64,000 nt of DNA, from NCBI GenBank assembly GCA_951406725.2, contig OX597838.1, forward strand, positions 24,924,001 to 24,988,000, in the 5' to 3' direction. Both the position numbers and the translations under genes were made by a program. Source of the DNA: Octopus vulgaris. Its lineage: Eukaryota. Below, piece by piece: positions 1 through 64,000 of the stretch. Position 1 is the stretch's first letter, and each line of letters starts with the position of its first letter. The notes under the pieces were generated by a model that was not told the DNA's origin, searched no databases, and was given only the letters and a program-made list of their open reading frames with translations.

Positions 1-178
1 ATATATATGTGTGTATATATATATATATAAATATATATGTATGTATATATATATATATATGTGTGTGTGTAGGGGGGTACACATGCAGCACCTAAAACCT
101 TTCATATAAAAAGGCAAGAAGGACGGAAGGAAAGAAAAAAAAAAATAGAGACCTGACTGTAAAACAAGGTAGACTTAC

Positions 179-370
179 CCTGAAATTCGGATGAGATGGG
201 ATGCTCCCTTTTGAAACGGGGTGTATACACCTTTTTCCACACTGAGCTGTACACCACGACTGCCACTTTCCGGATTGGCTGGTATTTCAATCAGCTGGAT
301 GGAATGAGGCCTCCTGTTTTCAGGCATTTCAGTGAATTTTGGTTTTATCACATTGTTGTAGCAATAAGCA
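179..370 (-). CDS. LIMK1: LIM domain kinase exon: end of LIM2 and N-terminal part of PDZ domain
   Basis: Acceptor CTCCTTGTCTAG|T, donor GG|GTAAGT; 192 nt, phase 2 to 2. Translates AYCYNNVIKPKFTEMPENRRPHSIQLIEIPANPESGSRGVQLSVEKGVYTPFQKGASHLIRIS, resembling the LIMK PDZ start (PH...L..IPA....RG..SV). Confidence 0.93.
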
Positions 371-1083
371 CTAGACAAGGAGAAAAAAAAAGAAGCAAAG
401 ATAAGGATGGAACGTGTTTGTGTGTGTATATATATATATATATATGATAAACGTAGCATTAATTTTCTAGGTCATTCAATTTTTCTTAACCAATCGATGG
501 ACCCAATTAAGTAAACCTATCAATAACGAACATATAGCGGCTACTGGAAACAGCTGTAAGGCATATTTACTACAATAAAGAAAAATATGTAATGACCATT
601 ATATATATATTTATATATATGCATGCATATATATAAGTCATATATGTGCCATGTTTATGTGTATGTATATATTTATTTTTTCTTTTTGTTTTGGAATTAA
701 TTAGGCTGGGAAACAATTTGTACCAACTTTGTATTAAACGATCGCCTACGCTTATATGTTTTCTTTTCCTTATATGTTATATATATATATAAAGTCATAT
801 GTATCCTGTTTATGTGTATGTATGTCTGTATATAACTATATATAGTTCAAATTTACAGGAAACCAAAGACAAAGACAGGTGAGAGAACAACAAGCAGGTG
901 AAATATTTTGACGCTCAAGAAGAATGGAAAAGTTTCATATATATATATTATATATTGATTATTCATTTTTATACTTTTTGAGATCAAGTTATATTTTACA
1001 AAAAATATATTTTATTTGTTATTTCTGTTTTGGTCTATGTCGATCACTGTTTGAGATGCATAATAGTGATTTTATCTCTAATT

Positions 1084-1128
<45 letters not shown>

Positions 1129-1846
1129 TACATACACACACAATGTACAAAATGAAAGCACATAAGGATTTGTATATTAGAAAATTTTTGTGTATTCTTG
1201 TGGAAGGGGTGGGCGCTGATAGAGTGAGAACTTCCCATAATTCAGATATTTTTCCCAACACCATTCACTTCAGAGTTACAGAAGAGAGAGAGAGAGAGAA
1301 AAAATACAAAATGTTCAGACTGATATACTCTGCATGTCTGTGTGTCCAGCATAGTAGTTCTCATTTAGACAGGAGAGAGATCAGTGAAATAACAGATCTG
1401 TATGTCATGCCTGGCTGTGTAGTCAACAAACTACATACCATAGGTCAGCTTAAAAATCAGTAAGGGCTCCACAACAACAAGACACTGACTGGTCAGTGGA
1501 AAGACAATACAACACTGCAGGCCAGTATATGTATAAAACAATCCATTCTACTTTTGGCACAAGGCCTGAAATTTTGGTGGGGAAGGGTGCTAATTGCTTA
1601 CATCATCCCCAGTACTATACTGGTACTTATTGCTTATTAACCCCGAAAGGATGAAAGGCAAAGTCGACTTCCGCATCATTTGAACTCAGATTGTAGAGCT
1701 GGAGCAAGTGATGCTAAGCATTTTAGCCCAGTGTGTTCATAATTCTGTCAGTTTGTCACCTTATATAAAATAACAAAATAAAAGATTAGTAAATAAAAAA
1801 AAAGGAAAAAGGAGAGTAAAGAAAAAAGAATTGTTTGTATATTTAC

Positions 1847-1956
1847 CAGTAGAGTTTTGTCCGTTCCACCAAGGCGTACCCTTCTCCATCTCCAATGTAG
1901 GTAGAGCAGTGACAGCACAGAAAGCATTCTGGGTGGTACCGATGTTCTCCTGCAAC
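1847..1956 (-). CDS. LIMK1: LIM domain kinase exon: LIM2
   Basis: Acceptor CTAACCCCTCAG|GTT, donor TG|GTAAAT; 110 nt, phase 0 to 2. Translates [37 protein letters not shown], the hallmark LIMK LIM2 (VAGE.K/R.HPECF...IGDG..Y.LVE..KLYC); in frame with both neighbouring exons. Confidence 0.97.
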
Positions 1957-2079
1957 CTGAGGGGTTAGAATATAAGAGTGTGAGGAGGAGGAGAGAAAGA
2001 GAAGCGAAAGTGAAAGTAAGATGAAGGCATTTGTATATGAATTACAAAGACATACAGACAGACAGACAGAAAATCAAAT

Positions 2080-2513
2080 GAACCTTTCAACATTCAGATT
2101 ATTCTGTGAAATTTAAGGCTTATTTATTCCCTCCATCATCATCATCATCATTTAGTATCCATTTTCCCTGCTGGCATGGGTTAGATGGCTTAACTGGTAA
2201 GCCGGAGAGCTGTACCAGGTTCCAGTTTGATTTTGGCATAGTTTCTACAGCTGGATGCCCGTCCTAACACCAACCAATTGAAAGATGTAGTGGTTTCCAT
2301 TTACATGTTACCGGCAGGAGTGCCATTTATGTGTCACTGGCATGGCTGCCTTTTGTGTTTTGTATTAACCTTGCACTATTTCATAGCTTTGAAGATTTCA
2401 ATGATATGCTTGTTAAGTTTTAGAATGACATTGCAGGGTAGGTGAAAGAGGCTGGATCGGGCATATAGAGTATTTGGGCCAAATTTGGCTGGTTTAAATG
2501 CTAAAGGGTTAAC
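2080..2513. mobile_element. piggyBac-type MITE (TTAA-CCC...GGG-TTAA), interrupted by an RTE fragment
   Basis: Right end AATGCTAAAGGGTTAA; related pieces near 3715-3877, 7350-7800, 8620-8750, 22345, 56459 and 57975-58255. Confidence 0.5.
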
Positions 2514-2693
2514 CATCAGTTAATAATACTTTACAACACTTACATTGCATACACACATTCACAAATTCAGTTCATTTTCACATTTGATTAATACCAAGAA
2601 TATGAGCTACTAAGAAAATCATGCTCTGACCCCCTTTTATGTTAATGAATACAAAATTAACCCTTTTCTTGATACTGCTTCTATTTCAATTAA

Positions 2694-2862
2694 TTTACAT
2701 TTGACAGATATTTGTCCTCATCTTGTTTGTTGTTAACACGTTTCGGCTGATATACCCTCCAGCATTCATCAAGTGTCTTGTGGAAATTTCGAACCTGGGT
2801 TCTCATTCCTAAGGTATTTTTCTATGTTATTATTATTCAGGTCACTGCCTGTAATTGAACTT
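2694..2862 (-). mobile_element. Inverted, 5'-truncated copy of the hammerhead-bearing element
   Basis: Minus strand reads GACAC-TTGATGA-ATGCTG-GAGGGTATAT-CAGCC-GAAAC-GTGTT; abuts the + copy head-to-head. Confidence 0.8.
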
Positions 2863-2865
2863 ATA

Positions 2866-3103
2866 TGGTGTAGTGGTCAAGAGCGAGGGCTACTAACCCC
2901 AAGATTCAGAGTTCGATTCCAGGCAGTGACCTGAATAATAATAATAATATCAAAAAATATCTTAGGAATGAGAACCCAGGTTCGAAATTTCCCCAAGATA
3001 CCTGAAGAAGGCTGAAACGTATTAACAACAAACAAGATGAGGACAAATATCCTTCAAATGTAAACAATGTATATAATTCCTCATCTCTTAAATAAAGAAC
3101 TGT
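2866..3103 (+). mobile_element. tRNA-headed short retroelement with hammerhead-ribozyme tail (stem II deleted in this copy)
   Basis: A-box TGGTGTAGTGG and B-box GAGTTCGATTCC, (AAT)n linker, then GATAC-CTGAAGA-AGGCT-GAAACG; homologous to 2694-2862, 32020-32210 and 37461-37680. Confidence 0.8.
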
Positions 3104-3220
3104 ATTTTCATTCAACTTCCGAAGAAAATACATACATATAATAAAGATAACATCTCATAAAAATTAAGTCAGAGAATCCATTAACGATTCTAATCTAAAT
3201 GAAACGAGCAACTTCCTTAC

Positions 3221-3356
3221 CATGACAGGGCCAGCAATTAATTCCGAACAACCGTGACAGGCATCACCATATATTGTCCAGTAATCTTGACGGCAGAAAA
3301 GTTGTCCACCTTTTTCAACATACCAGTTGGTTAGCCGGCGTTGACATCTAGAACAC
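3221..3356 (-). CDS. LIMK1: LIM domain kinase exon: second zinc finger of LIM1 and start of LIM2
   Basis: Acceptor TTCTTCCTCAG|G, donor ATG|GTAAGG; 136 nt, phase 2 to 0. Translates CSRCQRRLTNWYVEKGGQLFCRQDYWTIYGDACHGCSELIAGPVM, matching the LIMK pattern C..C...L..WY.EK.G.LFC..DY...YG..C..C...I.GPVM. Confidence 0.96.
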
Positions 3357-3884
3357 CTGAGGAAGAAACAGAAAGAGATGTGATGTAATATAAACAGGGA
3401 GAAAAATACACAAACACACAGTCACAAAATCAATCCATCTTCAAATTTGATTGATACAAGAAGTATGGTTTATGAAATTCATTTGTAGATCAAAAGAATT
3501 AGAGGAACTAAGAAAATCATGTCCTGCCCCAATTTGTTATGCTAATACATACAAAATTAACCCGTTTATTAACCATATATTTGTTGATTTCAATTAATTT
3601 TGAATACAATGAAGGATTTTGTAAAAGAAAAAAAACATTGTTATTAAGGTGGTATTTGGGAGATAAATTAACATGGAATTTTGATGCAAGATTTCAATTT
3701 AGATCACTTCAGCCTTTTTAACATTGAAGTTACTCTGTCAAATTTAATGCTTAGGTATTCACATTACTCTTACTACAATGTAGGTTCAGTGTGAGCGGTT
3801 GGATCTGGCAAGTTTGAACTTGAAAGAGGTAAAAAATATTTGGGTCAGACGTGTTTGGTTTAAGTGCTAAAGAGTTAATTAATA

Positions 3885-4140
3885 AATAAATGCGCCCTTT
3901 TAAAGCCTGGCCAGGCTCATGGGCTCAGTTTCCTGGTTTCAATGGCGTATGTGTTCCCCAGCTGGACGGGACGCCAGTCCATTGCAGCGTTACTCATTTC
4001 TGCCAGCTGAGTGGACTAGAGCAACGTGAAATGAAGTGTTTTGCTCAAGAACACAACGCGTTGCCCGGTCCAGGAATCAAAACCACAATCTTACAATCAT
4101 GATGCTGACACCCTAACCACTAAGCCATGTGCCTACATGC
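3885..4140 (-). mobile_element. tRNA-derived SINE, third family
   Basis: Minus-strand head GGCACATGGCTTAGTGGTTAGGGTG...TTGATTCC and core TTCTTGAGCAAAACACTT; relatives at about 31790, 48975 and 60340. Confidence 0.75.
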
Positions 4141-5316
4141 TAATGAGTTAAAATGACATTAAATCTAGAAACTTGTATTATGAACCAACAGTGGTCTCAC
4201 TCAGATGGGTCAGTATCAAAAAGGTTGATAAAAATGCAAGAAATACACACACACACTCACACACAAAGACCAACTGAGAGAAAAGAAGGCCAAGCCTAAT
4301 CTTTCTAGTCATTGATCTATGATAGTAAAACGACTGATAAATTGAGGGCATGAAATCCGTACTTATGCAATGAATATACTAGCCTTCACTCTGGACAATA
4401 GCCTTGGTCAAAGATTAAGGCTAATATAAAGCTTTTGTGCTCGTTTTTAAATCAAGTACAACTGACATTTACTAAGATGGCCTTCACACTGGACACAATC
4501 CTTGGTAGGAGCTTAAGGCTAATATCTTTTATCCTTCATCTTTTATTTGTTTCAGTGATTAGACTGTGGCCATGCTGGGGCACTGCTTTGAAGAATTTTT
4601 CATTGAATGAATGAATCAACCCCCATACTTAAATTTTTTTTTTGGTAAAGCTGGGTAATTATTTTATTGATTTCTTTTGCCAAACAGCTAAGTTATAGGG
4701 ACATACACAAACCATGTAAACACACTTGTTGACAAGTGGTAGTGGGAGACAAACACATAAAGACAAACAGACACACACACACAGTCTCCTAACAGTTTCT
4801 GTCTAACAAATTCACTCAAAAGGCTTTGGTTGCCCCAAGGCTATAAACCACACGGTCACATTTGTAATACATAAAAAAACATCAACCAAAAACATTAAAA
4901 AAACCCATCTATGTGTGTGTTTGTGAGTGTTTATAAGTGAGTGAATGTGTGTGTGTGTGTGTCCGTGATTAAATGTGATAACAGCTGTTTCGTATAACTC
5001 CACATCTTGGCTATGTACAGGTACTGAAGAAATGCAAATGTAGAGAGTTAATCCCTCTAAGTAATAATGGTTTCAAATTTTGGCCAGGGCCAGCAATTTT
5101 AGAGGCAGGGGCAAGTCAATATCATTAATCATAATCTTTTCTATTATATTTTGGGGAGGGGGCCAGCTGATTACATCGACTCATTTGACTGCGGCCAGGA
5201 CTTATTCTTTGTAAGCTTAGTACTTATTCTATCAGTCTCTTTTGCTGAACTGCTAAGTTACGGGGACGTAAACACACCAGCATCGGTTGTCAAGCAATGG
5301 TGGGGGACAAACACAG

Positions 5317-5353
<37 letters not shown>

Positions 5354-5635
5354 CAACGGTTTTCTTTCAGTTTCCATCTACCAAATCCACTCACAAGGCT
5401 AGAATAGAAGACACTTGCCCAAGGTGCCACGCAGTGAGACTGAACCTGGAACCATGTGGTTGGTAAGTGAGCTACTTGCCACACAGCCACTCCTGCGCCT
5501 GCACAAATGTTTTAAAATAATAATAAATAAGCTTTACATTTGACAAAGTAATCTCAATGCTTTAAGGGCTATACACACACACACACACACACACACAAAA
5601 AAAAAAAAAAAAAGAGCTTTTGTAAACTCACTCAC

Positions 5636-5658
5636 TTTTCAGAAGAGTATCCCTCCAT
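5636..5658 (-). CDS. Candidate alternative first coding exon of LIMK (MEGYSSEK)
   Basis: ATG GAG GGA TAC TCT TCT GAA AA|GTGAGT: strong donor, phase 2, in frame with the 3356 acceptor; preceded by about 600 nt of non-repetitive UTR-like sequence. Confidence 0.55.
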
Positions 5659-8600
5659 TCATCGGTAAAGTAAAAATGAAAATCTATACAAGTAATGGTT
5701 GTTTTAGGCTAAGACAATAGGATATATATAAGTGAAAGAACCCAAAAACCGGAAAATTACTTCATCATAAAGCTAATCCTGGACACAAAGTGAAGAGATA
5801 TCCTTTTATGTTTTTGGTCATCCAGTTAAATATAGAATGATGGAGGAGCGGTGGTAGTGGTGGTGGGTGGTGGGACTTGAGGTCAGACCATATAAAGAGA
5901 AAAATAAACTTGGAAAAAGAAAACAAGAACCCCCCCCCGTCCTTCCCTCTTATTTCTCTTCCTATCTTCAGGCTTCTTATCAGAAAATAAGAGTGGGAGG
6001 CGGCACGGAAGGCACTCTTGTTCTTTGTCTTGGTGTGTTTAGCAAAAAAAAAAAAGGAAACGCTTGTTTCGCTTTTTCTTTTTTTAGAAGCAAACGACAG
6101 ACAGGAAAGAAATATTCCTTTTCATGTAGGAAAAGAAACGGGAGAAAGTCGAAAGAGATGAAGAGGAGGAGGAGCCAGAAGGGGAAATGGAAAAATTTTT
6201 ACACACATATTTGACAAGAGTTTTATTCATTCATCACTGAGCAATTACCATCAACCTGCAACATAAAAATATTCCATTCTCTCTCTCTCTCTCTCTCTCC
6301 TTGTTCTTAAAGATGAAAGACAATTTAGATCATCCTCCTCCTCCTCCTGCTCTCCTCTTCTTTCTGTTATTCTTCAGAGGTCAACAACACAAAAGCCACC
6401 CCCACTTTCAAAAGATTTCTTTTATCAGTCCCCACTTCCAATAAACACCAACATAGGGTCTTGCAATCAATAGAAAAAGAGTGGAGCAGTTTGGGGAGGG
6501 GGGCATGCAGAGAACAAATAGAAATTTGTATTCTCTCAGGGAAATAAGTGTCAAGAGAGAGAAGAAGGAGATAACATACAAGACATCAGTTTCTGGCCTG
6601 GAACTTGAACCATAACACTCCCTTTGGAGGCATTGTGAATTCAAAAGAGGCACTAAAGAGAGAGAGAGAGAGGGGTGATAGCTGGGTTTTTTACTGTAAG
6701 GAGAGTGGCTCATGATCTTTCTTAGAAATAAATTATTTCCACAACTACGTCATAGAAAAGCCAATTAGAAACTCGTTAAGCTATTAAATTCACTTTAAAT
6801 TTTAAAATTTGTTTCAAGAGTCATCAAAATTTTCTTTGTCCAACTGTAACAAGTGTCACGGATGCAGATCCCACTGGAACTCTTTGAGAAGTCTGTTATT
6901 AGCCAGTTCTCAGAGATTTTTTTTTTTTTTTCACTGTGGTGTCTGCTGTAGTCATGTCGATTGGCTTTGGCACCCTTACGACATCAATCACCTGTTGATC
7001 ATCGTTTCACCATGTTCTCTTTTCCATGCTTGCATGGGTTAGATGAGAATTTTTTAGGCAGGTTTCCTATGACCAGATGCCCGTCAGCCCTTGCCCATTT
7101 CCAAGCAAGGTAATATTTCCCCATGTCTAGACAGGTTTTCACAGAAGAGTGGAAACAAACAACCTCACTTGTATATATATATAAGACAGGCTTCTTTCAG
7201 TTTCCGTCTACCAAAATCCACTCACAAGGCTTTGGTCGACCCGAGGCTATAGTAGAAGACACTTGCCCAAGGTGCCACGCAGTGGGACTGAACCCAGAGC
7301 TGTGTGGTTGGTAAGCAAACTACTTACCACACAGTCACTCCTGCGCCTATACGATTACTTATTTTTAGAATAACATTGTCGGGTAAGTGTGAGAAGCCAG
7401 CTCTGGCCAGTTTTAACATAAAACAAGTAAAATATTTGGGCTGGATATATAGCTAAAGCATTAATGGCTCCGTGTGATATTAACTCTTTTGTTAAATTTT
7501 TGTTGAAATACATTGTCTGTTTCAATTGATACTGAAAATGATGAAGAATTTAGCAAAATAACATTGTCCATTATTCGGAATGTAAAGTAACATGAAATGT
7601 TGACAGGTTTGTCAAATGTAATCCTTATTTATTTGCATTGTTTTGAATTAATCACGCAATATCTTGTAGCTTTGAGATTTCAATGATGTGATTGTTTCCT
7701 TTCAGAATGACATTGTAAGGTAGGTGTGAAATGTTGGTTTGAATATGAAAACAGAATATTTGGGCTGGGTATGGTCAATTTAACCCTTTACATTCCGATT
7801 ATTCTATCAGATCATCATCATCATCGTTTAATGTCTGCTTTCCATGCTAGCATGGGTTGGACGATTTGACTGAGGTCTGGTGAACGAGATGGCTGCACCA
7901 GACTCCAATCTGATCTAGCAGAATTTCTACAGCTGGATGCCCTTCCTAATGCCAACCACTCCAAGAATGTAGTGGGTGCTTTTACATGCCACTGGCACAA
8001 GGACCAGTCAGGCAGTACTGGCAACGGCCACGCTCAAGTGGTGCTTTTTATGTGCCACGTGCACAGGAGCTAGTCCAGCAGCACTGGCAACGACCTCGCT
8101 TGAATGTTTTTTCACATGCCACCAGTACAAGTGCCAGTAAGGTGATGCAGGTGCACAAGTGCTAGTAAGGCGATGCAGGTGTAATGCTTATTTATACTTG
8201 AGAAGACCCGTCAACCTAAATGAGATCGTAGTTGCGTCAATGCCAGTGCCACGTAACTGGCATGTAAAAAACACCCATCAAATATTGGGCAATACGCTGT
8301 GCTTGAGAAAATCTGTCAAGCCAAGGGAAATCATAGTCATGGCTGATGCCAATGCCGTATGACTGGTACTCATGCTAGTGGCATGTAAAAAGCACCATTT
8401 GAGCATTGGGCAGTGACAGGTGACCAAGACTTGGTGATAAGGCGGTGAGCTGGCAGAAACGTTAGGACGCCGGGCGAAATGTTTTGCGGTATTTCGTCTG
8501 CCGTTACGTTCTGAGTTCAAATTCCGCCATGGTCGACTTTGCCTTTCATCCTTTCGGGGTCGATAAATTAAGTACCAGTTACACACTGGGGTTGATGTAA

Positions 8601-10756
8601 TAGACTTAATCCCTTTGTCTTGTTTTCATAAATTTTGAATTAAAATCTTCCACCAAACTTTAGTCACAATTTATGTTCCTAACACTAGCTAAATGATAAC
8701 TAAGTTATTTTACTAAATTCTCAAAATAAATACAGTAACAAAAGGGTTAAATGACCACCATATAAAGGTTCTTCCTTACTGACTCATGTCTGCAATTTAT
8801 AGTTCCTGAGAGAGAGAAAGAGGGATCAAATGTTTCTGCTATTTGAAATGTCTTAAGAACAGAGAATGATTACTAAGAAGCCATATTTGGGTGGGTGGAA
8901 TGAACTTTAATCAAAGAATCACTGTTCCAAAGATCAACTTTCAGATGATGTGTCAGACTTCTCGGTGTCACGAGGGGGGAGGGGGCAGACAGCTAGACTA
9001 GCAGTTAAATTTGCTCACAGCAAAACTACTGTGATACAAAACCATTATGATGTTGACCAAGAGTGATGGAGGGCAGAATTGGTAGAGCAATGGGGATGCA
9101 GAAGAAAGAAAGCAATACAAATAAGGGAGATAAATCAAATAGGCACATGGAATGAAATTGGATATATGAATTACTGAATGTAATATGAAAATAAAATCCT
9201 TATTGAAATCTCAGTTTTAGAGGGCACCTCACCTCACCAAAAAAAAAAAAAGACAACAACATAAGATCAAAAATAATGAGTTTTTAGGGTAATAGCTAAT
9301 GACTCAAATAAAAGGGAGATGATGTCAAAAAATTAATTAATTTGCTAATCAAAGTTAATTTGTAAGATTAGAGGTGAAAAAAAACCCCCAAAAAACTTTG
9401 TGAGGCTTTTAAAAAAGTTTCTTTACATTTTGGATTCAAATTTCAGTGATTTTTGTGTTTCGTCCTTCCTAGATCAATACAATAATGTCCCAGTAATAAA
9501 CTGGAGATGATCTTTCTGAATATACCCCTACTATGACTACCACTCCCAAAATTTGTGGGAATTTTGCAGATTTGCTGAATGGAGACTTGTTTATAAAGAG
9601 CATACAGAAGTGTGTGTGTGTGTGTATGTGACTTTAGACTACAAACAGAACATGAAAAATGATTAATGGAGGTGGGGGAGAAATAACATCAATCTCAAAG
9701 TCACTGACGCTCCACCGATGCCAAGAAAACTTATAGTCTTCATGCTTAGCCAAATACACTTCCTTTCCGCTCGATTTCTGAATCTGCTTCACAGAAGCGT
9801 AGTAGCTGGGTTTTGTCTTTTATCGTTTACTTGTTTCAGTCATTAGGCCGCGGCCATACTGGGGCACCGGCTTGAATTTTTAGTCGAATGAATTGACCCC
9901 AGTACCGAGTTTTTAAAGCCCGGTACTAATTCTTATTGGTCTCTTTTGGCAAACTGCTAAGTCATGGGGATGTAAACACACCAACACAGATTAAGTGGTG
10001 ATGGGGTGGGACACACATACACACACACATATATATATATATATTTCTTTATTGCCCACAAGGGGCTAAACATAGAGGGGACAAACAAGGACAGGCGAAC
10101 GGATTAAGTCGATTACATCGACTCCAGTGCGTAACTGGTACTTAATTTATTGACCCCGAAAGGATGAAAGGCAAAGTCGACCTCGGCGGAATTTGAACTC
10201 AGAACGTAACGGCAGACAAAATACAGTTATGCATTTCGCCCGGCGCGCTAACGTGTCTGCCAGCTTGCCGATAGCCACAGCCTTCCCATTGTTTCAACCG
10301 TGTCTTATCATATACTTACATATGTGTATAAGTGTGTGTGTGTGTGTGGTAGATGTAGCCATGTATCATCATAAACAATAAGAAATCTGTCCCTGTTCCC
10401 CTATCGTCATCCCAGCTCAACATCTCAAACCACAACTTCAACAAAGGAATCTGCTAGACATAACACACAAATCTCCCATATCATCTTAAGAACAAAAAGA
10501 AGCAATAATACAATAACAAAATAGGATGGTCACAGCTGGAATGCCTTTAATCATAGGTCATCCTGATTAATGCAGATATGGAATGAACAGGAATAACATT
10601 CTGCACTGTACTTTCCACAAGGAAATACTATAAAATTCTTTTAAAAGGAAACTGAAACTAAAAATATACTAAACAAAGACAAACCCATACAACCCTGAGG
10701 TCAAAACTCCTGGTACCATCAACAGGTTGTGTAAAAGCATAACCCATATATACGAA

Positions 10757-10925
10757 GAGTTCACGAAAAAAACAAAAGACGAAGACAGGTGGTGTATAAA
10801 ACAAACAGATGTATTAGTATAATGCTCAGGAATTGAAAAAGTCTTTTACATTTCGAGCGTATGCTCTTCTACAGAAAGGGACACAGAAAAAAACAAGGAG
10901 AGAAAAAAAAATGTGTGTAGTGGCT
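10757..10925 (-). mobile_element. Second copy of the Penelope-pLTR-like element with variant hammerhead motif (10841-10880)
   Basis: Minus strand CTTT-CTGTAGA-A-GAGC-ATAC-GCTC-GAAA-TGTA-AAAG. Confidence 0.65.
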
Positions 10926-11075
10926 ACCGATCTATCTGGTTGCGTGTTCGCAATGTAAAACCTGCTCTTACTTGTTTGGACATGAACTTGCCAGGAAGCA
11001 TCTGACGGAGCATATGAAATGTTCCGTAGGTAGTTGACACCTGTAGCTAACAGCCACATACTTGTGAAAGCTTAC

Positions 11076-11083
11076 CATAGCAT
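11076..11083 (-). CDS. Weak candidate alternative first coding exon of LIMK (MLW)
   Basis: ATG CTA TG|GTAAGC, phase 2, in unique sequence; poor start context (TAA ATG). Confidence 0.2.
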
Positions 11084-13819
11084 TTAATCTAAATACAGTG
11101 AAATTCTAAGACTTCATTTTTTTTGTGGGCATATATGGGTTAAATTAATAAGGCAGAAGCGGATGAGACCTGAAGCACCACCCTTGGGGTCAGTTGAATT
11201 GATGCACAACTGACTGACTTGGTAATGCTGGGGTGTTTTGGTTTTGAGATGATGATTCAATGAGATCTGTATAAAGAAATGGACAGGTGAGAGAGCTGCA
11301 TTGGTATTTGAAGAGAAGCAGATCAAACGGAAATGGACTAAACTACCCTAAAACCATCAACTAATGAGAGAAATCTGGGGAGGGAGGGCATCATCTCATG
11401 GCAACAGGTTGTGGGTGTGTATGTGTGTGTCTGGAATGGTTTCTGTATGTATGTATGTATACACGATATATGTATATACATATGCAGATATCAAGCTGGC
11501 GAGAGGAGCCTCTATGCAACCGGTCTGTCGATGCATTAAAAATAGCAGCCAAATTGCTCCTAAATTGCAGGTTTAGAGAATGCAGTCACTGGGTCAGGTA
11601 CAGAATGTCTATGATAATAGGTCTGCTTGGTGAGACAAGACCTGGGGTTAAAGAGTATAATTAGAGGTAAAATATGAGCTGACAAATTATTTAGAACAAC
11701 AACGATGACAATGAAGACTAAAAGAGAAGTCCAAGGAATCCCAGAACTAAGGAGGTCGTTATCGACTTGAAGAATGTGATGTGTCAACTTTAAAAAAATA
11801 TCTACCACATTCCTCCTGCATTCACAGTTGTTAAGGGGCCAAGGTGTGCACGCTTAGCAACGTCAGAAAAGTGTAGCCCCGCCTATATTTCTAGATACTG
11901 ATTTCAAATTTTGGCACAAGGCTAGCAAGTTCGGGGGAAGGGGTTAAGTCAATAACACTGACCCCGGTGCTCAACTGGTACTCTTCTTATCGAACCTGGA
12001 AGGATAAAAGGTACGGTTGACCCCAGTGGAATTTGAACTCAGAATATAAAGACGGATGAAACACCGCGAAGCATTTTGCCCAGCATGCTAACAATTCTGC
12101 CAGCTCACCATTGATGTAAATAAAACATTACAATTATAACAACAAAAAAACATTAACCCTCTAAGAGAGATTAATTAAATCACACCAGAAGTAAAGCAAG
12201 TCTGGCTTTTTACTGATCTCGTCCCACAGTTGTACTAAATATGGAAACAGTAAATATACACAGATCACATGCACATCTAAAAATTGAAAGCAGTTACTAT
12301 ATAAAGAATTTTAATTACGAGGTGCATAAATTATTCATTTAGACAAGAAATTTGACTGCACAACATTTGTGTAGTAAATTGTACTGACTGACTATTTAGG
12401 AACACACATACACACACGTGTGTAGGTACGTGTTTGTATACATATACATAACTTATTTCTTTATTGCCCACAAGGGGCTAAACGTAGAGGGGACAAACAA
12501 GGACAGACAAAGGGATTAATTCGATTACATCGACACCACTGTGTAACTGGTACTTAATTTATTGACACCGAAATGATGAAAGGCAAAGTTGACCTCGGCG
12601 GAATTTGAACTCAGAAAGCAGCGGCAGACAAAATACCGCTAAGCATTTCGCCCGGTGTGCTAACGTTTCTGCCAGTTCTACATTTTATAAATACATATCT
12701 TACATACTTCAGTCATTGGACTGCGGCCATTCTGGGGCACAACTTTGAAGTGTTTTAGTCGAACAAATTGACCTCATTACTTTTTTTCGTTTGTTTCTAT
12801 TCTTACTTTGTTTCAGTCGTTAGACTGCGGCCATGCTGGGGCACTGCCTTGACATTTTTAGTCGAATGAATTGACGCCAGCATCTCGTTTTGAAGCCTGG
12901 TGCTTATTCTATCGATTTCTTTTGCCGAAATGCTAGGTTATATGGGACACAAACGCACCAACACCGGTTGTCAAGCGGCGGAGGGGGACAAACATAGACA
13001 CGAAGACACACACACACATATACATACTATCGGTAGTTTTGGCCGACCTGAGACAATAATAAAATATATTTTTCCAAACATGCCCCACAGTGAGATTGAA
13101 CCCGAGACCATGTGCCTGAGAAGCCCGCTTTTAATAAACAATGGTAACACTACGCGTTTAGAACTCTTACCATGTTTATAAACACATAAGCATTTACCAC
13201 CATTCATATCCATTCACATGTACATGTTTTGTGTCGTTAAAGCCTCATGTTAGCCCTGAACGAACGAGCAACTAGCTTATAAATCAAAAGGGGATCCTGC
13301 CGTGGCCATCACGTTCAAGTATAGCTATGACTACAATTACTCAAGCCCTTCCTTCTTTGTTTATCTGAAGACGGAAGCGTTTGATTCGATGCTACTTGGC
13401 TGCTATTTGTAGCAGGTCGGCCGACAACATTCCAGTTTCGTCCCCCTCTTATGTTACTTTGTGTAACAAATAATTTAAGTGTATGTACTAATTCCAGCCG
13501 CAAACCCGTCAATATAATAACACACACACATAAACCACCACCACGCACCAGAAATGATTAAATTACAACAAAATACATTAGTTGACGCTTTCAGGGCGGA
13601 AACTGTACCAAGTAATATATATTTATATAAACAAACTTCTGAAAATTATTTTCTTTCTTTTTTACACATACACACACACAAACTAGACAGACAGGCCAAG
13701 ACAAACGGGTGTTTTGAAGTAGAGCAGTTATATATATATGGGGCCACCAACTTTAGGAAGTTCTACTCCTCGGAAAGAAATAGACATATTAAAAAAAAAA
13801 ACAACAAAAAAACTCCGGG

Positions 13820-14103
13820 TACTACTTAAGAACAGTGGTCCCAGTGCGCGCACTCGCGTACTCGCGCAAGCTAGTCATGACTAGTCGATCCTTTGTGTTT
13901 TTGTTTTATTTACTTTGTTTAAAAAAAAAATTACTTTGTGTTTTTGTTTTATTTACTTTGTTTAACAAAAATTATTTACTTTGTGTAAAAAAATTATTTT
14001 GTTTTATTTACTTTGCTAGGTAGTCGTTGTAGGATCGACTAGTCACGACTAGCTAGCGCGGATGCGCGAGTGCGCGCACCGGGACCACTGTTCTTAAGTA
14101 GTA
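13820..14103. mobile_element. MITE with about 70-bp terminal inverted repeats and TA ends
   Basis: TACTACTTAAGAACAGTGGTCCC...CTAGTCGATCCT is mirrored by AGGATCGACTAG...GGGACCACTGTTCTTAAGTAGTA; AT-rich internal tandem repeats of TTATTTACTTTGT. Confidence 0.85.
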
Positions 14104-15201
14104 ACAAAACTCCTTTGGTTAACAATTCTTATCTTTTTTTTTTTTTTTTCAAATCAACCGTTGCAGATCTTTTATTCTGTAACTGTATCATCTAAACTAC
14201 ATGTACCAGTAATATATTCGGGGTGGGGGGGGCTTCACATAAATCATATCGCACTGATCGTTAAAATTAACGATCAGTCTGACTCAAATGACGACGGCGT
14301 TGGTGGCGGAGCAATATCTAAGTTGAACCTACAATAAAAGCTTCCCCAGCCCTGAATAGACACAGACACACACACAGAGCAATAAATCTACGGTTCACTT
14401 CTCACCTATCTGAATACATAAATACAAGCATAACCACACTCACACACATATACACAAATAGATATTTATACACACACACATTCCTCAAATAGCTAAAGGA
14501 GCGATCAGTATGGCCGGATGTATATCGTGTACAAGACTATGTTTATGCACACACACGTATGTATACGTGTACGTATGTATATACATACATACATATGTAT
14601 GTATATATGTATACATAGCGCCAGTCGAGATATATAACTTGTCATTTGCCAGGAGACGGAAATATTAACTAGGATCGTTTGACATAAATAGGGACAGGAG
14701 AACAAAAGGACAAGCTGTGGTGAGCAACTTGTGATAAAAAGTGAAACATATTTGGCGTTCGCATAATAGGCTTTTTATTTTTATTTTTTTATACTTGTTT
14801 CATTCATTTGACTGCGGCCATGCTGGAGCACCGCCTTTAGTCGAGCAAATCGACCCCCCAGGATTTATTCTTTGTTAAGCCTAGTACTTATTCTATCGGG
14901 TCTCTTTTTGCCGAAACGCTAAGTTACGAGGACGTAAACACACCAGCATCGGTTGACAAGCGATGTTGGGGGTGGGGGGAGGGCAAACACACACACACAC
15001 ACACATATATAGACGGGCTTCTTTCAGTTTCCGTCTACCAAATCTACTCACAAGGCTTTAGTCGGCCCGAGGCTATAGTAGAAGTAGAAGACACTCGCCC
15101 AAGGTGCCACGCAGTGGGACTGAAACCCATTTGAAGGGAAGAGAAAGGGTAGATATAGGATGTACCCGATCTTCTTCAATTACACCTTCTCCCCGACTTA
15201 C

Positions 15202-15281
15202 GACCGAGTTCCGTTCAGACTGACAGGTCGAAAATCGATCTGGTCGTATGTCGGATTTAAATCTTTCAACACTATTTTCAT
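15202..15281 (-). CDS. Candidate alternative first coding exon of LIMK (MKIVLKDLNPTYDQIDFRPVSLNGTRS)
   Basis: 80-nt ATG-initiated frame ending TC|GTAAGT (consensus donor), phase 2. CpG-rich unique sequence, with a GTTGCCAGAT promoter-type motif about 80 nt upstream. Confidence 0.55.
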
Positions 15282-15533
15282 TCAAACACAGCTGATGCTT
15301 GAAAGCGACTGAGTGAGAGATAGTGACAAGCAGTGGATGCCTGAGTCTGAGAGAGGCTTGCGTTGCCAGATGCTGCCATAGTTATCCTACACGCAGCTAC
15401 CCAACGCCCCAAAATCGATTATTCGTTTATCTACATATTTTTTGTGGTCGTAAGTCGAGGCGTATTATTACGTCCCTTACACGTCTGAATTATTCATTCC
15501 TTACATTTTCCAAAATACTTTGACAGTACATAC

Positions 15534-15850
15534 CAGCAGTTCTCAACCATTTAAAAAAAAAATCTATCTATGGACCCCCTTTGATTACCATTTCATTGTG
15601 TTTGACCCCCATTGCCATTCGATGTTTTAAAGTTTAGTTTTATAGTTACTTTTTTCAAAATTCTTATTTTGCTTTTCACACATTACCTTGTGTAGGCTGA
15701 ATTGTAAAAACGTTTAAGAAACCTGTTTCTTACAATAAATACATTAATACATCTAAAGCAACATTTTTCATGGACTCAATTTTCTATTTTGCTTCAAAAG
15801 TTTTATATGGACCACCAAAGGATCATACGGATCCAGGTTGATAGATATTG
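15534..15850. mobile_element. Degenerate hAT/Charlie-type MITE
   Basis: Left end CAGCAGTTCTCAACC, internal GGACCCC motifs, right end remnant ...CAGGTTGATA. Confidence 0.45.
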
Positions 15851-16104
15851 GTTTATTCAGTATACGTACAATGTCCCATTTTTCTACGTATACTTTAAGG
15901 CTGATTAAATAGATATTAAATAGAGTTGTGGTGCACCTGAGCACTGTATACAATAATTTCATTATTATATTAAAGTAAGGGCTTTTGGAAAACCGCGAGG
16001 GTCCTAAACTAGAATCAAGAGACAGTTCTATAACATGCTTTCTAGACAACAACGCTTAGAGGCTTAGGTAAATAGCATTTAGGGAGCACCTAAATCGCAC
16101 TTAC

Positions 16105-16145
16105 GGTAAATAGCACCTACGGGGGAGCCAGGGGTTGCAACACAT
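16105..16145 (-). CDS. Candidate alternative first coding exon of LIMK (MCCNPWLPRRCYLP)
   Basis: AAA ATG TGT TGC ... TTA CC|GTAAGT, phase 2; possible acceptor CTCCTATTTCAG| with exon start at 16261; CpG-rich unique region. Confidence 0.4.
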
Positions 16146-17251
16146 TTTACGGGGATGTGGATCGTCGTGAATTAGGGTCAGCAGTGCTATGCATCGGTTT
16201 CCTGCTTGACACTGTTTTCGAGTCGAACTGTTCACAAATGAATTTTTTGCAATTTAGGACGCTGAAATAGGAGATTACCGGGTGTCGGACGGGAGTATTG
16301 TGACAAAGACAAATTGTGCCCCCACAAATATTTAGTCATAGTTTTCATTTATTTACATCAAGCGTTACCATAGTAACTGAGCGTCATAGCTACTGGAGAA
16401 TATAGGGCCTATAATACATGGATACATAGTCGTGTGTGTGTGTGTGCGCGCGCGCGTGCAAGTGCAACATGTGAATGTTTGTGTGTGAGTGTATGTACGA
16501 GAGAGTGTGTGTGTTTGTTCGAGTGTTCGTGTGTGTGTGCATGCGTGAGAAATGGAGAGAAGGTACAAAATGACAATTGTCAAAATAAATGTTAAACTTA
16601 AAAAATGACCGAAGTTGTACCTGACCAGTCGGAGCTGACCTGGGACAGAACAACAATTTTTAAGGAAGAACTCTAGTCTTATTTCTCTCCGTCTGACGTG
16701 TTTCCTTCCAAGTAAATAGTAAAGAATGAGTCTTAGGAAACTTGAGAGAATTGCGAGGGCAAGGGAAACGTGAGGGGGAACCATTCGATAAAAATTTGCA
16801 GAAATACTTACAATATATGTGAGTTGTTGTAGACCATGCTTTTACTAGATGGCTTTGTATATAACCGAAAACGTGAGGAAGGTTAGCCGTAGTTCCTTTC
16901 GTATTTGGAGATAACGGGTGATAAATAAAGTGTTTCCTCACGGCGGAGACAAAAACGAAAATGTGAAACAAGAGAGCAGAAGAAAGGGGAAGAGAGGAAG
17001 TTAGAGGGGGGAGGAGGAGAGGAAAGACTGAAGCAAAGAGTGTGAGGGGGAGAATGAGGGAGGCTTAAGTTATGAATGAGAAAGACAAAAAAAAAAAAAA
17101 CGAGGGAGGAGCGAAAGGAAGGGAATTGAAGAGAAAACGAGAGAGAATGAGGGGGAGGCAGACAATACATGGATTGAGTGGGCGATTAATGAGAAATGGA
17201 CACGGAAATGACACACACACATACACATTTACACACACACACGTAAGAGTG

Positions 17252-17320
<69 letters not shown>

Positions 17321-17332
17321 CAGGAGTCAGGA

Positions 17333-17417
17333 GTCAGGATGGCCGAGCGGTCTAAAGGCGCTGCGTTCAGGTCGCAGTCGGGTCTTCCCGGCGTGGGTTC
17401 GAATCCCACTTCTGACA
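17333..17417 (+). tRNA. tRNA-Leu(CAG)
   Basis: GTCAGGATGGCCGAGCGGTCTAAAGGCGCTGCGTTCAGGTCGCAGTCGGGTCTTCCCGGCGTGGGTTCGAATCCCACTTCTGACA. Acceptor stem GTCAGGA/TTCTGAC-type pairing, anticodon arm CTGCG-TTCAGGT-CGCAG, long variable arm CGGG/CCCG, T arm GTGGG-TTCGAAT-CCCAC. One extra A in the D loop. Confidence 0.92.
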
Positions 17418-17423
17418 AACTAA

Positions 17424-17433
17424 TTTTTCTTTT
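17424..17433 (+). terminator. Pol III terminator of tRNA-Leu
   Basis: TTTTT and TTTT runs starting 7 nt after the tRNA 3' end. Confidence 0.75.
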
Positions 17434-17835
17434 AATGGCGGTGCCCCAGCATGGCCACAGCTCAAGAGCTGAAACTGGAAAACATAAACATATATATATT
17501 TATTTATTCTTTATACCAATCTAATTCCGAAACGCGCGCACGTGGGTAACCTAATATCGATTGATTTTCGTTATTTTTTACCTTTTGCCTGCGTGGATTG
17601 TTTTCAAGTACTTTGGTTTTTCTGGGAGCCCCTTTTAAAGTAGAAGGAATAGCTAAGATTTTTTGACTGCTATTTCGAAACTTCGGTATGTGGTGAAGCA
17701 AATCTTTGCTGAACCCTAATTATAAAGTATTACTTAAGCTTACCATGAAATGGTCTTTTTCATGCCGAATTCAACTTGGTGAAATTACTGATTACTTCTT
17801 AATTAATTTTACCCTTTGTTGTTGTTATATATATG

Positions 17836-17879
<44 letters not shown>

Positions 17880-17989
17880 CATACATACACACACACACAG
17901 GTAGACAGATATCTTTTATCTTTTACTATTTTCAAGTCAAAGGCTGGGGCCTTCCAGCGTGTTTGGGTCTCCTTTCTGTACTGATTTTG

Positions 17990-18420
17990 GCGAATTAGCG
18001 AGTTGGACGAAGTCACTCTTCTTTGGGGCCCCCTGCTGCGATTGTGAGTCCATCTGGTATTTCAGATAAAAATTTGTCCAGATGCTCCTTGAAGACCTCC
18101 ACATGCATACCTTGCAAATCTCAAAAGCTGTTTGTCAGAATGTCGAATAGTTTTGGACCCTTGAAACCCAAGCTGTGGGGTCCTTATTCGAGATGGTGAA
18201 GACGGAGCCTTTGGTATTATACAGTGCTGTCCAGTTCGATGGTTGGTACAGCTTTCAATACCAAAGTTGGGAGCTATCCCTTCCAGGACCTTCTACGTGA
18301 ATGTCACTGTATATCTTTCTCACCTTCTCTCTATGAAATAGAGCTTCAGTTCCTTTTGGCCCCTCCACCTGTTTCACCGAGTCAATTATCTTTGTGTAGT
18401 GGCGTTGAATTGTCTCAAGT
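17990..18420 (-). pseudogene. CR1-clade LINE ORF2 C-terminal remnant
   Basis: Frameshifted and stop-containing translation LETIQRHYTKII...KELKLYFIERR*ERY...KVLEGIAPNFGI...SLGFKGPKLFDIL...FKEHLDKFLSEIPD, typical of CR1-group ORF2 ends. Confidence 0.8.
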
Positions 18421-18504
18421 TACCCCTGAGGTACATAGATATATGCACTTCATACACGTATTTTCATACATAATCACTCACATACACACGTTTATTGGAA
18501 GAAA

Positions 18505-19015
18505 TCTATATATATAAAACTCTAGTTGTGTGAGTGTCTGTCCCCTTCGATTTAGATTCCTAATTCCTCCCACATTTTGCGGTGCAGTTTAACCAAATTC
18601 GGGTATCTTATAGTCGTGATTAATATCGAGCCCGTCTGGCTATTAGCGCGCGTCAACGATGAGTCTACGATTTTAAAAATAATTTAACATCATTTTTGAT
18701 TCCATTTTAATGCATAAAATGCATCGTGTGTCGATGGCGGCGGAGTTGGCGTCCACGGTCACAGCTGCACCTGTTTGCTTCTCCCCCTTCCCTCCCTCGT
18801 GAAGCTGCGGGGAAGGGAGTGTAAGAAATCAACGTCGTAATGCGTTGTGAAGGAAACCAGCGTTCTTTTAGAACAACGACTTCATGGCTTGAAGACACCA
18901 AAATAGAAATGGCTAAGAAAGCCCGAATTGGCATCTATAAGGGAAGTAACTCTCTAAAAATGCTTATATAGTTATTTCCCTTACAAACCCGAGCAACGCC
19001 GGGCGATACTGCTAG
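18505..19015 (+). mobile_element. Non-autonomous Helitron-like element
   Basis: 5' TC (TCTATATATATAAAA), subterminal hairpin CCCGAGCAACGCCGGG, 3' CTAG; inserted between A and T without a TSD. Confidence 0.82.
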
Positions 19016-19096
19016 TAGGAATATAAAACTCAATACAAGTGTGTGTGTGTGTTATAAGAATGACTTAAGGGCTGACAGTTTCGTGCAAGGAACTTC

Positions 19097-19131
<35 letters not shown>

Positions 19132-20204
19132 AAAAGAGTATTCAAGCAGAACTTTTCCGTGTCTGAGCGACCCTCAGGCGACAGACATAAAATTAACTGG
19201 ATATCGAACAGAGAGGTAAAACTTGGGAATCGACGAAGTCAACAGTTTCGAACGATGTGTGTATGTGTGAAATTGTATGTGTGTGTATATGTTTGTGTGT
19301 GTGTGATAGGAATGATGAAGGGGAGAGTGAAAAATAAAGGGGGAGAGTGAAAGGAAGAGAAAGAATGTGAGAGAGACGGAGGGTGAAAGTAGGAGGGGAG
19401 AGAGAGTGTATGTGAGAAAGATGGGGAGGAGGAAGAGAATAAGAATGAGAGCGAGGAAAGAGATCAAAAGAGAATGAAGAAGACAAAATATAAGAACTTA
19501 ACTACAAATAAACAAGGAGTAGGAAATTAAAAAAAAGCGTACGTATTGGGTACAGAAAGAGAAGGAAGGAAGCAAGCAAGAGAGAGAGAGAGAGAGAGAG
19601 AGTAGTGGAACAGAGAGAGAGAGAAAGAAAGAGAGTAGTGGAACAGAGAGAGAGAGAGAGAGAAAGAGAGTAGTGGAACAGAGAGAGAGATAAGATGAGA
19701 AAGAAAAAAGTGATCGAAAAATTGTAAAGCTTGTGTGTGTGTGTGAGTGAAAGCCTTCATCAGCAACAAGTGACACTGAAAGATTTCCTTTCGACAGCCA
19801 GAACAAAACACATATATTATGTATATATATGAGTCACATGATTGATCCCCTTAACGCAGGAAAGAGGAGGGGGAGGAGGAGGGAGAAACGGGGGGAAGGG
19901 GAAGCGAGAAAGATATGGTGCAGAGAGAGAGAAAGAGCGCGAGAGGAGGAGGAGGGAGAAACGGGGGAGGGGAAGCGAGAAAGATATGGTGCAGAGTGAG
20001 AGAGAGAGAGCAAGAGAGGAGGCGGGGGGGGGGGGGAACTTTCTCCTCTGACCCAGCTCGACATTCTCGAAAATCCCTGCCGACAAAACTCCCTACATAC
20101 TTTTTTTTGTTTCTTTTCTTTTTTTTTGTTCGGTTTCGCTCTCCGCCTTCCCAAAACACGGCCGGCCCTAACATTCCTATCTTATCGTCTGCTTTGCTTG
20201 CTTG

Positions 20205-20235
<31 letters not shown>

Positions 20236-20904
20236 TCCTTTCTTCCCTTTCGTGTGTGTACCCTTAAACTTCTACAACCATACCAACAGCGTCGTAACTG
20301 GAAATTAATGAATGAAATATCCGTCGACCTCTTCTCCCTCTTTACAACAATGTCACTCCCGGTTACCCCCACTCCTTCCTACGGAACAGAAAAGGAAACT
20401 TGAACACACACACACACACACAAATAAAATGTGCGCGTCAATGGGGGTGAGAACGAAGTTAATAAATAAATAAATAAAACACGAAAACGGGAAGCTTTTA
20501 ATTATGGGTTCACTTCTTATTTGTTACACAACTGAGTCAGCAGCTGAACGATTTACTTTTAGTAAATTGCATTGGAAAAGGTATGAAACCCCCCCCCCCA
20601 ACACACACACACGCGCGCGCGCTCTGTCTCTCTCTCCCCCTCGCTCTTTCTCTTGTTTAAATAGACGCGCATAACATGCATGTCAAAGGAAAAAGCGTAT
20701 GTTCTTTTTCTCTCCCTCTCTCTAGTATTTCAACAGTTTATTTAATTAGGGTATTATTGAACATAAAGAAAGACGTGGGGGGAGAGGGAGAAGGCAAGAG
20801 ATAGAGAGAGAGAAAGAGAGGGGGAGGAAGGATGTAAGAGATTGTGAAAGGTGCAAGGGAACGGAGAGGGGAGAGGGACACAGTAAGAAGGTAAAGCATG
20901 CGAG

Positions 20905-21270
20905 GAGAGAAAAAGTAGGAAAAGGAAGAGGAATTAGATATATGGAGAACAGTGAAAGGGAGAGAGAGAGAAAGAAAAGGGAGACTGAGATGTGAGAGAG
21001 AGAGAGAGATGGGGAGGTGTAGATGGGAGAAAAAGTAGGAAAAGGAAGAGGAATTAGATATATGGAGAACAGTGAAAGGGAGAGAGAGAAAAAGAAAAGG
21101 GAGACTGAGATGTGAGAGAGAGAGAGAGAGAGATGTGGAGGTGTAGATGGGAGAAAAAGTAGGAAAAGGAAGAGGAATTAGATATATGGAGAACAGTGAA
21201 AGGGAGAGAGAGAAAAAGAAAAGGGTGACTGAGATGTGTGTGAGAGAGAGAGAGAGGTGGGGAGGTGTAC
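20905..21270. repeat. Purine-rich tandem repeat, about 120-124 bp x3
   Basis: GAGAAAAAGTAGGAAAAGGAAGAGGAATTAGATATATGGAGAACAGTGAAAGGG recurs; its GTAGGA marker lies at 20915, 21035 and 21159. Confidence 0.85.
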
Positions 21271-21751
21271 AAGGGAAAGAAGAGAGGAGAGGAAAAGAAG
21301 AAAAGGATATAAGAAAAAAATTGGAAAAGCATATAAGAAAGAAAAAAATTGGAAGGAAATAGATGAAGAGGGGAATGGAGTGTGTGAAAGGGAGGGGGGA
21401 GAGAAATAGTGAAATCTCAATATTTATGTAAACTGGAGAATATTTTTTTTCATGTTGTTCCAAAATAAATTGTTTCAAATGAAAGCTGATGACAGAGGAA
21501 CCAGCAAAGAGTAGGAAATATGAAACTGAATGAAAACTTTTAAGTCACCAAAAACAGAGTAAATTTCCTTAAAGACAAATAAAAGAAAGAAAAAACAAAC
21601 AAACACAAAAAGTCTATAAGGAAACACTATTTTTTTCAAGGGCAAAGAAAAATCGCGTGAATTAGAGGTTGCAGCTTTCATCATCATTCTTATCGTTTTA
21701 GCATCCACTTTTTTCCCCATGCTTGCATGCGTCAGAAGGAATTCGTAGCCA

Positions 21752-22016
21752 CAGGCGGCTTTAAACCAATTAAATCTGCTCTAATTGAGCCCTGCATCAA
21801 GAAAGGGCTCAGTGCACATGCTCAAGTGGAGGATGTGATGATGAATTCGTTGTATATCATTGTGGCTAATGGTGGAGCCTCAAGCCCTCAATGCTTTTTT
21901 TGGCTGGGACTGGCATATTACACAAAGCATAAAACATCAACCTTCAGCTTTTGTGGAGTAGAGGGCCCAACTGATAATTCTCTAATTGGGCCCTGCACTT
22001 CCTAGTGCCAGCCCTG
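21752..22016. mobile_element. Degenerate hAT-type MITE
   Basis: Ends CAGGCGGCTT... and ...GCCAGCCCTG, with internal repeated CTCTAATTG(A/G)GCCCTGCA. Confidence 0.45.
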
Positions 22017-24230
22017 TTTAGTGTACAACACTTTCTACAGCCAGGTCCTTTCCAGTTGCCAACACTCGTGTTCACACACACACACGTGCATATACACACA
22101 TCAGGCTTCCTTCAGTTTTTGTCCACTAAGTCCACTCACAAGGTTTTGGTTGACCTGAAGCCATAAAAGACGACACTTGCCCCCAAGGTGCCATGCAGTG
22201 GTACTGAACCTGAAACCCTATTGGTTGGATAGCGAAAATATGTGGCACATCTAGAAATGCCTTGCAATGCACCAGTGCACTGTGGGCAGACTCTTTGCAA
22301 TCCTCTGTGATACTGTCTCAAGTGTGGAGCATAAGTGCCCTTAAGTTTAATCCTTTAGCAGTTAAACTAGCCATATCCAGGCTAAATATGCTACCAGATC
22401 CAGCCTATCACACCTACCCTTCAATGCCACTATAAAATATACAATCTCAAAATTTCTAAGCAACAAAACTTGCAACTGTCAAGTCATGACCATTTTTTAC
22501 CAATACTAAGGCCTGCATTCTGTTCTTTTCTCATGGCTGTGTTTCTCTCATTCTTTCTTTCTTTCTCTCTCACTCTCTCTCTCCATATCCCTCCCCAAAT
22601 GCAACCCCCCCCTCTCTTCTCAGTTTATTCTGCTTTGTGCTCTTCAGTTTCATCAACCCAATACAATGGCAAAATTCCATATTGAAATACCATGTAAAAT
22701 ACTCTGGAGTAAGGGGGTGTCAGTGGTGGTGGTGGCATTGGTGCAAGGGTGACGATGGTGGTGGCGTTAGGGTGGCGATGGCATGAGGGTGGTGATGGTA
22801 CATCATCATTCTCTACTTGTGGGTAATAAAGAAATAGGTACATCATAATTCTCTATTAAATGTGTTTAGCAGGAGAAAAATACTGGAAAACATCAATACA
22901 TGTTAGAGTGATAGAAACAAGGAAAGTATTAGGTGGTCATAAGATGTGCTAGAAATAACAGTTAAATTGCCCGTAAATGACATATCAAAAAAAAAAAATT
23001 TTTTTTTTTTTGCACAATCGTAGGAGTTCCTTTGTGTAGAACACAAACTCACATTTTCTGAAAATTCCCCAAAAAATATTTAAAAAAGTTGCGGGGTTAT
23101 AGGGGGTTCTTAAACCAGAATTCTGCCAAGAAACTAACTTTACAGCTAGGATAAAAAAATACAAAAAAAATAACGACCCCTTGAACATCATCACCATCAT
23201 TCTGAAAGGATTTCGGATCCAAACAAACAAACCAGTACATCATGTGACACTTGTCTGTTATCCCCTCCTTGTAGAATCGGTGCCATCCACACCCCTATCC
23301 CAACTACACTTCCACAGCTCTCAAAAAATGCAAAGGAATTTCGCTCTCACTGAAATGATTGGCCTGCCCAAAGAAGAAATAAAAGCCAAAGTATTGGCGC
23401 CTACAAAGTCGTTCTCCATTGCCAGCACCGGTGCCCCCCATCCTGCTCCACCAGGATACTGAATGGTCTTTGGATGGTTGACTGGTTGGTTGGTTTGCTG
23501 GCTGGTTGGGTTATATTTAGCAACACACCCTTTCTAACAAAGTCATTTCATACGCGTACAGTTTATATAAAGAACATTTGAAATAAAAAGGTTATCGACC
23601 CATCACTTTCCATCACCCCATTTCTACACGCGCATACACACACACAAATAGATGTACATCTATACATTTATATATATTTGTATACACATACATGTGTGTG
23701 TGTGTGTATCTATCTATCTATCTATCTATCAATATATATATATAAATATATCTTTTATTTGTTTCGGTCATTTGACGGTGGCCATGCTGGAGCACCGCCT
23801 TTAGTCGAGCAATCGACCCCAGGACTTATTCTTTGTAAGCCTAGTACTAATTCTATCAGTCTCTTTTGCCAAACCGCTAAGTTATGGGGACGCCAACACA
23901 CCAGCATCGGTTGTCAAGCAATGGCTGGGAGACAAACACAGGCACACAAACATACACACACATATATACACACGACCGGTTTCTTTCAGTTTCCATCTAC
24001 CAAATCCACTCACAAGGCTTTGGTTGGCCCAAGGCTATAAAAGAAGACACTTGCCCAAGGTACCACGCAGTGGGACTGAACCCGGAACCATGTGGTTGGT
24101 AAGCAAGCTACTTACCACGCAGCCACTCCTGCGCCTATATATAATATATCTGTGTGTGTGTGCATATATATGTCTATACATGTATGTATATATATGTTTA
24201 TATATATGTTTGTATATATATTCATAAGCA

Positions 24231-24285
<55 letters not shown>

Positions 24286-24559
24286 ATCTTCATAAAGTGC
24301 AAGTACCATTGACAAATATTCCAGTTATTTGATCAACAGATTAATCCACTTATTAAATTAGAGTCATACATAGATGCATACAGAGAAACTTGCAGACATA
24401 TGCAAAGAGACAGACACCCGCCATACACACACATGTCCACAACCATACGTATACATCCATACACACATGACCATGTTTTTGTCTTGGTTATCTTTCTGAA
24501 GTAGAGTTGACCCCTTCAATATGTGAGAGGAGACCAGAATATTATGTATACAGGCTCAC

Positions 24560-24627
24560 CCACTCCTTGTTTGTCTTATCAACTTCTGCAGCAGGGTGTG
24601 GCAGGGTTGGCTTGTCTCCTTCTCCAT
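24560..24627 (-). CDS. Candidate alternative first coding exon of LIMK (MEKETSQPCHTLLQKLIRQTRSG)
   Basis: GCA ATG G start context; 68-nt frame ending GG|GTGAGC, phase 2; long polypyrimidine acceptor ...ATCTCTTTAG| with exon start at 24662. Confidence 0.5.
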
Positions 24628-25369
24628 TGCCAGAGTGGCTGCAGTAAGTCACTGGATAGGAACTAAAGAGATATTTTGGAGTTTGGAGGGAGAGAGGAGA
24701 GGTAAAGAGTTTGCGGATTGTGGGGAGAGAGAGAGAGAGAGAGAATGAGAGATGTTATTAGAAAGTGAGAAAGAGTGTTGTGTGAGAGAAAAAAAATTGA
24801 GATGAATCACAGAGGGAGAGAGAGGAGAGAGGAAGAGAGGGAGAGAGAGAGGGAGGGAGGGAGGGAGGGAGGGAGGGAGGGAGAGAGAGGTGAGAAGGGA
24901 GGAGAGATAAAGAAAGAATGGAAGATGTACCAGATAGTAGGAGAAAGAGATGCATCAAAGAGAAAGATGTATCAGAAGAGAGAGACAGAGAGAGAGACTG
25001 TACCAGAAGACAAAAAGATGTTGGTGTGTGTGTGTGTGTGTGTACCAGAAGAGAGATAGAGAGAGATTTAGAAGAGATGCCAGTCATGTGCATTGAAGTG
25101 TGAATGAGTAGCAACAAGGAACTGAAGTGGTGACCCCCCCTCCCGGAAAGACTTAGAAAGAGAAGGAATAGGGATAGAATAAAGAGAAAGAAAGAAGGAA
25201 AAAAAAAGGACAGAACCATCTAGAGAGAAAGAAACCTTTAGTTGTGATAAAAAAAAATATGGAGGAGCCAAAGAGTTTAAGGGTGGGGGGGAAGAGGGTA
25301 GATGTAGAGACATGATGTCTATCAATCTCTGAGAGAATATATACATTTTCTGTATATGCTGCTACATCA

Positions 25370-25439
<70 letters not shown>

Positions 25440-25470
25440 TACACACACAAGCACATATACACACACACAC

Positions 25471-25531
<61 letters not shown>

Positions 25532-25695
25532 CATATACACCCATGCATACACACAAACATATAGACACATATGTACATACATACACACATATATATATAC
25601 ATGTGCACATACACACACACGCACATACACACACACATATATACACACACGCACATACACATATATATATATATATATATACACACACACTCACG

Positions 25696-25733
<38 letters not shown>

Positions 25734-26272
25734 GCATAAACCTTTACTGAAAACAGCCAAAAGAAATTAATCATATTATAATCAGCTTCCTTCTGTCTCC
25801 TTGAATCTTACTTTGAGTTCTATGTTCTATATTGCACCATTCCTGAAAAAATGAAGTGTGTTTTATGTGTGTGTGTGTGTGTGTGTGTGTGGTGGGGGGG
25901 GGGGGGCGAGCAATGCATGCACAATCACACGCACCCAACTGGAATGCTTTTGCCCATCACTGTCAGCATTTGGTGACTCTCGTCGCAATTGATACTATTA
26001 CTGCTCCCAGAGAAGCTCGACAAGATTCCGCATTACTATGTCATGATAACACGAATGCTTCACATTTCATATCCTGATTCTTCATCAGGATGGATGAGTG
26101 AGAGAGAGAGACAGAGCATGTAACTCCTTCCACTGGCTGCTTGATCTACGTCTCCAAAGGACAAATGAGGATGCTAGCTAGGGCTTGCCCTAAAAGCTGT
26201 GTCAGGAATATCCAACCTTATGTTGGTTGCTACACAGTTTGAGATGTTAAAATTTTTTGCAAGATTTTGTTG

Positions 26273-26903
26273 TTTTTGGAGCCTTAAAGGAAATGACTTT
26301 ATCTTTGAGCCAAACAAGAGAACCAGTTCAATTTGTTTGTTCAGTTTTGGAGCCTTATAGGAAATGCTTTTATCTCTGAGCCAAGCAAGAAAACCAGTCC
26401 AATTTGTTTGTTCAGTTTTGGAGCCTTATAGGAAATGCCTTTATCTCTGAGCCAAACAAGAGATCCAGTTCAATTCTTGTGGTCAGATTTGGAGCCTTAT
26501 AGGAAATGCCTTTATATTTGAGCCAAACAAGAGATCCAGTCCAATTTGTTTGTTCAGTTTTGGAGCCTTATAGGAAATGCCTTTATCTCTGAGCCAAACA
26601 AGAGATCCAGTTCAATTCTTGTGGTCAGATTTGGAGCCTATAGGAAATGCCTTTATCTCTGAGCCAAACAAGAGAACCAGTTCCATTCTTGTGGTCATTT
26701 TTGGAGCCTTATAGGAAATGCCTTTATATTTGAGCCAAACAAGAGATCCAGTCCAATTTGTTTGTTCAGTTTTGGAGCCTTATAGGAAATGCCTTTATGT
26801 CTGAGCCAAGCAAGAAAACCAGTCCAATTTGTTTGTTCAGTTTTGGAGCCTTATAGGAAATGCCTTTATCTTTGAGCCAAACAAGAGAACCAGTCCAATT
26901 CTT
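26273..26903. repeat. 71-bp minisatellite, about 9 copies
   Basis: GGAGCCT recurs at 26278, 26349, 26420, 26491, 26562, 26633, 26703, 26774 and 26845. Confidence 0.97.
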
Positions 26904-27907
26904 TGGGATATTCTGTCATCGGAGACAAATAAAGAAAATGGGGAGGGTATAGATTAAGGAAATGTTGACATGGAGGACAGGAATAAGGAGATGAAGAAAG
27001 AAAAGAAAAAAGCGTAAAAATTCACAGTTCAACTTTCCGATCTTGTAAAAATAAGACATCAAGATGGATGGATGCATATATTTATATACACGCAGGTATC
27101 TGGAAAGTAAATACACACCATTTTGGAAAGACTTATTTCAAGAAACAAAATGTCATTTGATGCGTTTAAATACTTAATCTAGTACTTAGTAGACATGCCA
27201 AGTGCATAAGACAAGTTTGAAGTATCAGGCAGCATCCACTGATGAACCGTTATGAGGAGGGGTGTCGATATTTTTGAGAGGTCTATGGAATTATGCAGGC
27301 ATGTAATGTTTGTATACATATATATATATATTTTTTTTTATTTAACTAGTTTCAGTTAGTTGACTGTGGCCATGCTGGAGCACTACCTCAAATTGTTTTA
27401 GGCAAAAAAAATCAACCCCTGGACTATTTTATTTCAAAGTCTAGTACTTATTCTATAGTTCTCTTGAGTTGAACCGCTAAGTTACAGGAACGTAAACACA
27501 CCAACACCAGTTATGTGGGGGACAAACACAAACACATCATCATCATCATATATATATATATATACAACAGGCTTCTTTCAGTTTCCGTCAGCCAAATCCA
27601 CTCGCAAGGCTTTGGTCAGCTCGAGGCTATAGTAGAAGACGCTTGTCCAAAGTGCCCGGAACCATGTGGTTGGGAAGTAAGCTTCCTACCACACAGCCAC
27701 GCCTGTGTCTATATATATATATATATGTACATGCAGTGATATTTACCAATGGATGGATTGATGTGTATATAGATATACACAGTCAGGAGTAGCAATAGCT
27801 TGTAAAGCAACTAGATTGAGAGTAATGAGCTTGTTTACAGTAAAAACATAGAATAAATACCAAGGATTTAATATCATGAGTGTGCAAAAGATTTAAGAAC
27901 ATGTATG

Positions 27908-27938
<31 letters not shown>

Positions 27939-29834
27939 ACACATGTGTTTGTGTGTGTGGATGTAATGGCTAATCTTCAAGTAATTCTAAATAATAAGAT
28001 TATCAGTTTGTATGACAAAACTGAAAATGATGAGGATTTATGTTGACTGGTTCAGCACAACACAAGGCCATTTTAGTAAGAAGAGTTCATAAGCAATTGC
28101 AATTGAACTTTAATACACACACACACACACACAGATATATATATATATATATATATACACATCAGAGTAAGCACATAAATGTTTATCATTTGTGATACAT
28201 CATTTAACATCCATTGTCCATGCAGGCAAGCTGGAAGGCTGCACCAGACTCCAGTCTGATTTGGCAAGGTTTCTATGGCTGGATGCCCTTTCTTACGTCA
28301 ACAACTCAGAGTGTAATGGATGCTTTTACTTGCCACTGGCACAGGTGCCAATTGCATGACACCAGTATCTGCCGGGTTTGTGATTTTACTTAGCTTCATG
28401 GGTCTTCTTCTTAAGCATGCCGTAGCACCAACAAAGGTCTCAGTTATTTGTCATTGCCTCCATGAGGCCCAACACTTGAAAGAAGCTTCTCATGTGTCAC
28501 TTGGCATCGGCCACTTGCCACCGGCATTGACAGGAAATATTTCCCTGGTGTCTATGCATGATATATTACACCATTCCTGAAAAAATGAAGTGTGTTTTAT
28601 GTGTGTCTGTGGAGGGGGGCGAGCAATTTTTTTTTTTCAATCATTAGGGTAATTTGGGTTTTATGAAAGGCAAATATATCATCATTGTCTTTTAACATCT
28701 GTTCTCCATGCTTGCATGGGTTGGACGGCCTGATAGGGGTTGACCAGACTCCATTTGTCTGCTTTGGCATGGTTTTTACAACTGGATACCCTTCCTAAAG
28801 CTAACCACTTTACAGAGTGTACTGGGTGCTTTTATGGGGCAGCAGCACACACACACCTTATAGTCCCCAGGTCAACCAAAGCCATGTGAATGGATTTGGT
28901 GGACAGAAACTGACAGTTGACTGTGGACATCCAGGAGCATTGCCTTAAAGGGGGTTTTTAGTTGAATAAATTCACCCCAGGACTTTGTAAACCTAGTACT
29001 TATCCTATCTGCCTCTTTTGCCGAACCGCTAAGTTATAGGGATGTAAACACACTAACATAGATTGTCAACCATTGGTAGGAGGACAAACACACACATATA
29101 TATATATATATGACAGGTTTCTTTCAGTTTCCATCTACCCAAGGTGCCATGCAGTGGGACTGAACTGGGAAGTATGTGGTTGATATATATCATCATCATC
29201 ATCGTTTAACGTCCGTTTTCCATACTAGCATGGGTTGGACAGTTCAACTGGGGTCTGGGAAGCCAGAAGGCTGCACCAGGCCCAGTCTGATCTGGCAGTG
29301 TTTCTACAGCTGGATGCCCTTCCTAACGCCAACCACTCCGTGAGTGTTGTGGGTGCTTTTTACGTGCCACCTGCACAGGTGCCAGACGAGGCTGGCAAAT
29401 GGCCACGATCGGATGGTGCTTTATAGTATATACATACATACACACACATCAGTTCCTGTCTACCAAATTTAATCACATGTATGCATGTGTTACTTCTCCT
29501 TGACATTACATATGATAGTTGTCACCATTATGCAAGTGATGCCTTAGATTTCAGTCTTCTAAGAAAACATGTCTGGTATAGGGAGAAGACACTACCTTAT
29601 TTGGAAGCAAATGAAGGCTGACGACAGGAAGAGCATCCAGCTGTGGAAAATCAGCCCCAACAAATGCCATCCAAACCATGCAAGCATAGAAAAGTCGACA
29701 TTAAAATGATGATGATGATGATAACAGTGATAATGATAAAATGATTCATTGGTCTAAATCACAAATCTGTAAACCTTTTAAGCTGTCAGTTTCATTTCAC
29801 CCTACGTATAGTTGTCACGAGATATTTCGTGCAG

Positions 29835-30365
29835 GCAGTGGCTCTCATAACTTCTGATCTCAACTGATTGGGAGTGTTATCATGTACATTGTTTTGTCTT
29901 GGTATAGAAGATGGGCTACAGCAAATATTCTGCTCAATACCACAGATTTGCTTGTCAGTTGTTTGCTCTTAACCAGTTGAGCATGTCCCTTAGTGGTTGA
30001 CGATATGTGCATCTCTGATCACGAGCAGAAGTAGTTGGGGAGCATCACAGCCATGTGTTGAGAGGAATTCTTTGGGGTTTAAATAATTCACCACTGGAAA
30101 CACTGGTGTTTTATTCAACATCCTTAAACAACCCTTATTCAGGGATCATTTGAGTGGGATGGGCTACTTGACCTGAAGAAAATTCTAACAGAGCCTCACT
30201 TGCAAAGTCATGTGCTGTTTACCTTGATATGAGATCACCATGTAGAGCACCTACATTTGTGATGCAAGTGCCTAGTGTACCCTTATCAGATGGGTTTACT
30301 GGGCTTCATATATTTTACTCCAGTGTCACTTTGATGTCATGCACTGCTCTCTCTCACTCAATAAT
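29835..30365 (+). mobile_element. 3' fragment of a non-LTR element ending CTCTCACTC(AAT)n (Dong/R4-like); second copy at 35350-35620
   Basis: The two copies share CATAGCCATGTGTTGAGAGG...TACCCTTATCAGA...GCTCTCTCACTCAATAAT; the second sits inside a (TAA)n tract. Confidence 0.55.
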
Positions 30366-30703
30366 CATCATCATCATCGTTTAACATCTGTTTTCTATGC
30401 TAGCATGGGTTGGACAGTTTGACCGGGGTCTGGGAAGCCAGGAGGCTGTGCCAGGTTCCAGTCTGATCTGGCAGTGTTTCTACAGCTGGATGTCAATAAT
30501 AATAATAATAATGATAATATTAACAACAATAATCCTCTCTACAATAAGCACAAGGCTTGAAATTTGGAGGAGGGGGCCAGTCGATTAGATCGACCTCAGT
30601 ATGCAACTGGTACTTATTTCATCAACACTGAAAGAATGAAAGGCAAAGTTGTCCACAGTGAAGATTTGAACAACTGTTGTGACATGTTTTTAATAGTTAG
30701 AGG

Positions 30704-30856
30704 CAGGGCTGTGGAATCGAAACAAAAAACTTCAACTGATTTCTCTACTATTGGCACCTCCATCTCTTCTATGTAACTGTGGTCTATTTTACCGACTCCG
30801 ACTCCAGCTGCCCCTTAATTGTTTCTGACTCTGGACACCACGACTCTGACTCAACG
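30704..30856. mobile_element. hAT-type MITE remnant
   Basis: Begins CAGGGCTGTGGAATCG; contains repeated CCGACTCCGACTCC subterminal motifs. Confidence 0.55.
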
Positions 30857-31262
30857 AGGAAAAAGAGGGTGTGGAATAATATTTTAAAGCAACTGTTGAA
30901 AAGCCATTATCAACATCATAGTTTTAATCTTTTATTTTCTAATTATTATTATTGTTGTTTTTTTTTATACTTGTTTCATATATATAGCAAAAGTAGGTAA
31001 AGACCCTCTTCAGTCAAGCATGACCATAGGATTGCACCTAGGAAGTTCCCCCTCTGAGGCACAAGTCTGGGCAAGGTTGTTTATGGAAGACCAATAGGAA
31101 GAAGAAGTGGCTGTGTGGTAAGTTGCTTGCTTACCAACCACATGGTTCCGGGTTCAGTCCCACTGCGTAGAACCTTAGGCAAGTGTCTTCTACTATAGCT
31201 TCGAGTCGACCAAAGCCTTGTGAGTGGATTTGGTAGACGGAAACTGAAAGAAACCTGTCGTA

Positions 31263-31423
31263 TCTCCTATTTTCTCTCCTTGTTTTTTTCTGTGTATCTT
31301 TCTGTAGAAGAGCGTAGGCTTGAAACGTAAAAGACTTTTTCTATTCCTGAGCGCTATACTAATACATCTGTTTGTTTGTACACCACCTGCCTTCGTCTTT
31401 TGTTTATTTTCGTAAACTTTCCC
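31263..31423 (+). mobile_element. Penelope-pLTR-like short element with variant hammerhead motif (31297-31334), nested in a SINE microsatellite
   Basis: TCTTT-CTGTAGA-A-GAGC-GTAG-GCTT-GAAA-CGTA-AAAGA; homologous to 10757-10925 (-) and partly to 845-938 (-). Confidence 0.65.
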
Positions 31424-31471
<48 letters not shown>

Positions 31472-32019
31472 GTATGTGTGTGTGTGTATATGTTTGTATG
31501 TCTGTGTTTGTCCTCCCCAATATTGCTTGACAACCGATGCTGGTGTGTTTACGTCCCTGTAACTTAGCGGTTCGGCAAAAAGAGACTGATAGAATAAGTA
31601 CTAGGCTTACGAAGAATAAGTCCTGGGGTCGATTTGCTCGATTAAAGGCAGTGCTCCAGCATGGCCACAGTCAAATGACTGAAACAAGTAAAAGAGTTGC
31701 CCATACATACCAGCATTCCCTCTCCACCCCACCACTATTATCCTAGAGAAAGGCAGAGGGGCAGATATGGATTGGCACCACTGTCATCACAGCTCATTTC
31801 TACAGCTTGATGAACTGGAGCAACGTGAAATAAAGTTGAGCTGCTCAAGAACACATCACACAGCCTGGTCTGGGAATCGAACTCACTACCTCATGGTTAT
31901 GACCCCGATACTCTAACCAATGAGATATAGTTCAGTGGTTAGAGCTATATATATGTATACACACATGCATGCACCCATGATGGGTCTCTTCCAGTTCCCG
32001 CCTACCAAATCCACACACA

Positions 32020-32210
32020 AGTGACCTGAACAATAATAATAATGATGATAATAATAATAATAATAACATCGAAAAATACCTTGGGAATGAGAACCCAGGT
32101 TCGAAATTTTCTCCAAGACACCTGAAGAAGGCTGGAGGGTATATCAGCCAAAACGTTGTGTTAACAAACAAGATGAGGACAAATATCCGTCGAATGTAAA
32201 TAATGTAAAT
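32020..32210 (+). mobile_element. 5'-truncated hammerhead-bearing element (ribozyme motif 32117-32162)
   Basis: GACAC-CTGAAGA-AGGCTG-GAGGGTATAT-CAGCC-AAAA(G>A)-CGTT-GTGTT. Confidence 0.78.
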
Positions 32211-32548
32211 AAGACAGATAAATAGATAGATACAAATATTGATGGGTAAATGTATAAAGACAGATAGGTAGGAAGGAAGAGAGAGATACAATCATATACA
32301 GGTAGATATAGACAGACGGCTTTTGGTAGATACAGGAGACAAGCAGGTAAGAATATAAACGTGTGTCTGCTACCCCAACATCGCTTGACAAACGATGCTG
32401 GTATGTTTACGTCCTCGTAAAATGAACTAGGATTAATTTTTGCAAGCTAAGGGTTAACAGCGACTTCATGGTCTCGGCGAAGCTGAGCATTGGGGAAATT
32501 TCGAAGTCACTATCAACGTGTTTCGTCCTAAAATGTGATACTCTACAC

Positions 32549-32724
32549 CAGTGCTCCGCAACCTTTTTTTTTCACTTGTGGCATACCTAGATTCTTTTCA
32601 AAATTCGGCGGCTCACCTGAACTAGAAATATAGGGGAAAAATTATATACAGGTGACACTGCGGCACACTTAGCATCGTCTCGTGACACACAAGTGTGCCG
32701 CGACATATCGGATGCGGAGCACCG
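32549..32724. mobile_element. hAT/Charlie-type MITE
   Basis: TIRs CAGTGCTCCGCAACC / GGATGCGGAGCACCG; flanks CTCTACAC and CTCTAAGT (degenerate 8-bp TSD). Confidence 0.75.
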
Positions 32725-33019
32725 CTCTAAGTGCGTGTATTACCGCTTGATTTCACGTTAAGTTATAATAAAAACAATTTTACGTTAAACTGAAGGATTA
32801 TTCGATACTTTTGTAGAATGCAAATTAATCATTCTTTAACAAGAATAGTAATGACAGTAAACGGAGACTACAACATGTGAAGAGCATTGTCGGCCGAAAC
32901 TTCGAAGTACTTGTCAATATGATTCTTGTTAGAGAATATTACGGCATCAAAGCTGCAAAATTATCGCAAAACTGTTATTCAGAGGTTCACATTCGTCGGA
33001 CAGTTTTGTGTGTGCATGC

Positions 33020-33050
<31 letters not shown>

Positions 33051-33311
33051 AATATATATATATATACATACACACATATATATATGCATATATGTACATA
33101 CCTACATATATATGTATATATACATGCATATATGGGTACAGGACATAAAAAAAATACGTTGAACACAATGAGAAACGAAAACAAATATATATGCAGGTAT
33201 GTACATATATGTATGTATATATGCATAGATTTATATATTATTTATATTATTATATGATCGAACGCAACGCAACCTTTTCCATATATATACACACACACAC
33301 ATATATACACA

Positions 33312-33520
33312 CACGAGGGATTGCTTAAAACTTCCTGGCTTTAAAAGTGTCGTGAAAGGCCTGGTTGCAGGACCACCTTCCGAGGATTAAAAAGGGCTTA
33401 AAATGACTGAAGGACTGCTACAATGAGTGTGAAAGTGAGAGGGGAACATGTTGAATAAAATCATAATTAACTGGTTCTCCTGTATTTTCTTTTACCCAAA
33501 AGCCAGAAATATTGAACAAT
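33312..33520 (+). mobile_element. Mariner deletion derivative
   Basis: Left end CACGAGGG...TTCCTGGCTTT, transposase C-terminus-like VKVRGEHVE*, partial right TIR AAAGCCAGAAA. Confidence 0.55.
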
Positions 33521-34263
33521 TTTTCAGTTAATGCTTGAATGTTTTTGATTGTATAAATTAATTATACAAGAAAAAAAAAAGACATTAAATAATGCAGAAT
33601 ATGAGATACAAAAATAGATATATCCCACAGTGTGGGACGAAAAGAGAAAAAGAAAACAAAATAAATAGACTCACCACCACTAGTAATTAACTTGTTAGGG
33701 AGAATGTTTCAGAACGTGTGTATGTATAGGCGTTAATTAAGTTTTGATATTAATTGAAATATATTAAAAAGATCCTGAGCAGTAATTGCTTTCGTCCTCT
33801 GTTTGTGTAGGTCTTAATTCAAAATTCAACGATTTTTTTTAACCTATGAAGTGAAACGGTTTACACCAACGGGAGGCAGAAGAAACAATAGACTTGGTTG
33901 CCTGATTGACAAGACAGAAATCAGTTGAGACGACACGAAATCAACCTGAATGAAATTAGGAGGGGAGAGAGAGAGAGAGAAAAGAGAGCAGATGGGTGAG
34001 TGGTAGAGGGAAAGATCAAGCGACCGAGAGAGAGAGGGAGAAGGAAGAAGGGGAGGGGGTTAGCGGAAGAGAAAGATCTTCTCTGATTAATCCCAACAGC
34101 AATATATGTATTTAAGGAGGCAGGTGTTAAGTGCACTCTACTGCAAGCGTGCCAAGGACGAGGCTGTTCAAAGGCAGCTTTGCTTCGATCTTATTGGAAA
34201 AATTTTAAATAGCCCCCTCCCCCCCCCCACCGCCAACTACCACCACCATTCCACTCACTATCT

Positions 34264-34300
<37 letters not shown>

Positions 34301-35288
34301 ATATATATATTGAATAAAATGCACTCCATTTACAAAATATTATATCTTTAAGGCAGAAGCACGCGGCTTGAGACTCAAAAAGTTCACTATGGAACCGTGG
34401 GGCATGGTTGGTCTCATTGTATAATTCTTTGGACAAGTGCTTGCTGTTACAGCCTCAGGTCGACTGATAAGTGATATATTGTGAATAGAATTGTATTTAT
34501 ACATCGGTTTTTACGACACCCCCACCTTTTTTTTTTACTGGTTTATATATAAAAATATAATTTTTTAATTGTTTACATAATCCTCTTTTAGGGTTTATGA
34601 TCCATCTGGCATGGGTTAAATGATTTGACGAGATCCAACAGCTCTGAGGACTTTGTTATACTTCAATGTTTGCTTTGGAATAATAATAATAATAATAATT
34701 ATAATAATAATAATAATCATTTCTATTATAGGTACAAGGCCTGAAATTTGGGGGAAGGGGGATAGTTGATTAGTACACAACTGGTACTTATTTTATCGAC
34801 CCCGAAAACTTGAAAGGCAAAGTGAACCTCAGCAGAATTTGAACTCAGAATGTACCAACAGACAAAATACTGCTAACAATTCTGCCAGCTCCTTTTTATT
34901 ATAGGCACAAAGTCTGAAATTTGGGGGAAGGGGGCTGGCCAATTACATCAACCCCAGTACTCAACTGGTACTTAGTTTATCGACTCCGAAAGGATAAAAG
35001 GTAAAGTCAACCTCGGCAGAATTTGAACTCAGACTGTAGTGCCTTATTACAATAATAATAATAATAATAATAATCCTTTCTACTATAGGCACAAGACCTG
35101 AAATTTTGGGGGAGGGGACTAGTCGATTACTAGTCAAACACAGTGTGTCATTGGTACTTAATTTATCGATCACAAAAGCATGAAAGGCAAAGTTGACTTC
35201 GACAAAATTTGAACTCAAAAAGTAGAGAGGAGCGAAATACCAATAATCATTTCGTTCAGTGTGCTAATGATTCTGCCAGCCCACCACC

Positions 35289-35321
<33 letters not shown>

Positions 35322-36069
35322 GTAATAATAATAATAATAGTAATAATAAGTTGGAGTGCATCATAGCCATGTGTTGAGAGGGATTCTTTGGGATTTGAAT
35401 AGGATGGGCTACTCGACCAGAAGAAAATTCTAACTGGGCCCCATCTGCAAGGTCACACGCTGTTTATCTTGATATAAGATCACCCTGTCGTGCACATATG
35501 GTTGTGATGCATGTGCCTGGTGTACCCTTATCAGACGGGTTATCATGATGGGTGTACTGGGCTTCGTATATTTTACCCCAGTATCACTTTGATGGCATGT
35601 ACTGCTCTCTCACTCAATAATAATAATAATAATAATGGTTTCAAATTTTAGCACAAGGCCAGAAATTTCAGGGGAGAGGGTAAATCAATTACATCTGCCC
35701 CAGTGCTTAAATGATGCTTATTTTATTGACCCTGAAAGAATGAGAGGCATAGATCACATCAGTGAAATTTGAACTCAGAATGTATGTTCATATAGATACA
35801 GCCTCTTATAAGCTCAGCCATACACACACAGAAGCATGTATATACAAACATACACATTATGTACCCGGACTCACTCTATGCATGTACAGACAACACAGTT
35901 ATATGCAAAGTTATTAACACGGACTACGAAAGAGACAAAAGCCACTGGAGTTGTTGCCATCAAAATTCTGGTCCTTTGCCCAACATATTTTGGCTAATTT
36001 TCAAACACATAACATAAATTTAAAATATAATATAAAAATATATAAACAAAATAATAAAAAAGAGAAAAC

Positions 36070-36324
36070 TAGATAGAGATAGATAGACAGACAGATAGAT
36101 CGATAGATTGATAGACCAACAGATAGATCGATAGCCAGATAGATAGACAGACAGATAGATAGATTGGATAGATAGACTGACAGAGAGATCGATAGATAGA
36201 CAGACAGATAGATAGATAGATCAATAGATTGATAGACCAACAGATAGATAGATAGATTGGATCGGCAGATAGACAGACAGATCGATAGATCAGTAGACAG
36301 ACAGATAGATAGATCAATAGACAC

Positions 36325-36360
<36 letters not shown>

Positions 36361-36421
36361 TAGATAGACAGGTAAATTAGATAGACAGAAATGTGTGTGT
36401 GTGTGGATAGATAGATAGATA
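36070..36421. repeat. (GATA/GACA)n satellite
   Basis: Direct reading. Confidence 0.95.
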
Positions 36422-37460
36422 TGCACATATACCACACAAAAGGATATAAAATTCCCTCCAATATTAAATGATATTTATATATAAATTTCTACTAAAGTGC
36501 TAATGGGATCTTTGAATCACCCCATCTGCATATAAATTAGTTGGACTTCAAAAGTCTTCTCCACTTCTACGCAGTAATTTTTACTTTTTAAGAACTTCTG
36601 AAGAACCCCTGCCTACACACTCATTCCCACTCACACACATGCATTATAATTCTCTGAAGATTTGGCAGCACTAAAATAATAATAATTTATAATAATTAAT
36701 AATAGTTCTTTTGTTACTATCATTCAAATTATCATTATCATCACCACCATCATCATTGTTGTTATTATTACCATTTAAGGCAGCAAGCTGGCAGAGTTGT
36801 TAGCAAGCCAAATGAAATGCTGAGTAGTATTTCGTCTGTCTTCACATTCTGAGTTCAAATTCTGCCAAGGTTGAATTTGCCTTTCATCTTTTTGGGGCTG
36901 ATAAATTAAGTACCAGTGAAACATTGGGGTTGGTGTAATCAACTAGTCTCCTCCCTAGAAATTCGAGGCCTTGTGTCTCCAGTAGAAAGGATTATTATTA
37001 TTTATTATTATTCCTTTCATTACCAACCTGATTGAAGCCAGCTCTGGTTCTGTAGTACAAATCTCTTGTTTTTCATAAGCCCTGAATTAAAATTTCCCAC
37101 CAAACCTTAGTCACAATTAATGCTCCTAACACTAGCTTAACGATAACTAGGTTATTTTATTAAATTCTTTGTTATATTTAAAATAATTGAGAGAAAAACA
37201 AAGTATCTCAAAATAAATACAATAATGAAGGGGTCAAAGGTGGAGTTGGTCAAAATGCTTAGCAGTATTTCGACTGTTGCTACATTCTGAGTTCAAATTC
37301 CACCGAGGTCGACTTTGTCTTTCATCCTTTCAGGGTTAAAATAAGGACCAGTTGAACACTGGGGTCAATGTAATCGACTCATCCCTTTCCCCAAAATGGT
37401 TGCCCCTGTGCCAAAATTTGAAACCGTTATTATTATTATTATTATTATTATCATTATTAT

Positions 37461-37680
37461 TAGTGTTAAGAGTGCAGGCTACTAACCCCAAGATTCCATG
37501 TTCGATTCCAAGCAGTGACCTGAACACTAATAATAACATTGAAAAATACCTTAGGAATGAGAACCCAGGTTTGAAATTTCCCCAAGACACCTGAAGAAGG
37601 CTGGAGGGCATATCAGCCGAAATGTTGTGTTAACAACAAACAGGATGAGGGCAAATATCTGTCAAATGTAAATAAAGTAC
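37461..37680 (+). mobile_element. tRNA-headed hammerhead-bearing element
   Basis: Head TAGTGTTAAGAGTGCAGGCTACTAACCCC...GTTCGATTCC; same body as 2866-3103. Confidence 0.8.
37586..37631 (+). ncRNA. Minimal type I hammerhead ribozyme motif
   Basis: Stem I GACAC/GTGTT, core CTGAAGA, stem II GGCTG/CAGCC, GAAA, then TGTT (CGTT in the 32117 copy) giving a GUU cleavage triplet. Confidence 0.75.
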
Positions 37681-38738
37681 AAGATATGAGTGTTCAGCTT
37701 TTGCTGGAATGGCTGTGTGGTAAGTAGCTTGCTTACCAACCACATGGTTCCGGGGTCAGTCCCACTGCGTGGCACCTTGGGCAAGTGTCTTCTACTATAG
37801 CCTCGGGCCGACCAAAGCCTTGTGAGTGGATTTGGTAGACGGAAACTGAAAGAAGCTCCTCATGTATATATATATATATATGTATGTATGCATGTGTATA
37901 TGTTTGTTCCCGCAACATCACTTCACAACCGATGGTGGTGTGTTTATGTTCCCATAACTTAGCGGTTCGGCAAAAGAGAACAATAGAATAAGTACTAGGC
38001 TTCCAAAGAATAAGTCCTGGGGTAAATTTGGGTGACTAAAGGCGGTGCTCCAGCATGGCTGCAGTCAAATGACTGAAACAAGTAAAAGAGAGTAAATAAT
38101 TTGTCTATAGTGACCAAATCTATATGCTGTACATTAGCCTGCTCTCTCCATCAAATCACCATTGCCTGTACAGGGCGCATAGTGCATACAATGCATCAGA
38201 TGTTGAAGCGATCGCGAAGCAGCACGAGATAAAGTGTTATGCTCATAATAATAATTTATGCAAATGTGGGCACACAACCATAAATTCAAAAAAAAAAAAA
38301 AGGGTTGTAGTTGTCTGACTAAGCAGAACCTGTTAATTTACTGGAACTCCTTTCTATTGATCCCAGAAAGATGAGAGCCAAAGTCGAACCCCAGTGGAAT
38401 TTGAAATTGGAACATAAAAACGAAACCTGATTAAATATCACAAAGGCATGCTGTTTGGGTTTGGCACCTTACCAATTCTGCTGGCTGGCTTTGACAAAAA
38501 GCCATATCAATTTTTAAAGGGAATGAGGTGCATAGAATATATATATATATATATATATACACAGATATAGGGTGAAATATAATTAATTTAATAAAATCAA
38601 TAAATTTCACCTAGTAGTATTTCGGTATGGAAAAGGACCATATTCGGTAAAAATTTATATAATTATAATAATAAGGGTTTTTTGCAACAAGTTGCTTAAA
38701 CCACATACACACACACACACATATATATATATATATTA

Positions 38739-38790
<52 letters not shown>

Positions 38791-40149
38791 CTGTACTTCT
38801 ATAACAAGCAGACAAATTGATTATCAAACCAACAAGGCGCCTGCTGGAAAAATAGCAGCTAAATCTCCCTCTAATCAAACACAAAAATCTTAAAAAGATA
38901 AAAGGACATACACATAGGTAGGAATCTCCATGTGGTCTCTTATGTTTTTAGAAACAGCAGCCACATCATACATAAAACATAGCCTATTGTATTAAGAAAT
39001 AAACAAAAAACAGGAAGGACCCATTGGATGCTATGAATTCTTAACCTGTCCACAACTGGAAAAGAAAAAACAAACACGACGATGGTGAGGTCGAGTCTGG
39101 AGGGCTTTTCATCGTAACTCTAATCAATCAGGACTGAACTGGAGCTGAAGGGCATATAGAACAATATAGATACTGATTTCAAATTTTGGCACAAGGCCAG
39201 CAATTTCAAGGGAGGGAGTAGGTCGAATACATTGTCCTTAGTATTCAAGTGGTCGTTATTTTATCAACCCCAAAAGGATGAAATACAAAGTTGATCTCAG
39301 TGGAATTCGAACTCAGAGTATAAAGACAGAAGAAATGCTGCTAAGTATTTTACCTGGTGTGCTAACAATTCTGCCAGTTTGGTAGAAAGAATGAGATGAT
39401 CAAGCATCATGTATATCTGCTTGACCAGAGCTGACCTGGGGTTAAACGAAAACTATTGATTTTCACTGGATGTGGAGATATGTAAATAAAGAGGTGGGGT
39501 GTGGGGTGAGAAGTGGGGATTATAGTCAATTGAATTGAACTTTGATAGTGGAATGATTTTTTTTATTTTATTGATCTAACAATGATGAAAGGCAAACAGG
39601 GTTTCCACCTGACTGGTGCAGAGTCACCCACTGACGCACTCAAAAAAAAAAAAAAAAGCTCCAGTCCACAAGTGAAACAGAGAAACCACTTTATGGTAGC
39701 CCTACCTGCTAGATATACCAGCCAAATATCATTCAAATCACACAACATATTGAAATTCCAGTAAAATCATTAACTTGTTGTTTATCTAGCTCTAGGTTGT
39801 CAGCTCTGATAAAGCAGATATATAAGTAAAGGCACTCCAATCCTGACTGTCCCAACTGTAGAGTGTGATCTGAGGGAGATTGTGGATAACAATGTTTCTT
39901 TTAACTATTTGTATTATTATTACTATTATTATTATTATTATGCCAGACTCCTCTGGCCCTGGTGCTGGTGGCACGTAAAAAAGCACCCACTACACTCACA
40001 GAGTGGTTGGCGTTAGGAAGGGCATCCAGCTGTAGAAACATTGCCAGATCAGACTGGAGCCTGGTGCAGCCTCCTGGCTTCCCAGACCCCAGTCAAACTG
40101 TCCAACCCATGCTAGCATGGAAAATGGAGGTTAAACGATGATGATGAAG

Positions 40150-40640
40150 AAGATTGTCCTGCTGGCCTCCTTTAACTGGGAGGGGCAGGCAATTTTTATT
40201 TGTCTGGTGGCTGTAGCAAAAGGGATAGTATGGTGGACTCGTTTGAAAGGGCTACAGTCAGACACTTTCCTCTTTGGCCAACTTTTCCAAGTTTCACTTG
40301 AAAAGGTGAGAGCAGAGAGGCAAGTGTTGTCTTCTAGCAAATCTGTTGAAAGGTGGGTGAATGTTGCAAAAATGGCCCATGTGAATGGACCAATTCTGAG
40401 AATACACCTGTAAAAAGAATAAAAGGGCTCTTGCGCTGCTGATCAGGCACCAATGGCTTTTGTGGGGTTTTCCACAAGTAACCTTCAAAGTGCCTCCCCC
40501 TATTGGGAGTTTTACTTGTTACCTTTTTGTTATTTAAAGTTTACACATATGTGAAAACCCTTTGCATCATCTTGTGTTGTCCTTTACATATAATTTATAT
40601 TAGCCCTTGTGGCCAATTAAAAAATAAATTATTATTATTA
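40150..40640 (+). mobile_element. L1/Tx1-like LINE 3' remnant
   Basis: FICLVAVAKGIVWWTRLKGL...ERWVNVAKM resembles an ORF2 C-terminus (AK..IW..R); T-rich 3' UTR ending TAGCCCTTGTGGCCAATTAAAAAATAAA(TTA)n. Confidence 0.55.
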
Positions 40641-41271
40641 TTATATTTGTTGAAGGTGACAAGCTGTTAGAATCACTAGCATGCCAGGCAAAATGCTTAG
40701 GGGTCATTTTGTTTGTCTTTATGTTCTGGGTTCAAATTCTGCCAAGGTGGACTTTTGTCTTTCGTCATATGTTGTAATGGAGAAAAACACAAGAGAACTA
40801 TTATAATAGATATTATTATTATTATTATTGTTATTATTATCATTATAGCCCAACACTCTTAATCTCAGGGTCATGGGTTCATTCCTCACATTGGACAGAT
40901 TTTATAAGGTGGCAAGCTGGCAGAATCGTTTGCACACTGGGCAGAATGCTTAGTGGCATTTTGCCCATCTTTACCTTTTGAGTTCAAATTCCGCCGAGGT
41001 CAACTTTACCATTCATCCTTTCAGGGTCATTGTAATCAATTTAACCCTTCCCCTCCAATTGCTGGCCTTGTGCCAAAATTTGAAACCATTATTTATAGTG
41101 TAAGTATTATCATCATCATCATTACTTCTGAACTTTGGACTAAGTCACTTCTTGGTGTTCTCATTGACCATGTCCATCCACTTCAGTTCTTACATTAGTA
41201 ATTATTTTGAAAGGGGGTCAAGCGAGGCCGGCCGCAAGAGCACTGAAGCTTACAAGAGGCCTTGGTCTATT

Positions 41272-41331
<60 letters not shown>

Positions 41332-41488
41332 AGGAAGGAGGGAGGATACAGATGGAGAGAAAGAGATATATCTAATAAGAAGATTAAGTGGTATTATTTA
41401 TATCCATGAACCAGCGGAGGGTAATTAGTACACAAGGCTACTAGAACACATGCAAAAACAGCATTATGTATGCGTGCATGTGTGTGTT

Positions 41489-41538
<50 letters not shown>

Positions 41539-41691
41539 TGCAAGCTTATATAATATATTCATGTATATACACACACTCACATCATCATTATCATCGAGTT
41601 CAATTTGACTGAACAAACACAGTTCAAAGTACAGTAGTTGAAGTTACCAATAATAATTACCTAAACAAATAAGCCATTGAATTCTTACAAC

Positions 41692-41836
41692 TATAAGGTT
41701 GTCCCAAAAGTTCGTAGAAAGTCTTGGAAAATAATGGTCTTTATTTTGAGGAATAATTTTTGTTGTTTTTGTTAGTACTTGGCGAGTAAAAATTCAATTT
41801 TCGCAAGTGTTTACGAACTTTTGGGACAACCTAATA
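41692..41836. mobile_element. Mariner-derived MITE
   Basis: TA-TAAGGTTGTCCCAAAAGTTCGTA ... TACGAACTTTTGGGACAACCTAA-TA. Confidence 0.88.
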
Positions 41837-42251
41837 TTACACACACACACACACCACACAGATAGATGTGATGATAACTCTCGGCAGTTTTGATGTATGA
41901 GTGTTTGAAGGAAAGAATTTCATAAGAAGGAGAAAAAAATGGTTTAAAAATAAAAGAAGCTACATCTATTTGTGATGGATTCATGAATATAATTTTGAAT
42001 TCTGGTACGGATTCTGTTATGAAGTCGCAATTGGGGACACGGATGAATTTGATAGATTTTGTCTGGAATTGGACAAACGCATCTGTTGATTGTAGGACAT
42101 AATTCTTTTATTGTTCCGTTTCTTCAACTCAAATTGTTTTGATGCATTGTGACAAATGCATTGAGCAGAAATAACTGAGAAATACTGTCATTCTTCTTCA
42201 CTTCTGGGAGCAATTCATTTTGCATGTCTTTGAAGTAAGCTGTGTTTTTTT

Positions 42252-42415
42252 AGGCGAAGGAGTGGCTGTGTGGTAAGTAGCTTGTTTACCAACCACATGG
42301 TTCCGGGTTCAGTCCCGCTGCGTGGCACCTTGAGCAAGTGTCTTCTACCATAGCCTCGGGCCGACCAAAGCTTTGTGATTGGATTTCGTAGACGGAAACT
42401 GAAAGAAGCCCGTCG

Positions 42416-42456
<41 letters not shown>

Positions 42457-42645
42457 GTGTGTGTGTTTGTCCATTCAACATTGCTTGACAACCAATGGTG
42501 CTGTGTTTACGTCCCTGCAACTTAGCGGTTCGGCAAAAGAGACCAATAGAACTAGGCTTACAAAGAATGTCCTAGGGTCGATTTGCTTGGCTAAAAGCGG
42601 TGCTCCAGCATGGCCGCAGTCAAATGACTGAAACAAGTAAAAGAC
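42252..42645 (+). mobile_element. tRNA-derived SINE family A (representative; more than 20 copies or fragments in the window)
   Basis: Head GGCG(C/A)AGGAGTGGCTGTGTGGTAAG...GGTTCAGTCCC, CORE-like ACCTTG(G/A)GCAAGT, internal (TA)n(TG)n, tail GCTCCAGCATGGCCGCAGTCAAATGACTGAAACAAGT. Other copies include about 5180-5500, 14790-15125, 23755-24136, 31107-31700, 37710-38090, 42748-43108, 44635-45030, 51281-51690, 52245-52665, 52685-53110 and 63270-63730. Confidence 0.92.
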
Positions 42646-43108
42646 TCTATTGTCTTTCAAGGTGCCTTTCTTGGATGAACTACTGAAGCCTAAAAGCTTT
42701 TAACAACACACAGACATTATGATACATTGATAATATAAATTTATTATTTTACTTGTTTCAGTAATTTCATTGCAGTCATGCTGGAGCACTGCCTTCAGTC
42801 TAACAAATCAACCCCAGGACTTATACTTTGCAAACCTAATACTTATTCTATCAGTCTCTTTTTGCCGAACTACTAAGTGATGGGGACATAAACACACCAT
42901 CACGGGTTGTCAAGCAGTGGTGGGCAACAAGCGAACACGCACACACACAGAGGCTTCTTTCAGTTTCTGCCTACCAAATCCATTCACAAGGCTTTGGTCA
43001 ACCTGAGGCCATAGTAGAAGACATGTGCCCAAGGTGCCACAGAGTGGGACTGAACCTGGGACCATATGGCAGGGAAGCAAACTTCTTACCACACAGCCAC
43101 AACTGTGC

Positions 43109-43141
<33 letters not shown>

Positions 43142-43369
43142 TATAAGGCAAGCTGGTAGAAACGTTAGCATGCCAGGTGAAATGCATAGCCATATTTCGT
43201 CTGCCGTTACGTTCTGGGTTCAAGTTCTGTCGAGGTCGACTATGCCTTTCATCCTTTCGGGGTCGATAAATTATGTACCAGTTATGCACTGGGGTCGATG
43301 TAATTGACTTAATTCGTTTGTCTGTCCTTCTTTGTCCCCTCTGTGCTTAGACCCTTGTGAATAGTAAAG

Positions 43370-43418
<49 letters not shown>

Positions 43419-44592
43419 CTTGTGTGTGAGGCAGGCTTCCTTCAGTTTCTGTCGACCAAATCCACCTACATGGCTTTGGCTGGCCTGAGGCTATAATAGA
43501 AGACACTTGCCCAACATGCCACGCAGTGGGACTGAACCTGTAGCCATGAGATAGAGCAGTAAACCTCTTACCACACGGCGATGCCTGCACCTATATGAAG
43601 TCAGGAAAGTGTTTACAACTATCTACATATACAGCATCAGCTAAAATCTATAGATTGAGTTCCCAGTACAGCATAATATTGAAGGAAAAAAAAGAAAAAA
43701 ACCCAAAAAAAACAAGCAAAAAACAAAGCAAAAACGCTGTAAAAAAAAATTGATAGAAATGTAGCATTACACCATGCATGTGACACCACAGCATCCCGAT
43801 AATAGATACATGTTTTCAATATATATGGGATATCGCATCATATGGTATGGTAATATGTATCTATAGCTACGATGCAGTGGAAAACATAATTTGGCCTTTA
43901 AAAATCAGTCAAGAAACAAACTTGGGACGTATTGGTAACCAAGCAACCAGGATCAGCTGCTGACAGGAATACAACGCAAATATATATATATATATATATA
44001 AACTCTGCATAAAGCTCTGGTAAATTACTGAGCGATGTTCTTCGTGATTGAAGGGGAAAGACAGCATTCAGGAAAATAAAATAAAGGGAAAATTGATAAT
44101 CAAGACTGAAGGAATAATTCCTTTTTTTTTTTTTTTTATTTATTTGTATTATTTCTGTTCCTAGGATGGACTAATTTGTATGGCAATAAAATCCTATAAT
44201 GAGGAAGAATGGAATCAATCCATCTTGGACCAGAGCACCTAGAAGATCAATTACAGTACAAGACACACGCACACACATGCATATACATAAATATAAGTAT
44301 ATACATATACACTTACATATATATACAGACAAACATTTATATTTATATAAATATATATATATATATATATATTTGTGTGTGTGTGTGTGTCCTACCCATG
44401 CATGCACGGAAGATGGACATTAAACGTTGATGATGATGATAGATATACATACATACATACACACACATCTGCAAATATATAAATATGCTTAAATACAAAT
44501 GCACATATATATAAATATATACCATTATATATATATATATAAATATATACCATTATATATATATATATAAATATATACCATTATATATATAA

Positions 44593-44629
<37 letters not shown>

Positions 44630-44794
44630 TAAGTGCAGGAGTGGCTGTGTGGTAAGTAGCTTGCTTACCAACCACATGGTTCTGGGTTCAGTCCCACTGT
44701 GCAGCACCTTGGGCAAGTGTCTTCTGCTATAGCCTCAGGCCGACCAAAGCCTTGTGAGTGGATTTGGCAGAAGGAAACTGAAAGAAGCCTGCCG

Positions 44795-44851
<57 letters not shown>

Positions 44852-45519
44852 ATATGTTTGTTCCCCCCAACATCGCTTGACAACTGATGCTGGTGTGTTT
44901 CCATCCCTGTCACCTAGCGGTTCGTCAAGAGAGATTGATAGAAGAAGTACTAGGCTTATAAAGAATAAGTCCTGGGGTTGATTTGCTCCAGCATGGCCAC
45001 AGTCAAATGACTTAAACTAATAAAAGAATAAGACACACACATACACATCATATATCAGATCAGCCAGAACGTTGATTACACTATGTTCATGACAAAAGAC
45101 TGCACAACATGCATTGCATATGGAAAAGTTTGTAAAGCTAAAAGGAGACCACTGCCTCCATATATATATATATTTCATCGTCATCATCATCATCGTTTAG
45201 CGTCCGTTTTCCATGCTAGCATGGGTTGGACGGTTCTACTGGGGTCTGTGAAGCCAGAAGGCTTCATCAGGCCCAGTCAAATCTGGCAGTGTTTCTACGG
45301 CTGGATGCCCTTCCTAACGCCAACCACTCCGTGAGTGTAGTGGGTGCTTTTTACGTGCCACCCGCACTGGTGCCAGACAGAGCTGGCAAACGGCCACGAA
45401 CGGATGGTGCTTTTTATGTGCCACCGGCACGAGGGCCAGGCGAGGCTGGCAACGGACACGAAACGGGGTGGTGCTGGCAACGGTCGCGAAACGGAAAGTT
45501 CTCTTACATGCCACCGGCA

Positions 45520-45630
45520 CTTTCTGCATACTAAAGCGGAAGTAGACAGATTTGTTTGTGAGGCCTGCCAAAAGATATGCAACAACTTGGTGGGCTTCAT
45601 TTTTTTAATGAGCCACTGTCGGAAATAAAA
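45520..45630 (+). pseudogene. Possible RTE-type LINE C-terminal zinc-finger remnant
   Basis: FVCEACQKICNNLVGFIFLMSHCRK* resembles the C..C.R.C.S..GL.SH.R motif. Confidence 0.35.
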
Positions 45631-46956
45631 TTTATTCAGTAGTTAGTGATGGTTGTTTGGTATTTAAGTAAGTGGGTGCAGGTGTGGCTGTGTGGTAAGA
45701 AGCTTGCTTCTCATCCACATGGTTCTGGGTTCAGTTCCACTGCATGGCAGCCTGGCCATGTGCTTCTACTATAGCCTTGTGAGTGTGTGTGTGTGTGTGG
45801 GGGGGGCGATTTGGTAGATGGAAACTGAAAGAAACCCATCAGATATATATCATCATCATCATATGTGTGTTTTTCATGCTGGCATTGGTTGGACTGTTTG
45901 ACAGGTAGGCCGGGAGGCTGCACCAGTCCCCAATTTGATTTGGCAGGGTTTCTACAGCTGGATGCCCTCAATGCACCACACAGTGGGACTGAACCGAAAA
46001 CCATATAGTTTGAAAGCAGACTTCTTACCACACAGCCATGCCAATGAAAGTTTCTTTCAGGCTTTCATTTTGTTTTCATTTATTTATTTTGTTTTCAGAG
46101 TTTTCTTTGGAAAGTCAGACAGGAAGGTAAGCAAGTTAAACAGGAAAACCAGATGTCATGATTGACAAGGTTGTCGAAGAGCAAAGTTGGAAGTTTGGTA
46201 AGCGAAACACCATGCATTAAGTTTATGTGAGCGTGTTGTGTTGCGTCAGTCTGATGCAATGTAGGGTGAGACGTGCATTTTATAGACTTGATGCAGATGC
46301 AATTTAAAGGACATCTTCTACAGTTCCACAAACATGCCAGACAGAACATTAAGTGTCTTTGAGAAACAGGAAACGGAAGTGCACTTCCTCAGCATCTTTG
46401 CAAGATGAAGGATGGGATGGTGTTTTTTTATTAACACAAATGTTACACACTTGCATACATACATGCAAACATATACATACATACATACATAATTACAAAT
46501 ATATATGCACACATAATTACATACAAACATACATGTGTACATACATATACATACATACATACAAATATATATGCACACATAATTACATACATACATACAT
46601 ACAAATATATATGCACACATAATTACATACAAACATACATGTGTACAGACATATGTAAATGCACATACATACACTCATACATACATACATGCACACATAC
46701 ATATGCAAATGCACATGCATACACACATGCATACACTCATACATACATGCACACACAACTACATGCATATATGCAACCATACATATATGTAAACATAGAC
46801 AGCACATATTCCCACACATATATGCAAGCATATACATACAAATACATACTTGAAAAGTATATACAAACATGTAAACATACACACACACATGTATATGAAA
46901 CCGCAAACGGATGCAAACACACATATGAACACACACATACACCAACATACACTCAG

Positions 46957-46988
<32 letters not shown>

Positions 46989-47846
46989 GTGCAAACATTG
47001 ACACACATTCAAACACAAATGTGCACATACATACATATATGCAACTACACACACACATCACACATGCACACATATATACATATATGCAAACACTCATACA
47101 CATTTGAACAGAAATGCACACTCACACACACACACTACATGTCATAGGAGTCAAACTAAAAGGGCTAGGAACAGGATAGGACCCCTACCACAAAACCCAA
47201 TCCCAGAAAACCTGTTCAAATCGTGGCAGCATGGCACCTTGGGCAAGTGTCTTCTTTGTTAGCCCCAGGCCAGCAGAAACCTTGTGTGTGGATTTGGCAG
47301 ATGGAAACTGAAAGAAGCCCATCGTATATTTGCGAGTGAGTTTTTGTTTGTGTTCTCAACCCCACCCCTTGACAACTGGTGTTGGTATGTTTACATCCCT
47401 GTAGCCGAGCAGTTCGGCAAAAGAGACTGATAGGATAAGTACTAGGTTAAAAAAAAAAAATACTGGGTTCAATTCATTCATTCATTCAACTAAAAATTCT
47501 TCAAGGTGGTGCCCCAGCATGGCCACAGTCTAATGACTGAAACAAGCAGAACTTAGAAGATAAAAGCTGCTACTAAGAAGCAGAACAAAGGTTTTGACCA
47601 ATAATACATGGTGTATGTATGATGTATGTGTGTGTGTGCAACTACGCGTGTGTAAGTGTCTGTAAGGCATTATAAGCCTTTTGTTTCAACACGTTTAACA
47701 AGGCATGCTTAGATATGTGTATTTGAGCATGCATGCATCAAATATGCTTATTTGAACATTCATGATTAAATATGCATGTTTGAACATGTTAGCACTTAAT
47801 GTTTGTATGTGAATGCATACAGGGTAGTCAAAAGGGTATACCTATG

Positions 47847-47894
<48 letters not shown>

Positions 47895-47899
<5 letters not shown>

Positions 47900-48355
47900 A
47901 AGCAACACGTTTTTGTTTGTCTCCCGCGGCCATAAGGCACAACTCCATAAGCCAGCCCCAACTCAACTCGTCCTGTCGAAAGACCCTTGTCCTATGTCCT
48001 GGTTTGGTTTTTTATCCTCACCGTTATTGTTTTTACGTTTTTGTATTCTTATTCGTGCTTTCCTTATTGTTTTCACATATTTCTGTATTTTTATTCGTGT
48101 ACATCGTTCGTTTTTCGTCCTTGTGTTGTATACATTCGAAGCTTTCTTCCAAGGGATCTAATGCGCTTGGCTTAGATTTCCCTTGGGGGCTGCCCAGGTC
48201 GGAGCAATCTCAAGATTAATCAGCCGAAATTGCGAAGATGATCTGGTTCTTGACTGATGACTGAGGGCTTCGAATGTCCCGTCCTGTGGTTCTTGTGTCG
48301 TCTCCTAGGTGTTTCATGTTCTTGTCCCAGTTTGTATATATTTTTTACTTTTTAC
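47895..48355. mobile_element. Solo-LTR-like element
   Basis: About 460 bp of CpG-rich sequence starting TGTTGAAG and ending TTTTTACA (TG...CA), flanked by (TA)n. Confidence 0.55.
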
Positions 48356-48666
48356 ATATATATATATATATAGGTGCAGGTGTGGCTGGGTGGTAAGAAA
48401 CCTGCCTCCCAACCACATGGTTCCAGGTTCAGTCCCATTGTGTGTGGGCATCTTGGGCAAGTGTCTTCTACTATAGTCCCAGGCCAACCAAAGTCCTGTG
48501 AGTGGGTTTGGTAGACAGAAACTGAAAGAAGCCTGTCATCATCATCATCATTGTTTAACGTCCACTTTCCATGCTGGCATGGGTTGGACGGTTTAACTGA
48601 AGACTGGCAAGCCAGGCGACTGCACCAGGCTCCAATCTGATCTGGCAAGATTTCTACAGCGTCGTG

Positions 48667-48697
<31 letters not shown>

Positions 48698-49589
48698 TTG
48701 GTAAAATATAATAGCGTGGAGGCGCAATGGCCTAGTGGTTAGGGCAGCGGACTTGCACGAGGTACTTGCACGGACTCGGCGCACGAGGTATACTTTGCCA
48801 AACTGCTAAGTTACGAGGACATAAAACACTAGGATATATATACACACACACACACACATATATGTATGTATGTATTTGTGTGTGTGTGTGTTTGTACCCC
48901 TGTCATTGCTTGACAACCAATGCTGGTGTTTTTATGTCCTCGTAACTTAGCAGTTTGGCAAAGTATACCTCGTGCGCCCAGTCTGGGAATCGAAACCGCG
49001 ATCCTCCGACCGCAAGTCCGCTGCCCTAACCACTGGGCCATTGCGCCTCCACGCTATTATAATATTTTACCAACTCTAAAAGAAAGAACGAAACGTATAG
49101 TTTGATCTGGTCAGGATTTGAACTCAGAAAACATACGTAAAGGGACATAACCCAAGATGGCCAGACATTTTTGAATTCATCAAACGCCAGCTCAGGTAAA
49201 TAAGATGCAAAACATACGAAGTAAATGAAAAAAAAAAAAAACATATGCCGTTCAAAACAACAGATGTAAGTACAAAGAGGGTGGTGGGTGGGGTGTAGGA
49301 TAGAGAAAAAGAAAAAAAAGAAAATTAATTACAGAGTTAAGTCGTTTCTAATTAGTTACAGTAATCACTGAAGATTAAATGAAAAGCCAGGTACAGATGA
49401 TATTATGAGCGTTATCATTGTTTTTGATTTAATATTTACTACTACGACTGCTGCAACTTGGTAGCCAGTGATAGAGCAGCAACCGTTGAGCTTGGTACAT
49501 ATTATTGGTGCACACACACACACACACAAACTTAAACACATTGAGGCTTCCGTACAGGTACGCACACAGCAGCAGCCTTGCGCACCTTC

Positions 49590-49638
<49 letters not shown>

Positions 49639-49864
49639 CTCCCACGATCTCCCAACGCCTGCAAAACCAAGAGAGGGATCAGTGAACTGATAGTAATTAC
49701 ATCTTTGGCAACACTATCAATGAAGGAGAAAGAGAGAGAGAGAGAGAGAGAGAAAAGAGAGATAGAGAAAAGAGAGAGAGAGAGAAAAGAGAGAGGCAGA
49801 GTGGAGAGAGCAAATAGTAAGCTTAAGGCAAAGAGAGGAATATATGGGACGTTCACACACACAT

Positions 49865-49897
<33 letters not shown>

Positions 49898-50061
49898 GAA
49901 AGAGATAACAGCAACTGTATTGATCTGTTTTTTTGCAACAGCCATTCCGAGATGCACAGCTGTTAAAATGTTCCGTCCTATAAAACTCCCAACATCCCAC
50001 AACTGGGTAAAACCCAACACCAGGCACAAACCGATGTGTGAATGTGTGTGTGAGTGCGCGC

Positions 50062-50110
<49 letters not shown>

Positions 50111-50720
50111 TGCGCGCGTGCGTTTGTGTTAAGTATGGAAGTGTGCCAACACATCAATTTATGTTGGGAGTCGGTCCCTACAGATTTGTATAATCTGGGC
50201 TTAAATTATTTTATCATTAGAGTATTGAGTCCCTAGTTTTTATTGTCTAGTTTCCTCGGTGCAAATGAAGGAGAAAGCGAGAGAGAAAGAAGGGGGGGGG
50301 GGCAAAAAGAGAAGTAAGTACAGAGATTAAAGAAAAAACGGCAGAGAGAGAGGGAAAGAGGAATAGACATATATATTCATATATTAGCCATATTGGCGAT
50401 CTATATTCATTTTCTTTTATCTTTCCTTTCACTAATTTCAGACATTAAACTATGGCCATGCTGGGGCATCACCGCCATGATGAATTTCAGTCAAACCAAC
50501 AGATCCCAGTACTTTTTTTTTTGTTTTGTTTTAGAAGTCTAGTACTTTTTCTATTTGGTCTCTTGCCAAACTGCTATGCTACGGGGACATAACCACACCA
50601 ACACCAGTTGTCAAGTAATGGTAGGGGACAGACACACTGAAAAGAGACAGAGGCAGAAAGAGACACAGATAGGGAAAAGCCCAAAGATTTTATACATACA
50701 TACATACATACACACATATG

Positions 50721-50800
50721 TACAGTGTGTCCATAAAATATCTTTACAACTTCCAAACTTTTAATCTCAATATTATAAAGGGACTTTATGGATACCCTGT
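50721..50800. mobile_element. About 80-bp Tc1/mariner mini-element
   Basis: TACAGTGTGTCCATAAAATATCTTTA ... TAAAGGGACTTTATGGATACCCTGTG imperfect TIRs. Confidence 0.65.
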
Positions 50801-52442
50801 GTGTGTAAATATATATATTTCTTTACTACCCACAAGGTGCTAAGCACAGAGGGGACAAACAAGGACAGACAAAGGGATTAAGTCGATTCTTAATTTATCG
50901 ACCTCGAAAGGATGAAAGGCAAAGTCGACCTCGGCGGAATTTGAACTCAGAACGTAGCAGCAGACGAAATACGGCTACGCATTTCGCCCGGCGTGCTAAC
51001 GTTTCTGCCACACATAGATGTATATATATATATATATCATCATTCTTTAACGTTCGCTTTCTACGCTGTCATGGGTTGAACGGTTTGACTGAGGAATGGC
51101 AAGCCAGGAGGCTGCACCAGGCTCCAATCTGCTTTGGCAAGGTTTCTACAGCTGGATGCCCTTCCTAACGCCAACCACTCCGAGAGTGTAGTGGCTGCTT
51201 CTTTCATTCTAATATATATATACATACACACACACACACACACATGTACTTCACATATACATATATTTATACATACATATAGGTGCAGGTGTGGCTCTGT
51301 GGTAAGAAGCTTGCTTCCCATCCACATGGTTCTGGGTTCAGTCCCATTGCGTGGCACCTTGCGCAAGGGTTTACTTCTATAGCCTTGGGCTGACCAAAGT
51401 CTTGTAAGTGGCTTTGATAAATGGAAACTGAAAGAAGCCCGTCATATATATATGTGTGTGTGTGTGTCTGTATCTGCATTTGTTCCCCCACCCATTACTG
51501 CATGACAACCAGTGTTGGTGTGTTTACGCCCCAAAAACTTAGTGGTTCAGCAAAAGAGACTGATAGAATAAGTACCAGACATGAAAAATAAGTCCTAAGG
51601 GGGCTTGATTTGTTCAACTAGAACCGTTTAAGTAGCTGCTCCAGCATGGCCGCAGTCACATGATCGAAGCAAGTAAGAGAGTAAAAGAAAATGTGTGTGA
51701 AGAGAGAGAGAGAGAGACAATAAGACAATGGTGGGGAGAGAGGATGAGAGAGAGAAAGAAAAGGAGAAAGATTAAAAACAAAAAAAAGCAGAAACAGGTT
51801 TCTTTGCCTGCAAATGGGTGATGGTGGTGGTGGTGGTGAGGAACAAGAGTAAAAAAGGATTACTTTTGAAGTAACCGAAACCTTGTCGAAGGCATAATCC
51901 AATTTTATGTGCATTTTTATTTATCAGTTCTGTTACTGTTCCTTTTCTTTTCTATTTTTTTTCTTCTTTTTAATCTATCGAAAAGAAGGACCGGCCCATA
52001 ACCTCCACAAATATCTGAATATATAAATAAATAAATAAATAAGCGAAGCTATTCTCAAAGGGTGTCCCACTCCACTGCATCAGTAATTAAATTGGTCGAT
52101 GGCTTGTGGAAGACGCACACTAAAATACATCTTCCCGTAGACAGGACAGTGCTGCTGTCACTACTGCTGCTGTCACTACTGCTGCTGCTGCATATAAAGG
52201 CATCGTCTGAAGCTGGCTTGTGTGTTATATAGGAGATTTATATTACTCTTTTACTTGTTTCAGTCATCTGACTGCGGCCATGCTGGAGCACCGCCTTCAA
52301 TCGAGCAACTCGACACCGGGACTTATTCTCTTGTAAGCCCAGTACTTATTCTATCGGTCTCTTTTGCCGAACCGCTAAGTAACGGAGACACAAACACACC
52401 AGCATCGGTTGTCAAGCAATGCTAGGGGGACAAACACACACA

Positions 52443-52501
<59 letters not shown>

Positions 52502-52887
52502 GACGGGCTTCTTTCAGTTTCCGTCTACCAAATCCACTCACAGGGCTTTGGTCGGCCCGGGGCTATAGTAGAAGACACTTGCCCAAGGTGCCACGCAGTG
52601 GGACTGAACCCGGGACCATGTGGTTGGTAAACAAGCTACTTACCACACAGCCACTCCTGCGCCTATTAGCTGTTATTCTTTATTCTTTTACTTGTTTCAG
52701 TCAGTTGGCTGCGGCCATGCTGGAGCACCGCCTTTAGTCGAATCAAATCGACTCCAGGACTTATTCTTTGTAAGCCTAGTACTTATTCTATCAGTCTCTC
52801 TTGCTGAATCGCTAAGTTATGGCGACCTAAATACACCAGCATCGGTTGTCAAGCGATGTTGGGGGGACAATCACAGATACACAACAT

Positions 52888-52946
<59 letters not shown>

Positions 52947-53575
52947 TACGAGCTTCTTTCAGTTTCCTTCAGCCAAATCCACTCACAAGGCTTTGGTCGG
53001 CACGAAGCTATAGTAGAAGACACTTGCCCAGGGTACCACACAGTGGGACTGAACCCGGAACCATGTGGTTAGTAAGCAAGCTACTTACCACACAGCCACT
53101 CCTGCGCCTGTTATGTAGGAGATTAACTCTTTTGTTTCTAGATTCTTATTGAAATATGCTATCTTTGTTTCAATCAATTTTAAAAGTAATGGAAAATTTC
53201 TTCAAATAACATTGTCAATATTAAATTGCTGTTTGGAACATAAATTAACATGGAATTTTGATGGATGGGTTAAATTAAATTAAAACTTTTTAAAACAATA
53301 AGTTTGTGTCACAGGACTCATGCTGGTTTTAGGTAGGTTGGTATCAATAGAGTTACGCTATCAATAGAATTAACCCCTTTGTTGCCATTCAAGGTTTAAT
53401 AATAAAAAAAAAGTACTGGGAATGTTGCTATAGTAACGGAACTAAAGCGTGTAGATTGAAGCCAGTTGGCATAGATTGACCTTGAACTCTGCCACACATG
53501 CATTCTAAGTTGTAGCATTCTCATTCACTTTGGTTGCTTATAGCAGTGCTTGGAATTAAAGTAGAGTGCAGGTGT

Positions 53576-53928
53576 GTCAAAAACAAGGTTGGGTTTCAGC
53601 TGTACAGGATTTCTTTGATTGTGTTGAGGAAGATGAAGACTTTTTGAAAATGATAACAGGTGGTGATGACTCATGTGTCTATGGCTTTGACCCCAAAACC
53701 AAGTTTTGAAGAAAATTCCATGAAAAAAGAACAAGATTTCAAGACATCAAGATCCAGAAGTATGCGATGAGGCAGCTGCTTGCATGCTTCCATCAATGGA
53801 AATGATGCTGGATAAAGGTGTTTAGCTTTCAGAAAGGGACTAATTCGAAGGAGATCAAATGCTGGGTTGATTATATGTTGTAGTTTTTTTTTTTTAGAGC
53901 ATCAGTCCTAATATTTTTTGATCAGAGA
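53576..53928 (+). pseudogene. Internally deleted mariner transposase remnant
   Basis: QKQGWVSAVQDFFDCVEEDEDFLKMITGGDDSCVYGFDPKTK (compare FL..IITGDE.WVY.YDPETK), then CFHQWK*CWIKV...FEGD C-terminus. Confidence 0.85.
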
Positions 53929-54161
53929 GATGTAAAACGATGATGATGATGATGATGATGATGATAAGCATGTTTGCAGTACAGAATTATCTGGAAATGT
54001 TACCCGTGAAAGCTATGGTCCCTAAAATCAAGGCTTGAAAGGAATCTCACTTGAATGGAACAAAATTTGATGTCAAGAAAATCCAAGAACTATGCTAAAA
54101 AAAAAGGAGTTCCAGGAATGGAACTTCCATCAGCGAGTTGTAGAGCTCTTTTTATAATATC

Positions 54162-54382
54162 AGGCGGCGAGCTGGCAGAAACGTTAGCGCACCGGGCGAA
54201 ATGCTTAGTGGTATTTCGTCTGTCGTTACATTCTGAGTTCAAATTCCGCCGAGGTCGACTGTGCCTTTCATCCTTTCGAAGTCGATAAATAAAGTACCAG
54301 TTTCGCACTGGGGCCGATATAATCGACTTAATCCCCTTGTCTGTCCTTGTTTGTCCCCTCTATGTTTAGCCCCTTGTGGGTA
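54162..54382 (+). mobile_element. tRNA-derived SINE family B with Meta-like central domain (representative)
   Basis: GGCGGCGAGCTGGCAGAA...GAGTTCAAATTCC...GTCGACT(G/T)TGCCTTTCATCCTTTCG...GATAAAT..AGTACCAG. Copies at about 1545, 8440, 10045, 11900, 12455, 34720-35290, 36780, 37235, 39170, 40907, 43147 and 50815. Confidence 0.9.
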
Positions 54383-55344
54383 CTCTTTTACTCGTTTCAG
54401 TCATTTGACTGCGGCCATGCTGGAGCACCGCCTTTAGTCTTGCAAATCGACCCCGGGACTTATTCTTTGTAATCCCAGTACTTATTTTATCGTTCTCTTT
54501 TGCCGAACCGCTAAGTGACGGGGACGTAAACACACCAGCATCGGTTGTCAAGCAATGCTAGGGGGACAAACACACATACACATATATACATATATACGAC
54601 AGGCTTCTTTCAGTTTCCGTCTACCAAATCCACTCACAAGGTATCGTTGTATCCACGAGAAGACTGATCTCACAGCAGCTTAATTTTATGATACTGGTAC
54701 AAGCGTAGCTGTGTGGTAAGAAGTTTGCTTCCCAACCACATGATCTTGTCTGCTATTATAGCCCAGGGCCGACCAAAGCCTTGTGAGTGGATTTGATAGA
54801 TAGAAACTGAAAGAAGCCCATTGTGTATAAGTGTATGTATATATATAATAAAAAAGAATTGAGGTCAATTGGTTTGATTAAACTCTTCGTGGCAGTGCCC
54901 CAGCATGGCCACAGTCTAGTGACTGCAACAATTAAAAAGGTAAGTAAATCTGGATGGAAAAATAAGTAACTAAATAAAAAGGGGACGATCATAGCTGGAC
55001 CATATTTGATTGTTTGCCTGCTCGACAAGATTGACCTGGGGTTAAACAATAACAAGACACCAGTGGATGCTGCCTGCATCGATTTAAAGTGCCACAAGAT
55101 GCGGTTCAGACATGATTGTGCAAATGATGAAGATCAACACATAGCTAAGGAGGAGGGGGAGAAAGAGGTGAAGAAGTGAAGAGAGAGAGAGGAGGGGAGA
55201 AAGAGGGGGGAGAGAGAGAGGGGGGATAGAGGTGCAGGGAGGGAAACAGCAAGAGCGGGAAGTGTACGAAACTGAACATCATTGAAAGCTGTGTTCACAA
55301 GTTAGAGACGGGAACGTGTGAAAGTAATGACGAAAAGAGAGAAC

Positions 55345-55395
<51 letters not shown>

Positions 55396-55715
55396 CGAGA
55401 AGGTGGGGAGAGGGGAGAACGAGTGAGTGGGGGAAATGAAAAAGAGCGAGAGCTGACACACACACACACACACTACACTAAATCAAATTCATCCCATTTG
55501 TGAAGCCGTTCATCCAATGGTGCACACTCCCTTCTTTCATACGTGCACGTAGACATAAACAATTGCATACAGCTATCTCTTGTCCCTACTCCACCACCAC
55601 CACCGCCACCATGGCCACAGCCACCGCCGCCACCAACAACAACGCAAAACCTTACTAACCCACTCTGTTCTGTAGAGTTTATGTAAAGAAGGAACTGAGT
55701 CAGAATCTCCTTTAA

Positions 55716-56120
55716 ACGTACATACATACATACATACGTACATACACACGCATACATACATACATAATACATACGCATACACACGTACGTACATACATAT
55801 GCATACATACATACATACATATGCATACATACATAGGTACGTACGTACATACATACATACATACATAGGTATATACATAGGTACGTACGTACAAACATAC
55901 ATACTTAGGTACGTACGTACATATATACATACGTAAATACGTACGTACGTACATACATGCATAAATACGTATATACATACATACATACATAGGTACGTAC
56001 ATACATACATACATACATACATAGGTACATACATACATAAATACGTGCGTACGTACATACATACACATGCATACTTACATACATACATACGCATACATAT
56101 ATACATATGCGTACATACAT
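55716..56120. repeat. (TACA/TACG)n compound microsatellite
   Basis: Direct reading; similar low-complexity tracts at 25370-25730, 46450-47140 and 61612-62280. Confidence 0.95.
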
Positions 56121-56931
56121 GAAAAGCCCTCAGCTGCCTCGAGCCAACAAGCTACTCCCACACGGTAGCTTGAACTTCTAGAAATAGCAACCAGGCCTCC
56201 AAATCACAGCCTATTTATTTATTTATCCAAAAACAAATAGTAAATAAGCAGGAAGGACACTTTGGATAATTGTAATCGTTAGATACATAAAACTTGAATA
56301 AACAACAAGATGATTAAGACTGCAATCATAATTTTGATCACACACCTTATATCAGCTCAATTAGGAGCTGGCCTGAAACTAAATAACAGCTAGTTCAACA
56401 TCAGCATCAACATGAACAAGGTAAAGTGATAGTTAGCCATTGTTAGAAGGAAACGACATTAACCCTTTTGATACCGACCAGCCTGAGGCTGGCTCTTATT
56501 CCATGGCACGAAACCTCTAATTTGAATGCGTTCATTCATATATAAATCTACACCTTTCTTTGTTGTCTCAAGTAAAAAAAAAACCTTCAATTAAGCTACA
56601 AGTTATGTTGCGCTGTGTTCAGAACAATCCACTACTTAAAAGCAAGCAAATTACCGCATTTTAAATTAAGTTTAAAAAATATGGGAGTTTCTTATACATG
56701 GATAGTATTACTCTTTTACTTGTTTCATTCATTTGACTGCGGCCATGCTGGAGCACCGCCTTTAGTTGAGCAAATCGCCCCCCAGGACTTATTCTTTGTA
56801 AACCTAGTACTTATTCTATCGGTCTCTTTTGCCAGAACCGCTAAGTTATGGGGACGTAAACACACCAGTATCGGTTGTCAAGCGATGTTGGGGGGACAAA
56901 CACAGACACACAAATATATACACACACACAT

Positions 56932-56975
<44 letters not shown>

Positions 56976-57486
56976 GAAGGGGATTGGATTATGGCCATAG
57001 TTTCAGTTGGTCACACTTAGGTATCATCATCGTCGTTTAGCGTCTGCTTTCCATGCTAGCATGGGTTGGACGGTTCAACTGGGGTCTGGGAAGCCAGGAG
57101 GCTGCACCAGTCCCAGTCTGATCTGGCAATGTTTCTACGGCTGGATGCCCTTCCTAACGCCAACCACTCCGTGAGTGTAGTGGGTGCTTTTTACGTGCCA
57201 CCGGCACAGGTGCCAGACGAGGCTGGCAAACGACCACGATCGTGTGTGTCTGTGTTTGTCCCCCCAACATCACCTGACAACCGATGCTGGTGTGTTTACG
57301 TCCCCGTAACTTAGCGGTTCGGCGAAAGTGACCGATAGAATAAGTACTAGGCTTACAAGAATAAGTACTGACGGCGATTTGCTCGACTAAAAGGCGGTGC
57401 TCCAGCATCTAGTTGGAAAATCTAATGACGGTTGCTTCTGATGGGAGCCAATGGAGGAGGTATCTGAGCACTTTATCCACACTATC

Positions 57487-57890
57487 CATCATCATCATCA
57501 TTATCATCAACATTTAACATCCATTCTCCATGCTAGTATGAGTTGGACAGCTTGACAAGAGCAGCACTAGGTGCCATAGTCTGTTTAGTTTAGTTTCTGT
57601 GGCTGGATGCCCTTCTTAACGCCAACCACTCTGGAGTGTATTGGATGCTTTTTTACGTAGCACCATCACCAATACTCTTTATGTGGTACCCACACCAGTG
57701 CTTTTTATATGGCACCTTGGTTTCAGATTCTCAGTTCTGCTGGGGTGGGCAGGTCTTCTTGAGTACAGCAATGCGCCACACAACCCGGTCCTCAATCATC
57801 TCCTTTGTAAGGTTGAGCATTTTGAGATCAGTCTTCAATACTTCGTCCCATGTCTTCTAGGGTCTCTCTCTTCCACAACTTCCCTCCCAG
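57487..57890 (-). mobile_element. RTE-clade LINE 3' end with (GAT)n tail
   Basis: GSCGRERP*KTWDEVLKTDLKMLNLTKEMIEDRVVWRIAV. The shared 3' UTR (CTGGATGCCCTTCCTAACGCCAACC on +) also occurs at about 2135, 7812, 28200, 29190, 39945, 45177, 51037 and 57024. Confidence 0.82.
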
Positions 57891-58648
57891 GAATAATGGT
57901 AGGGAGAAGAGGAATGTATTGAATAAACAGAATTTTGATGGAAGGTTTTTAACCCCTTTTTTAAAAGGAGTTTTTCACCCCTTTTTACTACCGACCTGCT
58001 CATGACTGCTTCCATGATACGAAATTCTTGTTTGAAGTGATTTAAATTAGAACCTCCTTTGCAAATTCCATTTATGAACCAAACACCAATGACAAAATTA
58101 CTTTACCAAATTCTTTATCCTTTTCAAAATTAATTGAAACATAATCAGTATATTTCAGCAGGAATATGGTAACAGAAGCGTTAAAGCAAGGAATTTGTAC
58201 CATAGAACTTGGGGTTGAGCAGTCTCAAGCAGATTGGTAATTAAAAGGGTTAAATTAACATGTTACAGGGAGAAAGGAATGGTAAGTTACTCATCTAAAC
58301 TACATGAGAATTACTCAGAGAAATTTTCCATGAGAGATCACAGAGAAAGGACCCAAAAATATTTCATGGATCAACAGATAAGACATTTAAAGACATTTCA
58401 GAAATATTTAAATACTTAATAAAAATAAATTAATAATCTTTTTTTTTTTAAATTGTTGCTCCTTGTATAAGAACTGTGTGCATAATTAATTAGAAATAAA
58501 TAAAATATGCATTAAATAAAAAACAACAAAACTTGGTGAAGTGCATTTTTGTATTCTACAAACTTAATGAATCACTAGTTTGATTGAATCATCGTTAAGT
58601 AGAATATTTCTCTGTATCTTATTTTTAAAAGACCTATCTGTAAAATTA

Positions 58649-58686
<38 letters not shown>

Positions 58687-58716
58687 CAGTCACAAAGAAA
58701 GCATGTATATGTATTC

Positions 58717-58754
<38 letters not shown>

Positions 58755-59164
58755 TTATATATAAAATTTATATATATATAGATATATGTGTGTGTGTGTG
58801 TGTGTATTCACACATATGTATGCATATATGTGTGTGTATGTGTATATCCAGATCTACATATTGTGTGTGCACTTGTGCGTCTAGATACATATGCATCTGA
58901 ATGTGAGTGCATGTGTATATATATATACATACACATGCACTCACATTCAGATGCATATGTATATAGACGCACAAGTGCACACACAATATGTAGATCTGGA
59001 TATACACATACACACACATATACACATACACACACATATATGCATACATATGTGTGAATACACACACATATATATCTATATATATATAAATTTTATATAT
59101 AAAGATATATATATATATACACACACACACACACGAATACATATACATGGTTTCTTTGTGACTG
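58687..59164. repeat. About 480-bp near-perfect palindrome
   Basis: CAGTCACAAAGAAAGCATG...TCCAGATCTACATATTGTGTGTGCACTTGTGCGTCTA...GAGTGCATGTGTA is mirrored across a (TA)n centre at about 58920. Confidence 0.95.
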
Positions 59165-59874
59165 GTTTGAATTTAGTGATGAAGAATTTTAATCAGTTTT
59201 AAGGAAAGAGAGAGAGAGAGAAAAAAAGAGAGAAAGAGTGTGTGTGTGTATTTATACACACACACACACAAAAAATTATAGTTACTAGTCAGAAAATGTT
59301 ACTGACAGTTTTCTAAACATTTCTCTTTTGCGTGTCTAATATTTTATTATTCACATTCAAATACATAAATAATATTTTTAAAAAAAAATCTGTCAAAATC
59401 AAAAAAAAGGAAAAAGCATAGTTGAAGAGAGAGAGCGAAGGTGGGGGGGGGGGGGAGGAGAAAGAGATGCTATAAAGAGTTCTTGTTTATACACAGAACT
59501 TTGAAAATGGTAAAGGGTGGGGTGGGGGAAATACTGTCAGGCCATTGACCACTTGAAAACATTCAAGATTGAGTTCTTTCATTTTACATTGAAACTTAAT
59601 GCAATTACATCACAACATCCTTCTCATCAAGTCTGTCTTCAATCACAGACCTGCTAGAAATAGCAGGAAAAAAAATCTCCCTCCTATTGCTGACACAGAC
59701 ATTGGTATCTCAAGTCCTGTGAGACATTACTGCTTCATCACCCGGTTTCCATGGCATATAAACAACCAAGGTCACATTTTTCCCTCGAACAGAACACCGG
59801 TCTGGTTTAAGGAGACCCTTTATGCAACTGAGTGAAATGGAGTGTTTTGCTCAAGAACACAACCCAATGCTCAA

Positions 59875-60275
59875 TCATCATCATCATCGTCTGGCATCTG
59901 CTTTCCCTGCTGGCATGGGTGAGACGGTTTGACTGAAACTGGTGAGATGGAGAGCTGTACCAGGTTCCAATCTAATTTGGTTTGGATTCTATGGCTAGAT
60001 GGCCTTCCTAATGCCAACCAATCCAAGGGTGTAATGAGTGCTTTTTACATGCCACTGGCACAAGGTGCTAGTTACATGGCACTAGTATCAGCCACAACTA
60101 CAAATACACTTAGCTTGATGAATCTTCTCAAACACGGCACATCGCCAAAATTTCCAGCCACTTCTCACCTCCACGAGGCCCAACATTCGAAGATCATGCT
60201 TCACCACCTCGTACCATGTCTTCCTGGGTCTGCTTCTTCCACAGGTTTCCTTCACAGTTAGAGATCAGCACTCCA
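59875..60275 (-). mobile_element. RTE-clade LINE 3' end
   Basis: TCGRSRPRKTWYEVVKHDLRMLGL...W..AV followed by the same UTR and (GAT)n tail. Confidence 0.82.
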
Positions 60276-60629
60276 CAGACACATGTACCCTTAATGTAGT
60301 CCTCAAGGAGATATAGTGTGACACAATGTGACAAGGCTGCCCCCTTTGAATTACTGGTACTACTTATTTTTGCCAGCTGAGTGAACTGGAGCAACATGCA
60401 ATAAAGGGTCTTGCTTAAGGACATAAGATGTTTGTCACTGGGAATTGAACTCACGACCTTGTGATCATGAGCTGAATATCCCTAACCACTAAGCCATGTG
60501 ATTTCACCAGACCTGCCATTAAGTGCTTTATCATTAATGAATACACCACTGGAAATCGAACTCACGCCCAAGCATTCGTGAGCCAAACACTTTAACCTCA
60601 AAGCTAAGCACCTTCACCCAGCCATCTAA

Positions 60630-61070
60630 CACCACACACACACACACTATAGCATTGCATTACACACACACTAGTACCACACACACACACTAGCATTGCA
60701 CTACACACACACACACACTAGCATTGCACTACACACACAGACACACTAGCATTGCACTACAAACACACACACAAGCATTGCATCACACACGCATACTATC
60801 ACTGCATTACAGATACACAAATACACACACTAGCATTGCATTACACACACACTAGCATTGCACTACAAACACACACACACACTAGCATTGCACTACAAAC
60901 ACACACACATACTAGCACTGCATTACACACAAATACACACACTAGCATTGCACTACAAACACACACACACTAGCATTGCATCACACACACATACTAGCAC
61001 TGCATTACAGACACACACACACACACACATACACACACTAACATTGCACTACACACACACACACACACAT
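60630..61070. repeat. CA-based minisatellite with CTAGCATTGCA(C/T)TAC core
   Basis: The core recurs more than 10 times, separated by variable (CA)n. Confidence 0.9.
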
Positions 61071-61609
61071 TCTGCTGTCTAAAACCATACACCCTATTCT
61101 GAAATACTGTACCACACACACACACACACACGCTACCACATCCCGTGTGTGTGACGTACTCACATGCAGAATTTCCTGAGCATTTCAAATTTCAAACAAA
61201 ATTTCACAGCAAAAAATTCCTTTGATTATAATTTTGAAAAAAAATGACAATTCCATAAACTGCCAGAGAGGACTTGATTATAAGATGCTGTTTAACACCG
61301 GGTCAGACCTGATAGAGTCCACCTATAAATCATAAGCATTCAATCCATAGTCATCGCATCCTCCTTTTGGGCATGGAACATCTTAGACTACAATATCCAA
61401 AATATTGCTATCTCACGTTAGTTTTTTTTAAAGACAACTGGATGTAATGGTTGTTATTTCTAGCATTTTGAGGCATCCTGTTTTCAGGACATTGCATTTG
61501 GTTGACTGATTAGACGCCAGGAGGAGAAGGAAGAGTAGGAGAACTACACACTTGAAGAATATATCTTTAAAAATATCAAGTAGCAGGAAATATTGCACCA
61601 TATATTAAA

Positions 61610-61698
<89 letters not shown>

Positions 61699-61744
61699 AT
61701 ATATGTATATATATATATATACATACATATATGTATATATATAT

Positions 61745-61777
<33 letters not shown>

Positions 61778-62164
61778 CATACATATATACATACATATAT
61801 ACACATACATATATATATATATATACATACATATATATACATATATACATACATATATACACATACATATATATATATATATACATACATACATACATAC
61901 ATATATACACATACATATATATATATATATACATACATATATACACACATATATATATATACATACATATATACACATATATACATACATATATACACAT
62001 ACATATATATATATATATACATACATACATACATATATACATACATATATACACATACATAAATATATATATATATATACATACATACATATATACATAC
62101 ATATATACACATACATACATATACATACATACATATATAAATACATACATACATATACATACAT

Positions 62165-62199
<35 letters not shown>

Positions 62200-63216
62200 T
62201 GCACAGAAATACTATATATATACATACATATATATATATATGCATGCACAGAAATACTATATATATATATATATATATATTGTAATATTTATTTTAAGCT
62301 CAAACTTCACAAATCACAATTTGGAGTTTCATGTACCTGATTCTAAAGTGATAAGAAACGAATTTCCTCCCTGATGTATGTGTGTGTGGAGGGAGAGGTG
62401 TGTATATATATATATATATATATATATGGGTGGGAGTAGGTGTTTGTGTGGGAGTGTGTGGGAGTAAGCATATATTTAGACATAGCACCTCTGTAATTCA
62501 CAAGTGGCACTCAAGTGGATCAGTTCATCCAAACATCAGGGATAGTTTAAAGTACAACTGCAAGCTGCATTCAGAAGAAGAAGAAAAAAAACAGCCAATA
62601 AAGTTATTAGCCAGAGTCCAGCTTCCTCACCTCAATTAATTAAGAGGAAGTCTAAAACCGTCGTGAATGTCTCCAGACATATTCACTGCCGTCATTTAAT
62701 GTCCACTTTTCCAAGCTCGCATGTGTCGGTTAGAATTTTTTGAGGCAAATCTTCTATGGCCGGATGCCCTTCCTGTCGCCAACCCTCACCTGTTTACAAA
62801 CAAGGTAATATTTCCCCTTTGCCAGAAGATTTGAAATGAACAGCTCCACCTGTGCGACTGATGGTCATTTATAACCATGATGTGATGTCTAAGGCAAAGC
62901 TACACACAAATATATATATATATTTACATTTGCTGGTATTTACCTGTTCCTTTATACTGAGTGCTTACTAGATATCTGCCTGGTTTTTTAATCCTTTCTT
63001 ATATATATATATATATATATTATGACAAATGGCCGAGACCTTTGGCAATATGGCCTGCTTGAGAAGAAGACCCATTGAACCAACTGAAACCGAAGTCATT
63101 GCAGATACTGGTGTCACATAATTGGCACTTGTGCCAGTGGCACGTAAAGACACCTATTACACTCTTATTATACTCGTGTATATATACACTCATGCAGATA
63201 TACACACGTGTATGTG

Positions 63217-63271
<55 letters not shown>

Positions 63272-64000
63272 CTCTTTTATTTGTTTCAGTCATTTGACTG
63301 TGGCCATGCTGGAGCACCGCCTTTAGTTGAGCAAATTGACCCCAGGACTTATTCTTTGGAAGCCTAGTACTTATTCTATTGGCCTCTTTTGCCAAACCGG
63401 TAATTTATGGGGACATAAACACACCACAATCGGTTGTCAAGTGATGTTGGGGGGACAAACACAGACACACAAATACACACACACACATATATATATATAT
63501 ATACATATATACGACGGGCTTCTTTCAGTTCCGTTTACTAAATCCACTCACAAGGCTTTGGTCGGTCTGAGGCTATAGTAGAAGACACTTGCCCAAGGTG
63601 CTACGCAGTGGGAATGAACCCGGAACCATATAAGCAAGCTACTTACCACACAGCCACTGTTGCGCCTAAGCTACTTACCACCCAGCCACTCCTGCGCCTA
63701 AGCTACTTACCAAGCAGCCACTCCTGCGCTTATTTATATATATTATATATAAATAGATAGATGTAGATATAAACACACACACGTTTTTGTCTGTGCCTAT
63801 GTTTTGTTTACATCAGTCTAAAACCAATGTTCTTATAAACTTAGTAGTTCAACAAACAGAGATACAGTAGGTATGCCAGAAGCAAAACAAGTTCTGGAGC
63901 AAGTGCGATCAGCTAAAATCCTTGACCGTCTCAGTCCTGTGACCAAAACCAGTATAACCGAATACCACTGGTGGCCAATCTAGTGAAACTGGTTAATTAG

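What the first reader, a model, noticed from the sequence alone, without database searches (positions are those of the whole stretch)
5636..24662. Ladder of phase-2 alternative first exons feeding a half-LIM acceptor
Seen: five ATG-initiated short frames in unique sequence end at strong donors (5636 GTGAGT, 11076 GTAAGC, 15202 GTAAGT, 16105 GTAAGT, 24560 GTGAGC). All are in phase 2, as the 3356 exon requires. No exon for the first LIM1 zinc finger (WH..CF) was found in the ~60 kb upstream. Established: vertebrate LIMK2b uses an alternative first exon giving one and a half LIM domains, and the LIM/PDZ region restrains kinase activity. Inference: a multi-promoter array producing LIMK isoforms with swapped N-termini, convergent with LIMK2b. 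Caveat: candidates were picked by eye, and other strong donors (about 23052, 33674) do not fit.
Basis: partly seen in the sequence, partly recalled or inferred. Interest (0 to 1): 0.75.

Follow-up and report, generated by a model that had tools for sequence, protein, structure and literature searches.

The report
Octopus LIM kinase swaps first exons

Summary
Acceptor 3356 (minus strand) opens an exon that starts mid-LIM1 (Pfam position 29 of 58). The "missing" WH..CFR exon exists 213,175 nt upstream, outside the window. Its criterion is chance-level (27 sense versus 22 antisense frames), and two candidates lie in dispersed repeats. Only 24560 stays plausible (about 40%). Non-LIM starts at this same phase-2 junction are annotated in molluscs, a brachiopod, ticks, a hemichordate, starfish and a fish LIMK1, so this is a widespread LIMK2b-like design, not a cephalopod invention. 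One octopus exon resembles a venerid clam exon, hinting at deep conservation. Promoter status and function are inferred. New member of a known kind.

The parts
3221..3356 (-). Shared acceptor exon (136 nt): second zinc finger of LIM1 and start of LIM2; entered in phase 2, first base G
   Evidence: in spliced contigs of 6 of 6 runs; one match in the genome
1847..1956 (-). Next exon (LIM2)
179..370 (-). Exon ending LIM2 and entering the PDZ region; PDZ, S/P and kinase exons follow within 17 kb below the window start
3357..64000 (-). Window part of the 213,175-nt phase-2 intron that splits LIM1. Two exons joined to 3356 lie beyond the window: the canonical first-finger exon at G000:C25:25140532-25140640, ending WHQTCF(R), and an alternative exon with donor at G000:C25:25055303 giving the hydrophobic 17-residue start MDIIAIIFSVILFFLS(M), where the junction itself forms AT|G
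   Evidence: Canonical exon: profile hit E 0.00039, next best 0.21, spliced in X1 and X7. Hydrophobic exon: run X3; best junction-anchored match of 62 intron frames, to venerid clam isoform P0012
16812..16940 (-).
   Evidence: Spliced to 3356 in X4 (study P3) and X11 (study P4, other species label); the contigs stop at 16940 and 16937; 6 of 9 residues shared with the start of P0002
16960..17200 (-). CT-rich tract upstream of the 16812 exon (promoter-like, inferred)
33675..33956 (-).
   Evidence: Run X2 loose end maps here; no ATG in 282 nt, seen in 20 of 755 same-size intron windows
24560..24760 (-).
   Evidence: not joined in 4 of 4 runs; X4 and X11 use 16812; no similarity to other species' starts
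5636..5662 (-).
11076..11083 (-).
15202..15281 (-).
   Evidence: an X1 contig runs unspliced across the donor
16105..16145 (-).
   Evidence: an X2 contig runs unspliced across the donor

Best explanation
This is the genome's single LIM kinase gene, whose 213-kb phase-2 intron splits LIM1, and at least three exons inside that intron, likely each with its own promoter, are spliced to the same acceptor as the canonical LIM exon, which would give kinases with one and a half LIM domains and swapped N-termini. SHOWN: the intron, the canonical exon and four distinct junctions into 3356. INFERRED: (1) the three intronic exons are first exons of separate promoters (CT-rich tracts, AUG-poor leaders, contigs ending there); (2) products are full two-LIM LIMK, half-LIM1 LIMK with a 9-residue start, half-LIM1 LIMK with a hydrophobic 17-residue start, and, from the AUG-free leader, either a form starting at the Met closing exon 3356 (after four out-of-frame AUGs) or a poorly translated RNA; (3) the main effect is sample- or tissue-specific choice of localisation and partner binding, with partial relief of N-terminal autoinhibition possible but untested; (4) the proximal promoter shortens the transcription unit from over 230 kb to about 34 kb, allowing faster induction.
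For: Junctions: X1 and X7 to the canonical exon, X2 to 33675, X3 to the exon 128 kb upstream (131303 in continued window numbering); X4 and X11 to 16812. All have GT donors and the AG acceptor. Independently of RNA, the two coding exons rank first and second of 62 sense-strand intron frames for junction-anchored similarity to other species' starts: scores 29 and 28, against 23 for the best other sense frames and 18 for the best of 56 antisense frames; shuffles reached them 2 and 0 of 5000 times. A CT-rich tract marks 8 of 193 sense donors, including all 3 supported intronic exons (antisense 4 of 211; post hoc rule). All 48 distinct non-LIM starts among 268 fetched proteins end in a residue codable as NNG; 23 are not Arg and so cannot be read-through of the acceptor (p about 9e-5). 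Human LIMK2b lacks half of LIM1 (PMC10000741 passages) and has its own promoter (PMC3932979 passages). N-terminal motifs set LIMK localisation (PMC4429338 passages). The N-terminal region lowers kinase activity (PMC10730565 passages).
Against: Only assembled contigs were available, from runs whose RNA status is a guess, with one contig per run at the acceptor, so starts, strand and levels are not shown. The 33675 and 131303 junctions each rest on one run and a 30-letter loose end. The 33675 exon has an acceptor-like pyrimidine tract and AG at 33946, so it could be an internal stop-containing cassette. The 131303 exon has an upstream out-of-frame ATG at 131384. 25 of 48 database starts end in Arg and some may be gene-model read-through (P0001 aligns with the window's own acceptor tract). 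No protein evidence.
Confidence: 0.8

Rival explanations
1. One reading: the five listed frames (5636, 11076, 15202, 16105, 24560) are the alternative first exons, and the locus lacks a canonical first zinc finger.
For: The frames and phase-2 donors exist. Three are single copy. 24560 shares the CT-rich tract and single-ATG leader of the real exons. Contigs drop minor isoforms, and table 5 was cut (1245 joints not shown).
Against: The canonical exon exists and is used. 0 of 6 runs join these donors. The selection rule is chance-level. Two candidates are in repeats. Similarity scores of the four scored frames are 7-12, reached by 1291-3784 of 5000 shuffles; the 3-residue 11076 frame was too short to score.
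Confidence: 0.04
2. Only the canonical and 16812 exons matter; 33675 and 131303 are cryptic starts or cassettes arising as noise in a huge repeat-rich intron (33675 possibly a stop-containing cassette for decay).
For: Each is seen in one run. 33675 has no AUG and carries an acceptor-like AG at 33946. Translation from it must pass four out-of-frame AUGs.
Against: Each is the only assembled form at the acceptor in its run, at depths 24.6 and 43.9, like the canonical form (36.8, 19.1). The X2 contig runs about 11 nt past the AG rather than on for the 109-nt canonical exon (length arithmetic, letters not seen). 131303 resembles a bivalve exon. Proteins starting at the same downstream Met are annotated in Dreissena, Lingula, Crassostrea and Pomacea.
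Confidence: 0.13
3. The junctions are artefacts of assembly or come from a processed copy of the gene rather than from mRNA.
For: Runs are only guessed to be RNA.
Against: Joins fall exactly at GT-AG borders in four studies. The genome holds one match for the acceptor exon. The 16812 start has protein counterparts in unnamed assemblies (P0002, P0121-P0123, P0128).
Confidence: 0.03

Closest known systems
Human LIMK2b (and the N-truncated LIMK1 mRNA)
   Same: Lacks half of LIM1 and keeps LIM2, PDZ and kinase; LIMK2a and 2b have separate promoters and differ in tissue and localisation (passages of PMC10000741, PMC3932979, bioRxiv 10.64898/2026.06.23.733925). A tarpon LIMK1 isoform (P0200) switches N-terminus at the same junction.
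   Different: Here a single LIMK gene has at least three such exons in a 213-kb intron, one AUG-free and one hydrophobic. Human sequences were not fetched, so identity of the human junction and any sequence homology to the LIMK2b exon were not tested.
Mouse testis tLIMK2
   Same: An alternative initiation exon gives a form lacking LIM domains (PMC10000741 passage), like the predicted product of the 33675 leader.
   Different: The predicted octopus form would keep the second finger of LIM2; its translation is untested.
Annotated LIMK isoforms of other lophotrochozoans (Mercenaria, Ruditapes, Mytilus, Crassostrea, Haliotis, Liolophura, Lingula and others)
   Same: Canonical plus one to four non-LIM starts at the same junction in 10 of 10 clusters; junction-formed Met in Mercenaria and Mytilus as in the 131303 exon.
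   Different: Most starts share no detectable sequence with the octopus exons, except the venerid one. These are predicted gene models, not tested proteins.
Octopus myosin-VIIa alternative first exon (SPLASH, PMC10370119)
   Same: A tissue-specific, unannotated first exon in an octopus cytoskeletal gene (passage).
   Different: A different gene; LIMK is not mentioned in its main text or its one held supplement.

Membership tests
LIM domain kinase (LIMK) | Two N-terminal LIM domains | tested here: met
   Canonical exon plus exons 3356, 1956 and 370; junction in X1 and X7
LIM domain kinase (LIMK) | PDZ, S/P-rich linker and C-terminal kinase downstream | tested here: met
   13 exon matches to P0001 residues 7-648 in order on the same strand, 55-100% identity; Pfam PDZ and kinase on homolog P0002
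LIM domain kinase (LIMK) | Cofilin phosphorylation | not testable with these tools
   Needs an assay
LIMK2b-type half-LIM isoform | First zinc finger of LIM1 replaced by a short start from another exon | tested here: met
   Junctions 16812 and 131303 to 3356; acceptor at LIM position 29 of 58
LIMK2b-type half-LIM isoform | Own promoter (true first exon) | tested here: inconclusive
   Contigs of two studies stop at 16940 and 16937; CT-rich tracts; no cap or raw-read data
LIMK2b-type half-LIM isoform | Tissue-specific use | tested here: inconclusive
   Four forms among 6 runs, one per run; tissues not given, and contigs drop minor forms
LIMK2b-type half-LIM isoform | Same junction as, or homology with, the human LIMK2b exon | not tested
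   No human sequence fetched; the same junction is shown only for tarpon LIMK1 P0200
   0 of 6 runs, but contigs cannot show absence
   27 versus 22 frames; 2 of 5 in repeats

The most novel reading that the evidence does not exclude
The mid-LIM1 intron of LIMK is an ancient bilaterian N-terminus swapping point, and one swapped exon (octopus 131303, venerid clam P0009/P0012) has been kept since the cephalopod-bivalve split as a hydrophobic membrane-targeting tag: an invertebrate counterpart of LIMK1 palmitoylation, delivered by promoter choice. LIMK2b would then be a remnant of an ancestral design rather than a vertebrate invention.
Probability: 0.3. Interest if true: 0.55.

Novelty: new member of a known kind. 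Interest (0 to 1): 0.33.

Why it matters
It gives a concrete, RNA-anchored isoform map of the single LIM kinase in a likely octopus genome: a kinase central to actin remodelling in neurons, with front ends chosen across a 213-kb intron. The comparison suggests half-LIM LIMK isoforms are a widespread animal design rather than a vertebrate LIMK2 quirk, which makes 'what does the first zinc finger of LIMK do' testable in a single-gene system. It also shows that picking first exons by ATG plus donor consensus in a cephalopod intron is uninformative without RNA.

Tried and rejected
1) Frame at donor 17744 resembling the scallop 7-residue start (score 23): rejected, it lies in a dispersed repeat (2054 candidates; 40 scored, the other copies at 90-96%). 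2) Loss of the first LIM finger in cephalopods, suggested by P0001, P0002 and all listed members of the P0002 cluster lacking it: rejected, the exon is in the genome and spliced. 4) A search for shorter cephalopod fragments with other starts gave 12 hits of 13 candidates, none informative. 5) The first exon of the canonical isoform (140-163 nt beyond the canonical exon in X1 and X7, by length) was not located in the next 97 kb; two weak candidates only. 6) Local BLAST within 264 kb found no repeats for any candidate and so missed the two repeats that the whole-genome search found. 8) A third-order Markov null gave fewer donors than the real sequence (15.2 +/- 3.4 frames) because repeats carry donor-like words, so the antisense strand is the fairer control. 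9) No earlier scan notes matched. 10) Nagata 1999 (PMC1220529), on which LIM domain inhibits the kinase, is not held, so I rely on later papers' summaries. 11) The set of 50 starts contained a few mis-cut canonical proteins (e.g. P0005, P0033, P0110), which only widens the null; one search uses the cleaned set of 48.
Full report
WHAT THE WINDOW IS. The window is G000:C25:24924001-24988000 of a 2.8-Gb genome. Its minus strand carries three LIM kinase exons, 3356-3221, 1956-1847 and 370-179. The best named match of the first is an Argonauta LIMK at 98%, so an octopod is inferred. The exon has one match in the genome among 5 candidates. PDZ, S/P and kinase exons follow in order within 17 kb below the window. 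The exon at 3356 matches LIM profile positions 29-56 of 58, i.e. it starts half-way through LIM1, and needs a phase-2 donor. Numbers above 64000 below continue the window numbering (add 24924000 for the C25 position).

CHECKING THE OBSERVATION. The five frames and donors are present as described, but the rule behind them has no power. ATG frames in phase 2 ending at GT[AG]AG[TC] number 27 on the sense and 22 on the antisense strand of 3400-64000, and 75 and 75 over the whole intron. The 15202 and 11076 candidates lie in dispersed repeats (39 other copies among 40 scored in each). 24560, 16105 and 5636 gave one match each.

THE CANONICAL EXON. A profile built from 99 fetched first-finger sequences, run over the window plus the next 200 kb, gave one hit (E 0.00039; next 0.21). 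It is a 109-nt exon at G000:C25:25140640-25140532 with an AG acceptor and a phase-2 GT donor, 213,175 nt from 3356.

RNA. I laid 6 of the 24 listed runs, all assembled contigs whose RNA status is a guess. (window 1-20000; X1, X2, X4, X11): contigs of X4 (study P3) and X11 (study P4, another species label) join 370-178, 1954-1847, 3354-3219 and 16810-16940/16937. The 2-nt shift is the shared GT; the true donor is 16812. This exon has a single ATG (16837) in strong context and encodes a 9-residue start sharing 6 residues with the start of the unnamed protein P0002. X1 and X2 had no depth on it. One search (3150-3450; X1, X2, X3, X7) gave one contig per run. The loose ends map to the canonical exon (X1, X7; both study P1), to the exon ending at 33675 (X2, P1) and to an exon ending at 131303 (X3, P2). 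Contigs drop minor forms and one search's joint table was cut, so this is not proof of absence. Low-depth contigs cross the 15202 and 16105 donors unspliced.

ANATOMY OF THE INTRONIC EXONS. The 33675 exon has an in-frame TAG two codons before the junction and no ATG in 282 nt (20 of 755 same-size windows lack one). The first in-frame AUG is the Met ending exon 3356, after four out-of-frame AUGs. Proteins starting at that Met are annotated in Dreissena, Lingula, Crassostrea and Pomacea. An acceptor-like AG at 33946 leaves a cassette reading open. The 131303 exon encodes a 17-residue start with mean hydropathy 2.5, the highest compared; the junction forms AT|G, and an out-of-frame ATG lies upstream. 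A CT-rich tract 100-450 nt above the donor marks 8 of 193 sense donors, including all three supported exons and also 24560 (antisense 4 of 211; rule chosen after seeing the exons). 24560 also has a single ATG in good context, so I leave it at about 40%.

COMPARISON. Of the 120 LIMK relatives listed (of 328 found), 99 have the first finger, 20 have a non-LIM start at the same junction and 1 neither. All 10 lophotrochozoan clusters opened hold both kinds. In one search both kinds also appear in tick, hemichordate, two starfish clusters, oyster and tarpon LIMK1, but not among the listed members of the Apis, Daphnia, Penaeus and Limulus clusters, which were listed only in part for the larger ones. 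All 48 distinct non-LIM starts end in a residue codable as NNG, as a phase-2 splice onto a G requires. 23 are not Arg and so cannot be read-through; 25 end in Arg and some may be gene-model artefacts. Scoring 62 sense-strand intron frames against other species' starts, anchored at the junction, put the two RNA-supported coding exons first: 131303 with 29 (venerid clam P0012; 2 of 5000 shuffles) and 16812 with 28 (P0002; 0 of 5000). I had noticed the clam resemblance by eye first, and the margin over chance is 6 points, so homology is a lead, not a result.

HOW IT LIKELY WORKS. Shown: four junctions into one acceptor. Inferred: internal promoters in the long intron replace the first zinc finger with short starts, chosen differently between samples. 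In vertebrates LIMK2b lacks half of LIM1 (PMC10000741, passages) and has a promoter separate from LIMK2a (PMC3932979, passages). The isoforms differ in tissue and localisation (bioRxiv 10.64898/2026.06.23.733925 and PMC10671453, passages). An N-terminal palmitoyl motif targets LIMK1 to spines (PMC4429338, passages). The N-terminal region lowers activity about ten-fold with an unresolved mechanism (PMC10730565, passages). I therefore favour changed localisation and partner binding as the main effect, with partial de-repression possible. A shorter transcription unit (about 34 kb versus over 230 kb) may speed induction; this is my inference.

NOVELTY. Half-LIM LIMK isoforms from alternative starts are known in vertebrates and already annotated in other invertebrates. 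Drosophila, Nematostella and Amphimedon each have a single LIMK (PMC3305314, passages). Four searches of the held library found no paper on cephalopod or mollusc LIMK isoforms; the nearest is an octopus myosin-VIIa first exon (PMC10370119, passages and one supplement, no LIMK mention). Subscription papers and bioRxiv supplements were not visible and may bear on this. Whether the design is ancestral or repeatedly re-born in a conserved intron is unresolved; the shared junction is shown, shared exon ancestry mostly is not.

VERDICT. Real architecture, wrong parts list; new member of a known kind; interest 0.33.

Noticed in passing
window 17333-17417 (+): The only tRNA gene (Leu, CAG) found in the window and the 200 kb above it lies about 400 nt upstream of the inferred 16940 start, facing away; it could help keep this promoter open or bound it.
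   Followed up: partly
P0002, P0121, P0123, P0128 (unnamed proteins): Their counterpart of the 16812 start has Gly at position 2 and Ser at position 6, resembling the N-myristoylation pattern (recalled consensus); this genome has Val at position 2, so the signal would be absent here.
   Followed up: no
G000:C25, continued window numbering 211449/211445, 179543, 118650 (-): Further strong donors with a CT-rich tract but no in-frame ATG; possible additional AUG-free leaders, or the chance share (antisense control 4 of 211).
   Followed up: no
window 17690-17860: A dispersed repeat with short internal 18-nt repeats and inverted self-matches at its ends, at least 40 copies.
   Followed up: no
window 26274-26903: A 71-bp tandem array, 8.8 copies, 89% matches.
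   Followed up: no
P0001 (Argonauta LIMK model): Its N-terminus aligns with the in-frame pyrimidine tract of this window's acceptor, so that gene model probably reads into the intron and misses the distant exons.
   Followed up: partly
P0127 (unnamed protein): A further 26-residue non-LIM start at the same junction in the P0002 cluster, with no counterpart found among this intron's frames.
   Followed up: partly
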